61,476 nt of DNA from a virus (Duplodnaviria; Caudoviricetes), in IMG/VR virus record IMGVR_UViG_3300031184_000001, positions 1 to 61,476 of that record. One strand, written 5' to 3'. The notes under the pieces are model-generated. The model was not told the DNA's origin and searched no databases. It was given only the letters and a program-made list of their open reading frames with translations. This document shows, in pieces, positions 1-61,476 of the stretch (its first letter is position 1; each line of letters opens with the position of its first letter). The translations under genes and the position numbers were made by a program.

Positions 1-127
1 TCCCCCGTCTTCCTCGCGAGGCCGGGTGCGGGCGCAAGCCCAGCGAGAGGAGGCCCCGATCTTCACAGGTCGGGGCTCTCTCTTTGTCCACCGCCTATGG
101 CACCCGTTGGCGCGGGCTATGGCGCGG
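1..127. repeat. Terminal direct repeat, copy 1 (identical to 61350-61476); contig circularisation overlap
   Basis: First 127 nt equal the last 127 nt exactly; 127 is a common assembler k-mer. Confidence 0.95.
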
Positions 128-191
128 ATGGCGCTCGGTGGCGCGGGGGCTGGGCGGGTAAACCGCTGTGAGCGCTCATAAGTAGAGACCG

Positions 192-205
192 AGAACTGCG
201 GTTCT
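192..205. promoter_or_regulatory. Candidate LexA (Cheo-type) SOS box AGAAC-N4-GTTCT
   Basis: AGAACtgcgGTTCT fits GAAC-N4-GTTC, just upstream of the tRNA operon promoter. Confidence 0.4.
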
Positions 206-235
206 CGCAAGTGGTCTCAGCCCGTCTCAGTACGG

Positions 236-244
236 TGCTACAAT
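236..244 (+). promoter_or_regulatory. Extended -10 promoter of the tRNA operon
   Basis: TGcTACAAT ends 7 nt before the first tRNA. Confidence 0.7.
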
Positions 245-250
245 GGCCGT

Positions 251-334
251 GGACGGGTTGGTCGTTGGCTGGCCGCACTCTCTCGAAAAGAGCAGGGGCG
301 AGAGTCCCCGCAGGTTCGATTCCTGTCCCGTCCG
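251..334 (+). tRNA. tRNA-Ser(CGA)
   Basis: Acceptor GGACGGG/CCCGTCC, anticodon loop CT-CGA-AA, long variable arm, GGTTCGATTCC T-arm, G73. Confidence 0.9.
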
Positions 335-335
335 C

Positions 336-410
336 GCTCCCGTAGCCCAACTGGTAGGAGGCGCCTGCCTTAGGAGCAGGACAGTGTCCGTTCGAATCGG
401 ACCGGGAGTA
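336..410 (+). tRNA. tRNA-Leu(TAG) with short variable loop
   Basis: GCTCCCG/CGGGAGT, CCTGC-CTTAGGA-GCAGG, 5-nt variable loop ACAGT, TTCGAAT, A73. Confidence 0.88.
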
Positions 411-412
411 CC

Positions 413-518
413 GTATCTATCCCAGCGACCCCTGATAACTTCGGGGGAACCGTGAACTGGTGAAGGCAGGGGGGTAGAGCCCAGGATCGCCGGGACCACA
501 CTCACGGTGCTCCGGCCA
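413..518 (+). ncRNA. Unknown pseudoknotted RNA inside the tRNA array, ending in CCA
   Basis: TCCCAGCGA/TCGCCGGGA helix crossed by ACCGTGA/TCACGGT; internal CCCC/GGGG hairpin; not a cloverleaf. Confidence 0.45.
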
Positions 519-594
519 GCACCCGTAGGCCAACGGTAGAGCCGCCGTGCTCAAGACACGAGGGTTGGGGGTTCGAATCCCTCCGGGTGCACCA
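519..594 (+). tRNA. tRNA-Leu(CAA) with short variable loop and encoded CCA
   Basis: GCACCCG/CGGGTGC, loop CT-CAA-GA, 5-nt variable loop, TTCGAAT, ACCA end. Confidence 0.9.
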
Positions 595-595
595 G

Positions 596-667
596 GACAG
601 CGTGCCAGAGTGGTTATGGCCCTGACTGCAAATCAGGTGATCGTCGGTTCGATTCCGACCGCTGTCT
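596..667 (+). tRNA. tRNA-Cys(GCA)
   Basis: GACAGCG/CGCTGTC, CCTGA-CTGCAAA-TCAGG, U73 discriminator. Confidence 0.92.
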
Positions 668-670
668 CTC

Positions 671-755
671 GGAGCGTATGCCGATCGGCTAAGGCGCCTC
701 ACTGCTAATGAGGTAAGGGGGCAACTCCCGCCGGGTTCGACTCCCGGGCGCTCCG
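671..755 (+). tRNA. tRNA-Ser(GCT)
   Basis: GGAGCGT/GCGCTCC, CCTCA-CTGCTAA-TGAGG, long variable arm, G73. Confidence 0.92.
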
Positions 756-775
756 CCGCGTATCCTGTCCGTCCG

Positions 776-1336
776 ATGTCCGAGACACCGACCGACACAT
801 CCGAAGCCGGCGCGTGGCTGCCACTCGCCGACGCGGCCCGCTTCTACCGGGTGACCATCCGTACGCTGGATCGGCGCCGGCTCCCGAAGCGGCATCTGGT
901 CGGCCGCCCCGTCGAGGTCTGGGTCGCCGGCGCCACGTCCGACGACGTCTCAGACGATGCTGAGACGCCCCAGGACATCCCGCCGACCGTCGAGGAGCGG
1001 GCCCTTGCCCTGTCCGACAGCGTCTCGGACATCATCAGCCAGCACACCGCTCCGCTCTACGCTCGCATCGAAGTGCTGGCCCGCGAGAATGGCGAATTGG
1101 CCGAGCGTCTGAAGGCGTCCGAGACGCAAGCGGACGCCGACCGACAGCGTCTCAGACAGGAAGTATCATCATTGGACGCGACGGCCAGAGTGTTGGCAGA
1201 GGATGCAGCACGCGCCGACGACCTGGCCCAGCAACTTGCCGAGAGTCAGGCTATCCTCGCCGCCGAGCGCGCGGCACGGGAGGCGGCCGAGCAGCGGTTG
1301 AAGGATCGGCGATGGTGGAACCCGGCGACATGGTAG
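776..1336 (+). CDS. HTH plus coiled-coil DNA-binding protein (pSK1 Par-like architecture)
   Basis: N-terminal MerR/Xis-like HTH (WLPLADAARFYRVTIRTLDRR), long coiled coil, C-terminal RRWW motif, internal DNA repeats. Confidence 0.6.
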   Translation: MSETPTDTSEAGAWLPLADAARFYRVTIRTLDRRRLPKRHLVGRPVEVWVAGATSDDVSDDAETPQDIPPTVEERALALSDSVSDIISQHTAPLYARIEVLARENGELAERLKASETQADADRQRLRQEVSSLDATARVLAEDAARADDLAQQLAESQAILAAERAAREAAEQRLKDRRWWNPATW

Positions 1337-1395
1337 ATCTGGCTTGGAAATCGGTGGCGATCTGCGGTTTAGGGTAGGCAGGAGGATCGATCGCC

Positions 1396-1707
1396 ATGAT
1401 GAGCTTGTACTTCAAGCCCGAAGAGTTGGCCGCGCTGATGAACCACTGCCTGACCCGGATGGCCCAGATCGACGCCGCGCCAAAGCGAGAGCAGCGACGG
1501 CGCAACCTCGAAGAGTTGACGGCGTTCAGTTTCTGGGACTCGCTCTACGTCAAGCTGGAGATGGTATTCAGGGTTCCGGCCTGCGTGTGGTGCGATCCCC
1601 GATCCTGGGATCTGGACGAGTCCGACACCATCCCGGATGAGGGCGATCTGCCGCCGCACGAGCATCTCTTCACGCGAGAGATCGGCAGCACGGTTCCGCC
1701 GGCCTGA
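1396..1707 (+). CDS. Hypothetical protein
   Basis: AGGAGG RBS, phage-like codon usage. Confidence 0.7.
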   Translation: MMSLYFKPEELAALMNHCLTRMAQIDAAPKREQRRRNLEELTAFSFWDSLYVKLEMVFRVPACVWCDPRSWDLDESDTIPDEGDLPPHEHLFTREIGSTVPPA

Positions 1708-1750
1708 CGGGTCGCGCGGGGCCGGCGGCGAGCGTGGTAGAGTTCGGAGT

Positions 1751-2001
1751 AGCGAGTGGCCACGCGATCATGTCGCGGGCGAGAGTTGACGGCCAAACTG
1801 GTGTCGCAAGGTACTGACGCGGCCTATCGCGGAGTAGCCGTCAACGAATCGGCCTACGGTGCCCGGAGCAGCCCGGGAAACACTAAACTCGCTCAGTTCC
1901 TAGCGCACTCGTGGACGTGGTACCATGACCGTGTTGGGTGTGCCATGGGCAGAAGTTCAGGCGCCATGAAGCCCCAGGTCTGCTAGCCTGGGGCTTCTTC
2001 A
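1751..2001 (+). ncRNA. Candidate multi-stem structured RNA with its own promoter and terminator
   Basis: TGgTAGAGT at 1735-1743; closing helix AGCGAGT/ACTCGCT (1751/1893), GTTGACGGC/GCCGTCAAC, GCAA tetraloop hairpin; terminator at 1968-2001. Confidence 0.55.
1968..2001. terminator. Intrinsic terminator hairpin
   Basis: GAAGCCCCAGG-N8-CCTGGGGCTTC followed by TTCAT. Confidence 0.7.
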
Positions 2002-2061
2002 TGTCCAACGCGGATGCATCGCGCTCAGAATCGTGATCGGGTCGACGTAAAGCGGCCCGGC

Positions 2062-2172
2062 TTGACATTCCGGGCGCCGGTCCGGATGATCTCCGGCGCG
2101 CCTGAAGCGGGCGCAGGAAATGAAGAGCCCCACGTCACTTAGCTTTGGCCGGCGAGTGACGCGGGGCAGGAG
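2062..2172 (+). promoter_or_regulatory. Sigma70-type promoter and leader hairpin of the Rep-like gene
   Basis: TTGACA-17-GATGAT; 13-bp stem 2127-2167 abuts the AGGAG RBS. Confidence 0.55.
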
Positions 2173-2180
2173 AACCTTCG

Positions 2181-2711
2181 ATGCAGAATGTATCAGGGTC
2201 CGCCCCGCTGTGTCCAGACCCATTCCCCACCGATTCGCGCTACACCCAGATCCCGAATGGCGTGCACGAACTGGTGGAGAACGCCCGCGAGCTCCAGCTC
2301 GTCGTGCACCTGCTCTCGTTCCGCTGGTACCCGTCCTCGCCGATCATCCCGAGCGTCAAGACGCTGGCAAAGGCGATGAAGTGCTCGGCCAGGACCGTCC
2401 GGCGCACAGCCGAACGGATTGAGTCTCGCGGGCTCCTACAGCGTCAGGAGCGGCTGGCGTGGGACAAGCGCCAGATGTCGAACGAGTACATCCTGTGCGG
2501 CGCGCTGCTGGCGCTGGTGACCGCCGTCGAGGCCAGCCGCGACCAGGAGGCCCGGCCAGAGTGGCAGGGGAGGCGGTCAAACGCGGCCGGCAAAGAAAAC
2601 TCCCGGAACCAAACCAACAGAACGAGACGGAATGAAAGGCGGTACACACCGCCATCGACGGGCGGAGACTTCCTGATGACGAGGTACGGGCCATTGAAGC
2701 CCCGCACCTGA
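2181..2711 (+). CDS. Winged-helix (HTH_36-like) replication initiator-type protein
   Basis: YTQIPN N-terminus, PSVKTLAKAMKCSARTVRR helix-turn-helix, SNEYIL wing. Confidence 0.7.
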   Translation: MQNVSGSAPLCPDPFPTDSRYTQIPNGVHELVENARELQLVVHLLSFRWYPSSPIIPSVKTLAKAMKCSARTVRRTAERIESRGLLQRQERLAWDKRQMSNEYILCGALLALVTAVEASRDQEARPEWQGRRSNAAGKENSRNQTNRTRRNERRYTPPSTGGDFLMTRYGPLKPRT

Positions 2712-2849
2712 CGCCGCAGCCCGGCTTCCGGCCGCGAGGTGCAACACGGGTGAAAAAGACCGAGACGCCGGCAAAACTGGGGATTTCTCCACACGCGCCG
2801 CCGAGGGCGTGGCGTTACGATGGAGATACTGGGGGGAGTGCGCTCGTCG

Positions 2850-3158
2850 TCAGGCTGACGAGGCGATGGCTGGCCGCAGATCCGTCTCCGATGACCCCAT
2901 AGCGAGGGCCGTGGCCATCGCGCAGACCGGGGCGTAGCAGATACGCACGCCCCGGTCTGGGGTGTGCGCGGTCCGCAAATGGAGCACAACCCTCGCCACG
3001 TCTGACGCGCCGATGCGTCGAGCCAGCGTAACCTGATGGCACCGCGCGGTCATCGTGACGGTGCCCACCAGGGCCGGTGGGTAGTCGCAGCGGATCAGGT
3101 TGAGCGGGCTGCCGTTGCCGTCATGGCCTCGGCCGATATCAAGAATCGACGAGCTCAT
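2850..3158 (-). CDS. Hypothetical protein downstream of the repressor
   Basis: GGGAG-preceded ATG, co-oriented with the repressor; start uncertain. Confidence 0.4.
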   Translation of the reverse strand: MSSSILDIGRGHDGNGSPLNLIRCDYPPALVGTVTMTARCHQVTLARRIGASDVARVVLHLRTAHTPDRGVRICYAPVCAMATALAMGSSETDLRPAIASSA

Positions 3159-3313
3159 CCCACTCCCCCGATCTGCGTTGACCCTGGCTCTCTTCGTAGC
3201 CTCCACGGTACTCGTGTGGCGCGAGTGCGTCAACAATGTCGTGACGGATACCACTACGCGTGGTTCCGTCAAGATAGTGCGCCAGCGGGGCTCCGGGCGT
3301 TCGTTGCCCGGTG

Positions 3314-3820
3314 TTATCCCGTGCGCGTAAAGCGGATCTGTGAGCGGTCTTCATCGATCGCCCGTCCGCTCTCTTGGATGAGCATGTCCTGATCGCGCGC
3401 AGCAAGGCGACGGAGCGCGTCAACCACGGCCTTCTGGGCGAACTGTGGCGCGCTGACATGCTCTTGATAGGTCTGATCGGCGAATGCCGCGTCGTGCGGC
3501 CATACCCGATGTAGCTCGGCCTGGAAATCCCAGGCGGGGTCGTCTGGCATATCGAAGGCGCCCGTCATCTGCGCCGGCTTCGAGGGCTCCAACACGGCAT
3601 CGAGAAACTCTTGCTCCGAGATACCAAACGCGGCCGCCCACTCCGGCACGCGATCGAAGCGAATCACGGATACGCCGCGCTCATACAGATCGTAGGTCTG
3701 TGTCGATCCGAATGAGAGCGCATCAATCAGCACGCCCTTGCTCAGGTCCAGACGCTCCCTGAGCTCTCGCAGGCGCTTGCCCTGCTCTCGCGTGCGATCT
3801 GTCGCCGTGACCACTGCCAC
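3314..3820 (-). CDS. XRE-family cI-like repressor
   Basis: GKRLRELRERLDLS...YDLYERG XRE HTH; divergent from the long rightward operon. Confidence 0.8.
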   Translation of the reverse strand: MAVVTATDRTREQGKRLRELRERLDLSKGVLIDALSFGSTQTYDLYERGVSVIRFDRVPEWAAAFGISEQEFLDAVLEPSKPAQMTGAFDMPDDPAWDFQAELHRVWPHDAAFADQTYQEHVSAPQFAQKAVVDALRRLAARDQDMLIQESGRAIDEDRSQIRFTRTG

Positions 3821-3940
3821 GTATCTCTCCCTAGGGTTCCTGTTCCAAGTCTATATGACATGACTTGACATCGCTGCAAAGAGTTCCGATAATACAGAAG
3901 CCGGTAGGATCTCTACCGAGGATCACGCGGGAGAGATACA
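3821..3940. promoter_or_regulatory. Divergent immunity control region
   Basis: TTGACA at 3865, TACAAT before 3941, imperfect palindrome CGGTAG-N5-CTACCG at 3902-3918. Confidence 0.55.
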
Positions 3941-4123
3941 ATGGCGGGTACTCCGGCACGAGACCGGAAGCCGATGGGGATCGAGCTCGACGTGACCGTG
4001 CATGCCGAAGCGGAGCGCATTGCCAGCGTGACCCCCCTCAACAAGTCCGACGTGCTGCGCCTCGCGATCGACGCGGGCCTGCCCATCGTGGCTCGGCGGC
4101 TGGCTGCTGAGGCCTCTCGATGA
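3941..4123 (+). CDS. Cro-position small DNA-binding protein (ribbon-helix-helix-like)
   Basis: NKSDVLRLAIDAGL helix; first gene opposite the repressor. Confidence 0.6.
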   Translation: MAGTPARDRKPMGIELDVTVHAEAERIASVTPLNKSDVLRLAIDAGLPIVARRLAAEASR

Positions 4124-4163
4124 CCGCCCCACACGCTGCCGAGCGCCGCTCCGGGAGGCCGCT

Positions 4164-4343
4164 GTGAACACCAAGGTGATCGCGGAGGCCCGCGCGGAGG
4201 CTGAGCGCTTCCTGCGCCGACTGAACGAGATGGACGCCTGCACCAAGCACCGCAGTTCGTACGACGCCTGCCCGTCCCGTGCAGCTGTCAAGCGTGCCTC
4301 GCTCGATCTGACGCGGGCACTCGCGAATCTGAGGCGACCATGA
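4164..4343 (+). CDS. 59-aa hypothetical phage protein (below the ORF-track cutoff)
   Basis: GGGAGG RBS, MNTKVIAEARAEAERF...AAVKRASLDLTRALANLRRP, ATGA overlap with the next gene. Confidence 0.7.
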   Translation: MNTKVIAEARAEAERFLRRLNEMDACTKHRSSYDACPSRAAVKRASLDLTRALANLRRP

Positions 4344-5299
4344 CCGCCGGGCGCCGCGCCGTGGGCGGTGGGGCGACCGGGCAGCAGCATGTCGCCACGT
4401 TCAGCGGCGGCGTTGGTAGTTGGGCGGCCGCACGCCGAGTTGCCGAGCGGCACGGCACCGACAACCTGACACTCCTGTTCACGGACACGCTGATCGAGGA
4501 CACCGACCTCTACCGCTTCCTGATCGAGGCGGCCTGCAACGTATTCGACGTGCCGGCCCCGGCCGATCTCGTGAAGGCCGCGCTGGCAATGCCCGAGTTT
4601 CACGAGGACGAAGCCGGCCGTGTCGCTGCGCTAACCGACCTCCGCGAGCGCACGAAGGAGCGGTTGCCGTTCCTGGCGTGGATCGCCGAGGGCCGCGACC
4701 CGTGGACGATCTTCTTCGCCGAGCGGTTCCTCGGTAACTCCAGAGCAGACCCGTGCTCGAAGATCTTGAAGCGGCAAGCCATCGATTGCTGGCTTGCCGC
4801 TTCAAGATCTTCGAGCACCACGGCCGTCTACGTCGGGATCGACTGGTCAGAGAAACATCGCTTCACCGGACTCCGTGACCGTCGTCTGGTCGATGGCTGG
4901 CGCTACGAAGCGCCGCTCTGTGAGCCGCCATTCCTGACCAAGGTTGACATCTACGGCGCGTTGCGAGCGCACGGCATCCGCCGACCTCGGCTGTACACGC
5001 TGGGACTCTCCCACAACAACTGTGGGGGCGGCTGCATCAAGGCTGGTCAGGGCCACTGGGTGCGGGTCTATCACGCGCTGCCGGCGGTGTTCGCGTGGTG
5101 GGAAGCCAAGGAGCAGGCGATTCGCGAGTACCTCGGCAAGCCCGTCTCGATCCTGACCGACCGCTCGGGTGACGGCAAGAAGAAGCCGCTGACGCTGGCT
5201 GACTTGCGCCAGCGGATCGAACGCGGCGCCCAGGTCGATATGTTCGACGTCGGTGGCTGCGGCTGCTTCTCTGATGATGCACCCGAGGCCGCTTCATGA
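4340..5299 (+). CDS. PAPS-reductase-family (PP-loop, Cys-cluster) phage protein
   Basis: ATFSGGVGSW PP-loop, CSKILK, HNNCGGGCIKAG, C-terminal GGCGCF. Confidence 0.8.
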   Translation: MTAGRRAVGGGATGQQHVATFSGGVGSWAAARRVAERHGTDNLTLLFTDTLIEDTDLYRFLIEAACNVFDVPAPADLVKAALAMPEFHEDEAGRVAALTDLRERTKERLPFLAWIAEGRDPWTIFFAERFLGNSRADPCSKILKRQAIDCWLAASRSSSTTAVYVGIDWSEKHRFTGLRDRRLVDGWRYEAPLCEPPFLTKVDIYGALRAHGIRRPRLYTLGLSHNNCGGGCIKAGQGHWVRVYHALPAVFAWWEAKEQAIREYLGKPVSILTDRSGDGKKKPLTLADLRQRIERGAQVDMFDVGGCGCFSDDAPEAAS

Positions 5300-8200
5300 C
5301 CCCCGCTGCCCCCGCCCGCACGGGTCGGCCGATGCAGGCCGTCGACCTCGTCTATCGGGATCATCGGTACAGGATCGTTGAGCCGAACCGCGAGAACGGC
5401 GCGAGCGTCCGCGCGGCCGGGGATCACGTCATCTGTGCTGGCTGCTTCAAGAAGATCGCCCCGACCACGAAGCGCCTCGCCGATGGCCACGGTCTCGATC
5501 CGCACTGCCTCAAGTGCGCCATCAGCACGGGAATGCTGGTCCACATGCCGGCCTGCATCGAGGACGACCAGGCGCAGCTCGAAGAGATCGAGCGCCAGAT
5601 CCGTGAGCACGCGCAAGGAACCGAGAGCGCCGAATCTCGGGAGCACGACGAAAGGAACGCCGATGCGCGGACCCCCGACCACCGCAGTCCTGATCTTCGA
5701 TTGCATGCAGATGGTGATGATCCCCGGCTAGTCGGCCCGAACGTCGGCGACCTATGCGAGCGGCGGGGTGCTGACGGTACGGGACTAGCGTCGGCGCCCC
5801 GTCTGACATCCGCAGACACGCAGACACCCTGAGCCGTCAGAGCCCAGGGCGTCGAGAGAGGACCGTAGATTGTGACCGACGAACGATCCCCCGCTGAGAC
5901 CATCGTACCAGACCCGGAAGAGGCGCGGCACTACCCCGCGCTGGGTGCCTTGCGGATTCTCAAGGCGCACCTTGCTAGTTGGTACGACGTCTGGGACCAG
6001 GACATCGCGATCGTCGTTACCCTGCCGAATGGCGAGACGATCGATCTGCCGATCGCTGACGACGAGACACGCGACGCCTACCGCCGCAGTTGTGAGCGCG
6101 TTGCGGATATGGCCGCGCTGGTCGATGAAGTGAACGCCGCAGCATCGGAGCCACGAGGGTGAGCGCCGAGCGCGTGGGCATGGTCCCTGACTCGGAGCCG
6201 CCGGCGCGGGCCATCTGGGGCATCTACATCGGAGCCCCGGCCTACTTCATCGACGGCAAGATGTTCGCCCATACCGTTGGCCCGACCACGGAGCACGTGC
6301 TGGTCTACCTGCACGACGATGGCGCTCGCGAGATCACGGGCGAGTTTGTCGCCCCGTCGTTGGCTATCGCGCGGTACTTGATCGAGGAAGAGGCTGCTGC
6401 GTGCCTCGCCGAAGAATGTGAGCAAAGCAACCACCTGACGATCACGGGGGCTCGACTCGTTACTGTCGCCCTTCTCGGCGTGGTCTTCGTGGGGTTGCTG
6501 CTGCTGCTGATCTTTAGCCCGATGTGGCTACCGCTGGTGGTGCAGCCATGACGCCCGCCCAGGACGCGGCGCGCCTGGCGGGGGCGGTGGTGACTGTCGG
6601 GCAGCGCATCTCCGAGCATGGTGCCAAGGTTGCCGCCGGCAAGCTACGCATCACGGTCGCAGCGTATCGCCAGCACGAGGCGAATGGTGAGGCGTGGTGC
6701 ACAGGACATCAGGACTGGCACAGCCGCACGGCGTTCCACGTACAGGTGAGTCGACCGAATGGCCTCCAGACGCTCTGTCGTCAGGCCAGGAGTGAGCTCG
6801 ACGCTGAGCGGCGGGTCTACGTGCTGGCCACCGACCACCAGCGGCGCATCGACGGCATCACCTACGCCGGCCCCGCCTTCGCAAGGCGCCGGCACTCTCC
6901 TCCGACTCCCGAGGGCGCCGCGTCGGTGACAAGTGTTGGGCCACAGAGTTTGACGATTGGCGAGATTGGGCATGGTCTCGATGACGCCGCCGGCGCTCTA
7001 TCCCAGCATCTTGTGTCCAGCACCGACGCGGTCCCTTCGGGCCACATCTACCACCCAGCATCCGCCCTGACCGCGCAGCAGTTGCGGCAGGCCGCTGCCA
7101 CTGCCGATCTGCTCGGCGTCCCCGTGGGCGTGCTTGGGCGGAAGGCGGTGGCATCGTGACGGTACCTACCTGTCGCGCCTGCCCCACGTCGCTCAAGCCG
7201 ACCCAGGGGGCGTACTGCTCGCTGGCGTGCTGTCGCATGGACAGGCGACCGCTCCCGCGCGCGTGCAGTGCATGCGGCGTCACGTTCTCTCCGCAGCGCA
7301 CATCGAAGCGCTGCTGCTCGGCAGCCTGCGCCGCTACCTTCGCGGGACGACGACGTCGCCCGTGTCGTGCCTGTGGGGCGGCGTTCATCCCTGAGCCTCG
7401 CTGGCGCCGATGCTGCTCGCAGCGTTGCGCGAATGAGCGGAGGGGTCACGGTGAGACGACGCGTTTTCGACTCAGCCGTCGCCTGCGCGAGGTCGTCGCC
7501 CTTTTCGCGGCAACCGGTGAGCAGTGGCTCACGATGAGCGACATCGCCATCTGGATCTACGGCGACGACGGCCTACACGAGCGCAGCGCCGTGCGCATAG
7601 GCCTGTGCCGCCTCCGGCAGTCCGGCTACCGCATCGAACAGCGGGCCGCGACCTGGGACTGGGGTGCTCGTGGCAGGGTGCTGGCCTACCGCCTGATCTC
7701 TGAGCCTGAAGCGGGCGAGCGGAGGGCAGCATGACCGCGTCGACATCGCGCAAGCCTCCAGCCGACCACGTCAAGTTGCCCGAATTGAAGCTCTCGGACT
7801 GGAGCCGTCAGCTTCGCTGGTGGAAGCCCGAGGCCGGCATTCCGCGACGCTGCCCGACGTGCAGCGCGCGGCTGATGGTGGACCCGCCACTCTGGGAGCG
7901 ATGGGGACGGGTGTACTGCGGCATCGACAGCGGCTGTGGGCGCGAGTACGCCTGGGTGTCAGCGGTCGGGTGGAACCTATGACCGCCCGACACGACCTCT
8001 GCTACGGGCCGATGAAGCCAGCCCCGGTCCGGCACGCCTTCGGAGACATCTGCCGCGACTCGTCCTGTGCGACGTGCGCCATTTGGCAGCGACCGAACGA
8101 GACGCGCGACCAGTGGCAGACCCGGGTCCGCGAGATGTTCGACGCCGCGCCTTTTCAGCATGAACGGGAGAGCGTCGCATGACCGACCGTCCCACCGACC

Positions 8201-9894
8201 GCCTCTCTCCGGTCGGCAGTCTGACCGCCGACGAGCGCGCCCGTGCCCGGCTGGCCTTCGAGGCGGCGCCCGACCTCATGCAGCGATTCGCAGCGGCCAG
8301 CCTCGTCGGCGATTGCGAGATCAAGCTCGACGCCATCGCGGGTGTCATCAGGAGCGTGCGATGTCCCGCTTCCTGACCGTCGCCCTGATCTTCCTGGTGG
8401 GGCCGACCGTGGCGTTCCTGGCCCTGGCTGGCGCCGTGTTCCTGACATTCGTCGTGGTGGACAGCGTCGCTGGGAGGATGCCATGACCCGCTGCCCGCGC
8501 TGCCAGAGCAACGCCATCCACTCGGAAAACAACTTCGCCTCCTGTCTCATGTGCGGCGAGACGATCCGCGACGAGCCGGACATGCTGACCAAACTCCTGA
8601 GCAACACGGCGCCCGAGACTGGCGACGTTCACACGCACTTCGTGAACCGACTTGCCCCGATCGAGGCACCGGCGGCCGTGACGGCTCGGGTGCTGGCCGC
8701 CGTGAGAGCGGAGGCCGCGAGATGAAGACCATCACCAGGCGCGATCGGATCGCGATCGAGGACGTCTCGCTGATCCTGCCCGAACTGCTGGCCTGGGTCG
8801 ACGGTGACCCTGAGACGCGCTGGGATCTTCGCCAGGACTTCGCGGCCATGTACCGCGCCTGCGAGCAGATCCAGCGCCAGAAGGCGGCCTGTGGCTCGTT
8901 CGACGAGGCGCGGCTGGCGGCGTTCCCGGAGCTTGAGAACGGGGTACCGATGTGAGTGACGAGACCCGTTATCAGTGGCTCCTGACCCACATCAAGACGT
9001 GCCGCGTGTGCGAGTGGCGGAACGAGGACGACTCTTCGAAGCTCTGCGGGCTGGCCGAGACACACTTCCAGACCCTCGAAGCTCTGGACCCGGCCCCAGC
9101 CGCCGCCGTGGTGCGGGCGGCCGGCGGGGACATGCTCCCGGGGTTCGAGACGGTCGCCGCGAAGCCGGCAGAGAAGGGCGGGTATCCGACGTGATCGAGC
9201 ACCCGTGGATTCTCATGACATCCGTGCCGATGGGGTGCTGGTGCCAGCGGTGCGACCAGCGGCTACCGATCGGGGTGCCGGTCGAGATCGGTGAGTACCT
9301 AGCAGCCGTCAAGGCATTCATCGAGCGCCACGCAGACTGCTCCGAGCCAGCGGCGGAAGGGGGCTGCCTGTGAGCATCTACGCCACGATGTGGCAGATCA
9401 AGGTGCCCGACGAAGCCAATGGCGGCTCGTTCAGCGACGCGTGGTGGGAAGTCTACGCCCAGGGCGTCCCGAACCACATCAACGAGCAGAACGGCTACAG
9501 CGGCCCAATCTGGGACGACTGGCTGCCGGCCTTCCAGCACGCTGAGGGCTGCGTTCAGCACGTCAAGGTGTTCTACGACCGGCCCGCCGATAGCGCCGGC
9601 GTCGATTGGATCAGGCAGGCCTGCGAGCCCGATCACCCGCAGGCCACACGGGGCGACTACCACGACTGTGACTGCGGCCTCCGCGCCGTGTTCATCTGCG
9701 ACGAGCTCACCACGAAGGGCACCGAGCGGAACGGCCAGGAGTACGTCAACCCGTTGCTGGTGCTGACAGGCGCCGAGTACCAGACGATCGTCTGGGAAGA
9801 CTTGCTCATCAGGATCACCGACGCTGTCAGCGAGCGCACCGCCGCCCCGCCCCACCAGGCCGCGAGCGATGCGGCGGGAGGCACTGGACGGTGA
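5296..9894 (+). other. Run of about 14 small, mostly stop/start-overlapping hypothetical genes, many with CxxC motifs
   Basis: Chain 5296, 5872, 6159, 6548, 7156, 7731, 7979, 8179, 8361, 8483, 8722, 8952, 9191, 9370. Confidence 0.7.
7156..7734 (+). CDS. Tandem zinc-finger repeats plus winged helix
   Basis: Three CxxC...CSxxC repeats, then a LTMSDIAIWIYG...LRQSGYRIE wHTH. Confidence 0.65.
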   Translation: MTVPTCRACPTSLKPTQGAYCSLACCRMDRRPLPRACSACGVTFSPQRTSKRCCSAACAATFAGRRRRPCRACGAAFIPEPRWRRCCSQRCANERRGHGETTRFRLSRRLREVVALFAATGEQWLTMSDIAIWIYGDDGLHERSAVRIGLCRLRQSGYRIEQRAATWDWGARGRVLAYRLISEPEAGERRAA

Positions 9895-10661
9895 ATCTCG
9901 TCTTTGGCTCTCTCTTTACGGGCTGCGGCGGACTCGATCGAGGATTGGAGCTCGCCGGCCTGACGTGCGCCTTCCAGGTGGAGATCAGTCCCAGTGCACG
10001 AACCGTCCTTGAGCACCGCTGGCCGGGCCTGCCGCGCCACGATGACGCCCGCACCTTCCCTCCCTCCGATCCCGACGACTGGCGCTGCAACCTGCTCGTC
10101 GGTGGAGATCCCTGCCAGGAGAACAGCCGTGCCCGCGTCACGGTCGGAACGGGAGCGCCGTCGCTCGGTGCTGAATTCCTCCGCATCGTTGACGTCGTTC
10201 GCCCTTGGCTTGTTCTCCGCGAGAATCCCACTCGATCCCGTCCCGATGCTCCCTGGCCTTGGCAGCGATTCCGAGACGCGCTCGAATCTCGCGGCTACGC
10301 TGTCCTGCCCTTCCGACTCCGTGCCTGTTGCGTTGGCGCTGACCATCAGCGGGACCGGTTGTTCCTGCTTGCTGAAGCATCCGACCCCGTCTGCCAGCCT
10401 GTTCGGCTGCAAGGACGTCGAGCGGATGCTGGCCAGGCGGGAGCGCTTGAAGGCGCAGCACGGGAATGGGAACGGTTTTGGGCTGACGCTGGGACAGTGG
10501 GCGGCCATCGAGGGAGTCGAACTGACGCCCGAGATGGTGGAACAGATGCTCGGCTTCCCTCCCGGGTGGACCGACTGCGCATGCTCGGTAACGCCGTCCA
10601 CGTTGACGTCGCCCAAACCATCGGCGAGCACTTGATGCGCGTCTACGGGGCCACAGCATGA
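9891..10661 (+). CDS. DNA (cytosine-5) methyltransferase, main (alpha) chain lacking motif IX
   Basis: Motif I FTGCGG, IV GGDPCQ, VI ENP, VIII QRDRLF, X RLRMLGNAV. Confidence 0.85.
   Translation: MNLVFGSLFTGCGGLDRGLELAGLTCAFQVEISPSARTVLEHRWPGLPRHDDARTFPPSDPDDWRCNLLVGGDPCQENSRARVTVGTGAPSLGAEFLRIVDVVRPWLVLRENPTRSRPDAPWPWQRFRDALESRGYAVLPFRLRACCVGADHQRDRLFLLAEASDPVCQPVRLQGRRADAGQAGALEGAAREWERFWADAGTVGGHRGSRTDARDGGTDARLPSRVDRLRMLGNAVHVDVAQTIGEHLMRVYGATA
10246..10635 (+). CDS. Overlapping-frame beta chain of the C5 methyltransferase (carries motif IX)
   Basis: +1 frame encodes HPTPSAS and LTPEMVEQMLGFPPGWTD; start codon uncertain. Confidence 0.7.
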   Translation: MLPGLGSDSETRSNLAATLSCPSDSVPVALALTISGTGCSCLLKHPTPSASLFGCKDVERMLARRERLKAQHGNGNGFGLTLGQWAAIEGVELTPEMVEQMLGFPPGWTDCACSVTPSTLTSPKPSAST

Positions 10662-10955
10662 CCGCCCTCTACGCGCTCCTGACGCTGCTCTCTCGGCTGG
10701 CCGCCTGCCGTCGCGCGATCGGGCGAAGTGGGGGAGGTGGAGCGTGAAGCGCTATCGGAATCCAGAATGGGGGCACGATCTCAGGCTCGGCGTGCGCTGC
10801 ATCTTCTGGGCATTCGTCCCGCGCGTCTACTGGACTCGGATGTCGTTCGAGGTCGCCGTAGGGCCGTGGACATTCGTCCACTGGCGCGGCGGCCAGGATC
10901 GATGGAGGATCGGGCTGTGACCCCCTCAGTCCTCCGTGGGCGCCGAGGGCGGGGC

Positions 10956-11162
10956 TCAGTGCTCGGCCGGCTTGTTCTTCGGCCTACCGGGACGCCTGCG
11001 AGTCTTCTTGTATCGCTCCCAGACGTCGAGCGGAATGGCATGCAGAGGCCCAATCTTGTCCGTACGTTCGATCTGGCCGAGTTGGATCGCTTTCCAGATG
11101 GCCCAGGTCGATACGCCGAGCTCGGCCGCCGCTTCCTTCACAAGCACGTAGTCTCGCTCCAC
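10956..11162 (-). CDS. Small HTH (Xis/MerR-like) regulator
   Basis: VKEAAAELGVSTWAIWKAI HTH, RPGRPK tail, own TATAAT at about 11200-11205 (minus strand). Confidence 0.75.
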   Translation of the reverse strand: MERDYVLVKEAAAELGVSTWAIWKAIQLGQIERTDKIGPLHAIPLDVWERYKKTRRRPGRPKNKPAEH

Positions 11163-11273
11163 GGGGCAGAGGGTACTGAAAACCCAAGCCCGATAATAGA
11201 TTATAGCGCTGGACAGTTGATCTTTGTTCCTCGTATAATTCTCCAGTCACATGGAGAGTTTAGGGGGCAGCCT

Positions 11274-11513
11274 GTGGCGGCAACGAAGCCGGTAGAGCCG
11301 AAGATCGGGAAGGGACTCCGGTTCCGCATCCTCGCCCGGGATCATTTTCGATGCGTCTACTGCGGCGCCAGCGCTCATGACGGAGCGCGCCTGCACGTCG
11401 ATCACGTCAGGCCTCGATCCCAGGGCGGCACGAACGATCCATCGAACTTAGTTACTGCCTGCTCGGACTGCAACCTGGGCAAGAGCGACACGACGCAGTG
11501 GAGTGAATCATGA
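11274..11513 (+). CDS. HNH endonuclease
   Basis: RDHFRCVYCG...LHVDHVRPRSQGG...NLVTACSDCNLGK; TATAAT at 11234. Confidence 0.9.
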   Translation: MAATKPVEPKIGKGLRFRILARDHFRCVYCGASAHDGARLHVDHVRPRSQGGTNDPSNLVTACSDCNLGKSDTTQWSES

Positions 11514-12475
11514 CGACGACCGCATTGGCACAGCGACAGGACATCCTGCCAGACGCGCAAAGCTGGAAGACGATGATGGAGATGGCCCGCGAGCTGGTCG
11601 CCTCGGGGTTGCTCCCGAAGGGGATCGACAAGCCGGCAGCCGCGTTGGCAGTGATCCAGAAGGGGCGCGAGATCGGGATTCCGCCGATGTACGCGCTGTC
11701 CAACATCGGAATCATCAACGGCCGGCCGGTTGTTGGCGCCGAGGTCATGCTGGCGATGGTCTACCGTGACCACGGCGACCAGGCGATCCAGTTCGTGGAG
11801 ACCAGCGCCCAGCGCTGCGCGGTCAGCTACAAGCGGAAGTCCTGGCCCCAGGCACGGGCCTTCGAGTGGACGATGGAGAACGCCGAGCAGGCCGGGTTAC
11901 TGGGCAAGGGCGGCCCCTGGAAGCAGTACCCGGCAGCCATGTTGCGAGCTCGCTGCATCAGCGCCGTGGCCCGCCTCGCGTTCCCCGACTCGCTGGGCGG
12001 CATGTACACCCCCGAGGAGCTCGGCGCCGAGGTCACGGTGACGGACGACGGTGAGATCGAGGTCGTCCCACAGGCCGCTCCGATCCGAGCGATCAGGCCA
12101 GAGATAGGGGACGTGACCCCTCCTCCGCCTCAGCCGGCAGGCGCCGAGTTCCGCCAGAAGTGGGACCAACAGTGGTCCGTTGGTATCGCGGCAGCGACGG
12201 CAGCCGGACTTGGCGAGCCACAGGCACCGCCGGCGAATGCCTCGGAAGTGGCGCTGAAGAAAGCGGCTCGTGAGCTTTCCGATGAGATACAGGCGCGCAG
12301 AGCGCTGAATGCCGAGATCGTCGAGAAGATCGCTCAGGTTCGGGCGACACACGGCGCCAACGCGGTGAGCGACTTTGACCCCGTCACGGAGGCCAGCGAG
12401 ACCGTCCACCAGATGCTCGCCACGCTCAACGAGATGCTCGCCGAGCCTGAAGCCAAAGACGCGGAAGCCTTCTAG
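11510..12475 (+). CDS. RecT-like single-strand annealing recombinase
   Basis: GREIGIPPMYAL...INGRP, PWKQYPAAMLRARC...FPDSLGGMYTPEE. Confidence 0.75.
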   Translation: MTTTALAQRQDILPDAQSWKTMMEMARELVASGLLPKGIDKPAAALAVIQKGREIGIPPMYALSNIGIINGRPVVGAEVMLAMVYRDHGDQAIQFVETSAQRCAVSYKRKSWPQARAFEWTMENAEQAGLLGKGGPWKQYPAAMLRARCISAVARLAFPDSLGGMYTPEELGAEVTVTDDGEIEVVPQAAPIRAIRPEIGDVTPPPPQPAGAEFRQKWDQQWSVGIAAATAAGLGEPQAPPANASEVALKKAARELSDEIQARRALNAEIVEKIAQVRATHGANAVSDFDPVTEASETVHQMLATLNEMLAEPEAKDAEAF

Positions 12476-12490
12476 TCGGAGCGCCACACC

Positions 12491-13411
12491 ATGAGGACGG
12501 TCTACCAGATCAGGGACATGCTCGGTGAGACCATCGCCGAGCATGTGGCGGTGCGCTGGCCCGGCGGTCAGAAGCGGATGTACTGGCAGGTGCCCGGGTG
12601 CGACGCCAGGGACGGCCTGATGGGCTTATCCACGCCCGATCTGCCGCTGTACGGCGCCGAGCGCATCCCGTCGCTCACGATTGGGGAGACCGTCATCCTC
12701 ACCGAGGGCGAGAAGGCCCGCGACGCGCTGTGGGCGCTGGGATTCGATGCGCTGGGCACCGTGACGGGCGCCTCGGCCACGCCCGGTGAGGACGCCCTGT
12801 CGGTGCTGCTGCCGTTCGACGTGGTGCTCTGGCCCGACCACGACCGCGAGGGTCACCAGCACATGAACCGGATCGCCTGGGAGCTCCATCGGCTCGGTGG
12901 GCACCTGCCTAGAGCCATCGTTCCCGAGTGGGTGGGCGAGGACGGGACGATCAGGCATGGGCTGCTGAAGAAGGGCTTCGATGCGGCCGACCTGTCTCCG
13001 AAGACGGATCGCGCCGGCATCGTCTCCGATCTGCTTCAGTCTGCCCGACCCTGGCGGCTGCATCCCGAACCGACGAGGCCGAAACTGGTGCGGCCTACAT
13101 ATGACCGCGCGCGCGATGACGAGCGGGTGGGGACTGCCAGGACGCATCTGCTCAGGGTCGTTGAGGAGCGGCTGGGGCCACCGAAGGAGGTTCGTCAGGG
13201 CACGCCGTGGTGGTGCTGCCCGTTCCACGCCGACCGCTCGCCCAGCTTCAAGGTGGACCCGCGCCAACCCTTCTATAAGTGCTTCGGGTGTGACGCTCGG
13301 GGCGATGTGTTCACCTTCCTGCAAGCGCTCGATGGCGTCGCGTTCAAGGACGCGCTGTCGGAGCTCGCACCAGCCGCCGGCATCGGCGGCATCCCGAGGT
13401 TCGGCGCGTGA
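12491..13411 (+). CDS. Primase-like protein: TOPRIM followed by a C-terminal CHC2 zinc finger
   Basis: LTEGEKARDA and WPDHDREG TOPRIM motifs; CPFHADRSPSF...YKCFGC zinc finger. Confidence 0.8.
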   Translation: MRTVYQIRDMLGETIAEHVAVRWPGGQKRMYWQVPGCDARDGLMGLSTPDLPLYGAERIPSLTIGETVILTEGEKARDALWALGFDALGTVTGASATPGEDALSVLLPFDVVLWPDHDREGHQHMNRIAWELHRLGGHLPRAIVPEWVGEDGTIRHGLLKKGFDAADLSPKTDRAGIVSDLLQSARPWRLHPEPTRPKLVRPTYDRARDDERVGTARTHLLRVVEERLGPPKEVRQGTPWWCCPFHADRSPSFKVDPRQPFYKCFGCDARGDVFTFLQALDGVAFKDALSELAPAAGIGGIPRFGA

Positions 13412-14763
13412 TGGCTGTCGCCAAAGAACCAGCACCATCAGGTGATTCCTTCGAGGCGCACGGGCTCGGTTGGCGCGCCGTCATGCTGGACCGTACGTGT
13501 CGCATCACGGTGCGACGCCTGCGTCGGGACGGCGGCAGCCTCAAGGGCTACGTGGACGTCGAATACAAGGCACCAGGGCGCGGGACGCCGCGCGAGCGGC
13601 TTGCGGGCGAGGTGCTGAACTTATCGTCCGGCCGCGACCGCGCGGGATTCGCCAATCGGTTGCTGGAGCGAAAGCCGAGCATCGAGTGGCGCAACATCGT
13701 CGATGCGTTCTGCGTCGAGGTCGAGAGGCGCGACGATGAGGCCGAGCCCGCCGTCCTGATCGGCAACCTGCCGGCGCCCATCGACGGCGGGTGGCTCGTC
13801 GATGGGCTGCTGGAGCGCAACCAGAACAACGAGATCCACGGCGACGGATCGGTGGGGAAATCGTGGCTCGGCCTGGCGCTGGCTGTCAGCGTGACGACGG
13901 GCATCGAGATCCTGCCCGGCTACCGCCCCCACCAGCGCGGCCCCGTGCTGTACCTGGACTGGGAGACGGATCAGGACACCCTGAATGCCCGCGTCCAGCA
14001 GATAGCTAGAGGGGCCGGCATCACCTATCCCGACATCTGGTACCTGCGGATGGACGGGCCGCTCTCGGATGCCGTCGAGCGGGTGCTGGCGCTCTGCCAG
14101 GAGAACGGGATCATCCTGATCGTCGTGGACTCGATCGAGGCCGCGATGGCGGGCTCGATCTCGGCCGGCGCCCCGTCCAACGAGGGTCCGTCGAGGATGA
14201 ATCGGGCGCTCCGCCGCATCGGCCTGACGGCGTTCCTGATCGACCACATCAGCTCAGAGCAGGCTCAGTCCGAGAAGATCGCCACCAAGGCGTACGGGTC
14301 GATCTTCAAGCGCAACTGGATACGGCGGTCGTTCCATCTGAAACAGACCCACGAGCCTGCCGCCGATGGTTTCCGCCACCTGGGCCTGTTCATCGCCAAG
14401 GTCAACAACGGCAAGGAGCCTCCCCCGGTCGGATTGCGCTGGGAGGTCAACGACGAGGTCTGCCGCTGGGATCGCGAAGAGATGGACGACCCCGAGCTTG
14501 AGCAGGCGCTGCCCCTGGTGGACCGGATCGCGGGCTACATTAGGCGGGAGGGACCGTCCCAGCTCTCGGCGATTGTCGAGGCGATGGCGCCGGCCAAGCG
14601 GACCACCGTGACATCGACGCTCCAGCGCCAGACCAAGCGGTTCTACAAGGACGGGCGCGGGTTGTGGGACGTGTTGGTCGAGCCGCCGGCACCCGCCGAA
14701 GACGCCGATTACGGCGACCCCGATCCGCTGCCGTGGCCCGACGCAGGTGACGCAGATGCGTGA
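13408..14763 (+). CDS. RepA/AAA_25-type replicative helicase with C-terminal wHTH
   Basis: Walker A GDGSVGKS, VLYLDWE, Walker B IVVDS, LIDH. Confidence 0.85.
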   Translation: MMAVAKEPAPSGDSFEAHGLGWRAVMLDRTCRITVRRLRRDGGSLKGYVDVEYKAPGRGTPRERLAGEVLNLSSGRDRAGFANRLLERKPSIEWRNIVDAFCVEVERRDDEAEPAVLIGNLPAPIDGGWLVDGLLERNQNNEIHGDGSVGKSWLGLALAVSVTTGIEILPGYRPHQRGPVLYLDWETDQDTLNARVQQIARGAGITYPDIWYLRMDGPLSDAVERVLALCQENGIILIVVDSIEAAMAGSISAGAPSNEGPSRMNRALRRIGLTAFLIDHISSEQAQSEKIATKAYGSIFKRNWIRRSFHLKQTHEPAADGFRHLGLFIAKVNNGKEPPPVGLRWEVNDEVCRWDREEMDDPELEQALPLVDRIAGYIRREGPSQLSAIVEAMAPAKRTTVTSTLQRQTKRFYKDGRGLWDVLVEPPAPAEDADYGDPDPLPWPDAGDADA

Positions 14764-14895
14764 CGCACGCCGTGACGCATGCGTCAAGTGCGTCAGACGC
14801 ATGCGTCGTAAACGGGAGATTTCTGCGCAAATCGTGACGCATGCGTCGTTCTGCGACGCAGGTGCGTCATATCGAGTCAGCGTGACGCATGCGTC
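14740..14895. repeat. Iteron-like palindrome cluster; probable lytic replication origin
   Basis: GACGCATGCGTC at 14774, 14796, 14836, 14884; GACGCAggTGCGTC at 14855; extra GACGCA half-sites; lower-GC tract follows. Confidence 0.75.
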
Positions 14896-14985
14896 GGCTT
14901 TTGGGTGCCTTTTACTGGCTGGAGAGGCACTTCTAAGTACGAAGAAGGTAACTCATTCTTCTACCGGGTCTACGGGAGTGATTCG

Positions 14986-15336
14986 ATGAGCCGACCGAAA
15001 GGCATCTGGCAGGGCATCACACCGGCCCAGGGCTGGCGAGCCGTGTTCGTGACCGATGACGGATTGCTACGGGCCGAGCCGATGGCATTCTGGGCCTGGG
15101 TGCGCCGAGACTACGGTGACGAGACCGAAGATGTCGGAGAGGGCGTGCTGGCCCGGGATTCGGTCCATGAGGTCAGCGCCGCCGAGGATGAGGAGTACTT
15201 CGTTGGCTACCTCCACGAATCGGAGGACATCGAGGTCTGGCGCGAGACATCGGGGCACGTCTTGAAGGCGGTGAAGCGGGAGCAGGAGCGCGTTCGCCAG
15301 ATCCGTGAGCAGAAGCAAACGGAGCGCGCTCGATGA
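14986..15336 (+). CDS. Hypothetical protein
   Basis: GGGAG RBS, ATGA overlap with the next gene. Confidence 0.7.
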   Translation: MSRPKGIWQGITPAQGWRAVFVTDDGLLRAEPMAFWAWVRRDYGDETEDVGEGVLARDSVHEVSAAEDEEYFVGYLHESEDIEVWRETSGHVLKAVKREQERVRQIREQKQTERAR

Positions 15337-16073
15337 GCGCGGAGCTCGCGCTTAGGACCGGCCTGCCGGGCACACGGACGGAGATGAGCTATCAGCCGCC
15401 GGCTGACCTGACCTTCGAGGAGTGGTGCTCGGCGATGGAGACGCTCCAGACGATGGACCGATCGGTGAAATGGTGGATCGGCGACCTGATCCTGTTCGGG
15501 GAGGCCGCCTACGGCGGGGATGCCTCTCAGGCGTTCCCTGACGCGTTTTCGGGGTCGCCGTTCGCCGAATCGACCCTGAGAGCGGCAGCGTGGGTGTCGG
15601 CGGCGTTTCCGCGCGGAACACGCGTTGAGCAGTTGACGTGGACGCACCATCGGGTTGTGGCGGAATTACCCCCAATCGAGGCAAGGCGACTGCTCATGGC
15701 CGCGCTCGCGCCTGTCGTTCAAGGGGAACCGCCCCTTTCGACACGTGACCTGATCGCGCTCAGGGACCGTCGCAAGGAGGACTTGCGGGGCCGCGCCGAG
15801 ACCGCCGATGGCGAGCCCGTCGAGACGGCGGAGCTGTCCTGGGCACCGTCGCTGGATGATCTCACCGATGATGCTCGCCGATCGCTGGAATCCCGTGCAC
15901 CGACAGGACGGCTGCGCTCGACGTTCATCGCCGCTGCACTGTGGGCGTTTCAGTGGGCCGGCGCGCAGGACTGCTTCAAGCCCGGCCACTTCGAGCCAGA
16001 CGCCCAGTCCCCATCCACCGCCACAGCGAGCGCGGCGGATGGGCGGGTGAGAGGGGAGACAAGCGGTGACTGA
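15333..16073 (+). CDS. LmbU-family transcriptional regulator-like protein
   Basis: LTFEEW...WWIGDLILFGEAAYG and LTWTHHRVVA motifs. Confidence 0.7.
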   Translation: MSAELALRTGLPGTRTEMSYQPPADLTFEEWCSAMETLQTMDRSVKWWIGDLILFGEAAYGGDASQAFPDAFSGSPFAESTLRAAAWVSAAFPRGTRVEQLTWTHHRVVAELPPIEARRLLMAALAPVVQGEPPLSTRDLIALRDRRKEDLRGRAETADGEPVETAELSWAPSLDDLTDDARRSLESRAPTGRLRSTFIAAALWAFQWAGAQDCFKPGHFEPDAQSPSTATASAADGRVRGETSGD

Positions 16074-16500
16074 CTGGAAAGAGCGCTACGGCTGGGGCGC
16101 ACGCTGGCTGCGCCAGTGCGGCAAGGAAGTCAGCGAGGACGGCGCACGCGTGGCCGAGCTCGTGGATTGGGCCTGGGAGGGGATCTACCACTGTGACGGC
16201 GCGAAGCGCGCGGCCTGGAATGGTGATCGCGTGGCGATTGTGGTCCGGGCCCCGAACTTCGCGAGCAGCCTGTGTACGTTCGACGGGTCGCTGCTGACGA
16301 AGCTGGTGATCGGCGCTCACGACCACGCTATTCGGATCGGCATCTCGGCGGTCAACCCGACCCACATCAAACTCGACTTCTGGCCTCGGGCTCGGAACGC
16401 ACACCCGTTCAGTAGCCACCCAACGATGGAAGAGCGACTGACGAAGTGGGAACGGCCCTTCGTCTTCGAGGATGCTGCCGAAGCGGAGCCAGTGGCGTGA
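16066..16500 (+). CDS. Hypothetical phage protein
   Basis: LCTFDGSLLTKLVIGAHDHAIRI segment; overlaps neighbouring genes. Confidence 0.7.
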   Translation: MTDWKERYGWGARWLRQCGKEVSEDGARVAELVDWAWEGIYHCDGAKRAAWNGDRVAIVVRAPNFASSLCTFDGSLLTKLVIGAHDHAIRIGISAVNPTHIKLDFWPRARNAHPFSSHPTMEERLTKWERPFVFEDAAEAEPVA

Positions 16501-17207
16501 CCGCCCGCCACGGCCCGGCCTCGGTGGGCGGGGAGCCGCCGGCGCCGCTCACGCGGATCGCCACGGGCAGCAGCGCCGAGATGGTCGCTCGGCTGCTGGC
16601 TGTCTCGTTCCCGGGCGCTGAGACGGTGCTTGATGCGACCTGGGGCCGGGGTAAGTTCTGGGACGGCTCGGATCGCCACGTCGTGGGCTGCGACATTAGC
16701 CCTCACGGCAAGCCGGCAGTCGTGGCCGACTTCACGCGGCTGCCGTTCGCTGACGGGTCGTTCTCGGTGGTTGTGTTCGACCCACCCTACCTGTCGAACA
16801 CCTCGAAGAAGGGCACGTCGCTGGTTGGTAAGCGGTTCGGGTCATATCGCACGGAGCCAGAGGCGCGGGCCTCGATTCAGGCCGGCGCTCGTGAGGCGTG
16901 GCGGGTAGCCAGGGTCGGCGTGATCGTGAAGGTGATGGACCAGATTCACGCATCCAGGCTCGTCCGGATGAACCAGTGGGTCGAGGAGGTCATCCCCGTC
17001 GATCTGTACGACCTGGCGTATCTGGTGAGCAAGTCGAAGCCGGAAGACCCGAAGTGGCAGAAGCACGGGCCGCCGCTGAGCGTGCGGTCGAACTGCACAT
17101 CGTGGCTCGTGTTCAGGCATGACGGACCGATCCATAAGCGCCGGCAGCACGCGGTGGGGCCGGCGCGGCAGGGTGGGTTCTGGGAGACGGAAGGGGTGGC
17201 GGGGTAG
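16497..17207 (+). CDS. SAM-dependent amino (N6A/N4C)-type methyltransferase
   Basis: VLDATWGRGKFW SAM-binding motif and VVFDPPY catalytic motif. Confidence 0.8.
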   Translation: MTARHGPASVGGEPPAPLTRIATGSSAEMVARLLAVSFPGAETVLDATWGRGKFWDGSDRHVVGCDISPHGKPAVVADFTRLPFADGSFSVVVFDPPYLSNTSKKGTSLVGKRFGSYRTEPEARASIQAGAREAWRVARVGVIVKVMDQIHASRLVRMNQWVEEVIPVDLYDLAYLVSKSKPEDPKWQKHGPPLSVRSNCTSWLVFRHDGPIHKRRQHAVGPARQGGFWETEGVAG

Positions 17208-18656
17208 ATGGACGTGAAGCGAATTGGCAGGTTGCTCCTGGCGTTCGGGCTGGCAGGCGTCGCGGCGTTCGCCGCCTGGTCGTACGTCACGATGCCGTAC
17301 ACGCTCGTGACGACCACATCGACATCGACGCGCGCCCAGCCGGACGGTGCGGGGGTGTTCGCGCTCGCCTTCATCTTCGCTGCTTTGGCGATCGTCGCGG
17401 CGTTCTCGGGGGATTGGGAATGACCGCCTCTCCCCGCGCGACCGACGACGGGCCCGATGGGGTGCTGGCCGCCGAGTTGAATCGCGAGTCGCCGCTGGTC
17501 GATCTGTTCCGCCAGATCCGCGAGGTGTTCGCTGTCGAGACGCCGTGTCCGGGCGATCACAGCCGGGATGGTCGGTTCATCGACCGTGACGACATCTTCG
17601 ATGAGTTGATGACGAAGCACGGTCTGCCGGACGACTGGAATCACGAGCGTCTGTACCGGGAGAACACCGATCTCTGGCGGAAGATCTACGACGAGATGGA
17701 CGCGGTCTGGGTCAAACGTAGCGAGTGCAAATTGACCATCCCCGTGTACGAAGAGTGGGATGGCGACGGCGAATACCGCTCCTGGTGCTACCCGGTGGCC
17801 GATGGTCCGTGCGCTGATGCGCTGTCGCTAAATGAGAACGAGTGGCAGGGCGAGTTCTGGGCCGCGCACTTCACGCAGGAGCGGCTCAGGAAGGATGTCG
17901 AGAAGATCCTGACCGGCCAGGAGGCGTTGACGCTCGACGCCGCCACGGCGCCCGACTGCGCCGGGGATGGGGGCTGACGATGGCCACGATGCTGGACAGG
18001 TTCTTGTGGAATGAGCCGCGACCTGCGCGGGCTGGGGAGATCTGCGAGCGGTGCGGGAAGGCGCCACGGTCCGTCGAGGTGCTCGATGGCAAGGTGTACG
18101 ACCCCGACTGTGCTCGCGCCGTGGAGCGCGATCGTCGCGAGGGGCGCTCCTGATGCCGTGTTCGCACTGGCGGCCTCTGGTCTTTCGCTCCTGGTGGCGA
18201 GCGTTGCTCGATGCGGTGTTCGGGTGGGGGTGAGTGTGGGTGACATGCGGGTGCAGATCGGCGTTCGGGACGCCTGCCCAAAGTGCGACACCAAGCCGGT
18301 GGAGACGGCTTACTGCACCGGTGGGTGGTGGTGGCAACGGGTCGGAGGATGCCCTTGCGGCGGGCGCCCGGTGCCTAACGGCATGTTCGATGTCGCGGAG
18401 CACCTGTCGATGCGGTGCACATGGTGCGGTTACCGCTGGTGGCGACACACGACTGACCGGGCGGCCCTGCGCTGCCGCGTCGAGACGGGGGAGCACGATG
18501 GATGAGCGGCCACAGGCTGCACACATCCGCGCCGTGAAGGCGTCGGTCGCACACGAATCGACTCACGCGCTGGGGTGGAAGATCCCGTGCGAGCCGTGTC
18601 GGGATCTGCGGGAGACGGAAGACCGCGCTCTCGACGCGTGCAGGGGTAGCCGCTAG
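17208..18656 (+). other. Small hypothetical genes (2-TM protein 17208-17423; 17420-17977; CxxC proteins at 17980 and 18246; 18498-18656)
   Basis: Abutting ORFs with phage-like codon usage. Confidence 0.6.
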
Positions 18657-19264
18657 TGGCCAGGGCGCGCGGCGACGGGATGCGGGCTGTACGGCCCGTA
18701 CGGGCACGACAGACGGTCGATAGTCGAAAAACGACTGTAGACACGCCTACGCCGATTCAGACGGGCTCTCGTCAATCCTCTGGTCGATGGGAGCTTTGGT
18801 TCCCCGCGCGCCTGGGGCCGCCACGGAAAGCTACGGTGACGATCGCCGGCCAGAAGATCAAGACGAAGCGGCAGCGCTTGGAGCTTCCGCCGACGAAGAA
18901 CACGCGGGACGGGAACGAGTTCACCCACAACGGCTGGGTTCAGGAGTGGCGAACGGCAGCCAAAGAGGCAGCCAGTATGGCGCATCGGATCCCACCGCTC
19001 GGGCGCATCCGCATCTCAGCAGTGGTTTACCGATCGCGGATCGGGATCGCCGACGCGGAGAACGATCATGCACGGCTCGCACCGCTTCAGGATGGGATCG
19101 TGGACGCCGGCGTCATCCCGAAGGACACGTATCGCTTCTGTGAGCGCGGCGATGTTCGGGAAGAACGGGCCGGCGCCGATGGCCCTGGCGTGCTGCTGAT
19201 CGTAGAGGCGTTGAGCCCGCCCACCGCAGCGCGGGCCACGGACGGGGCGGGGGAGGAAAGTTGA
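18656..19264 (+). CDS. RusA-like Holliday junction resolvase
   Basis: RIRISAVVYR...DAEND...LQDGIVDAGVIPKDT acidic triad; start uncertain. Confidence 0.65.
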   Translation: MARARGDGMRAVRPVRARQTVDSRKTTVDTPTPIQTGSRQSSGRWELWFPARLGPPRKATVTIAGQKIKTKRQRLELPPTKNTRDGNEFTHNGWVQEWRTAAKEAASMAHRIPPLGRIRISAVVYRSRIGIADAENDHARLAPLQDGIVDAGVIPKDTYRFCERGDVREERAGADGPGVLLIVEALSPPTAARATDGAGEES

Positions 19265-21001
19265 TGCGGTGTTTCTTCTGTGTGATGCGTGAGGAGCCCG
19301 TGTCGGAGGGTAAGTACGCTCTTGACCCCGCCGACTTGTGTCCGAGGCATCTGGAGATGTCGGGTATCCCTGCCTATGAGCGGTCGCATCCTGACGGAGT
19401 CTGCACTGAGACGTGTGGATGCATGACGCTGGATGCTCTGATTGCCGTCAAACTCAGGCGCCTGGTCCTGCTCACTCACGCCGATGGCGCCTGAGTTTGA
19501 CGAGCCGCTTGGTGAGCCAGCAACGCATGAGATGCTCGCTGCCTCGTTCCGCGCACGAAGGCAGTTCAACGTGACGCTCTACGACACCATGGCCCCGGTC
19601 ATCGTGCAGCGTCGGGACAACTGGTCACGGGAGACGGTCCGCTCGCTTCGGCGGAAGGTCAGGAACCTCAAGGCCGAGTTGTCGAGACAGGCGATGGGGA
19701 CCCCTTACGGGCAGGGGCGTCTCGGGAAATGGCGCCAACAGGCCGTCGTCGCCCTGGCTCGTGTGACCCGCCTGGAGGCCGCGACGATACGTCAGGCCGA
19801 AGAGTTGGCGTGGTACCGGCATCGATTGGAGACGATTGCCGATCTTGCAAGCATGCATCTTGAGCAGCCGGACCGGTGGGGAGGCCTCACACACGGGTTG
19901 CTGGGGATACGTGATATGGCCCGACACACCCTGGAGCAGCCGCTGTTTCCGCTGAAGAAACTGCCGGCCACGGTGATCGAGCACGCCGCCCAGGGCCCAG
20001 GGGAGGGGTGAGATGGCTGAGATGGTTGCCTGCCGATTCTGTGACGGGAAGGGGCAAGTGTCGGCCGACGCCTGTGAAGAGATTGTGAACGGTCGCCCCT
20101 GTCGCAATCGGATCGTCAACGATCCGTCGTACTTCGAGCTGTTCCCTGAGCGAAGGCACTTACGCTCGTTCTGCGGCATGCATCGGAATGCTCGGGCGAG
20201 GGCGGAATTCCCATTGCAAGAGTCACAGTCATGACCGGCGCCCCACGCCCGCTCTCCGACGAGCCATACATGGAGCACAAAGAGTCGCAGGAGATGCCTG
20301 GCTGGTGTGGCTGTTGCTTCACCCGCTGGCCGTGTTCGTTCGCAGAGATGGCTGAGGAAGTGGACCGCCTATCAGCCGCGCTGGAGGCGGTGACTGGGGA
20401 GCGGGACCAGTGGAAGGCGGCCTACTTTGCCGAGACTGAGGGCGTGCTGATCGACCCCGTTGCCACGCTCGTGAAGGAAGGCGTCAGGCTCAAGCAGGAG
20501 CTCGCCGGGGCGCGGGAGGCGCTGGAGACGTTCGCCGATCTTGCCCAACTCGTGTTCGACCGCATCACAAACGGCGTGACCAACAACGAGCGATACCTGA
20601 TGAAGGACGCGGCTAGGATCGCGATGGACCAGTACCGGGCACTGGCGCCGGCAGCCGATGCGCCGGGGGCGGGGGATGGGAGGTGAGTCAGAACACGATG
20701 CGCGTCTGCCAGTCGTGCCGAGCCCCGGTCGTGGCCATCGACCACGGCCGTCCGTACCCGCTGGCCGGCGTCGTCGTGCTCTGCTTCGAGCCGATGAAGG
20801 TACAGTGCCACTGCGGCGCAGTGAGCGAGTGGAAGCAGGAGGTGGTCGGTGGCAGACGAGGATGACCATGATGAGCTTACGGATGAAGAGGCCTTGGAGT
20901 TGACGGTGGAGCACATCGAGGAGCGTCGCGACCAGCTTGCACGGTCGCTCGCTGAGCGGCTCGGACTCGATCTGCGGCGCGATGGTGACAGGTCGTCCTG
21001 A
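19261..21001 (+). other. Small hypothetical genes, including a Com-like Zn ribbon at 20683-20865 and an acidic 50-aa ORF at 20849-21001
   Basis: Coupled ORFs 19261, 19484, 20013, 20231, 20683, 20849. Confidence 0.6.
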
Positions 21002-21004
21002 CTC

Positions 21005-21108
21005 TGGTACACTGACGCCAAGCGAATAGCGCTGCCTGGGGTACCGGGCGCGCAGTGTGACCGATGGGATAGCCGTCGTGGCCCGAAAGGGGCTGCGGCG
21101 GCTTTTCT
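21005..21108 (+). promoter_or_regulatory. Late promoter with structured leader and terminator-like hairpin
   Basis: TGgTACACT, hairpin at about 21029-21055, GAAA-capped stem 21071-21103 plus TTTCT. Confidence 0.6.
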
Positions 21109-21128
21109 GCGTTTCTGGAGGTCTCACC

Positions 21129-21182
21129 GTGGCGATGTGCAAGAAGTGCGGCAAGAACCACTCTGGCAAGTGCGGGAAGTAG
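21129..21182 (+). CDS. 17-aa Cys/Lys micro-peptide MAMCKKCGKNHSGKCGK
   Basis: GGAGG RBS, GTG start, CxxC-H-C pattern. Confidence 0.5.
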   Translation: MAMCKKCGKNHSGKCGK

Positions 21183-21223
21183 CGCCGATCTTGATTCGGC
21201 CGGAATTCAAGTAGGGATTCAAG

Positions 21224-21565
21224 TTGGCGGCGAACGGACATGGCGGGGCGCGCGGTGGGGCTGGGCGGAAGCCCGGTGAGTTGAAGTCGCTGCTCGACAC
21301 GCCGATCCGCGAGGCTGAGAAGCGGATCGTTGATCGCCTCCCTCACCTACTGGCGAACCTGTTCGTCCTGGCCGATGGCGTGATGGTCGAGGGCGACATC
21401 CCTGGCGAGGACGGAGAGCCCTCCGTGTACAGAAAGCCCCCCGACCGCCAGGCAAACGAGTACCTCATCAACCGCGTGATGGGTAAGCCGACCGAGAAGA
21501 CCGAGGCCGATGTGCAGGTGTCTGGCGGCGTGACGATCTACCTCCCTGATCGGAAGGTCGGTTGA
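21224..21565 (+). CDS. Terminase small subunit
   Basis: GHGGARGGAGRKP N-terminus, ANEYLINRVMGKP; directly upstream of TerL. Confidence 0.75.
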   Translation: MAANGHGGARGGAGRKPGELKSLLDTPIREAEKRIVDRLPHLLANLFVLADGVMVEGDIPGEDGEPSVYRKPPDRQANEYLINRVMGKPTEKTEADVQVSGGVTIYLPDRKVG

Positions 21566-23025
21566 TGGCTGTCGCATCGGCGCCGCCACGCCTCGTCTAT
21601 CGCCCCCAATCGAAGCAGGAGCCGTGGCACGCTTGCCCTGCTTTCGAGTCCGGCTTCGGCGGCACCAAAGGCCCTGGTAAGACGCTGGCGATGCTGATGG
21701 AAGCCACGCGCGGCGTTGGGCACTCGCGCTACCGGGCGATCATCTTCCGCCGCACGTACAAGCGCCTCCAGGAAGTCATGGACCGGGCCTGGGAGTGGTT
21801 CCCGCCGCTGGGAGCCAAGTGGAACGGCGACCACGCCCGATGGACGTTCCCGTCCGGTGCGATGATCTCGATGCGCCACTGCGAGAACGAAGAGGACAAG
21901 CGGATCTACCACGGCCATGAGTATCACTTCATGGCGTTCGATCAGCTCGAAGAGTTCTCCGAGACGCAGTACACGTTCCTGATGGCGCAGTGTCGGTCGT
22001 CGGTGCCCGAGATCAAACCATACCTGCGTACCACGTTCAACCCAGGCGGCATCGGCCACGCCTGGGTCAAAGAGCGGTTCCTGTCGCGCGGTACCCGAGA
22101 CTGCGCGCCGTGGACACCACGGAACGAGCAGGGCGACCCGCTGCCGACGCGCTGCTTCCACTTCTCGAACATCTACGACAACCAGATTCTGCTTGACGCC
22201 GACCCGCAGTACATGATGGTGCTCAACAGCTTACCGGAGCAGGATCGGCGAGCACTGCGTGACGGTGACTGGGACGTGTTCGCCGGCCAGGTGCTCACCG
22301 AGTGGCGCCGCGAGAAGCACGTCATTGATCCGATCCCGCTTGACAAGGACTGGCAGCGGGTACGGATGACGGACTACGGCTCTGCTCGGCCGTTCGTCAC
22401 GCTATGGGCCGCGCTCGACAAGAGCGTGCCCCGGGTCTACATCTACCGCGAGATCAGCCAGCCCGGCCTGCTTGCCTCGCAGCAAGCGCAGGCTGTGGTC
22501 AGTCTGACGGGCGAGGACGAGAAGATCAGGCTGCATGTTGCGGACCCTGCTATGTGGATCAAGTCGCCTGACTCTGGCAAGTCGATCGCGCAGATCTACT
22601 TCGAGAACGGCGTCACGCTCACGCACGCCAACAACGATCGCCTGAACGGGCTGGCCCGAGTTCGTGAGTACCTGAAAGATGCGCCGGACGGTCGTCCGCA
22701 TCTCCAGGTGTTCTCGTCGTGCATCCAGCTCATCAAGAACCTGCCATCCCTGGTCTACGACGCTCACAAGGTTGAGGACGTCGATACGGATGGCCCGGAT
22801 GACGAGTACGACGCGCTCCGCTACGGCCTGATGGCGATGGAGTCGATCCCAGACTTCTCGGCGCTCGCCACATCTATGCCCCTCGGCTTTAGCACTGGTG
22901 CGACGAACGGCCGGCCGACGCAGCCGACACCCGTGCCCGACTTCACCGGCCTGAACGGTAAGAGCGATAAGGATGCCCGGCTCGCTGCGCTGTTCGGCGA
23001 GTGGCAGTCGACGGGGGTGCGGTGA
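21565..23025 (+). CDS. Terminase large subunit
   Basis: FGGTKGPGKT Walker A, MAFDQLEEF Walker B, TFNPGG, DYG and DDEYDALRY nuclease motifs. Confidence 0.95.
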   Translation: MAVASAPPRLVYRPQSKQEPWHACPAFESGFGGTKGPGKTLAMLMEATRGVGHSRYRAIIFRRTYKRLQEVMDRAWEWFPPLGAKWNGDHARWTFPSGAMISMRHCENEEDKRIYHGHEYHFMAFDQLEEFSETQYTFLMAQCRSSVPEIKPYLRTTFNPGGIGHAWVKERFLSRGTRDCAPWTPRNEQGDPLPTRCFHFSNIYDNQILLDADPQYMMVLNSLPEQDRRALRDGDWDVFAGQVLTEWRREKHVIDPIPLDKDWQRVRMTDYGSARPFVTLWAALDKSVPRVYIYREISQPGLLASQQAQAVVSLTGEDEKIRLHVADPAMWIKSPDSGKSIAQIYFENGVTLTHANNDRLNGLARVREYLKDAPDGRPHLQVFSSCIQLIKNLPSLVYDAHKVEDVDTDGPDDEYDALRYGLMAMESIPDFSALATSMPLGFSTGATNGRPTQPTPVPDFTGLNGKSDKDARLAALFGEWQSTGVR

Positions 23026-24086
23026 TGTACGACCAGATCCACCGCCTGCTGGCTGAGGTGCGTCCTATCGCGGCGCGGACCCGCACATCGGTGAATACGT
23101 GGTTTGAACACTATGACCGGCAATCTGGGGTGGTGAGCCTTCGTTTACAGGCGCGCTTCCACTGCGAGAGCGGGCGCCGGGAGTATGCAACTGACCCGCG
23201 CTGTCGGCGAGTTCCTGGTCGTCTCGACGATGCTCCGGATCGAATACTAGTGGCGTTGCAAGCGCACGAACAGGCTCACGAAGCCTGGGCAGTATCCGCC
23301 TCGGGGTTCGTCTGCCTACTGTGTGATCGCCCCGATATCCACATGCATGCGGTGCCCGTAGGACAGAGGCCGTCGTGGTGATGCCGACGCCCGAAGAGAT
23401 TAGGAAGCGACTCGCGCTGGCCGAGAGCGACGCCTGGGCCGGGGACACCTCCTGGATCGCGGAGTTGTTCGGCGTCCTCAATGCCGTACTCCCGGACCTT
23501 GTCGCGCCGCCACCTACGGGACTTCCGCCGACCGATTGGGCGAGGTGGACCTGTGACCGATGCGGCACCAGCGCCATGTTCTCGAAGAAGGGCGCCACTC
23601 CAGCGCAGCAACTGGCCGAGGATGCGCTGGTCTCTCATCTTGCCCAGCACGGGGTCAGGTAGATGCGACCACCGCCGAAGATGACGATCCCCCACGCGGG
23701 CGAGATGACGTATGTCGTATTCCCGCGCTTCGCTCGTGAGATGAACGAGGTTACTACGTGGATAGCTGAAACTGTCGCGATGGCTCAGGACGCCGAGTTG
23801 ATGAAGCCCGAGACGTGGGACTTCGAGAACGCCGAGCGGCATGCGCCGGCGCAGCGGGACAACCCGATGGGACTGTGCGGCCAACTGTGGGGGCCAAAAG
23901 CCTGCCCCGACTGCACCCCTGAACAACCTTGCCAAAGAGTCAGGCGGTTGACGGGTGCGTAGGCGCGACGTGGTGAACTACTGGGCGTGGTTCTTCAACT
24001 ACCGCGCTGACGCCGAGCGACTGCGGCAGGTGTGGCGATCGGGACTGGTGACCTGGGACCAGTTCCTGGAGATCATGAGCGACTGA
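23025..24086 (+). other. Four small genes between terminase and portal (23025-23381, 23378-23662, 23663-23962, 23973-24086)
   Basis: Abutting ORFs, three with CxxC motifs. Confidence 0.65.
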
Positions 24087-24475
24087 TGGCTGGCATGAAT
24101 CGACGCAGCTTCCTGAAGGTGTTGGGCGGCACGGGCCTGTCGATCGTGGCCGCGCCGCTGTTCATCCCGTCCGAGCGGCTGGACTTCGGCGTGCCGCGCG
24201 GCCCCATCGCGCTGCCCACCGAGGAGGAAGTCGCCGAGATCCTGGCAGTCTCTGAACAGCCCCTCACCATTGGGACGTGGTCGTACACGGCGTTCGCGGT
24301 CGATACGGCATCGGCGGCCGACTTCATCCCCGAGATCTGGTCGAAGTACGCCAAGGGGATGGCCGGGCAGGATCTCGTTTTCTCGAAGCTGATGGCCAAG
24401 TCGAACATCCGAGATCTGATCTGGCACGGCGCATCGGTTCGGTTACCTGCGGTGTCGCGGAAGGCCCTCGCCTGA
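24086..24475 (+). CDS. Tat-signal protein carrying permuted major-capsid fragments
   Basis: MNRRSFLK plus h-region; LTIGTWSY and FIPEIWSKY...GASVRLPAVS match capsid residues about 87-101 and 9-61. Confidence 0.75.
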   Translation: MAGMNRRSFLKVLGGTGLSIVAAPLFIPSERLDFGVPRGPIALPTEEEVAEILAVSEQPLTIGTWSYTAFAVDTASAADFIPEIWSKYAKGMAGQDLVFSKLMAKSNIRDLIWHGASVRLPAVSRKALA

Positions 24476-24918
24476 TGGCCGAGTACGGGCAGGGCATGGT
24501 CAGGCCGGGCGCGTGGTCATTGGGCGGCACGCTGGTGCGCTCTTCGGAAGTACCGGCGCTGGTGGCAACGCCGGCATCTCCGAAGATCACTGATCCGTGT
24601 GATGAGCGGTATATCCCAGAAATCTGGTCGCGCCGCGCCATCGAGGCGCGAGAGCAACAGTTGCAGTGGCAACGTCTGACGGCCGCGACTGGAACGTACG
24701 CGCCGGTGGCCGTGCTGTACAGCACGAGTGGGTCGCCGCTCACCCCATCGTGGGGAGTGAGTACTCAGGGTGCGTCGTGTGTCTCTTGGGGGACCAGCAC
24801 GCACGCCGGGATGTGGGTTGCTCCGCTCCGCCAGACCGCTCCATTCTGCCAACTCTGTACCCGAGAAGGCGTCCATATCCACTCTGTGCCGAATACTGGC
24901 CGTCCGGGGAAGTGGTGA
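24475..24918 (+). CDS. Protein with a capsid N-arm motif and a CxxC/HxH tail
   Basis: YIPEIWSRRAIEAREQQL vs capsid YIPALWSKYVIRAREQRL; TGATG overlaps on both sides. Confidence 0.7.
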   Translation: MAEYGQGMVRPGAWSLGGTLVRSSEVPALVATPASPKITDPCDERYIPEIWSRRAIEAREQQLQWQRLTAATGTYAPVAVLYSTSGSPLTPSWGVSTQGASCVSWGTSTHAGMWVAPLRQTAPFCQLCTREGVHIHSVPNTGRPGKW

Positions 24919-27056
24919 TGGCTGAGTACACCAACCGCCACAACATCGTGGGCGAAGCGATCCCCGAGCTGTTCACGAAGCACAACGGCCGGTACACGGG
25001 CTCGCACGGTCGGATCTCCGATGCCCGCTCGCTCCTGATCGGCGAGATGAAGGCGCCTTTGCCGGACGTGCTGGCCAAGCGCGAGGACTGCGAGGCGTTC
25101 CGCGTCGACACTGCCCAGAAGTACACCAGCGTGATGCAGCTCCTGAACAAACTGGCCGGCACGGAAACCAAGGACGAGCCAGAGTTGAAGCGGCCGAAGC
25201 TCGGTACGTCCGACCTCCACGAGCGCAACTCGTCGCGCATCGAGCGGTTCAGCAACCCGTCCGTCTCGCGCTCGCTCTCGCATCGCGACCTGACCGAATT
25301 GGCACTGGTCGAGGCCGAAGGCTGCGCCATCGAGGTGCCTGAGGTGGCGCGCTTTGCGCGGGTGCCGGGCCACTACTACGAGGACGACAAGGCCGAGCGG
25401 ATCAAGCCGGAGTTCCGTCGCAACGCGCAGGGCCACGAGTACCAGGACGCGCTCGACACGGCGAAGGACGAGCAGGGCGACGACTTCGATGAAGAGAAGT
25501 TTGACGCGGACTTCGGCACCGACGAGAAGCAGAGTCGTCGAGCGTACGACCGCCACGTCAAGGCGCTCCGAGCCCGCAACTTCCCCTCTGACACGCAACT
25601 GCTGTCTCGTCTCCAGTACGTCCCGATCAACCCGCTCATCAAGGGCCCCGACGTCACGGTCGACGGGATCATTTCGCGGACGCGCATGGCTCCCTCTGAC
25701 GCGATGCGCCGCAACTACATCATCGACGGCCTACACGATCATCTGGAGCCGAAGGACACGACCGAAGGCGACATGGAGACCGGCGACCTCTGGCTGTACC
25801 AGGCGTGGCTGACCGACCAGGACGCGGACGGCAACCTGTACCCCTACGTGGCCTATTCACTCGCGGGCAAGCACACCCGCGTCGAGCGGCCGGGCTTCGA
25901 GGACGCGGCTGTCATCGACCTGTACAAGCAGTGCGGCCTCCGCACGCTGCCCGTCGTGCCGTTCTACGGCTGGCGCTGGTTCAGCACCGACCCGGATAAG
26001 CGGGCGATGCCGTACACGTTCCCGTTTGGGCGATCATGGCTTGCGGGCGACGCGTTCCTGACGGGCAAGGCGTACGCCGGCTGGTCCGAGGGCATGCTCG
26101 CCTGGTTCATGCAGATGCCAGACTCCGTTCGCGACACCGCCATGCAGCAGGCGTGGATGGAGTTCGTCAAGCAGAACCCGCTCACCATCGAGCCCTTCAA
26201 GATCACCCCAGTCTGGGGGACGATGATCCCGGCCCAACACCCAGGATCTGGCCGCGACGTCAACGAGATGATCGGGGCGCTCAACGGGTCGAACAGCCAG
26301 GATCTGGTCTCGCCGCTGGCCCGTGGTGGCGGTGACGCGGGCTCGGCGATCGAGCGCAGCGTGGTCTCGGCCGATACGCTGGCTGGGGTGTCCGACATCC
26401 GTCGATCGGTGCTCAACGTCTGGCGCCGGGTGGGGGAACTGAAGCTTGAGGTCTGCTGCGGGGTCTCCAGGAAGACCGGCAAGAACGTGGTGGTGCTCGG
26501 CAATCCCGAGACGCCATCGGACGGCGGCAGCGTCACCCGCGCGCTGATCGAATTGGACCCGCGTTGGCTCGGCCCCGAGGGCGAGGAGTCGTTCGACCTC
26601 GAAGCCTCCTATCCTCAGAATCTCGGCGACGACCTGGCTGCCAAGGCGCAGTTGTTCGGGTTCTGGGAGAAGGACGCCATCACGGACGAGGACTGGTGCC
26701 AGGCGATTGGGGTCAAAGACCCTGACCGCTACATGGCGCAATTGCTTTACCAGCGGTGGAAGAAGACGCCGCCTGCGCTCCAGATCATCATGAAGGACGC
26801 CGCCGAATACCTCGGGGACAAGGAATTGGTCGCGCTGTTCGGGGCGCAGCAGTCCGGCGCGGCCGGTCAGCAGGGCGAGCCGATCGGCATGACGGCCGGG
26901 CTGAATCCGCCGATGGGCGGGAGCTCGGACCCCGGCGCCCAGGCGGCCACGGGGATGCAGAACCCGGCCAACTCGCAGTACGCGGCCATCGCGGCGGCCG
27001 GGCGTCAGGCGTCAGTCGGCGGGTTGCAGCAGCCAGTGCAGGGAGCGCCGGTCTGA
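24918..27056 (+). CDS. Probable portal protein
   Basis: 712 aa, first large gene after TerL, IGVKDPD crown-like motif and Q/G-rich tail; positional call. Confidence 0.65.
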   Translation: MAEYTNRHNIVGEAIPELFTKHNGRYTGSHGRISDARSLLIGEMKAPLPDVLAKREDCEAFRVDTAQKYTSVMQLLNKLAGTETKDEPELKRPKLGTSDLHERNSSRIERFSNPSVSRSLSHRDLTELALVEAEGCAIEVPEVARFARVPGHYYEDDKAERIKPEFRRNAQGHEYQDALDTAKDEQGDDFDEEKFDADFGTDEKQSRRAYDRHVKALRARNFPSDTQLLSRLQYVPINPLIKGPDVTVDGIISRTRMAPSDAMRRNYIIDGLHDHLEPKDTTEGDMETGDLWLYQAWLTDQDADGNLYPYVAYSLAGKHTRVERPGFEDAAVIDLYKQCGLRTLPVVPFYGWRWFSTDPDKRAMPYTFPFGRSWLAGDAFLTGKAYAGWSEGMLAWFMQMPDSVRDTAMQQAWMEFVKQNPLTIEPFKITPVWGTMIPAQHPGSGRDVNEMIGALNGSNSQDLVSPLARGGGDAGSAIERSVVSADTLAGVSDIRRSVLNVWRRVGELKLEVCCGVSRKTGKNVVVLGNPETPSDGGSVTRALIELDPRWLGPEGEESFDLEASYPQNLGDDLAAKAQLFGFWEKDAITDEDWCQAIGVKDPDRYMAQLLYQRWKKTPPALQIIMKDAAEYLGDKELVALFGAQQSGAAGQQGEPIGMTAGLNPPMGGSSDPGAQAATGMQNPANSQYAAIAAAGRQASVGGLQQPVQGAPV

Positions 27057-27574
27057 TGCCTGACGCAGCCGCTCCGCGCGACATCATGGCCGAGACGATG
27101 GTCCAGGGTCGGAAGAGTCTGGTTCCGCACCTTGCCGAGATGCTGAAGCGTGACGCTATTGCTGAGGTGCCGCCTGACGAGGAGCGGCGACGATTCTGGG
27201 AGCGGGCTAAGACGCCAGCGCAAGAGGCCCAGATGTGGCAGCAGGAGATGCAGCAGCGCGGGCTTACGGAGCTCACGCCCGAGTTGGCGCTGGACATCGG
27301 CTTGAAGATCAGCCAGCAGGTCTATCCCGATCGCTGGGATATGTCCACGGGCGAGGGGCGCACCACGCAGGCGGACATTGCGAACTGGGCCATGAAGCAC
27401 ACCCGTGCTGGACCACCGAAAGCGATGCAGAAGGGGGAGCAGGATGTCACGCAAGCGGCGCGGGGCGAGCAGAGCTATCAAGGTGGCACGTCCGCCCCAG
27501 AACAAGACGGACAGCCCGTGGTATCGCAAGGCATGGGGCAGCCGGCCGGACTCCAAGCGCCGGCGGCAGGCTGA
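27056..27574 (+). CDS. Hypothetical virion-associated protein
   Basis: TGATG overlap with the portal. Confidence 0.65.
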   Translation: MPDAAAPRDIMAETMVQGRKSLVPHLAEMLKRDAIAEVPPDEERRRFWERAKTPAQEAQMWQQEMQQRGLTELTPELALDIGLKISQQVYPDRWDMSTGEGRTTQADIANWAMKHTRAGPPKAMQKGEQDVTQAARGEQSYQGGTSAPEQDGQPVVSQGMGQPAGLQAPAAG

Positions 27575-27728
27575 GGCGGCGTGATGATCGCGTGGCCGAT
27601 GTGCCCGAGTTGTCGCATGCTGCACCCGATCAAGATGGCCGGCGCTGAGCAGCAGTGGGGCATCCGGTGCATGTGCGGGTACGGCTTCGCGGTGACGCTG
27701 CGCGTGAACAGGAGAGGGGTGGTCGGCC

Positions 27729-29537
27729 GTGATTGATCCGGGCTACTGGGCGAACATGCGCCCCTTCACCACCGATCCTAGCGTCGGCGTGCCGCCGGCT
27801 TATGACACGCGCGGATCGCAGGGTGCCACGGGCGTGCCCGATCAAAGCGCGGCTGCCCAGCAGAACCCGTACGACTGGACGCAGGCGTTCGTCGAGCAAG
27901 AGCGCCAGCGCCGCGCCGAGTCTGACAAGCAGTACCAGATCCAGCTTCAACAGCTTGAGCAGTCACGCCAGCGCGACCTCGTGACCAAGGGCACGGCCGA
28001 GGCGAACGCCGCGTACAACCGTGGGATGCTCCAGCTTTCCCAGGCCAAACTCGCGGAGGACAAGCGGCAATTCGACACGACCACCCAGCAGGCGATGCAG
28101 CAGTTCACCCTCAAGCAGCAGGAGCTTGCTCGGCAGTTCGACACGACTACGGCTGAGGGAAAGAGGCAATTTGATCTCGCATCGGCGGAAAGCAAACGTC
28201 AATTTGATGCGACGTTCGGACAGCGCGCGACGCAGTTCACGCAAGATCTGGACTTCAAGAAGTCCCAACTGACCGAGGGCGCCAGGCAGTACGACCTCTC
28301 CAGAGGGGACCAGCTCGCCCAGTTCGCCGATTCGATGGGATTGGACAGGGCCAAGCTTGCGGAGACGGCCAGGCAGTACGACCTTACCCGCGTCGATCAG
28401 CGCGAGCAGTTCCTGGCCAACCTTGCCGAGCAGCACGACCAGTTCCAGACGACCGCGACCGGCTACACGCCCACGGGGCAGGCGACGCTGGAGCGCGAGA
28501 AGTTCGGCAACCAGGCGCTCTTGGATTGGACCACGAAGGCGATCGACCTGGCAAGTAACCCGGCCGACTGGATCAAGTACAAGCAGATGACCTCCGGGGT
28601 CGCTGGAAACCTGGCCAACATCCCCGGCCTCGCCTGGACGCAGGGTGGCCAGCAGGGTAACACGGCGTTCAACGGCACCCCCCAGGCGAACAGCCTCGGG
28701 AACGTGCTCGGGCAGATGGGCATCCAGCAGCCCGGCCAGGGCGAGGTGCGTCCAGGTGCATCGCCACCCCCCGGCGGACCGCAACCAGGAGCGCTCAGTC
28801 CGGCCGAGCAGTCTCGGTTCAACGAGATAACCTCGCGTCGGGCTGCACTCGCGGCAGCCCATGAGGGCGACGTGTCCCCCGAAGACCTGGCAGAGCTTCA
28901 GCGATACCAGGCTCGCGGCGCCGCACAGACGGTGATTCCGCTCTCCCCGCAGGAGCAGGCGCGTGCCCAGCAGATCATGGAGCGGCAGGCCCAGCAGCGT
29001 GCCGCAGGCGAGGCAGTGGACCCGAGCGACGCAGCCGAGCTCGCGCGGTACCAGGCACGGGGCAGCCAGCCGTCTGCGCCAGCCGGCGACGGGAGCGGCG
29101 GCTACTACCTGCGCAGCGGCGCCGGCGGGGCGCCGGCGGGTGGGGTTGCAGACGCACAGCCAACACCCTCGCGGCCCGGCTACGTGGACAGCGCCGCGCT
29201 CTCCCCGATGCAGAACCCGAGCGCGATGGCCCCGGCTGCCGCACCACAGACCCAGCAGCCTGTGACCAACTGGGCGCTGGCCGCTGCCAACATGATTCCG
29301 ACTGGCGACGCCTTGCGGAGCAGCCTGAGCGCGCCAGAGCAGCAGATCTACGACACGGCCAACGAGTTTGCCAAGAACCCGCAAGGCGCGGCGAGCGGCT
29401 GGTACGAGCAGCAAGACCCGATGACCAAGGAGTTGATGCGGGGAGCGGCACAGGCTCAAGGCCACGACTGGACGACCGTCATGTCTAGGTACAACCGGAG
29501 TCGCTGGGGCGGTGGCGGATCGGCGATGGCAGCATGA
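27729..29537 (+). CDS. Putative ejection/pilot protein with RQFD coiled-coil repeats
   Basis: Six (K/A)RQ(F/Y)D repeats, Q/A-rich; resembles podophage DNA-transfer proteins. Confidence 0.6.
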   Translation: MIDPGYWANMRPFTTDPSVGVPPAYDTRGSQGATGVPDQSAAAQQNPYDWTQAFVEQERQRRAESDKQYQIQLQQLEQSRQRDLVTKGTAEANAAYNRGMLQLSQAKLAEDKRQFDTTTQQAMQQFTLKQQELARQFDTTTAEGKRQFDLASAESKRQFDATFGQRATQFTQDLDFKKSQLTEGARQYDLSRGDQLAQFADSMGLDRAKLAETARQYDLTRVDQREQFLANLAEQHDQFQTTATGYTPTGQATLEREKFGNQALLDWTTKAIDLASNPADWIKYKQMTSGVAGNLANIPGLAWTQGGQQGNTAFNGTPQANSLGNVLGQMGIQQPGQGEVRPGASPPPGGPQPGALSPAEQSRFNEITSRRAALAAAHEGDVSPEDLAELQRYQARGAAQTVIPLSPQEQARAQQIMERQAQQRAAGEAVDPSDAAELARYQARGSQPSAPAGDGSGGYYLRSGAGGAPAGGVADAQPTPSRPGYVDSAALSPMQNPSAMAPAAAPQTQQPVTNWALAAANMIPTGDALRSSLSAPEQQIYDTANEFAKNPQGAASGWYEQQDPMTKELMRGAAQAQGHDWTTVMSRYNRSRWGGGGSAMAA

Positions 29538-30162
29538 TGACAATAACGGTTCGATCAGGTCCGATGGTCACGACTCCCACAAGCACGCTGATTGGCCCAC
29601 AGTGGACGAGCAGTATCCCCGGTGCGCAGATCTTGGACCCTGAGACGGGCCGATCCTGGCGTGTGCACGCCCGCTGGCCGAAGTGCCGATTCAACTCGCC
29701 GGAGGCTGCCGCCGCTCGGATCGCGCGGACGTCTGACCCGAAGGTGATGGCCGCGATCAAGGCGCAAGCCGTCGTCCCGTCCATCTGCAACTGCGAGTGG
29801 TGCGTGACGGCGCAGGGTGCGACCTGGGGCAGCGACGAGTATCAGGCGTGGATCAGGGCGCACCAGGAGGCGCGCGAGACGTGGCCGGCAGCGTACTGGG
29901 AGCGGCTGTACCCGTGTCTGGCATTCGTGGGCCCAGTGAAGGCCGAAGCGGAGGCGTTCTCAGCATGACGATTCTGATGTGGTGTTTAGTCGCTTCAGTG
30001 ATTGGCGTCGTGGTCATGTTTGGTAGCGTCTTCGGCCTCACCGTGCTCTTACTGCCAGTCGCTGACGCCGTGCAGTTCGCCACATGGTCCGCTATTGGTA
30101 TGGCAATCGCCTCGCCGTTTTGTTGCCTATTCGGGTGGTTAGGTGCTCAGGGGGCAGCATGA
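29534..30162 (+). other. Two small genes (29534-29968 CxCxxC protein; 29965-30162 2-TM protein)
   Basis: ATGA-coupled ORFs. Confidence 0.6.
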
Positions 30163-30944
30163 AGCACGCACTGGTAACAGGCGCATCCTCCGGCATCGGC
30201 AAGGCCGTCGCCGAGGCGTTGCTACAGGACAGCTGGTCAGTGCTCGGCACGTCTCGGCGGAAGCCCGCCATCGAGCACGAGCGGTTCTCCTGGATCGGGA
30301 CGGACCTCGTCTCGAAGTACCAGGCCGGGCGAATCGGCAACGCGTACAAGTTCGGCCACCCGCTCGACGCGTTGGTGCACTGCGCCGCGACGTACGGCCC
30401 GGAAGGCTGGGTCGGCGATGTGGACGCCGAGGACTGGGTCCGCACCATCACGGTCAACCTGGAGGCGACGTTCCACGTCGTACAGTCGGTGCTACCGTAT
30501 CTCCTGAAGTCCGAAGACGGCCGTATCCTGCTGTTCTCCGGTGGTGGGGCATTCGGTCCGTACGCTGGCCGCTCGGCCTACGCAGCCTCGAAGGCCGGCG
30601 TGGTGAGCCTGATGGAGACGATGGCCGAGGAACAGGCGCGTGTCAGTGTCAACTGCGTGGCGCCTGGGTACGTGCCGACGCCGATGACTGGCCACTTGGA
30701 TGCTCCGAGCCCCGAGAAGGATCGCGCGGTAGCGTGCGTGCTGCGCCTGCTGAGCTCCGAGACGAAGGGCCTGACGGGCAAGACGATCAGCGCCGAGCAC
30801 GACGACTGGTCAAGAATCAACCAGGAGAACGTCGAGAGCCTGAACGACAGCCTGCTGGGCCAGCGGCATCGGTACAAGCTCATCATCCCGGCGCCCCCGC
30901 TGGTTCCACCAGAGTGGCAGGCGCGTACGGGGATGCTGGTGTGA
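30159..30944 (+). CDS. Short-chain dehydrogenase/reductase (SDR)
   Basis: TGASSGIG NAD(P) motif, catalytic S and YAASK, NCVAPG. Confidence 0.92.
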   Translation: MKHALVTGASSGIGKAVAEALLQDSWSVLGTSRRKPAIEHERFSWIGTDLVSKYQAGRIGNAYKFGHPLDALVHCAATYGPEGWVGDVDAEDWVRTITVNLEATFHVVQSVLPYLLKSEDGRILLFSGGGAFGPYAGRSAYAASKAGVVSLMETMAEEQARVSVNCVAPGYVPTPMTGHLDAPSPEKDRAVACVLRLLSSETKGLTGKTISAEHDDWSRINQENVESLNDSLLGQRHRYKLIIPAPPLVPPEWQARTGMLV

Positions 30945-31130
30945 AGGAGCCCGAGCGCAATGTGGCCTGGGATGAGGACTTCTGGGTTGACGATCGCATG
31001 AGCGGCTCGGCGCATGGCGTGAATGAGCGTGAGCCCGACGCCGCGCCGTTCATCCTGGTGCCCGATGGCGCCGGCGACTATCGCGAACATCAGGTGCTGC
31101 CGCGACCGAAGGGACGCCTGGGGTTCTGAC

Positions 31131-34100
31131 ATGCCGCTCTATCTGCCGCGCCGCACGCTCAACCAGAACGATGCCGCTGCCGCCGGGGCGCGCACGGTGT
31201 CGCTGGTCGACGACGTGACGCAGCGGTACGCGCAGGCCATCAACCCGACGCCAGATCCCCAGCCTGAGCCCGAACAGCCGTCCTGGCAGCTTCCGAGCCT
31301 CGAAAGTCTGGGCGTCACGGGTGCACCGTCGTCCGTCATGTCGGCGCTCGGCAGCGTTCCTCAGCGCGCCCGTCAGGCCGTGGCCGACACCGCGCCATCG
31401 TGGGCGCTCCCGAGCCTGGAGAGCCTGGGGGTTAGTGCTCCGAAGCAGCCCGTTGGCCCAACACCAACACCCGTTGGTGAAAACGCCAACGCCAACGCCA
31501 ACGGATTGCCAACGCCCTCGGCTGCGCTAACCCCTTCCTCTTATGCCCCGTCAAGCGGCACAGGCAGCCCCGATGTCGAGCGCTGGTCGTCCATCGTCGC
31601 TGAGGCGGCGCGCGCCGAGAACGTCCCCGAGTGGGCGATCAAGGGGCTGATGGAGATCGAGTCGGGCGGCGATCCCGAGGCCGTGTCGTCGGCCGGTGCG
31701 CAGTCGCTGATGCAGGTGATGCCGTTCCACTTCAAGCCCGGCGAGAACCCGAAAGACCCGCGTACCAACATCTTCCGGGGGGCCAAGGTCTACGGCGACG
31801 CCCTGCGGCGGTACGGCGACCCCGATAAGGCAGCAGCAGCGTACTTTGGGGCGATCGACGGCCAGGGCAATGTCACCAGCGCCACTGACGGCTCATCGGT
31901 GGACGGTCACGAGTACGTCCGACTCTTCCGTCAGGCCGCCTCGAAGTACGGCGGCGCATCTCCGAACGCCGGCGCTGGGGCCGCGAACCCTGCGCCGGCT
32001 GCCCCACCTGCGCCCCCGGCTGCTGGTACTCCCCCGGCAGCCGGGGGCTCCTCTGGCCTGTACACCGTCCGTGACCAGTGGGGTAACACGTTCACGATGA
32101 CCCCGGAGGCGTTCAGGAAGCGGCCGGGCGGCGCGGCTGATCTGACCGTGCTCTCGACGCCGCAGGAGAGCGCCCAGGGCGACTCGCTACGCATGGCGCT
32201 CGGTGACGCCCATCCGATGCCGGAGGATGCCAGCGACTCCGAGCGCTACGTCCAGCGGCTCTCTGACCCAAACGAGCCTGTTCCCCCGCCACTGCGCAAC
32301 GATGTGCCCTATGACCCGGCCAACGGGGAGACCGGGCCACCCCCGGGCTCGTCCGCGTGGTACATGGGGGATATGCAGCGCCAGCCGCTCGCCGCGACGA
32401 TGGGGCCGGACACGGCGACCGGCGCGGAGTACGATCCGAGGGACGCTGATAGCGGACGGTGGGAAGCCGTACCGTCTGATGTACCGCCGGCCGGTACGCC
32501 GGTGACCCCTCAGGCGTACCCCCAGAGGTCCGTAAGTGTACCGCCGGATGTACCGTCCACCTACGGCGACGCCCGCGACGAGCCCCAGGTTCCATACACG
32601 CCACCGAGTACGTCAAATGACGTACGCCCGACATACGGGCCTCCGCTCGAGCAGGCCGGGCCGGAGCAGCCAGCACAACCCAAGAGCCCGTTCAAGCCGC
32701 TCTACGACGCTGGCGGCGCCATTGTCGGGTATGTCCAGGGCGCCGTGCAGGATATCGGCAACACCGTCGCCACCGAGGGTATCGCAACCCCGATCGGCCG
32801 GGGCATCGCCAACGCCGTGACGCGCCCACTACTCGGCAAGCCGCCACTGCCGGACTCGGGCCAGCCTGAGACCACCATCGACCGCGCTATTGTGGAGACC
32901 GGGCGCTCGCTCGGCCGGAACATTGGCGCCGCACAGTCAGGAGTTGCCGAGGGCAACTACGGCGAGGCGGCGATGGGTGCGCTCGGGGTCGTCGGCGACC
33001 TGGCGCCGTCCACCACGCTAGCCCGGCAGTTGAACGAGATGGTGCCGAAAGGCAACTTCCCCATTGTGGGCGAGGTCGGGTTGGGCGACGCCATCATGAC
33101 AGCCGCGCTCGTTCGCGACGCCGCGCGGCTGGGCTATGGCGCGATCAAGGTTGGCGGACGACTGGGCGGGCCTATTCTTCAGGCGATCAAGGATGGTGTG
33201 CCGGCCGAGCGCTTCGGGCAGTGGATGGCCCGCAACGCCGAGAACGTGGCTGCTGCTGACGCCAGGATGGCTGCTGAAGGCTCGACGGTGGCTCCTGGGG
33301 TACTCGGGCAGATCCCGGAGGAGTTCGGACGCCCGTACCCGCCCATCAAGGGACGGATAGGCGATTTCGAGCAGGGCGCCCTCGGTGAGGCGTCTGCTGA
33401 GATGATCCGCGACTCCAGGATGCCGCGCGAGGCTGTGCATCCCGATCTGCGAGCGGCCGGCATCGGCCCTGAGATCACGCCACAGGTGGACACCAGTAGC
33501 CGACTCAATGCCGGGTTCGGGGTGGTGCCGGATGAGGCGCCGAGAACACCGCGTGATATCTGGGAAAGCCGGCTCACTGAGGATCTGGGCGTGCGCCCGC
33601 GCGAGGAGCCGATCACTGAGCCATATACGGACTCCACAGGTCGGCAGGTAACGAGAGCGCGGGCGGCTGAGTGGCGCGTGACGGAAGGCCCGAATGGCCC
33701 CGAGATGGCGCAGTACCGTCCGAATTTCTTCGGGAACGCTGAGGAGATCCCGGGCACTCGCCAACCGCTCGATGCTGTCTATCGAGTGATTTCTCGCGAG
33801 GACTACGAGGGCTCACTCCGTCGCGGCTTCCTTCAGTCGGACGGACGCCTGAACCTCGACGCCCGTGAGGGCACTGTCGCGAGTACATTTGAGCCGTCGC
33901 CGTTCTACAATCCGAAGAACGGCGAGGCTGTGGCTGTCCGAATCCGCGTGGACCCGCAAGACGGTTGGCGCCTTGACCACGACGGGTACATCAAGACCCC
34001 GAAGCCGATTCCAGTGGATCGCATCGAGAGGACACTAGCCTACACAACCAACGAGATGGGGAATGCTGTTCGCTACGCGCCGGGTTCTCAAACCGCGTCG

Positions 34101-36218
34101 GTGACAGCCGGCACCCTCCCCCCATCCGCCGCTCCCGACCGCCTGTCTGCCGTGAACCGCGTGCTCGGGCAGGGGGTGGCGTCGTCCGTCTCGGGCGGGG
34201 TCGGCGCGGCCGTCAACCAGGAGATGAACCCAGACGACCCGTACGCGGGCGTCAAGGGCTTTGCGGTGGGGGCCGTCGCGCCGTACGCCATCACGAAGGG
34301 CATGCGGGCGATTGCAGCGAGACAGGGGGGCACGGCCGGCGCGGATAGTGGCCTGCTGGCGATGTTTGGGCAGGCGCCGGGTGCCGGTGGCTTCAACCCG
34401 AACGCCGTGCAGCGCGCCGTCCAGCGAGCGCAGCGGCAGGCGTCGCCCGGACTTTCTCCGCTCCAATGGGTGCGCAAGCTCTTTGCCGAATCCGGGTACT
34501 CGTCGATGATTGGCCCGGCGACGTTTACCGTGAACCTGACGGGCAACGTGGCGGAACCGCTCTACGCCATCCCGAAGGAGACCACACGCGGCGTTGCCAG
34601 GGCGATCAGCACCGGGAACGCCTCGGCGCTGCGGGAGCCGGGCGAGATGGCTGCTGGTGCATTCCACGGGCTCTCTCAGGTCGGCTCGGCGATGGTGGAT
34701 GCGCTGACCGCGAGTGGCAAGTACGCGCCGACGCCGGGGCATGAGCCGCTCTCGGCCCAGACGCAGAATCCGATCGGCAAGGCCATCACAACAGGACTGG
34801 AGGCCGGCGGGCGCGTCTTCTCGGCGCTGCCTGACGCCGTCTTCGGGACCATCGCCCAGGGAGCCGGCGAGGCCAGGGCAGCCGCGCAGCAGGCGACGGA
34901 CGCCGGGCTGAAGGGCACGGCCTGGAAGCAACACGTCAACGACTTGCTGACCGACGCTGCGAACGTTCGTGCGGGTCAGTTGCCGACGCTCTCGGGCACG
35001 CAAACGGTCATTGATGAGGGCGCGGCCTACGCCAAGCGCCAGACGTTTCAGGACGATCTCGGCACCATCGGCAAGAAGGCGCGGAATTTCGCGACGGTCG
35101 GGAACATGCCCGTGGTCGGGAACCTCGTGACGCCGTTCTTCAACACCCCCTGGAACATGAACACCCGATTGGCCGAGCGCTCGCCGATCGGCTTCGCGAT
35201 GAATAGCCAGGGCTCGAAGTTCGACAAGATGTACGATGCCACGCTGGGGTCGGCACTCATGATCGGGTTGGCGGCCGGGCCGGTCGCAAGCGGCGTCATC
35301 ACGGGAGGTGGCCCCGACGACCCGCAGAAGAAAGCGGAGATGCGCTCGCAGGGCTGGCGTCCGTACTCGACGCTGATCGATGGGGTGTACGTCCCGAACC
35401 GCGTGATGGGCATCTACGCGCCACTGCTGAACGCGGCGGCTGACGTTCACGACTCGATCGCCTACAGCAAGGACAAGAGCCCGACCAGCATTGCCAGTAA
35501 CTACGCCGGGCGCCTCGGCCAGCAGCTCCAGCAGCAGCCGTACCTCCAGGGCATCTCCAGCATCATGCAGACAATCCAGGCCGGGTATGGCGGCGGCCTG
35601 GGATCGGCCGCTGAGCGGTACGCATCCTCAACGATCACCCGCATGGTTCCGTACGCCGCGACTGCTCGGACCATCGGCACGGCCCTGGACCCGAACGAGC
35701 GGACGGTCGACTCGGGGAAGAACACGCCAGCCTCGACGACTATCAGCCAGCAGGTCCAGAGCGGCATCGGGGCACGCGGCGGGCTGCCGATCGCGCAGGA
35801 CGTGCTCGGGCGGCCCCAGGAGAACCAACAACAGGGCGTCAAGGCCGTGTTCGCGCGGACGTCGGCAGAGAAGCCCGACCCGACCGTCAAGGCGTTCCTT
35901 GACGCTGGCGTGGACATCGGGTTTCCGAAGACGAAGCTGACCGTCGACACCATCCCGATGGATCTGACACCAGACGAGACGCGACGCTGGAATACCTATC
36001 GCGGCGAGATCCTCCAGCGCTTCAGCGGTAACCTGACCAGCCGCACCTTCTGGTCGAATCCCGAAGCTCGGAAGGTGGCAATGGAGGATCTGCTGCGCCA
36101 GGCCAACGATGCGGCCGACCAGCGGCTCATGCAGTCGATCGGCGCGGGGGATATCCGCCGCCGTGTCCTTGAAGCACGCCAGCAGCAGCGTGAGACGCTG
36201 AGATCGGGGGCACCGTGA
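31131..36218 (+). CDS. Giant internal virion protein with an SLT lytic transglycosylase and an ART-fold-like insert
   Basis: LMEIESGGDPEAVSSAGAQSLMQVMP SLT motif; 1695 aa; C-terminal PFFNTPWN/GWRPYS helical region typical of podophage ejection proteins. Confidence 0.8.
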   Translation: MPLYLPRRTLNQNDAAAAGARTVSLVDDVTQRYAQAINPTPDPQPEPEQPSWQLPSLESLGVTGAPSSVMSALGSVPQRARQAVADTAPSWALPSLESLGVSAPKQPVGPTPTPVGENANANANGLPTPSAALTPSSYAPSSGTGSPDVERWSSIVAEAARAENVPEWAIKGLMEIESGGDPEAVSSAGAQSLMQVMPFHFKPGENPKDPRTNIFRGAKVYGDALRRYGDPDKAAAAYFGAIDGQGNVTSATDGSSVDGHEYVRLFRQAASKYGGASPNAGAGAANPAPAAPPAPPAAGTPPAAGGSSGLYTVRDQWGNTFTMTPEAFRKRPGGAADLTVLSTPQESAQGDSLRMALGDAHPMPEDASDSERYVQRLSDPNEPVPPPLRNDVPYDPANGETGPPPGSSAWYMGDMQRQPLAATMGPDTATGAEYDPRDADSGRWEAVPSDVPPAGTPVTPQAYPQRSVSVPPDVPSTYGDARDEPQVPYTPPSTSNDVRPTYGPPLEQAGPEQPAQPKSPFKPLYDAGGAIVGYVQGAVQDIGNTVATEGIATPIGRGIANAVTRPLLGKPPLPDSGQPETTIDRAIVETGRSLGRNIGAAQSGVAEGNYGEAAMGALGVVGDLAPSTTLARQLNEMVPKGNFPIVGEVGLGDAIMTAALVRDAARLGYGAIKVGGRLGGPILQAIKDGVPAERFGQWMARNAENVAAADARMAAEGSTVAPGVLGQIPEEFGRPYPPIKGRIGDFEQGALGEASAEMIRDSRMPREAVHPDLRAAGIGPEITPQVDTSSRLNAGFGVVPDEAPRTPRDIWESRLTEDLGVRPREEPITEPYTDSTGRQVTRARAAEWRVTEGPNGPEMAQYRPNFFGNAEEIPGTRQPLDAVYRVISREDYEGSLRRGFLQSDGRLNLDAREGTVASTFEPSPFYNPKNGEAVAVRIRVDPQDGWRLDHDGYIKTPKPIPVDRIERTLAYTTNEMGNAVRYAPGSQTASVTAGTLPPSAAPDRLSAVNRVLGQGVASSVSGGVGAAVNQEMNPDDPYAGVKGFAVGAVAPYAITKGMRAIAARQGGTAGADSGLLAMFGQAPGAGGFNPNAVQRAVQRAQRQASPGLSPLQWVRKLFAESGYSSMIGPATFTVNLTGNVAEPLYAIPKETTRGVARAISTGNASALREPGEMAAGAFHGLSQVGSAMVDALTASGKYAPTPGHEPLSAQTQNPIGKAITTGLEAGGRVFSALPDAVFGTIAQGAGEARAAAQQATDAGLKGTAWKQHVNDLLTDAANVRAGQLPTLSGTQTVIDEGAAYAKRQTFQDDLGTIGKKARNFATVGNMPVVGNLVTPFFNTPWNMNTRLAERSPIGFAMNSQGSKFDKMYDATLGSALMIGLAAGPVASGVITGGGPDDPQKKAEMRSQGWRPYSTLIDGVYVPNRVMGIYAPLLNAAADVHDSIAYSKDKSPTSIASNYAGRLGQQLQQQPYLQGISSIMQTIQAGYGGGLGSAAERYASSTITRMVPYAATARTIGTALDPNERTVDSGKNTPASTTISQQVQSGIGARGGLPIAQDVLGRPQENQQQGVKAVFARTSAEKPDPTVKAFLDAGVDIGFPKTKLTVDTIPMDLTPDETRRWNTYRGEILQRFSGNLTSRTFWSNPEARKVAMEDLLRQANDAADQRLMQSIGAGDIRRRVLEARQQQRETLRSGAP

Positions 36219-38200
36219 ACCAGCAGGATGTCGAGAAGTGGATCGCCCAGCAGGGTGGGGACAAGCGGGTCCAGTACAGCCGGTCCACGCAGAAGGTCGC
36301 GAACCCAGCAAAGCAACTCACGCGAGCGGATGGCACGGACAACCCCGACTACGACCCGACCGCACCGGCCACCATCGAGATCAGCGAAGAGAAGTGGACG
36401 GCCGTTGACGGTGAGGGGAAGCCGACTGGCGCAGTGCTCAATGTGCGCCGGCGCCCTGACGGTGATTTCGACATCGTGAACCAGGGTGATGCCAACCCTG
36501 GCAGGCCAGCCGACGACACTCCCGAGAAGAAGAACGCCGCTGAGCTTCAGCGCCAGCGCGAGAAGAACGCCGCGCTACCGGCCAATCAAGACCCGGCCTA
36601 CGAGACCGACGCCGAACGCCGAACGCGGGCAGACGCGCGGATCAAGCAGCAGGGCTCCGATGCGGAGGCCGCCAGGCAGCGGTCGCGCCAGGATGAAGCC
36701 GACACACGGGCTCGTGAGGATCAGGCCCGCCAGAATGCCCCGAAGCCCCAGCAGGCTCCTGACGGCTCGTGGGGGTACTTCGACACGACGAAGAACCCGC
36801 CGGTCTGGGCGCCGATTGCCAACGCGCCAGGAGCCGCCGCTCCGAAGCCCGTCCAGGTCAACGGTCAGTGGGGCGTGTGGCAGCCGAACGCGGCCGACCC
36901 GAAGCAGCCACCCTCATTCGTCACGATCGAAGTGCCGAAGCCCGGCGTCACGCTCAAGAACGTGGACCCGTTCGAGATCAACTTTGACGATCCAGGGTTG
37001 GATGTCGGTGTTGGCGCGTGGGCCGCTCGTCAGCGTCAGAAGATCGGGCTCCCTGCCGAGCAGGGCGGCATCACGCAGGACGACTACGACAACGCTGTCA
37101 AGGAAGCGCATGGGCGGGCTGGCACGGCCATCACGAACGTGGCGAACGCCAACACGGTCATTCGTCAGCGCCAGCAGGACGAGGCGGGGCTCCGCAACAC
37201 CAGAAGCGAGGAGGCGGCATCAGACTTCACGTCGGCGCTCGGGGCGTTCTCGACGCTAACCAGCAAGGGCGGGTTCGACCCCGACTCGGGCAGCCTGAAG
37301 AACGTCATCCCTGGCTTGCTCTGGGAGATGAACAAGAACCGCGAGGAGCGAACGGCGAAGACCCCGCAACTCCCGGGCCTGCATCCCATGTTCCAGATCG
37401 CGAGCGCCCAGAGTGCAGCCACGGCCCAGCCACCGGCAGCCAAGGAGCAGGCTGCGGCTACCGGGCCGACCCCCGAGCCGTACCAGCCGCCGGGCGCGCC
37501 AGCGCCAGCACCCGCGCTCGGATTGGGCGCCGTGCCCGGCAGCATCGCGCCGAATGCAGCACCCCCGCCAGCACCGGCCGTGCCGGTTGCTGCTGCGCCC
37601 GCCCCCGCGATGGCGACACCTCCGGCCGGGCCGCCACCTAGTAATGCGCAGGCAGCAGCGAACGCGGGACCGGCCGGACAGGACGGCAGCGTCTGGCAGC
37701 CACCAGTGGCGCCAGGGACGGCACCGATGTGGCAACCCGCTGCGCCGCTGCCGCCGGCACCCAGTGGGGGTATTCTGCCGGGAGCTAACCCCATCCCGAG
37801 CGACTTGCCGACCGATGGCATGCTCCCGATCCAGGTGCCTACTGACCCAACCGTTACCGATCCGAACTACCAGCAGTCACAGTATCAGCCCTACAAGTAC
37901 AACATCATCCCGGGCCAGAACCCGTACCCGCAGCAGGATCAGGGCGACATGCAAAAGGCCCCGCTCGGGCAGGGGCCACTGTCGTCGTTCGCGTCATCGG
38001 CGGTCGGCGGTGACCAGCCGTCGAGCCCACAACCCGGCCAGGGCGGCCCGATGGACTCATTGCTGGCCGGCGCTGCCGGCGGGGGCTTCGATCCTGTCGA
38101 GGCAGCAGCGCGGCTGGTCAGCATGGGGGCGCCGCGTGATGTGATCGCGCAGGCGCTCGCGGGCTCTGGGCTGCTTCAGCGCGGACGGAGGGTTGCTTGA
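36215..38200 (+). CDS. Putative internal virion protein with a Pro/Ala-rich C-terminal half
   Basis: GTGA-coupled to the SLT protein; coiled coil plus low-complexity tail. Confidence 0.6.
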   Translation: MNQQDVEKWIAQQGGDKRVQYSRSTQKVANPAKQLTRADGTDNPDYDPTAPATIEISEEKWTAVDGEGKPTGAVLNVRRRPDGDFDIVNQGDANPGRPADDTPEKKNAAELQRQREKNAALPANQDPAYETDAERRTRADARIKQQGSDAEAARQRSRQDEADTRAREDQARQNAPKPQQAPDGSWGYFDTTKNPPVWAPIANAPGAAAPKPVQVNGQWGVWQPNAADPKQPPSFVTIEVPKPGVTLKNVDPFEINFDDPGLDVGVGAWAARQRQKIGLPAEQGGITQDDYDNAVKEAHGRAGTAITNVANANTVIRQRQQDEAGLRNTRSEEAASDFTSALGAFSTLTSKGGFDPDSGSLKNVIPGLLWEMNKNREERTAKTPQLPGLHPMFQIASAQSAATAQPPAAKEQAAATGPTPEPYQPPGAPAPAPALGLGAVPGSIAPNAAPPPAPAVPVAAAPAPAMATPPAGPPPSNAQAAANAGPAGQDGSVWQPPVAPGTAPMWQPAAPLPPAPSGGILPGANPIPSDLPTDGMLPIQVPTDPTVTDPNYQQSQYQPYKYNIIPGQNPYPQQDQGDMQKAPLGQGPLSSFASSAVGGDQPSSPQPGQGGPMDSLLAGAAGGGFDPVEAAARLVSMGAPRDVIAQALAGSGLLQRGRRVA

Positions 38201-38375
38201 GAGAGCTCTACCGCAAGATGCTCTGGAAGGGCTACGTGGATTCGATCTACCGAGAAGGATTCTGGCGGGGCTTTGGTATGACGGAGCAACTTGAGCGGGA
38301 GAGAAAGAGCCAGGAGCAGTATCTCACCAGTATGCGGAAGATGGATCACGAGGATCTACTGGAGCAGTGGGCGTG

Positions 38376-40376
38376 GTGAGTCGATCTCTCGACGCCATCC
38401 TGGATCGGGCGATGAAGCCGGCCCCGCAGTTCTGGGAGCAGCCCCAGAAACCGAAAGCGGCCGTCCTCAACTCCCAGCAGCAGGCAGCGGCCAAACTGAT
38501 GGACCAGGCGGCCACACTGGTGCAGTTCCGGGCCTTCCCGATGGCAGCGAATGTGCTCCAGCAGGCCGTCAAGCTCTGGCCGACCAATCCGGAGATCCAG
38601 TTCCACTGCGGCAGCGTGATGCTGGAGGTCGGCCGCCCGGACCTGGCCGTCCAGAACTTCGACGTGGCCATCGGCCTGCGCCCCTCCTGGTCCGATGCCC
38701 ACAACAACCGATCGGCCGCGCTCTCTCGGATGGGCCGCGTGGACGAAGCCATTGCCTCCGCCGAGCGGGCCGTCGAGACAGGTAAGAACTACGCCGCGAT
38801 GGCCAACTTGTGCGCGGCCTACTCGGCGCAGGGCGACAATGAGAAGGCACTCTCCTACGGCGAGCAGGCGGTCAGGCAGTCGAACGGCACCAACGCGATG
38901 GCGCTCATCAACTACGGCGTGGCGCTCCGGGCCGACTGGCACCTGGAAGAGGCGGCCGGCTCGCAGCAGCGGGCCATCGAAGTGTCTCAAGGCCAGGATT
39001 ACATGGCCTGGTCGAACCTCGGTGCGATCTACAACCTGATGGGCCGCAACCACGAGGCGATGGGCGTCACGCAGCGGGCCGTGGAGTTGGTGCCGACCAA
39101 CGCCGCGCTCTACGGCAATATGGTCATGTTCCTGGACCTGCTGCCCGAAACGACGCTGCTGGAGGCGCTCTGCCGCCGGCGGCACTTCTCGTACGTGTTC
39201 GAGCAGCCGCTGAAGCGCCAGTGGCGGTCCCACGAGAACGACCGCAGTCTGACGCGGAAGCTCAAGGTCGGCTACGTCGGGGCCGACTTCCGCCAGCATT
39301 CGGCCGGTCACATCCACTGCCCGGTGATCCGGGCCCACGACCCCGAGCAGATCGAGGTCTACGTGTTCGCCGGTAACAGGTACGAGGACGAGATCTCGGC
39401 GAAGATTCGCGAAGCGCCCGCTCTCAAGGAGTGGGTGATGACGGCCAGCATGCCCGACGACGTGCTGGCCGCTGAGATCAGGGCCCGGCAGATCGACATC
39501 CTGGTGGACTGCGCATCCTACACCAGCGGCGGACGGCTGCTGACGTTCTGCCACAAGCCGGCCCCGATTCAGGTGCACGCCTGGGGCTACGCCACCGGCA
39601 CCGGCCTGGAGTGCATGGACCTGTTCCTGGCTGACGATGTGTTCGTGCCGCCCGAATTGGAGCACGGCTACACCGAGACGATCGTCAGGATGTCCAGCCT
39701 ACTGACGTTTGATCCGATGCTGGAGCTCCCACTTCCGGGGCCGCCGCCGGTTCTGAAGAACGGCTACGTGACGTTTGGGTCGTATAACCGCGTCGAGAAG
39801 ATCAGCGACCCGATCCTTGGCCTCTGGTGCGAGGTCATGAAGCGCCTACCGGACTCGCGGATCGTGCTGAAGTTCGGCGGCCTGGAGGGCGAGACGGCCG
39901 AACGGCTTCGGGCGAAGTTCGCAGCGCACGGCATCAGCCCCGATCGCGTCGAGACCCGGGGTCACACCCCGCGCGACGAGCATATCCGCCAGTACAGTGA
40001 GATCGACATCATGCTGGACTCGTGGCCTCACGTCGGCGGGATCACCACGCTTGAGGCTGCCATGATGGGCGTGCCGTGCGTGACGTTGATCGGTCCGCGC
40101 GCGCCATCTCGGGTCAGTGCGTCTATCCTAACGTCGCTCGGGATGACCGACTGGATTGCAGATACCCCTGAGCGATACGTCGCGATCGCGGTGGAGAAGG
40201 CACAGAGCGACCTGTCCGAGCTACGGGCCGGACTGCCGGCGCGGATCACGGGCTGCACGGTGGGCGATCCGGTGGCGTACACGCGAGAATTGGAGCAGAT
40301 CTATCGCGACTCCTGGAGCATGTGGGTGCGGCACGTGGCGCCCGAGACGGTGGTGGACGGGGAGACGGCGGCGTGA
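38376..40376 (+). CDS. TPR plus GT41 glycosyltransferase (SPINDLY/O-GlcNAc transferase family)
   Basis: About 6 TPRs, KVGYVGADFRQHS, IDILVD, KPAPIQVHAWGY, TFGSYNRVEKI, LDSWPHVGGITTLEAAMMGVP. Confidence 0.92.
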   Translation: MSRSLDAILDRAMKPAPQFWEQPQKPKAAVLNSQQQAAAKLMDQAATLVQFRAFPMAANVLQQAVKLWPTNPEIQFHCGSVMLEVGRPDLAVQNFDVAIGLRPSWSDAHNNRSAALSRMGRVDEAIASAERAVETGKNYAAMANLCAAYSAQGDNEKALSYGEQAVRQSNGTNAMALINYGVALRADWHLEEAAGSQQRAIEVSQGQDYMAWSNLGAIYNLMGRNHEAMGVTQRAVELVPTNAALYGNMVMFLDLLPETTLLEALCRRRHFSYVFEQPLKRQWRSHENDRSLTRKLKVGYVGADFRQHSAGHIHCPVIRAHDPEQIEVYVFAGNRYEDEISAKIREAPALKEWVMTASMPDDVLAAEIRARQIDILVDCASYTSGGRLLTFCHKPAPIQVHAWGYATGTGLECMDLFLADDVFVPPELEHGYTETIVRMSSLLTFDPMLELPLPGPPPVLKNGYVTFGSYNRVEKISDPILGLWCEVMKRLPDSRIVLKFGGLEGETAERLRAKFAAHGISPDRVETRGHTPRDEHIRQYSEIDIMLDSWPHVGGITTLEAAMMGVPCVTLIGPRAPSRVSASILTSLGMTDWIADTPERYVAIAVEKAQSDLSELRAGLPARITGCTVGDPVAYTRELEQIYRDSWSMWVRHVAPETVVDGETAA

Positions 40377-41305
40377 TCTCAGAGGAGCGCCTGAGTGAGA
40401 TGGAGGCTCAGCATCGCCCTCTGGATGAGCCCGGGTGGGAGGATCGCTGTCAGGTGGATGCCGAGCAGATGCCATGTGAGGTTGCCACACTCGTTGCGGA
40501 GATTCGCCGTCTACGCGGTGGCGGGTGCGGGGAGACGACGGCGTGATGCCAGCAAGCGACGATGTGCAGCATCTCATTCGCATGCTCAGGGATGGTCCGG
40601 CCATCCCGCCGGACCAGGAGCCGCCGCCGATGTCCTTCGAGGACGCCGGCCCCCCGATCCCGGAGGGTCTGAACGAGCATGACCGATCGCTCATGATGGC
40701 GGGGATGTTCGCCGGTATGGTCTACGGCCAGCACCGGGCGATCAAGAGGCTTCACGATGAAGGGTTGCTGAAGGACACCGATCTGTGACTTCTGCGTGCG
40801 TCGCCACGATGTCCACGGCGGTGCTGACGCTGCCGTCGTTGCTGTTCACGTGGCGGTGCCGGCCCGGCTGCGGGAAGATTATCCTGCGGTTGCAGTACGA
40901 CGGGCGTTCGATCATGGAGCACCGCTGTGCGTGCAATCGGGAGCACCGTCTGCCGGATGACGCGGGGAACCTGAGGCATGAGGTGAGACGGTGAGCCTGC
41001 TTGACGGCGCGCGGCGAATTGAGCGGTGTGGCCCGTATCTCGTCGAGGGGTCGCACTGTCTGATGTGCGACGCTGTCATCGTGGGGTTTGCTCACATCGA
41101 GGCGACAGACCACAAGCCTGACTGCCCCTGGCTCAGCATGCCGAAGATCGTCGCGGCGCTGGAGGCGGCCGATGCTGCGGTCAGGGATGCACGTCGAGAG
41201 ATACCGAATCGCTTGCTGTATCCGGGGCATCCGCTGAGCGATCTGGCGCTGGCGCTCTACGGGACTCCGACTGCCATTGTTCGCGAAGTGGTCCCACAGA
41301 CATGA
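40373..41305 (+). other. Four small genes, including a Com-like Zn ribbon at 40785-40994
   Basis: Coupled ORFs 40373, 40543, 40785, 40991. Confidence 0.6.
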
Positions 41306-41311
41306 CCAGTA

Positions 41312-41419
41312 TTGACGGGAAGTGGTCCTAGCGCATAGACTACCCAGAGTAGCTACATAGCGTACAAGGTCGTCTGAAGACCGTCTGTTCCAGGCCAGCG
41401 CCTGGGGGACGGTCTTTTT
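41312..41419 (+). promoter_or_regulatory. Promoter and terminator-like, RBS-sequestering leader of the scaffold-capsid operon
   Basis: TTGACG-18-TAGACT; stem AAGACCGTC/GACGGTCTT plus a T-run ending at the ATG. Confidence 0.6.
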
Positions 41420-41420
41420 G

Positions 41421-42512
41421 ATGGCAGACGAGCCCAATACTCCAGCACCAGTAGTCGAGGCTGACGCCACTATCCCGGCGACGCCCGACACTGATCCGAC
41501 GCCCACCCAGACCGACAGCAAGTCGTTCACGAAGCAGATCGACAGCGAGATTGACGACCTGCTGGCCCAGATGGAAGGCCGGGCGCCGAAGACACTCATG
41601 GGCGAGGACGCAGCCCCGGATCCGCCATCCACCGAAGAGAAGCCGGCGCCGGCCAAAGCTGATGTCCCTAAGGCTGAAGCGCTGAAGGCTGACACTCCGG
41701 CTCCTACCACGCCCGACACCGCCGAGATCGAACGAGCCGCCGAGGATCGTGCCCGCGCCAGGATCGCCGACGAGCAGCGCGTCCAGCAGGAAGCGGATCG
41801 CCGCATCCGGGACGAGCAGCAGTTCAAGGCCCAGACCGCCGCCTACGTGGGGTCGGACGACGACTACGGCGCGGTCGAGCAGGCCGTCTGGCAGCACCTC
41901 CAGGGTGACTCATCGGCACTCAACGGTCTCGACGTGGTGTTACCAAACGGCAAGAAGGTCTCCGAGGTCAAGGGATCTGCGGGCCTGACCGAGGACGAGG
42001 CCGCCAATCTGATGACGGCCTGGAAGACCGCCCGGCGCTTCGAGGACGTGATGGGGGACCGCAAGGTCCAGCGCATCGTGGATCTCTGGAACCACGAGAT
42101 CACGTCATCCAGGGTGCTGGCCGATCCCGACGTCGATCAGGCGGCCGTCACCCAGCACACCCAGCCGCACGACCAGATGCGAGCGCTCCGCGACACCGTC
42201 CGCGATCGGGTGACGAAGCGGCTTACCACCGAGCATGCCGAAGTGGTCAAGGCGAAGGACGCCGAGATCAAGCGGCAGGCCGATCGGATCGACTCGCTGG
42301 TCAACGAGCGCGGCAATTTGACCGCCAACCGTCGCGCAGCCGATGCCGCCACCGTGGACCGTCCGGGTCAGCCTGGCGCGCGCCCCACCGTGCCGACGCC
42401 CGAGGAGCTGGCGGCCATGCCATTCGAGCAGGCGTTCAAGTCGGGCGCCATCGACCGCGTGTTGCAGAGCATCCCCGGCGGGCTCCAGGCGCCGCGCCGG
42501 CGTGCCGGGTAG
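41421..42512 (+). CDS. Capsid scaffolding protein
   Basis: Acidic/Pro-rich N-terminus, coiled coil, TPEELAAMP C-terminal motif; directly upstream of the capsid gene. Confidence 0.7.
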   Translation: MADEPNTPAPVVEADATIPATPDTDPTPTQTDSKSFTKQIDSEIDDLLAQMEGRAPKTLMGEDAAPDPPSTEEKPAPAKADVPKAEALKADTPAPTTPDTAEIERAAEDRARARIADEQRVQQEADRRIRDEQQFKAQTAAYVGSDDDYGAVEQAVWQHLQGDSSALNGLDVVLPNGKKVSEVKGSAGLTEDEAANLMTAWKTARRFEDVMGDRKVQRIVDLWNHEITSSRVLADPDVDQAAVTQHTQPHDQMRALRDTVRDRVTKRLTTEHAEVVKAKDAEIKRQADRIDSLVNERGNLTANRRAADAATVDRPGQPGARPTVPTPEELAAMPFEQAFKSGAIDRVLQSIPGGLQAPRRRAG

Positions 42513-42527
42513 GAAGGAAGGCGTACC

Positions 42528-43394
42528 ATGGCCTCAGGCGCAACAGAGTTCATCGACGCGACCACCGCAGCCGTCTACATCCCCGCATTGTGGTCCAAGT
42601 ACGTCATCCGGGCCCGTGAGCAGCGGCTGTGCTACGCGAAGTTGTTCACCCGCAAGTACGAGCAGGACGCCCCGTATGGGGCGACCATCAATGTCCCCGG
42701 TGTGTCCCACCTGACCGCGCGGACCAAGAACATGTCCGCCAACACGGCGGTCTTGTTCGAGACCAACACCGAGTCGACCACCGCCATCACCATCGGCACC
42801 TGGGGCTACGCCGCGATGGCCACCGAGACCGCCACCGCGAAGCAATCCTACAAGGACCAGATGGAGCTGTACGCGCCGGAGCTCGGCTACGCGCTGGCGC
42901 TCCAGGCTGACGACGACATCGCGGCGCTGGTGGACGACCTCTCGACCAACACGGTCGGCGTGATGGGCGCGTTCCCGACCTACGAGCAGTTCGTCAAGGC
43001 GCGGCGCCAGTTGAACGATGCCAACGTCCCGCGCAAGGGGCGGTTTGGGATCTTCTCGCCAGCGGCCGAAGAGGGCTTTGTCCAGATCGACCACTTCATG
43101 TCCAACGACTTCTCGAAGATCCAGGGCAGCGTGGACGACGACGACGATATGGGCTACATCGGGTCGTGGTTCCGCATTCCGATCTACGTCTCCACGAACG
43201 TCGAGGGCGACAACACGGTCGGCCACGACAACGTGATGGCCAACACCGAGGCGATGACGATCGTGATGCAGATGGAGCCGACCACCCACAAGTGGTTGGA
43301 CATCAACTTCCTGGCTGACAAGGTCGTCGTGGAGCAGCTCTACGGCGTCAAGACGATGCGCGACGATCATGGCGTTTGGTTCCAGGCCGCCTGA
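42528..43394 (+). CDS. Major capsid protein (HK97 fold, P22-coat-like)
   Basis: YIPALWS N-arm, GATINVP, LNDANVPRKGRF, LYGVKTMRDD C-terminus; AGGAAGG RBS. Confidence 0.9.
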   Translation: MASGATEFIDATTAAVYIPALWSKYVIRAREQRLCYAKLFTRKYEQDAPYGATINVPGVSHLTARTKNMSANTAVLFETNTESTTAITIGTWGYAAMATETATAKQSYKDQMELYAPELGYALALQADDDIAALVDDLSTNTVGVMGAFPTYEQFVKARRQLNDANVPRKGRFGIFSPAAEEGFVQIDHFMSNDFSKIQGSVDDDDDMGYIGSWFRIPIYVSTNVEGDNTVGHDNVMANTEAMTIVMQMEPTTHKWLDINFLADKVVVEQLYGVKTMRDDHGVWFQAA

Positions 43395-43396
43395 TC

Positions 43397-44008
43397 GTGC
43401 CACGCAAGAAGCAACTGAGGACAGCGCGCATGCAGTCTGACGAGATCGGGGCGGCTACGGCCGCTCCTTCCCCCGAGTCTACGCCCGACCAGTCGGCCCT
43501 GATCCTGGGGTTACTGGAAAAGATCAGCGGCCAGGTCCAGAGCCTGACCACGCGCGTGGAGGCCGTCGAGAACAGTGGCCCCCGCTTCGTGCCGGCCACC
43601 CCTGAGACCTACTCGGCCGATCACGAGCGGTACCAGATCGCCGAGCTCGCGCCGCCTGACGCCCAGCCGCGCTCGCAGACGGTCCCGATCACATCGGACG
43701 GCATCAGGATACCGGCCGCGTTCATCACCGAGTACCCGGCCCGCTTCGGCTCAAACTCGCGTGTCCGGCTCAACCTCGACGCCGTCCCGCACGGGCGCAA
43801 GGACGGCAAGACGCGGGGCGAGTTGATGGAAGCGGCCGAGGTGCCGAACGCGCCCGGCGTGGTGATCGATCGGACGTTCCTGACCAAGCGGATCAAGGGC
43901 GGAAAGCGCGGCATGTGGAAGTACCGCTGCAAGTTCCCCCGCGAGGTGATGCCAGGTGCTGTCATGGGCACGGTCTCGCTGCACGAAGACGAGTTGATCC
44001 CCGCATGA
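43397..44008 (+). CDS. Hypothetical protein after the capsid gene
   Basis: Position and codon usage; start uncertain. Confidence 0.65.
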   Translation: MPRKKQLRTARMQSDEIGAATAAPSPESTPDQSALILGLLEKISGQVQSLTTRVEAVENSGPRFVPATPETYSADHERYQIAELAPPDAQPRSQTVPITSDGIRIPAAFITEYPARFGSNSRVRLNLDAVPHGRKDGKTRGELMEAAEVPNAPGVVIDRTFLTKRIKGGKRGMWKYRCKFPREVMPGAVMGTVSLHEDELIPA

Positions 44009-44111
44009 CCGGAGACGGCGGGCGGACTCGAACCGCCATACACCCGATTTGCAGTCGGAGCCATAGCCACTCTGGCACGCCGTCCAATGGAGTCATCGTA
44101 GCATGACCGGA
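44003..44111. mobile_element. 98-bp tRNA cassette bounded by the 11-bp direct repeat GCATGACCGGA
   Basis: Repeat at 44003-44013 and 44101-44111; minus-strand TGcTACGAT promoter at 44095-44103. Confidence 0.65.
44013..44084 (-). tRNA. tRNA-Cys(GCA), antisense to the late operon
   Basis: Reverse complement gives GACGGCG-TG-CCAGAGTGGCTATGG-C-TCCGA-CTGCAAA-TCGGG-TGTAT-GGCGG-TTCGAGT-CCGCC-CGCCGTC-T. Confidence 0.92.
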
Positions 44112-44639
44112 CTTGCGCTCGGCGACGTCCTTCCGGCGCTCGACAACCCCGAGCCGACCGCCCAGAAGCTGGGTCGGCAGTGGGGGCAGGGGCTCGACTG
44201 GGACGAGATCGCCGACACGCTCGACGACCAGCCGGAACCGGAGGTCGCGGGCGCCAATCGGGCGGCCATCGAACAGGCCGCCGGCCCGCACATGGCCTAC
44301 GCGCCGCAGTGGGTCACCGGCTCGTTCCGCGTGCCCTACGGCATGAAGACGGCCCAGTTTGAGGCGTTCGCCCGCGAGATGGCGACCCGCTGGTTTGATG
44401 AGATGCGGCGCCGGGGCTTCGACCTGGCGTCGAGCACCGAACTGGTGGTCCGTCCGGGCCCGAACCCGTCGAGAGATCTCCTGTCCGGGCTGGAAGTCCC
44501 CGGCTACCGCGACTTCCTGTTGTCTGCCCAATTCGTGGAGCGGCACCCCGAGACGATCCGTCTCGAAGTGCCGGGTGAGCTGTTTGAGCCGCTGACGCTA
44601 CGTCAGTTGCCGACGAGCAGCGGTGACGAAGGAGACTGA
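44103..44639 (+). CDS. Hypothetical protein
   Basis: ORF in the structural region. Confidence 0.7.
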   Translation: MTGLALGDVLPALDNPEPTAQKLGRQWGQGLDWDEIADTLDDQPEPEVAGANRAAIEQAAGPHMAYAPQWVTGSFRVPYGMKTAQFEAFAREMATRWFDEMRRRGFDLASSTELVVRPGPNPSRDLLSGLEVPGYRDFLLSAQFVERHPETIRLEVPGELFEPLTLRQLPTSSGDEGD

Positions 44640-44640
44640 C

Positions 44641-45459
44641 ATGCCGTTCCGCCAGTTGCCCGATCGCGGCTACGAGCTCTCGAATCAGCAGCTCAGCCGC
44701 TCCCAGATGCAGAGCCCGCTGCGTGACTTTCTGCGCCACCTGGCGAAGCGAGACCGGATCACCGAGTTCTACGACTTCGTGTCCTGGGGCGAGGCGGCCA
44801 ACTTCACGCTGGCCCAGACCGCGACGTCGACCAACTTCACGGTCATCGACGGCGCCGGCGGAGTGATGGCCGGTACGACCGCCGCGACCGCGACCGCATC
44901 CATTTCGGCGGTCGGCAAGACCCGTTTCAGTGGCGATGCCAACTGCATGTTTGAGGCGCGGTTCAAGGTCAACACCGTGCCGACGACGTTCATCGTTGAG
45001 GCTGGCTGGGTGGATGCGGCGCCTGCTACGGGGGCGTCATTCGTGACCGACATCGACACGCCGTCCTTCGTCGGCACCAATGGCGCCGTGTTCGGGATCT
45101 GGAACAACCAGACCCACACCGGCCTGGCGTTCGCTTCGCTCGGCTCGTTCACGTCGCAGACGGTCGCCTCGACGCTGCTGACCACTGGCTTCACCACACC
45201 GGTCGCCGACACCTACATGACGGTGCGGGTGCTGCTCCAGACCGATCCGGACCGGACCGGTCGCTCGATGGCGTACTGCTGGGTCAACGGTCGGCTCCGA
45301 GCCAGCCATCAGGTGGGGAACGGAGCCGTCAACGGCCAGATCGCGCTCTACCCGTGGCTGTACCTCCAGTCGGTCGCGACGACCTCCGCGAAGGTGATGA
45401 CGGCCGATTACATCTGGGTCAGCCAGGACCGGATCCCGCTGGAGGCAGCTTCCGAGTGA
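44641..45459 (+). CDS. Beta-rich virion protein (decoration/lectin-like)
   Basis: Thr/Ala-rich beta-sandwich pattern (FEARFKV, DYIWVSQDR), AAGGAG RBS. Confidence 0.6.
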   Translation: MPFRQLPDRGYELSNQQLSRSQMQSPLRDFLRHLAKRDRITEFYDFVSWGEAANFTLAQTATSTNFTVIDGAGGVMAGTTAATATASISAVGKTRFSGDANCMFEARFKVNTVPTTFIVEAGWVDAAPATGASFVTDIDTPSFVGTNGAVFGIWNNQTHTGLAFASLGSFTSQTVASTLLTTGFTTPVADTYMTVRVLLQTDPDRTGRSMAYCWVNGRLRASHQVGNGAVNGQIALYPWLYLQSVATTSAKVMTADYIWVSQDRIPLEAASE

Positions 45460-45542
45460 CGTGACGAGGGGCGGTCGCCATTGACCGCCCCTGATGTACT
45501 CGCCGCCGCCGAGACCTGCAATCCATCAGAGGAGCACATCGC

Positions 45543-45698
45543 GTGCCAAAGAAGCCCGGACTCCGCGATGACGACGTGTTGGGGCGCCTGGCCGATCTGG
45601 AGCGGCGTCAGGATGCCGTCGAGGAAACCATCACCGAACGGGTTGATCCGAAGGGCTCGAAGCGACCGCCGCACAAGACGCCGGCCGATGAGGAGTGA
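45543..45698 (+). CDS. 51-aa hypothetical protein
   Basis: GAGGAG RBS, MPKKPGLRDDDVLGRLADLERR. Confidence 0.55.
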   Translation: MPKKPGLRDDDVLGRLADLERRQDAVEETITERVDPKGSKRPPHKTPADEE

Positions 45699-45705
45699 CT
45701 GATTC

Positions 45706-46653
45706 GTGGCGTCGCTGCTGGTCTTCAGGCGTGATGCCCAGGTAGGGCTCGGAGGGCGGTTCGTCGTGAACACCACGACGACCGCCGCTTCTGATCTCGT
45801 CAGCTTTACGTGCTCGTCGCTGATCTCGGCGAACGCCACCGGCGGCAACTTCTTCAACAACGCCTGGGGCTACCTGAACGCCACCACCGGCGCCAACCTG
45901 GCGGCCCAGCGCGACATCCTGAACGCGGGCGGCTTCGATGCGGACGCCGGCTCGTTCACGGTCGCCCGATCCTTTGCTACCAGCGTCACGTCGGGGATGG
46001 GCTTCGAGGTCAGTACCAGGCTGCCGGCCATCACCAGCGAGCTCGGCACGCTCGGCATCCGCGAGATCGCCAACGACGTGCTGCTCTCGATGCCGCCGCT
46101 CGATCTGTTGCCCGTCAGCGGGGTGACGCAGCAGTCGGCGTACGACCTCACGACGCTGTACTCGTGGCTGGTCGACAAGTCCCAGATCCTGGGTATCTAC
46201 TTCCAGAACGTTGGTGACGACTACCCGACCGACACGGGCTACTCCTGGGACTGGCTCTATGACGCCGACGCGCCCAGGCTGCTGCTGCCGGGCAAGCCGT
46301 TCACCAGCGGGCAGACCTTCTACATCAAGGCTCACCGCCCGGCGCTGACATGGATCAGGACCGGCGGCACCTGGGCAGCCGACACGGACGGGCTCCAGAA
46401 CGACACCGACGAGGCGCTGCCGCTCCGGGCGGTGATGCGCGCTCAGGTGCTCATGAAGGCGTACCAGTACCTCGGCTCGCAGCAGGGGCCGGACGAGTAC
46501 GTCAACCACTACCGCGAAAGAGAAAGTTTTTGGACAACGCGCGCATACGCTTTGCGTTGGTGGGACACGCAGCAGGCTAGCGAAGAGACCGAGCCGAAGT
46601 TCCGGATGGTCTACTCCGGGCGCCCGTACGGCCAGCCTCGGAGCTACGGATAA
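45706..46653 (+). CDS. Probable head-tail adaptor / tail tubular protein A
   Basis: Size and position before the nozzle-like gene; positional call. Confidence 0.5.
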   Translation: MASLLVFRRDAQVGLGGRFVVNTTTTAASDLVSFTCSSLISANATGGNFFNNAWGYLNATTGANLAAQRDILNAGGFDADAGSFTVARSFATSVTSGMGFEVSTRLPAITSELGTLGIREIANDVLLSMPPLDLLPVSGVTQQSAYDLTTLYSWLVDKSQILGIYFQNVGDDYPTDTGYSWDWLYDADAPRLLLPGKPFTSGQTFYIKAHRPALTWIRTGGTWAADTDGLQNDTDEALPLRAVMRAQVLMKAYQYLGSQQGPDEYVNHYRERESFWTTRAYALRWWDTQQASEETEPKFRMVYSGRPYGQPRSYG

Positions 46654-48690
46654 ATGCCGGGCCTCCAGTCGGGCAATCAGCCCTACCACGTCACGCTGAG
46701 GACGGCGGACGGCTTCGAGGTCGGCCTGGTGGCGGTTGCCCCCGAGAAGAACGGCGTGGCCCAGCCGCACGAGTTCGAGGGCACGCTGACCCCCGTGGAC
46801 GCCACCGAGGAGTTCCGTCCGGGCGGCATCCCGCGCGAGTTCGCGGACTTCTCGGCCGGCGCCGGGTACAGCTACTACGACCCCAGGGTGCCGAATGGGT
46901 TCGCCTGGGCTAAGAACGTCATCACCTACATTCCGCACGTCGCGGTGCCATCCGGAGCACTCACCGAGGTTGCCCTGCCGGCCGGCACGCACGCCGAGAT
47001 ACGGGCCGGCTTCGAGCGCTCGGGGCATCTGTACTTCTCGACGGGGCGGTACGCTTGCAAGGTCAGTGGGGGCACCGCAGCCAGCGCGTCGGCCGTGGCC
47101 GACTTCGCCACCATCGCCGGTATGTCTACCAGCGTGACGATTACCAGCACGACGCTGTACCTGGGCACCGCCTACTGGGGCGGGTACGCCAACGGGACAG
47201 CGCAGCCGTTGGTCAGTCACGTCGTTGCGACCGACACGTTCACGTCGGGCGCGACGTGTGCGGGCTGGCAGATCGGGTCCTGGTTCGGGGTGGACGGCGA
47301 GGGCAACTGGGACCAGTGGATGATCCGGACGGTCGGGACCGGCGCCGGGTACAAGATCACCAACAGCGCGACGCCACTCAACGACACGGTCTGGACGCCC
47401 GGGTCCGTCACTGGCGACGACGTCGGCGACCCCGGCTACCCCGTCACCAAGATCGTCACGAGTCGTCAGGCGCCGTTCATGATGAAGCCCGAGGGCGTCT
47501 TCATCATCCAACGGAACGGCGTGTATCGGCCGAACATCACGCCTTACTGGGAAGACGTTGTCAACGCCACGAACGGCGCCAACGCGGTGATCGTCCAGGG
47601 GCGAATGTACACCAACGTCCTGTCCGACCTCGACATGCTCCAGGGACTTGACGGTCAACTGAACGACCAGCCGTTCTCAGTCGGTCCGGGCTCGGACCTC
47701 CCGAACGAGACCCCCGTCGCTGGCGACGGATCGGCGATCTGCCGGTACAAGGACTGGATCGTCTACTGCCAGTACGACACAGTGCGCCAGACGTCGTACG
47801 TCAGTTTCGGGAAGCCCCGCGAGGCTGTGCCAGGGCAACCGGGCATCACCAACTTCGTCTGGCACTCCTGCCCGCTGGTGATCGAGGGCGAGAAGATCAC
47901 CTGGCTGAAGATGGCCGCTCCCGGCGGCAATCCGAGGATGTGGGTCGGCACCCGGAACGCTGCCGACACGACCACGCACCTGTACTGGATGTCGCTCCCC
48001 AGGAACGGCAACATCCTCCAGGAACTGGCCTCCGGCGGCCCGTGGAGAGCCCGTACGGATACCTGCACGCTGTACCTGTCGTCGAATCCCTGGAGCCAGG
48101 GTGTGCACGCTCAGAAGGCGGTCCGCCAGGTGGCGGTGGTCTCGGAGTCGTGCTCGGACACGTCGTACCTGACGCCGTACGTCTCGACCGACAAAGAGAC
48201 CCGGGTACAGCTCGGCGCCACCGTCACCGAGAGCCCGTACACCGAGGCGCGGATCGTCGACGACATCAACGGTCGGCAGGTTGCACCCTCGATCGACTTC
48301 CTGGCCGGGTCCGGGACCACGCCGCCGATCTTGCGCGCGTACACGCTGTGGGCGGGGGAGGGCATCAAGGCCAGCACGGTCTACCAAGGCCGGTTCCGCT
48401 TCGGGACGGGCATTAAACTCCGCGATAGCACGTACGACACGACCAGTAACCCGCAGGCGACGTGGGAGGTGTTGATCGCGGCGCAAGGGCCGCGCCCGGC
48501 CACCATCGTCGACTGGAAAAACACGACGTACACGATCGCGCTGGAGCAGGGCGCGGTCTGGAAAGAGCGCGAGGTCAAGGACAGCGACCACTGGCAGATC
48601 GAAGCCACGATCCGGTTCACCGTGCTTGCCCGCGAGCCGGCTTACAACGATGGGAGCGTGTACGACTCGGAGGCGGCTTATGTCGCCTAA
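46654..48690 (+). CDS. Probable tail nozzle / tubular protein B (beta-propeller-like)
   Basis: 678 aa, beta-rich, DFSAGAG N-terminal motif; positional call. Confidence 0.55.
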   Translation: MPGLQSGNQPYHVTLRTADGFEVGLVAVAPEKNGVAQPHEFEGTLTPVDATEEFRPGGIPREFADFSAGAGYSYYDPRVPNGFAWAKNVITYIPHVAVPSGALTEVALPAGTHAEIRAGFERSGHLYFSTGRYACKVSGGTAASASAVADFATIAGMSTSVTITSTTLYLGTAYWGGYANGTAQPLVSHVVATDTFTSGATCAGWQIGSWFGVDGEGNWDQWMIRTVGTGAGYKITNSATPLNDTVWTPGSVTGDDVGDPGYPVTKIVTSRQAPFMMKPEGVFIIQRNGVYRPNITPYWEDVVNATNGANAVIVQGRMYTNVLSDLDMLQGLDGQLNDQPFSVGPGSDLPNETPVAGDGSAICRYKDWIVYCQYDTVRQTSYVSFGKPREAVPGQPGITNFVWHSCPLVIEGEKITWLKMAAPGGNPRMWVGTRNAADTTTHLYWMSLPRNGNILQELASGGPWRARTDTCTLYLSSNPWSQGVHAQKAVRQVAVVSESCSDTSYLTPYVSTDKETRVQLGATVTESPYTEARIVDDINGRQVAPSIDFLAGSGTTPPILRAYTLWAGEGIKASTVYQGRFRFGTGIKLRDSTYDTTSNPQATWEVLIAAQGPRPATIVDWKNTTYTIALEQGAVWKEREVKDSDHWQIEATIRFTVLAREPAYNDGSVYDSEAAYVA

Positions 48691-48700
48691 GCTGCATAGC

Positions 48701-49174
48701 CTACCCCATCGCCTTGATTGCGGCGGAGGCCGCCTCCTCTGTATCGAAAGATCCCAGGTGGCGCCTTGCATCGCCTACCCTGACGCGCGCGATCCATTTT
48801 CGTTGTCGCTTGTGCCAGTTGACTCCGGGCGTGGCCGACGTTCCTCCGCGAGGGGGGCCATTCTGCGCGTCTTCGCTCTTGCTGACGGCTCTCAGGTTAG
48901 CACGACGGTTGTCGAGTTTGTCCCGATTGATGTGATCTCCAACCGGGCCACGGTACTTCGAGAGCCTCGGCAAGTCCAGGATCTCTCGGTGCATGAAGAT
49001 CTGGCGCCACCCACTGTCACCGAATCGCTCGTTCCTGACAGCGTAGTTGCTGGCAAAGTGCCATTCCCACTGGTTGACGAAGTCAGCATCGTCAGCATCA
49101 ATCAGGGCGTATGCTCGGACGCTGCCATCCTTGGCGCGGAGCGGGATACGGACGGTGGTATCATCGGACTGCAT
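48701..49174 (-). CDS. HNH-AP2 freestanding homing endonuclease
   Basis: ALIDADD, MHREIL, DHINRDKLDNRRANLR, GVNWHKRQRKWIAR...LGSFDTEE; GGAGG RBS; own TGcTATAAT at 49242-49250. Confidence 0.9.
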   Translation of the reverse strand: MQSDDTTVRIPLRAKDGSVRAYALIDADDADFVNQWEWHFASNYAVRNERFGDSGWRQIFMHREILDLPRLSKYRGPVGDHINRDKLDNRRANLRAVSKSEDAQNGPPRGGTSATPGVNWHKRQRKWIARVRVGDARRHLGSFDTEEAASAAIKAMG

Positions 49175-49266
49175 CGGGTACCTCCAGTACCTTGTGCCAC
49201 TCCCCCGGCCGCTACCAACGGCGCGGGGGTTTCGCGCGTCAATTATAGCATGGGAGGAACAGTCTA

Positions 49267-50289
49267 ATGGCGACTGTCCGCCCATTGCCCCTCGCGGATA
49301 CCACGGCCAAAGCAGGCTACGATCAGGTCGATCCACTCGTGATGTGGTTTTTGGGCGGGAACAGCGCGCCGGCAGCCACCGCCACGGGCATCAATGACGA
49401 TGACCGCTACGGTCTGGACCTTCAGAACAGCGGCATCGGCGCGCTGTCGTTCCGCGCCATCGCCGGGACCAACTTCGGGCGCATTGACGGGACCGGCGTG
49501 GCATTCGGCGGGGCGTTCACGCACACCGGGACCGGCGTGTTCACCGGACTACTCGCTGTCAACACACTGACGGTAGCAAGCGGGGTGACCGTCACAACTG
49601 GACCCGTGGTCATGGGCGGGTCGGCCACGGTCGCCAATGGATTCACCGTGACGACCGGCGCGGCCTCGCTCGGGGGCAGCCTCAACGTGGTGGGCGCGGC
49701 CACGGTCGGGACACTGCGGGTGACGGGGGCGGTGACCGTTGTGGGCGCAGTGACGATGTCCTCAGGCCTGGTGGTCGCGGCGACGGCCACGTTCAGCGGC
49801 ATCGTGACAATGGCGTCCACCCTTAACGTCAGCGGCGTCGCCACGTTCTTGAGCTCGGCGATAGCGAACACGTTCACTTCGACAGCCATCGCCGGCGCCC
49901 CGTTCGTTGCCAATTCAACGGGCGTCGCCACGAGCTTCAACGCCGACATGGTAGACGGACTGCACGCTGACGACTTCGTGGTCACCGGAAACTACACCGG
50001 CAACGGCAGCACGACGCGCACGATCACCCTGGGCTTCCAGCCTAAGTATGTGTACATCGCTAGCGTCGGATCGTCGTCTGGCACGCGAGCGACATGTCAC
50101 CTGTTGAGCGGCAACGGGAGCGACAACATCGGGTTTGCCCGCCTCAGCGGCGTAACCGCGCTCACCTTCCTGGTAGTGCTCGATTCGACTGTTCTCGTGT
50201 CGACTGGATTTCAGGTCGAAGGCGGCGCCGGCATCACGGCGATCTCCAATCAGACGAACGATGTGTACCGCTACTCGGCTTGGAGATGA
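49267..50289 (+). CDS. Tail fibre/spike-like protein (Thr/Val/Gly repeats)
   Basis: Beta-helix-like repeats, NADMVDGLHADDF hinge, YTGNGSTTRTITLGFQP head. Confidence 0.75.
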   Translation: MATVRPLPLADTTAKAGYDQVDPLVMWFLGGNSAPAATATGINDDDRYGLDLQNSGIGALSFRAIAGTNFGRIDGTGVAFGGAFTHTGTGVFTGLLAVNTLTVASGVTVTTGPVVMGGSATVANGFTVTTGAASLGGSLNVVGAATVGTLRVTGAVTVVGAVTMSSGLVVAATATFSGIVTMASTLNVSGVATFLSSAIANTFTSTAIAGAPFVANSTGVATSFNADMVDGLHADDFVVTGNYTGNGSTTRTITLGFQPKYVYIASVGSSSGTRATCHLLSGNGSDNIGFARLSGVTALTFLVVLDSTVLVSTGFQVEGGAGITAISNQTNDVYRYSAWR

Positions 50290-50290
50290 C

Positions 50291-50485
50291 ATGAACGAGA
50301 TCGACATCCTGACGAACGCCGGCCTCTCGCGAACGAACGCCGAGATGGTGGTCGCCCTTTCCACGATGGCAAGCACGCTGGGCCACCAGATCGCCACAGC
50401 GAACCAGCAGCCCTCGCCCGAGCCGCCAGCCGTCTCGGGCGACGTGATCCCCCCTGAAGGAGCCGATACCGATGAGCATGCCTAA
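50291..50485 (+). CDS. Small hypothetical protein
   Basis: GGAG RBS. Confidence 0.55.
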   Translation: MNEIDILTNAGLSRTNAEMVVALSTMASTLGHQIATANQQPSPEPPAVSGDVIPPEGADTDEHA

Positions 50486-51302
50486 TCTGAATGGCCCCTT
50501 CGGGGAGTGGCGCCGTGCATCCGCCGCCGTGGGGAATGCGATCACGGCAGGAGCCACGGCCGCAGCAGCGTTCCAGGCGTTCCCCCCGGGCTCGCAGTAC
50601 CTGTACATGGAGGGGCGGAACTACGCCGGCACCGCCGCCGTGATCTCGTACGCCCTCAACCCGTGGCTCCGCGTCCTGAAGACCACGGACAACTTCGCGA
50701 CGGCGACCGGGGTCACCGACTACTCGGCGGTCGCGCAGAACAACAAGGCGACCAACGGCGCGGTCGTGCTGTCGTCGCTCGCCACCACCGGCGCCCTCTG
50801 GGTCGGCGCCGAGCTCCCGTTCCGTGGCGTGTTCGCCGACGTGCAGGCGACCAACTCCAACACGTCGACCGCCGTCACGGCGTACTGGTCGGCAACCGGC
50901 CCGACGATGGCCACCCTGACCAGCGCAGACGGCACGTTCTCTGGGGTTGCCACCTTCAACGTCGATGGTGGCATCACATGGACCGTCCCCACCGACTGGA
51001 CGGTCGGCACCCTCAGGACGATCACCGGCGCCGTCAACGCCATCCCGTACTCGGGTGAAAGCCTGTACTGGGTCAAGTTGACAGTGTCAGCCGCGCTGGA
51101 TGCGTCGACCACGCTTGACCAGGTGCTGGCCATGAACCGCTCCACCAGTTACGCCAGTCTGACGTCGGGTAGGCCGGGCGTCGAGATGATGCTGCCGACC
51201 GGAAGTGGCCGCTACGGCTGCGTCGAGGCGGTTACTGATGTCGGGACCGCCAACCTCCTGGTCAACGTGGCAACGATTGGCGGCGGCAGCAAATTCCCAT
51301 GA
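50472..51302 (+). CDS. Ser/Thr-rich virion protein
   Basis: ITWTVPTDW...LYWVKL beta-sandwich pattern. Confidence 0.6.
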   Translation: MSMPNLNGPFGEWRRASAAVGNAITAGATAAAAFQAFPPGSQYLYMEGRNYAGTAAVISYALNPWLRVLKTTDNFATATGVTDYSAVAQNNKATNGAVVLSSLATTGALWVGAELPFRGVFADVQATNSNTSTAVTAYWSATGPTMATLTSADGTFSGVATFNVDGGITWTVPTDWTVGTLRTITGAVNAIPYSGESLYWVKLTVSAALDASTTLDQVLAMNRSTSYASLTSGRPGVEMMLPTGSGRYGCVEAVTDVGTANLLVNVATIGGGSKFP

Positions 51303-51487
51303 GCATCGAGATCGGGCAACGGGAATGGGACGCGCTGGCCGCGCGCTACGGCGCAGTGTCGGCGCAGTTGTTGGTCTACGAGATCCGACTGGCCGAGCGC
51401 GACGCTGAGGTTGCGGCGCTCCGACAGCAGCTCGTGGCGTGTGCGGACGAGTTGCACGCGCCGCTTGAGCAGGAAGGGAGCGGCTGA
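51299..51487 (+). CDS. Small coiled-coil protein (possible fibre chaperone)
   Basis: Overlaps neighbours on both sides. Confidence 0.55.
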   Translation: MSIEIGQREWDALAARYGAVSAQLLVYEIRLAERDAEVAALRQQLVACADELHAPLEQEGSG

Positions 51488-52815
51488 TGCCTCTCGTCTC
51501 GGTAGCCGCAGGCCAGCCGATCCGATCCACCCATGTCACTCAATTCACACGCTGGGTGACGGCTGCCACGAAGGACCAGTCGGCCACCTTCACCACCACC
51601 CACGCCACCGAGTACACGGTCACGATCACCAATGAGGAGACCTCAGCCGGCAACGCCCTCAAAGTGGTCTCGGGCACGTCGACCATCGCGCTATTCAACA
51701 AGACCGGCGTGACGCTCGGTGTCCCGGTGGTCGCGACCGGGCTCAGTTTGTTCACGGCGACCGGCCAGACGCTGTACGGCGCGGGCGGGACCGCGAGCGC
51801 GCTCTTGAACATCGGGTCGACGTTCCAGAGCATGATCGTCTCGTCAAGTGGCGTGCCGTCCTGGAGTGCATCGCTCCAGTCCTTGCTGGCATCGGCGGGC
51901 TCACTGGTGGGGGCGTCGGCCGCCAACACACCGGCCCACATCCCGAAGGGGACGGCCTTCCAGGAATTCGTGATGAATGCCGGCGCCACTGGCCAGACGT
52001 GGGCATCAGGTGTGTTAGCGGCGGCGGTCACGGCCGGCTACACATTCTTCGCGACCGGGGCTAACAGCGTGACGGGACTGGCCCCCGGTACTGCCCGGTT
52101 CGTGCTCGGGATGAATGCGGGGGCCACGGCGCCAACCTGGCTCGCCTCGCCCCAGTCACTTCTCTCAGCGACTGGTGGGGTTATCACGGCGACGGCCGCC
52201 AACACGCCAATCGCGGTCTTTCCCACAACGTCGGGGCAGTATTTTCGATCCAACGCTACCGGCGCCGGGTTCGAGTCGGTGGGAGCATCCAACTCGCTCG
52301 ATAAGTTAGGGGAGGTTGTGGGCACTGGGTCGTCCGCTGTCCTGGCGCTCTCCGGCATCTCCGGGGCGTACCGCTCATTGTATCTAGAATTGGACGGTGG
52401 ACGATCGACAGACACGTCCGCTGGTGTGGGCACGCGCCTGACATTTGAGACCAGCCCGACAGTCGGTGCGTACGACTACCAGCGGGTCTATGGATCCGCG
52501 ACGGTCCCGACCGCTGACGAGAGCATTGGAGCGGTCGACTACATCGCTCTTGGCTCCATGCCGGCTGCTACCAGTACGACCAATCTGATCGGGTCGTTCA
52601 GTATCCATTTGCCCGGCTACGCAGGCACCTCAGCATGGAAAAACGTGATCGCGATGTGCGACGGGTCATTCAACCTGGCCTCCGGATCCATTCAGGCGCT
52701 CATGACGGTCGGAGTCTGGGAATCCACGGCTGCCATCACGCTGGTTCGCGTGACACTTTCGGCCGGTTTCTGGACAACCACGAGCCGCCTCACTGTCTGG
52801 GGACTACCGGCATAG
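51487..52815 (+). CDS. Tail fibre / receptor-binding protein
   Basis: Repeated GxxxxAxxANT units; C-terminal WESTAAITLV...RLTVWG head domain. Confidence 0.75.
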   Translation: MPLVSVAAGQPIRSTHVTQFTRWVTAATKDQSATFTTTHATEYTVTITNEETSAGNALKVVSGTSTIALFNKTGVTLGVPVVATGLSLFTATGQTLYGAGGTASALLNIGSTFQSMIVSSSGVPSWSASLQSLLASAGSLVGASAANTPAHIPKGTAFQEFVMNAGATGQTWASGVLAAAVTAGYTFFATGANSVTGLAPGTARFVLGMNAGATAPTWLASPQSLLSATGGVITATAANTPIAVFPTTSGQYFRSNATGAGFESVGASNSLDKLGEVVGTGSSAVLALSGISGAYRSLYLELDGGRSTDTSAGVGTRLTFETSPTVGAYDYQRVYGSATVPTADESIGAVDYIALGSMPAATSTTNLIGSFSIHLPGYAGTSAWKNVIAMCDGSFNLASGSIQALMTVGVWESTAAITLVRVTLSAGFWTTTSRLTVWGLPA

Positions 52816-52831
52816 GATTCGGGAGGGCATC

Positions 52832-53335
52832 GTGCCGACACAGGTCGAGTTCAACTGCACGACCAGGGAGCTAGTCGAGGTCGAGATGACCGGGGCCGAG
52901 CTCGCGGCGTTTGATGCACAGCGGGCGATTCCGACCACCGAATACGCCGGCCAGGTCAACCCCATCGGTCGCATCCAGACGGTCGGCACGGTCTCCCAGG
53001 AGCTTCTACGCTTTCCACTGATCACCCTGACCGCGTATGGCGCGCTGGTGGAGGTCTACGGGATCGACAGTGGCAACGGCGTCGTCAAGTCGCTCGTCTT
53101 TCGATCCGTGTTCAAGCGGCTCTCGAACGGCCCGTCAGCGGTCGGCGCCCGCGTCGATCTCGCCAGCCACCAGGACAGCGGCGCGGCTGCGACGACGGCC
53201 GGTGTCGCCAATTGGACGATCGTGCCATCGCTCTCAGGGAACGACGCGGTCATCACGGTGACTGGGGCGACGGGGCGGACGGTTGATTGGTTTGCCTTCG
53301 CCGAGGTGCGGCGGTTCCGACCTGGAGGGCTCTAG
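52832..53335 (+). CDS. Tail fibre-associated protein
   Basis: FNCTTRELVEVEMT N-terminus; follows the fibre gene. Confidence 0.55.
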   Translation: MPTQVEFNCTTRELVEVEMTGAELAAFDAQRAIPTTEYAGQVNPIGRIQTVGTVSQELLRFPLITLTAYGALVEVYGIDSGNGVVKSLVFRSVFKRLSNGPSAVGARVDLASHQDSGAAATTAGVANWTIVPSLSGNDAVITVTGATGRTVDWFAFAEVRRFRPGGL

Positions 53336-53439
53336 CGGGCGACGGTCACCAGATACGCCAGGAATCCGAACCCAAGGACGATCCAGATTCCAATCGCCCC
53401 CCAGAGGGCGAATGCAATCAGCCGAGCTCGATCCTCCAT
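53332..53439 (-). CDS. 35-aa single-pass membrane peptide (not in the ORF track)
   Basis: MEDRARLIAFALWGAIGIWIVLGFGFLAYLVTVAR; GGAGGG RBS; TGcTATGTT promoter at 53463-53471. Confidence 0.7.
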   Translation of the reverse strand: MEDRARLIAFALWGAIGIWIVLGFGFLAYLVTVAR

Positions 53440-53630
53440 CTAAAGGCCCTCCAGGGGCGGGAAACATAGCACAGGTACCCCGGCCCCCGAAAGGGCCAGG
53501 GCAGTAACGCACTCAGCCGGATCGGGTGGTGGTACACCCGATCCGGAGAGCACCGAACCCTAGCATGAACTAGGAGGACGGCACTTGTATAGAGCGACAA
53601 CGCGGGGCAAATCGTTCCATCGGGGGCGCC

Positions 53631-54026
53631 GTGATCGGGTACCTCGTCTGGGCCATCGACATGATTCGAGGCAGTAGCACTAGAGGCCTGGAGCTCCAGA
53701 ACGGCATGGCGGCGGTGGCTTCGGGAGTCGTGCTGATCCTGCCGGCCAGCACGTTTTCGACCTCTCCGAGCTATCGCCTGTTCGATGCGGCGCCCGAGAG
53801 TATCTGGGGGCTGTCGCTACTCGGGGCTGGCGTCGCTCAGATCGCAGCGGCCTTGCACGACACCGTACCGCTGCGACGGATCGCGGCCACCGTCCTGGGG
53901 GTGCTGTTCACCGCCCTCGGTCTCGGCATCCTCTGGGCCAACCCACTCTCGGCGGTGGCGCCGATCATGCTCGCGCTCGCTGCCGGCCAGGTGGGGGCGT
54001 TTTGGCAGGCGCGATGGGTGCGTTGA
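53631..54026 (+). CDS. Multi-pass membrane protein of the lysis cassette
   Basis: About 4 hydrophobic segments. Confidence 0.65.
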   Translation: MIGYLVWAIDMIRGSSTRGLELQNGMAAVASGVVLILPASTFSTSPSYRLFDAAPESIWGLSLLGAGVAQIAAALHDTVPLRRIAATVLGVLFTALGLGILWANPLSAVAPIMLALAAGQVGAFWQARWVR

Positions 54027-54027
54027 C

Positions 54028-54528
54028 GTGGCCGATACCCCCGCATGGAGCGACCCGGCGACGTGGGTCGGCGCTGGCGGCCTCCTGGCCATCGCTGGCA
54101 GTTCGGCCAAGGCGCTGCTCGACTGGCGCAAGGACAAGGGCCAACAGCGCGCCACATCCGAGGACATGGTCCGCGACGACCTCCTGGCGACGATCCGTGA
54201 CCAGCGCGTTGAGCTCGGCCAGATGCGGACTGAGCTTTCAGCAGCACGCATTGAGATGCGCGAGCAGGATGCCAGAAGCCGCGAGGCGGTCCGGGCCTGC
54301 GAAGAGCGCGCCGATAAGTTCCTGGAGGAATTACGGAAACTGCATAGCGAGAACGACATGCTCAGAAGTCGTCACCATCGATTTGTGAACTACTTCTCGG
54401 TTGTGCGCGAGGAAGTGGATACCGACCGACTAGAACGGGGACTGAAACCACTTCCACTGCCGTCTTGGATCGACGAAACCATCCCTGGTCCGACCGCCCG
54501 TATGAAGCCACCGGAGCCGCCAGCATGA
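54028..54528 (+). CDS. TM plus coiled-coil lysis-cassette protein
   Basis: N-terminal hydrophobic helix, then a long coiled coil. Confidence 0.65.
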   Translation: MADTPAWSDPATWVGAGGLLAIAGSSAKALLDWRKDKGQQRATSEDMVRDDLLATIRDQRVELGQMRTELSAARIEMREQDARSREAVRACEERADKFLEELRKLHSENDMLRSRHHRFVNYFSVVREEVDTDRLERGLKPLPLPSWIDETIPGPTARMKPPEPPA

Positions 54529-54863
54529 GTCAGTCAAAGCTTGACGACCTGTACAACCGCCTAACCAGTCGGAAACTGCTCCTGTGCCTCTTCATGCTGG
54601 CGCTGGCCATTGCCGGCTACTGGGGCGGGCACATCACGTGGAGCGAATTCCAAACAGCCGCCCTCGGCGCCGTTGGCATCTATACCGTCGCCGAAGGCGC
54701 CTCAGACGCGGTGGGAGCGTGGCGCTCTCAGCCGACCGTGCCGACCGTCGACGAGATCGCGAAAGCGGTGCTCCGCGAGCGCGCGGCCCAGATGCGCCAG
54801 CGGTTTCCGGATGCGGTGGACGAGCCCGATGAGCCTCGGTTGCTGGAGGCCAGCCGTGGCTGA
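54525..54863 (+). CDS. Holin-like 2-TM protein
   Basis: RLTSRKLLL plus two TMs and YTVAEGASD; directly before the endolysin. Confidence 0.7.
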   Translation: MSQSKLDDLYNRLTSRKLLLCLFMLALAIAGYWGGHITWSEFQTAALGAVGIYTVAEGASDAVGAWRSQPTVPTVDEIAKAVLRERAAQMRQRFPDAVDEPDEPRLLEASRG

Positions 54864-56058
54864 TCCCTGGCGCTGGTGGGACGCGGCTACGATCGCCCGC
54901 ATCACTGGCTGCCCCGTGGATGCTGTGACCCACAACTGGCCGCTGATTGTCGATGCCCTGTACGTGCGGGGGATCTACGATCGCGACGTCTGCCTCGGTG
55001 TGTTGCCTACGGTCGCCATCGAGACGGCATCGACCTTTGAGCCGATCCACGAGTACGGCACGACGGCTAACTGGGCAGGGTACGAGGGCGGCCCCGACTT
55101 CGCCGGCCGAGGCTTCCCGCAACTGACGCACTTGTCGAACTATCGGAACGCGGGTGACGCGCTCGGCATCGACCTCGTCAGCAATCCCGACCTGGCGCTA
55201 GACCCGAAAATCAGCGCCAATATCCTAGCCTGGTTCTGGGCCACCAAGGGCGTCCCTGCCAAGAACGGGTCGCACTTCTACACGATGGTGGAGCTCTGCC
55301 ACGAACACGATTGGAATTGGGTGCGCCGCGTCTTCCAGGGCGGAACGGCTGGGCTCGACCGCCTGATCGCGATGGCCAGCGCCCTCGACGCCTACGCCGC
55401 CCCCACGGAGACACCCATGCCCGTCACGTTCAACCCCGACTACCCGGCTGTGCTGCAGAACGACGACTGGTCGTGCGCCCCGACCTCGTTGACGTGGGCG
55501 ATGCGCGCGCTGGGCCGGACCCCGGCCACCGACTGGATCGAGACCGACATGGTCAATCTGAACATCGTCTCCAAGGAGGTTGGCTTACTCGACCACACTG
55601 GCGCCGGCATCGTTACCTGGCTGCAGATCGGCGACCCGAAGCACTACGGCTCGGACGGCTACGGGATCTCTAACAACCAGTGCCCGATCTCCTGGGATCA
55701 GCTCATCCCTGAGATCAACGCGCATCCGCCGTATCCGTTGCTGCTGGGACTGCCGGTCTGGGGCGGCGCCGGCCACGGCCACTGGAGCGGCGTGCGGGGC
55801 TACGATCCGGCGCGAGACGTCATTCTGCTGGCCAATCCCGCTACCGGTGCGACCTACGGTCAGCCCGAGCTTACGCGCCAGCAGTTCGAGGCCAGGGCTG
55901 GCAACAACGCCAGCATTGTTCGGGTGCTGCATCCGGATCTCATCGGCACCCCGATGCCGGCGCCTACTCCAGTCCCGTCATCCTCGATCAGCCGCGCCGA
56001 TCTCGACGACATCATCAGCCGCCTGACCGTGCTCCGCGACCGGCTGCCCGCCGCCTAA
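54856..56058 (+). CDS. Endolysin: GH19/lysozyme-like domain plus C39-like cysteine peptidase
   Basis: AIETAS...EYG, FAGRGFPQLT..NY, DLVSNPDL; QNDDWSCAPTS, GHW, NPA. Confidence 0.85.
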   Translation: MADPWRWWDAATIARITGCPVDAVTHNWPLIVDALYVRGIYDRDVCLGVLPTVAIETASTFEPIHEYGTTANWAGYEGGPDFAGRGFPQLTHLSNYRNAGDALGIDLVSNPDLALDPKISANILAWFWATKGVPAKNGSHFYTMVELCHEHDWNWVRRVFQGGTAGLDRLIAMASALDAYAAPTETPMPVTFNPDYPAVLQNDDWSCAPTSLTWAMRALGRTPATDWIETDMVNLNIVSKEVGLLDHTGAGIVTWLQIGDPKHYGSDGYGISNNQCPISWDQLIPEINAHPPYPLLLGLPVWGGAGHGHWSGVRGYDPARDVILLANPATGATYGQPELTRQQFEARAGNNASIVRVLHPDLIGTPMPAPTPVPSSSISRADLDDIISRLTVLRDRLPAA

Positions 56059-59000
56059 CGCTTCCTGTGCCCGATCACCACACGCCAGCCGCGCCGACTC
56101 CAGGGTTTGATGCGGGGCAGCACGTACAAGGGCGGGCGATCGGCGGGCCAGAGACCCTGACGACGGAGATTGTCCTCGTAGGTGCGGCCGTAGGCATTCG
56201 GATCGTAGCCTAGCTGCTCCAGACCAGACCGCATGATCGGGGGGATGTTGACGTGGGCGCGCCCGGTGAGCAGGTCATGCTGAACGAGGACAGCCGGCGG
56301 GAGTCGGTGTGCCGGCGCGCTGTAGAGTCTGGAGATGGCAGTCAGCGCCTCATGGTCCGCAGCGTTCATGATGTCCATTCTACACTTCCCCGCCGCCTGA
56401 CCCGGGCCCGCGCGCCCGAGATGCCAAGGTCAGCGGTCCTTGTACCATTCGGGGTGCAGCACCTTCAGTAGCTTTTCGCTCAGTTCCGTCCGAACGCGCA
56501 TCTCCGCGATGTGCTCATCGAAGCCAGCAATGTTCGGCGTAACCGAGAGCACCCCCTTGATCTGCTTGACTGCGGCGATGGTCGCCTCGGCATCGTCATC
56601 ACGGATATCGTGCTCCAGCACGACGTAGTAGCCGTTGTGTCGGTCAGTCATCCTTCGCTCCTTCCTCCTGAGAGCCCCGCCGCCCGAGCGACGGGCTGGG
56701 AGTGGGCGGTCATCCGATAAGGTTACCCGCCTGCGACTCGCGGATCGCCTCCATTGAGCGAGTGATGAGAAGGCGAAGGTACGGGATATCCCCCCGTGTG
56801 ATTTCAATATGGCCGTAGCTGAGGTGCACAAGGCGCGGGCGAACCAGTAGGACCGTGAAGTCTGCCCGTCCTTCCTCATCGTACTCGTGGTCGCCACCTT
56901 CGCAATCACAGGTACGTTCAAAACAGGCTTCGATGTCGTCCAGGCTGGCATACGATCCGTGAACGCCCGACGTTGATCCCAGCACGTAGTTCAATGTATT
57001 AGGCCGAGGATCGACACCGAAACTCGTGTGCAGATCTTCAATGCTAGTCACCTGGCCGATACTGTAATGGCCCATCCCTCGCACCTCTCCATGCCCGCCG
57101 CTGTCAGGACGGGTCGTCTAGCGTCAGCGTGATGTCCGCATTGACGTATGGACCTGTCCGGCAGCGGCGGCACCGCATGTACGTCAACGCGCCGACTGTG
57201 GCCACAGCCTTGAAGTCGTGGCCCTGATCAGGATAGCCGGGACATGTCATCGTCGGCGCCGCCTCGTACCCGCCGCCCGGCCGCTCGTCGTCAGGCATCA
57301 GATGCGACCCTCCGTGACGAAGCCGTAGACACTCAGAAGTGTGCCCTTGATCTTCCTGATATCGTTGGGCGTCCAGGTGGACGGATCTCTGTGCGCAATC
57401 GTTTCGAGCTCCGGCGCCCACTCGCGCAACATCTCAGCCGCTTGATCGCCGCGTGCCTTCACGGCCATTTCAAGCGCGCTCAACTCATCAGGCATGCTCG
57501 TCCCCCGCGCCCCCGTCCCGGGCCGGCTGGGCCAGAGGCACAAGAGCGTCAATCGCGATCCGTAAAACCTGCTGACGGACCTCGACGCTGGCACCGCGCC
57601 ATGTCTCGTACGGGAAGGCGTCGATCGTGTCCACGATCTTCCCCAGCGCCTTCCTGAGCCGCTCAGCCTCTCCCGCCTCGGGCTGGCACTGGGCCGCCGA
57701 GAGGGCGGCATTGGCCAGCCAGCCCTCACGAAACGCCAGTCCTTCCCGCCACGCCTGACGTTCGTCAGTGAGGCCCGCGAGGATCTTGCTCGCCATCCAG
57801 GCCTCGTTCATTGCTTGCTCTTCTGAATCGCTCACCGTCAACCTCCCAAGGGTGCCCGCGCGCGGGGCGTCAGTCAGCGAATCGGCACGATGTTGTTCGC
57901 AGGGGCGGTGTGCTCCCACGACAACTCAACCGACCCCGTCCAGTCGTTGTCAACCATCACCATGCTGAGCTGCTGGTGAATGTCTTCGCAGATGTTGTCG
58001 AGTTCTTCGTCGCCCTGAATCACGACGTCGATCACGACCGTTGCTGTGATCCGTGTTAGTGCCGGCATCGTCTTCTCTCCCTCTCCTCACACCGCCGGCC
58101 CGCCAGGGCGGCGGGCGCTCAGAACTCGACCTTGTCGATGTAGCCGCTCAGGTTGAACAGGAAGCTGTTGGCCTCAGCTCTCGTCATATGCTCCACCAGA
58201 TCAACCCCGGGGTACTCCGGCCCGTATCTGCGCTGAATCATGACGATGGTGTCCTCGGCCGTCTGCTCCAAGCTGTACTCCGCTATCGGGGTGGACGCCT
58301 CGACCCTCACGATCCTCTCCTTACTGTTTCAGCTAAGGGGGATTACTTCGGCCTCTCCGCCCTGCCCATTGCCGGGCGGCCACGGCGCGCGGGGTCAGTC
58401 GTTTATCGTCGCTCTTCGCTTGCCAGTCATACTGATGCCGTCTCCCTTCCGTCGCCAGTGGCGCAGTTGTCCGTTAGGGTCGCTCGGAGTCGGCTGGCGG
58501 TAAGGCTCTTCCTGGCGATGTGCCGCTATCAAGCAGCGCCCTGACCCGTCACAGTTGAAAGGACAGTCGTTCGCTTCCTCCATGCCATCCTCCAGGCTGA
58601 ACGGCCGCCGGTGCGGCCTGGGCGGGGGGTCAGTTATGCTGACTCAGACTTGCCAGCAGGGCCTTTCGTTCTCGTTCCATCTCGGATGGATCGAGTCCAA
58701 AGAACCGAGCTAACTCGTCGTTGATCCACGAGTCAGACTTGTAAAATTGGATGAGCGACCATCGCGCGTGCTGGTAGGTGTGTTCCGGCCTACCTCCCTC
58801 CCGAGCCTGCATCGGGCAGGGGCACTCGAATACGTCGATCTCGACCTCGTCATAGCGCGCGCGGCCAATCTCGCCATTGGCGTCCACCGCGTACCTGCTG
58901 AAGGGTTTGATCTCGACGTAGGTGCCGTCAGCCTTCTGGCCCCAGGTCTTCGTGCAGGGCAACTGCTCCCACATCCAGCGGGCCAGGACGATTCCTTGCG

Positions 59001-59097
59001 CGGCCAGGTGCTCCATGACGAACTGGCCAATCTGCTCAGACACGTCCCTGACCGCGAGCGCTCGATCGAGTTGCGGTGTCGCCGGTGAGTGACCCAT
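56055..59097 (-). other. Leftward early-type operon of about 10 small hypothetical genes
   Basis: ORFs 56055-56378, 56430-56651, 56710-57084, 57104-57298, 57298-57495, 57488-57835, 57874-58068, 58119-58310, 58395-58583, 58630-59097; several have GGAG RBSs. Confidence 0.65.
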
Positions 59098-59498
59098 CAG
59101 AACGCCTCCGAATTCATGTGCTCGTGGCAGCCACCGGAGTGGGGCGCGGGATCGTTGTCACACCCGTCCGTCCAGCAACTTGGCCACAACTCTTCGATGG
59201 TCGGCCGCGCTTTCGGAGCTTGCTTGCGCGACTCGATCAAGTCAGCCTCCAGCGCCGCAAGCTCGACGGCGATACGATGGCTGCACGGCTTGCCGAAAGA
59301 CCACGGGCTCTGCCCCCACGGACAAGAGCACCCGCCGGCGTCAGCGCGGACCACGTAAAAGCGACTGCTGCGGCCTGAGATGATCGCCACGTATCGCACG
59401 CCGCACTTCCGGAAATACCGCCACTCGTCGCGGTTCTCCAGGTGCACGGTTGCCGATGCCCACTGACTTGCCGATGGCTGGTAGACTGCTGACGCCAT
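59097..59498 (-). CDS. SWIM zinc-finger protein
   Basis: CSCP...KPCSHRIAV; GGAGG RBS. Confidence 0.75.
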   Translation of the reverse strand: MASAVYQPSASQWASATVHLENRDEWRYFRKCGVRYVAIISGRSSRFYVVRADAGGCSCPWGQSPWSFGKPCSHRIAVELAALEADLIESRKQAPKARPTIEELWPSCWTDGCDNDPAPHSGGCHEHMNSEAF

Positions 59499-59519
59499 TC
59501 GGGTTACCTCCGTTTGGTT

Positions 59520-59640
59520 GGCCCTCACGAGGTGATGACTCGTGGGGGCTTTCTTCATGCCTGAAGTATAGCATAGTTTAGGTGCATATGCTACTATTCA
59601 AGTGCAGGTGCGCAAGTTCAGGTGAACCTGACCTACACTA
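59520..59640. promoter_or_regulatory. Divergent promoter region with an operator-like inverted repeat and a leader hairpin
   Basis: Minus-strand TGcTATACT; TAGCATA-N11-TATGCTA; stem GCCCTCACGAG/CTCGTGGGGGC; plus-strand TACACT. Confidence 0.55.
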
Positions 59641-59645
59641 CGCGC

Positions 59646-59828
59646 ATGCCGAGAAGGATCGTGGCACTACAAGTTAGACTCCCCGACGATCTCCACGCCG
59701 AGATCAAGCAACTGACTGAGGAAGAGGACCGACCACTCAACCGGACCATCATCCGTTTGCTTCGGGCTGGCCTGGAGCACTACCGAGGCGCCTCGTCAGG
59801 AGTATCCGATCAGGAGTCGGAAGAATGA
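59646..59828 (+). CDS. Arc-like ribbon-helix-helix repressor
   Basis: LQVRLPDDLHAEIKQLTEEEDRPLNRTIIRLL. Confidence 0.85.
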   Translation: MPRRIVALQVRLPDDLHAEIKQLTEEEDRPLNRTIIRLLRAGLEHYRGASSGVSDQESEE

Positions 59829-60274
59829 GCGAGACGGTCGGCTTCAGCGGCACCCGCTCAGCCGGTCACCGCGATGCTGGGCGGATCGCTGACATCGTGA
59901 GCGACCTACCGCCTGATTGCACAGTGGTCACTGGCGGCTGCATCGGCGTGGACATGCTCGTGGCCGTTGCCGCTCACCAGCGCGGACTGAAGGTACACAC
60001 GGTCCTGCCGGCCGATCGGAGCCGCGTGGGGCGCTTCTGGAGGCAGCACTGCGACATCTTCGAGGAGATGCCGCCAGGCACCGACTACCGGGCACGGAAT
60101 GAGCGGATCGTGGAGCTGAGCGACCGCCTGATCACCATCCCCGAAGCATCCGAGGACGACCCGCGCTCTCGGCGATCGGGGACGTGGATGACGGTCAGGA
60201 TTGCACGTCGGGCTGGCAAGCCGGTTCAGGTTGAGTTACTGGACGAGCGCCGCCGCCCAGGGTCGACACCATGA
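59825..60274 (+). CDS. SLOG-superfamily (YspA/DprA-like) nucleotide-binding protein
   Basis: VGFSGTR, TGGCIGVD, RARNERIV, RSGTWMTVRIA. Confidence 0.8.
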   Translation: MSETVGFSGTRSAGHRDAGRIADIVSDLPPDCTVVTGGCIGVDMLVAVAAHQRGLKVHTVLPADRSRVGRFWRQHCDIFEEMPPGTDYRARNERIVELSDRLITIPEASEDDPRSRRSGTWMTVRIARRAGKPVQVELLDERRRPGSTP

Positions 60275-61233
60275 CGCGGGGGAGCGGGCGCGTTAGGCCA
60301 AAGCTCACCGGCGACGATCTCGTGGCGATCGAGGTTCGGGCACGAACTGTCACCAAAGGGCTCGCGAATCGCCAGCAGCAGATGGCCATCGCCTTTCAGG
60401 TCTGCATGCAGGACGTTCCCGATCTCCTGGTTGAGATCAGGCGGTTACGAGCGGAGAGCCGGGCCGCCCGCGATCCCGGGCGCCCGCGTGGCGAGGAAGG
60501 GGGCGAGGGGCAGTGAGTCAGACAACGACGTGTGGCTGCAACAGGTACGGCTGTATCTACTGCGAATTGGATCAGGCGCGCGAGGGGATCAGGTATGGCG
60601 ACATCGTCACGGATCTAGCTGTGAAGGTCGGCGCCGCGTGGGATCGTCTCGCCCGCTGCCAGGACGAGTTCTACCCCGAGTACCCTGGCGCGTGCAGCGA
60701 GTATCACGACGAGCTTGACACGGCCGTCCTGGAGTTGATGCGCTTCGCTGATCCTGAACGATGGAACCAGCGGCAGGCCGTGATGCGGGCAGCCTCAGAA
60801 GCCGCGATCACCCAGATCTACATGGTCCGCGAAGGCAAGACCGGCTGGTACGTCGTCGCGCCAGATGGGTCGGTCGTCGTGGGGTGTTTGCCGGACGAGG
60901 ACGCAGCCCGCTCCGTGGCATTCGAGCACAACAAGCGCCGCGCCGCCCAGGTCGAGCAGGGCACGGGGGATGTGGATGGCTGAGCACACCTGTGGCGGCA
61001 GGGGCGCGGTCCCCTGCCCGACCTGTACCACACTGGGTGCCCAAGAGGCGTTCGTCGAGCGCTGGCGGGCCGAGCACCCCGACGAGGTCTACGACAGTGG
61101 ATGGCGGTGTCCGCTCTGTAATGAAGTCGTCCAGGGCCACGAGACATCGCCGTTCTACGGACTGATCGAGTACCACCAGCGCGATCATGGTGAGGCGTGG
61201 CAAGCCTACGAACTGGCCGCCGAGCCTCGCTGA
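60271..61233 (+). other. Three small hypothetical genes (60271-60516, 60513-60983, 60976-61233)
   Basis: Overlapping ORFs; the last has two CxxC motifs. Confidence 0.6.
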
Positions 61234-61278
61234 TCGGCAGCCCGTCCCGCCGGCCGCGCGGCGGGTGGTATGCTCTCA

Positions 61279-61434
61279 GTGAGCGCGGTACCGCACCCAT
61301 CGCCAGTCCGGCCGGCTTCGGTGGTGGGGCATAGGGCCCCGCTCACAATTCCCCCGTCTTCCTCGCGAGGCCGGGTGCGGGCGCAAGCCCAGCGAGAGGA
61401 GGCCCCGATCTTCACAGGTCGGGGCTCTCTCTTT
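61279..61434 (+). ncRNA. Candidate pseudoknotted RNA with HDV-like ribozyme hallmarks, own promoter and terminator
   Basis: TGgTATGCT at 61266-61274; GCACCC/GGGTGC long-range pairing; loop TCCTCGC; terminator 61401-61434. Confidence 0.55.
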
Positions 61435-61476
61435 GTCCACCGCCTATGGCACCCGTTGGCGCGGGCTATGGCGCGG
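61350..61476. repeat. Terminal direct repeat, copy 2
   Basis: Identical to 1-127. Confidence 0.95.

Follow-up and report, generated by a model that had tools for sequence, protein, structure and literature searches.

The DNA analysed here (the window) is the complete 61.5 kb genome of an uncultured phage from a soil metagenome, and the genes and gene parts treated in detail below lie on its plus strand. The late gene block, to which the head genes belong, starts with the gene of the large terminase (positions 21562-23025; Pfam Terminase_6N, E 2.1e-6; phrog_979, E 1.4e-44); further along lie two small open reading frames, ORF A (24086-24475, 129 aa, with its ATG at 24086) and ORF B (24475-24918, 147 aa), and a third frame of 712 aa (24918-27056). 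An initial annotation had described both small frames as TGATG-coupled into the portal gene. The stop/start overlaps were confirmed by direct reading at 24084, 24473 and 24916, and the coupling holds. The portal identity is unverified: the 712-aa ORF has no Pfam, PHROG, relevant PDB-sequence or phage-record match, and it is called a putative portal here by position and size only. One weak lead was obtained from the Atlas, a cluster in which 12% of the members carry SPP1_portal. No promoter- or terminator-like sites were found between positions 23000 and 25500, and the segment 23600-25400 is identical in an independent contig (Logan) of the probable source run.

The resident major capsid protein (288 aa) is encoded further downstream, at 42528-43394, and was recognised by its match to phrog_267 (E 2e-26). 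Its AF2 model (pLDDT 76) has the HK97 fold and matched phage capsids in the PDB in a Foldseek search (best E 1.3e-15). Among its 160 homologues some carry the source name N4-gp56 family, and the Pfam families PF25209 and PF19821 were found on the homologues; the protein belongs to the N4-gp56 / P22-coat-like group. The genome also codes for a 602-aa coiled-coil protein (27729-29537) and for large internal proteins (31023-38200). In HK97-fold shells the N-arms line the inner side. It is from a gene of this kind that the fragments found in ORF A and ORF B derive.

ORF A is a real and conserved gene. Its codon score of 0.735 bits/codon is typical of the genome (0.68 +/- 0.17 for in-frame windows), its GC3 is 0.85, and the capsid-derived half scored alone is fully gene-like (0.726 bits/codon). 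Three full-length homologues (P0005, P0006 and P0007; 107-131 aa) share 68, 54 and 51% identity with it and end at a similar point; the earlier argument that ORF A is not simple debris is borne out by this conservation and by the codon usage. Scans for further relatives yielded three loci of 1.2-1.4 kb in metagenomes and none in reference genomes, and in IMG/VR nothing came up apart from L008, a Tat-like ORF that is unrelated. The Pfam and PHROG scans detected no defence or anti-defence domain, and the PHROG scan of ORF A hit no head family. With a pLDDT of 0.33, the model of ORF A in the ESM Atlas is of poor quality and lends no support to an autonomous fold; a complex prediction of the capsid with ORF A residues 38-129 scored 0.01, which gives no verdict and is evidence neither way.

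The C-terminal half of ORF A contains a copy of the capsid N-arm helices and the first E-loop strand (24299-24463; capsid positions 9-62). This homology is solid: ORF A residues 72-125 align with capsid residues 9-61 at 19 of 54 identical positions (BLASTP E 1e-8), the profile-profile comparison by hhalign gave 98.3% probability over 50 columns (E 1.4e-14), and the capsid-family HMM matched with an iE of 4.2e-9. Ahead of this piece lies a copy of the E-loop return strand (24251-24310; capsid 83-102), for which the evidence is modest, although the homology is real: ORF A residues 56-75 match capsid residues 83-102 with a BLASTP E of 0.021 and an HMM iE of 0.0047 (0.03 in the homologue P0005), and with 1269 segments from the six frames of the genome as a control, the piece scored 7.8 bits against a best background of 1.2. 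It is present only in ORF A (P0001) and P0005, and absent from P0006 and P0007. In the shuffling test that the initial annotation had proposed (n=2000), the Smith-Waterman score of the N-arm piece was 88 against a shuffle maximum of 60, and that of the return-strand piece was 49 against 48. With both segments accepted, their order is swapped relative to the capsid, as the annotation had noticed. Its structural assignment also agrees with the AlphaFold model of the capsid, in which the copied segments comprise the N-arm helices (residues 11-39), the strand that leads out into the E-loop (53-57) and those that return from it (84-100). No capsid positions other than 9-62 and 83-102 are matched, so that a complete HK97 fold is missing; judged by these alignments, ORF A is a capsid fragment and no capsid protein.

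The annotation had further pointed to differing codons at shared residues, and these were counted in 10 of 19, 7 of 11 and 8 of 12 identical positions, at nucleotide identities of 53-58%. Since synonymous sites differ, the copy is old. The fragment fits the capsids of its own clade best (scores of 88-103, against a median of 71); its top matches, P0086 and P0065, are 70 and 76% identical to the resident capsid, which itself ranks 15th of 121. Conservation along ORF A is uneven: mean pairwise identity reaches 0.74 in the leader described below, and in the N-arm, the permuted piece and the tail it is 0.48, 0.23 and 0.26, respectively; in P0005 the tail is scrambled. The capsid part is thus far less conserved than the leader, which makes relaxed constraint or a filler role possible, and the capsid piece is probably under weaker selection. 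Within it, the stretch IPEIWS is invariant in all four homologues, and its last two residues, W22 and S23 of the capsid, are nearly invariant in 43 capsids.

The N-terminal part of ORF A is a conserved leader module (residues 4-37; 24095-24196), delimited in two alignments, A1 and A2. It consists of a twin-arginine motif, a hydrophobic stretch and a near-invariant PLFIPSERLDFGVP motif, and it is followed by a linker (residues 38-55; 24197-24250) that is conserved within the capsid-bearing subfamily (mean pairwise identity 0.65, four homologues). In both alignments P24, L32, G35, V36 and P37 are invariant; R6, R7, F9 and L10 are conserved in at least 90% of 50 family members, and the PLFIPSERLDFGVP motif is better conserved in the family than the RR motif. 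The twin-arginine start reported previously was recovered, with the consensus RRSFLK at residues 6-11 and the hydrophobic stretch directly after it. On curated models the leader of ORF A itself is marginal: TIGR01409 (cut-off 16.7) gave 15.8 bits in hmmscan and 17.0 bits in a six-frame search, where positions 24098-24160 were the sole match of the genome, and Pfam TAT_signal (PF10518) gave 17.8 bits (E 0.0032), below its cut-off of 22.7. TIGR01409 was above its cut-off in five of nine proteins scanned (P0005, P0012, P0015 and the family-member ORFs of the loci L010 and L011), with scores of 24.3 for P0012, 21.5 for P0015 and 23.1 for the L011 ORF. The profile of one subfamily of relatives (type 2) matched the Tat leaders of NapA and phospholipase C in the PDB (E 0.098 and 0.078). 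The uncleaved-anchor model UCR_Fe-S_N (PF10399, cut-off 24) matched weakly in the relatives P0037 (14.7 bits) and P0024 (12.6 bits) and did not match ORF A, and no Rieske domain was detected anywhere in the family. No AxA-type cleavage site that could be scored was seen in ORF A; on reading of its sequence, the stretch IVA-AP may be a candidate. No phage-encoded tatA was found. Tat targeting and the topology of the product are thus predictions from the leader.

A search with the leader retrieved 47 representative proteins at E<=0.001, a number that includes ORF A itself and one spurious match; P0019, a repeat protein of 3347 aa with 18 matched stretches, was set aside as a compositional match. 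Leaders of this type therefore appear to be widespread in uncultured phages. The wider comparison did not support capsid mimicry as the defining trait: it is the leader that defines the family, and the capsid N-arm was present in only 5 of 52 distinct family proteins tested. One of the carriers is a remote member, P0036, which matches capsid positions 15-62 (iE 1.6e-4). In four of ten members tested, the leader is followed instead by 35-45 residues resembling the start of a pectate-lyase-like tailspike domain (E 2.8e-4 to 4.9e-3; none of them reaches the Pfam cut-off). Profiles of the type-2 and type-3 subfamilies gave hhalign probabilities of 0.2% and 0.1% against the capsid family, so that the idea that all C-termini of the family are capsid-like is unsupported. 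The same subfamily profiles yielded only Tat-leader or chance matches among PDB sequences and only leader matches in the six frames of the genome, and their PHROG hints to head families had E values of 0.17-0.25. In the model of the type-2 domain, residues 70-135 are predicted with confidence, and no fold match was obtained for it at E<=0.001 (best 0.12 in the PDB and 0.007 in BFVD). As far as these comparisons go, the family is one of undescribed small phage proteins with one conserved leader and very different, seemingly interchangeable C-terminal parts. Full-text searches of the literature brought up no publication in which a Tat leader is joined to part of a phage capsid, and within the scope of these searches such a combination with the phage's own capsid belongs to no phage function described so far.

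ORF B had been presented as a second mimic gene. Its likeness to the capsid was upheld: residues 46-68 align with capsid residues 17-39 at 12 of 23 identical positions (BLASTP E 4e-6), and residues 32-68 (24568-24678) are homologous to the N-arm by the HMM (iE 2.7e-6 over capsid positions 3-39). Its status as a gene was not. No homologue was detected among 5.8 billion proteins, and none of 122 in-frame control windows has a codon score as low as its 0.117 bits/codon; no other frame or strand of the region is gene-like. The frame is flanked by a 14-nt direct repeat (repeat family D2), whose left copy (24473-24486) spans the stop/start overlap and the first four codons and whose right copy (24916-24929, 13/14 identical) holds the start of the 712-aa gene. 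No tandem repeat and no Rfam match were obtained in checks on its origin. The most likely origin of ORF B is an insertion or duplication of 443 bp, now a scar, by which another, decayed N-arm copy was carried in. The frame may nevertheless be translated: it is start-coupled and still open over 147 codons, and 83 of 5000 composition-matched shuffles (1.7%) were stop-free in it. Two other derivations were rejected: likeness to ORF A at the DNA level is confined to the 18-nt IPEIWS stretch, with 51 of 300 shuffles scoring as high, and the start of the 712-aa gene, as the other supposed source of a duplication, shows no similarity past the 14-nt repeat, with 844 of 1000 shuffles as high. The negative finding on ORF B as a gene guards against over-counting mimic genes. 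It also bears on the possibility that both frames are functionless, decaying debris of capsid-gene duplications, a description that ORF B, homologue-less and atypical in its codons, would fit. In ORF A the poor conservation of the permuted piece and the tail is in line with such decay, but typical codon usage, intact homologues and a leader conserved across the 47 representatives all speak for a maintained gene, and we regard debris as a highly improbable explanation for the pair.

In a different explanation, function resides in the leader, which might be a small peptide that interacts with the membrane or with Tat. The capsid piece would be filler that is tolerated; illegitimate recombination would have brought it into a slot of the head module that is prone to recombination, and its likeness to the capsid would serve no function. 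The unrelated C-termini found behind the same leader, the tailspike-like starts in four members, and the faster evolution of the capsid part, which carries indels, are all in agreement with this scenario, and ORF B shows that 5' fragments of capsid genes do insert at this place. Less easily reconciled with filler are the gene-like codon usage of the capsid-derived half, the retained match of the remote P0036 to the capsid, and the invariance of IPEIWS and several other N-arm positions among the four homologues, although roughly every second residue varies between them. On balance we consider the filler explanation rather unlikely; if it applied, the locus would clearly illustrate the assembly of new small genes from fragments that recombine within the head module.

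The reading that we put forward, to which we give about an even chance, is that ORF A is a late gene whose product joins a Tat-type leader to an old capsid copy and acts in the cell envelope. The N-terminal 37 residues would constitute a leader of the twin-arginine (Tat) type followed by the near-invariant proline-rich motif, and the C-terminal part would stem from the lineage's own capsid, as an old and diverged copy of the N-arm on its inner surface and of the strands at the E-loop base, one short piece being permuted. The protein would be made alongside the head proteins and recognised by the Tat machinery of the host; it would then either be released to the periplasm or, by analogy with Rieske-type anchors, be held by an uncleaved leader on the outer face of the inner membrane. 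An N-terminal RR leader with a hydrophobic segment would place the C-terminal part outside the cytoplasm, by the positive-inside rule and as in Tat class III anchors (PMC13673990). If the product is exported by Tat, the capsid-derived part would act in the envelope and not in the cytoplasm. Its activity might be to bind a partner that ordinarily contacts the inner surface of the capsid, but this is doubtful.

Head assembly in the cytoplasm provides another scenario, in which the leader tethers ORF A to the membrane while the N-arm copy binds portal, scaffold or coat protein and nucleates or modulates the procapsid. The gene lies among the head genes and is coupled to that of the putative portal, a location that would fit such a function better than an envelope role and in this respect stands against our main reading. 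At the locus L009 a family member lies directly 3' of a homologue of the 712-aa gene (E 4e-9 to the C-terminal part of the 712-aa protein), and the N-arms have an established place in the shell interior. Opposed to this are the non-capsid C-termini of other family members, the putative status of a portal without a family match, and the topology just cited: a Tat leader would put the capsid piece across the membrane, and readings that need it in the cytoplasm lose weight accordingly. We consider an assembly function unlikely.

The same topology weighs on the proposal that ORF A serves as a decoy for host defences that sense capsid protein, or that it interferes with the capsids of rival phages as a dominant-negative inhibitor. 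The leader directs the protein outward, whereas the capsid sensors known to date work inside the cytoplasm; moreover, a trigger-like fragment would be as likely to set off a sensor as to blunt it, and the Pfam and PHROG scans offered no defence or anti-defence domain. Nothing speaks for this proposal except the capsid mimicry itself and the best match of the fragment to capsids of the same clade, and it appears very improbable.

Our envelope reading can be extended to the family as a whole as selected self-mimicry, a compound proposal that we hold to be quite unlikely as it stands. The Tat leader would export short copies of virion parts that line the conduit of DNA and ejection proteins, namely the capsid N-arm in this phage and the beginnings of tailspikes elsewhere in the family. 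Once in the envelope, the copies might control entry by binding proteins for ejection or delivery, whether these belong to incoming kin phages or, at lysis, to the phage's own offspring; an arms race among related phages would have left its mark in the frequent swapping and permutation of passengers. Should ORF A be exported at all, it would show phages turning pieces of structural proteins from the cytoplasm into proteins of the envelope. The Tat system normally checks its passengers for folding, and ORF A would then present it, in a natural setting, with a short fragment that probably does not fold on its own.

Four known groups of proteins invite comparison. With the N4-gp56 / P22-coat-like HK97 capsids (phrog_267), homology to the N-arm and the E-loop base is shared by residues 72-126 and 56-75 of ORF A and residues 32-68 of ORF B. 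Only about 75 of the 288 capsid positions are represented, however; the A-domain, the core of the P-domain and the spine helix are missing, the pieces of ORF A are permuted, and the formation of a shell subunit is impossible. The internal proteins of phage T4, which have N-terminal capsid-targeting sequences, resemble the ORF A family in combining a short conserved N-terminal address with variable passengers and in being encoded among head genes. The leader of ORF A, in contrast, fits Tat models, being hydrophobic with invariant twin arginines, and a prohead protease site or a virion location is not known here. Small subunits with Tat leaders that travel as hitchhikers, such as the small subunit of periplasmic [Fe] hydrogenase (PF02256), are likewise small proteins, and in ORF A too the Tat leader is the main recognisable feature. 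They form the nearest Atlas clusters to ORF A, PF02256 being the nearest by features (0.92; 146 of 256 shared), which is a language-model lead only; ORF A has no Pfam match to the PF02256 family and no partner enzyme. Closest in the leader itself are Tat signal peptides and the uncleaved anchors of Rieske proteins (TIGR01409, PF10518 and PF10399), with which ORF A has in common the RRxFLK consensus, a moderately hydrophobic stretch rich in Ala and Gly, model scores around the cut-off and, in two relatives, weak matches to UCR_Fe-S_N. It differs from them in being encoded by a phage, within the head gene block, in the near-invariant PLFIPSERLDFGVP motif that follows the leader, and in its passenger, which comprises no cofactor domain and is a fragment of a cytoplasmic structural protein.

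The 61,476-base window, which is the whole virus record, carries direct terminal repeats and is rated complete; its GC content is ~65% and the sole sequencing run containing it is a soil metagenome. On the + strand, the large terminase gene (21562-23025; Pfam Terminase_6N, E 2.1e-6; phrog_979, E 1.4e-44) is followed by four small ORFs, ORF A (24086-24475), ORF B (24475-24918) and a 712-aa ORF for a putative portal (24918-27056). Direct reading of the sequence revealed three TGATG overlaps, confirming the coupling that the initial annotation had claimed for ORFs A and B. A short-chain dehydrogenase/reductase gene (30084-30944; Pfam adh_short, E 5e-36; phrog_3142, FabG-like, E 2.5e-37) lies within the virion gene block, flanked by genes for a 602-aa coiled-coil protein and a 1731-aa protein.

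The coding character of these ORFs was assessed by a codon log-odds score trained on 13 long genes. ORF A scored 0.735 bits/codon, and its capsid-derived half 0.726, within the range of the in-frame control (0.68 +/- 0.17, minimum 0.241, 122 windows); its GC3 is 0.85, and full-length homologues of 131, 118 and 107 aa are found at 68, 54 and 51% identity. ORF A is a gene, and the earlier view that it is not simple debris holds on the strength of its gene-like codon score and these homologues; pure debris is an extremely improbable reading. The terminase gene is overlapped at its 3' end by a 126-aa ORF (23001-23381) that scored -0.07 bits/codon, which is non-coding-like, with a GC3 of only 0.65; in this frame it may not be genuine coding sequence.

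The major capsid gene is located 18 kb beyond the ORF A region (42528-43394; phrog_267, E 2e-26), and a six-frame search found the IPxxWS motif at exactly three sites in the window, namely ORF A, ORF B and the capsid. Residues 72-125 of ORF A (the N-arm piece) align with capsid residues 9-61 at 35% identity (BLASTP E 1e-8), with a Smith-Waterman score of 88 as compared to a maximum of 60 among 2000 shuffles. A profile of ORF A and three homologues matched a 43-capsid profile with a probability of 98.3% (E 1.4e-14). The permuted piece, residues 56-75, resembles capsid residues 83-102 around TIGTW (BLASTP E 0.021; Smith-Waterman 49, shuffle maximum 48), with capsid-HMM iE values of 0.0047 in ORF A and 0.03 in its homologue P0005; it is seen only in these two proteins and is missing from the homologues P0006 and P0007. 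The capsid likeness is thus borne out, strongly for the N-arm; the permuted piece is accepted as real on weaker evidence, and with it the swapped order of the segments. In ORF B, residues 46-68 match capsid residues 17-39 at 12 of 23 positions (E 4e-6), and the capsid HMM recognizes the ORF over capsid positions 3-39 (iE 2.7e-6), so that its proposed capsid likeness also stands. As a control, the genome was translated into 1269 stop-to-stop segments; the only non-capsid matches above noise were the ORF A N-arm (27.6 bits), ORF B (17.5) and the permuted piece (7.8), the best remaining background match being 1.2 bits. Codons differ at 10/19, 7/11 and 8/12 shared residues in the copies, as had been noted, and nucleotide identity is 53-58%; with roughly half of the shared residues encoded differently, the copies are old.

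An IPELFTKH stretch also occurs at the N-terminus of the 712-aa protein (24960-24983), its DNA being 75% identical to the 24-nt stretch of ORF A coding for IPEIWSKY. ORF A residues 56-129 scored 34 against residues 1-150 of the 712-aa protein, a value reached in 21 of 1000 shuffles, and the capsid HMM gave no match to the IPELFTKH stretch; this resemblance is possibly due to chance.

An AlphaFold model of the capsid protein, built from 43 homologues (pLDDT 76), found phage capsids as its best PDB matches by Foldseek (best E 1.3e-15); some capsid homologues bear the source-given name "N4-gp56 family major capsid protein". In the model, residues 11-39 form the N-arm helices, 53-57 the outgoing E-loop strand, 84-100 the returning strands and 111-132 the spine helix. 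The pieces of ORF A therefore run from returning strand to N-arm helices to outgoing strand, and the E-loop tip and the remainder of the capsid protein are missing. With these elements located, the structural placing suggested by the initial annotation (N-arm helix and strands flanking the E-loop) proves right. The Atlas model of ORF A itself has a pLDDT of 0.33. When the capsid-like part of ORF A was scored against 121 capsids, each represented by its first 110 residues, the best scores were those of the capsid homologues P0086 (103) and P0065 (96), which are 70-76% identical to the resident capsid; the latter ranked 15th (score 88; median 71). By sequence comparison, the fragment is therefore derived from the capsid of this phage clade and is not a recent copy of the resident gene.

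A different picture emerged for ORF B. Its codon score of 0.117 bits/codon is under all 122 in-frame windows and over all 244 off-frame windows (maximum -0.172), its last 77 codons score -0.013, and its GC2 and GC3 are 0.62 and 0.72; the remaining frames of the region, on either strand, are not gene-like. Among 5.8 billion proteins there were 46 candidate homologues, none of which reached E<=0.1. A 14-nt sequence at the start of ORF B (24473-24486), comprising the stop/start overlap and four codons, recurs with 13/14 identity where the 712-aa gene begins (24916-24929). If the 443 bases separating the two copies were excised, ORF A would be coupled straight to the 712-aa gene. By visual reading of the alignments, the ARE motif of ORF B is nearer to the capsid version than to that of ORF A. 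ORF B is thus probably not the second mimic gene that had been proposed, in view of its atypical codon score, missing homologues and flanking repeat, but an insertion or duplication scar that carried in a capsid 5' fragment. Alternatively, it may be a young or lineage-specific gene, since its start is still coupled and its frame is open for 147 codons, a length matched by only 83 of 5000 composition-matched shuffles.

An exhaustive HMMER search over 1.84 billion representatives yielded a family of 47 proteins at E<=0.001, including ORF A itself, its only member in this genome, and one repeat protein (P0019) that is a spurious match. What the family has in common is confined to the N-terminal 37 to 50 residues: RRxFLK, an Ala/Gly-rich hydrophobic stretch and the PLFIPSERLDFGVP motif. 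Over 50 aligned members, P24, L32, G35, V36 and P37 are invariant, and conservation is 90% or higher at R6, R7, F9 and L10. Beyond this region the C-termini diverge widely. The capsid HMM (iE < 0.001) matched five of 52 distinct family proteins, namely ORF A, P0005, P0006, P0007 and, remotely, P0036; the idea of capsid-like C-termini throughout the family was unsupported by profile comparisons. Ten other members were tested, and four of these have the starts (35-45 residues) of pectate-lyase-like tailspike domains (PF12708, E 2.8e-4 to 4.9e-3, all under its cut-off), one of them, P0032, matching a PHROGs tail spike (E 3.7e-4). The largest group (18 sequences) has a small, confidently predicted domain, residues 70-135 of alignment A3 (first sequence P0041; pLDDT >90). 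The predicted shape of this commonest C-terminal domain is strand-rich, then helical, and structure searches gave no relative at E<=0.001; its best viral fold matches (E 0.007-0.1) are uncharacterised phage proteins of 50-130 residues, some annotated DUF7210. In the largest subfamily, a 25-residue motif (TxSWxNxFLDAEE...PIP) precedes the central domain in P0035 and trails it in P0041, P0028 and the L010:1-693 protein; segment permutation therefore seems to be recurrent in the family. A different small ORF on an IMG/VR contig (L008:8007-8402), near an integrase-like gene, has an RRSFLK leader without PLFIPSERLDFGVP.

On a soil-type metagenome contig (L009), a family member (589-1197) begins at the stop of, and overlaps, an ORF (2-592) that shows homology to the 712-aa protein over residues 541-683 of the latter (E 4e-9). 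The family member there lies downstream of the 712-aa gene homologue, whereas ORF A lies upstream of the gene; the linkage was thus seen in both loci with an identifiable neighbour, once on each side. The neighbours in two further short loci (L010 and L011) had no match in this genome.

Tat models match the leader around their cut-offs, and the type-2 subfamily profile matches genuine Tat leaders in the PDB; since the twin arginines are also conserved, Tat recognition is the best reading of the leader sequence. The phage genome is without tatA. According to a recent Tat review (PMC13673990), some Tat leaders are cleaved and others are kept as N-terminal anchors. In either case the passenger would lie outside the cytoplasm, which favours an envelope-located protein. 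Mean pairwise identity among the four homologues is 0.74 in the leader, 0.65 in the linker, 0.48 in the N-arm, 0.23 in the permuted piece and 0.26 in the tail. There is about an even chance that ORF A is a late envelope-located protein in which selection maintains the capsid-derived part less strongly. Our guess, a rather unlikely one, is that such a protein would bind, in the envelope, something that ordinarily contacts the capsid's inner face. To a functional leader followed by mere filler we give a similarly small chance, a cytoplasmic assembly tether is a little less likely, and a defence decoy or dominant-negative inhibitor is very improbable.

ORF A lacks the domains of known Tat passengers, among them Rieske and hydrogenase small-subunit domains, and a full-text literature search, judged at the level of search results, returned no report of a Tat leader fused to part of a phage capsid protein. 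Compared with known Tat signals, the ORF A leader carries the motif, and its model scores are borderline. Homology places the passenger with the N4-gp56/P22-coat-like capsid family, but it does not comprise the complete fold; it is a capsid fragment, and not a capsid protein.
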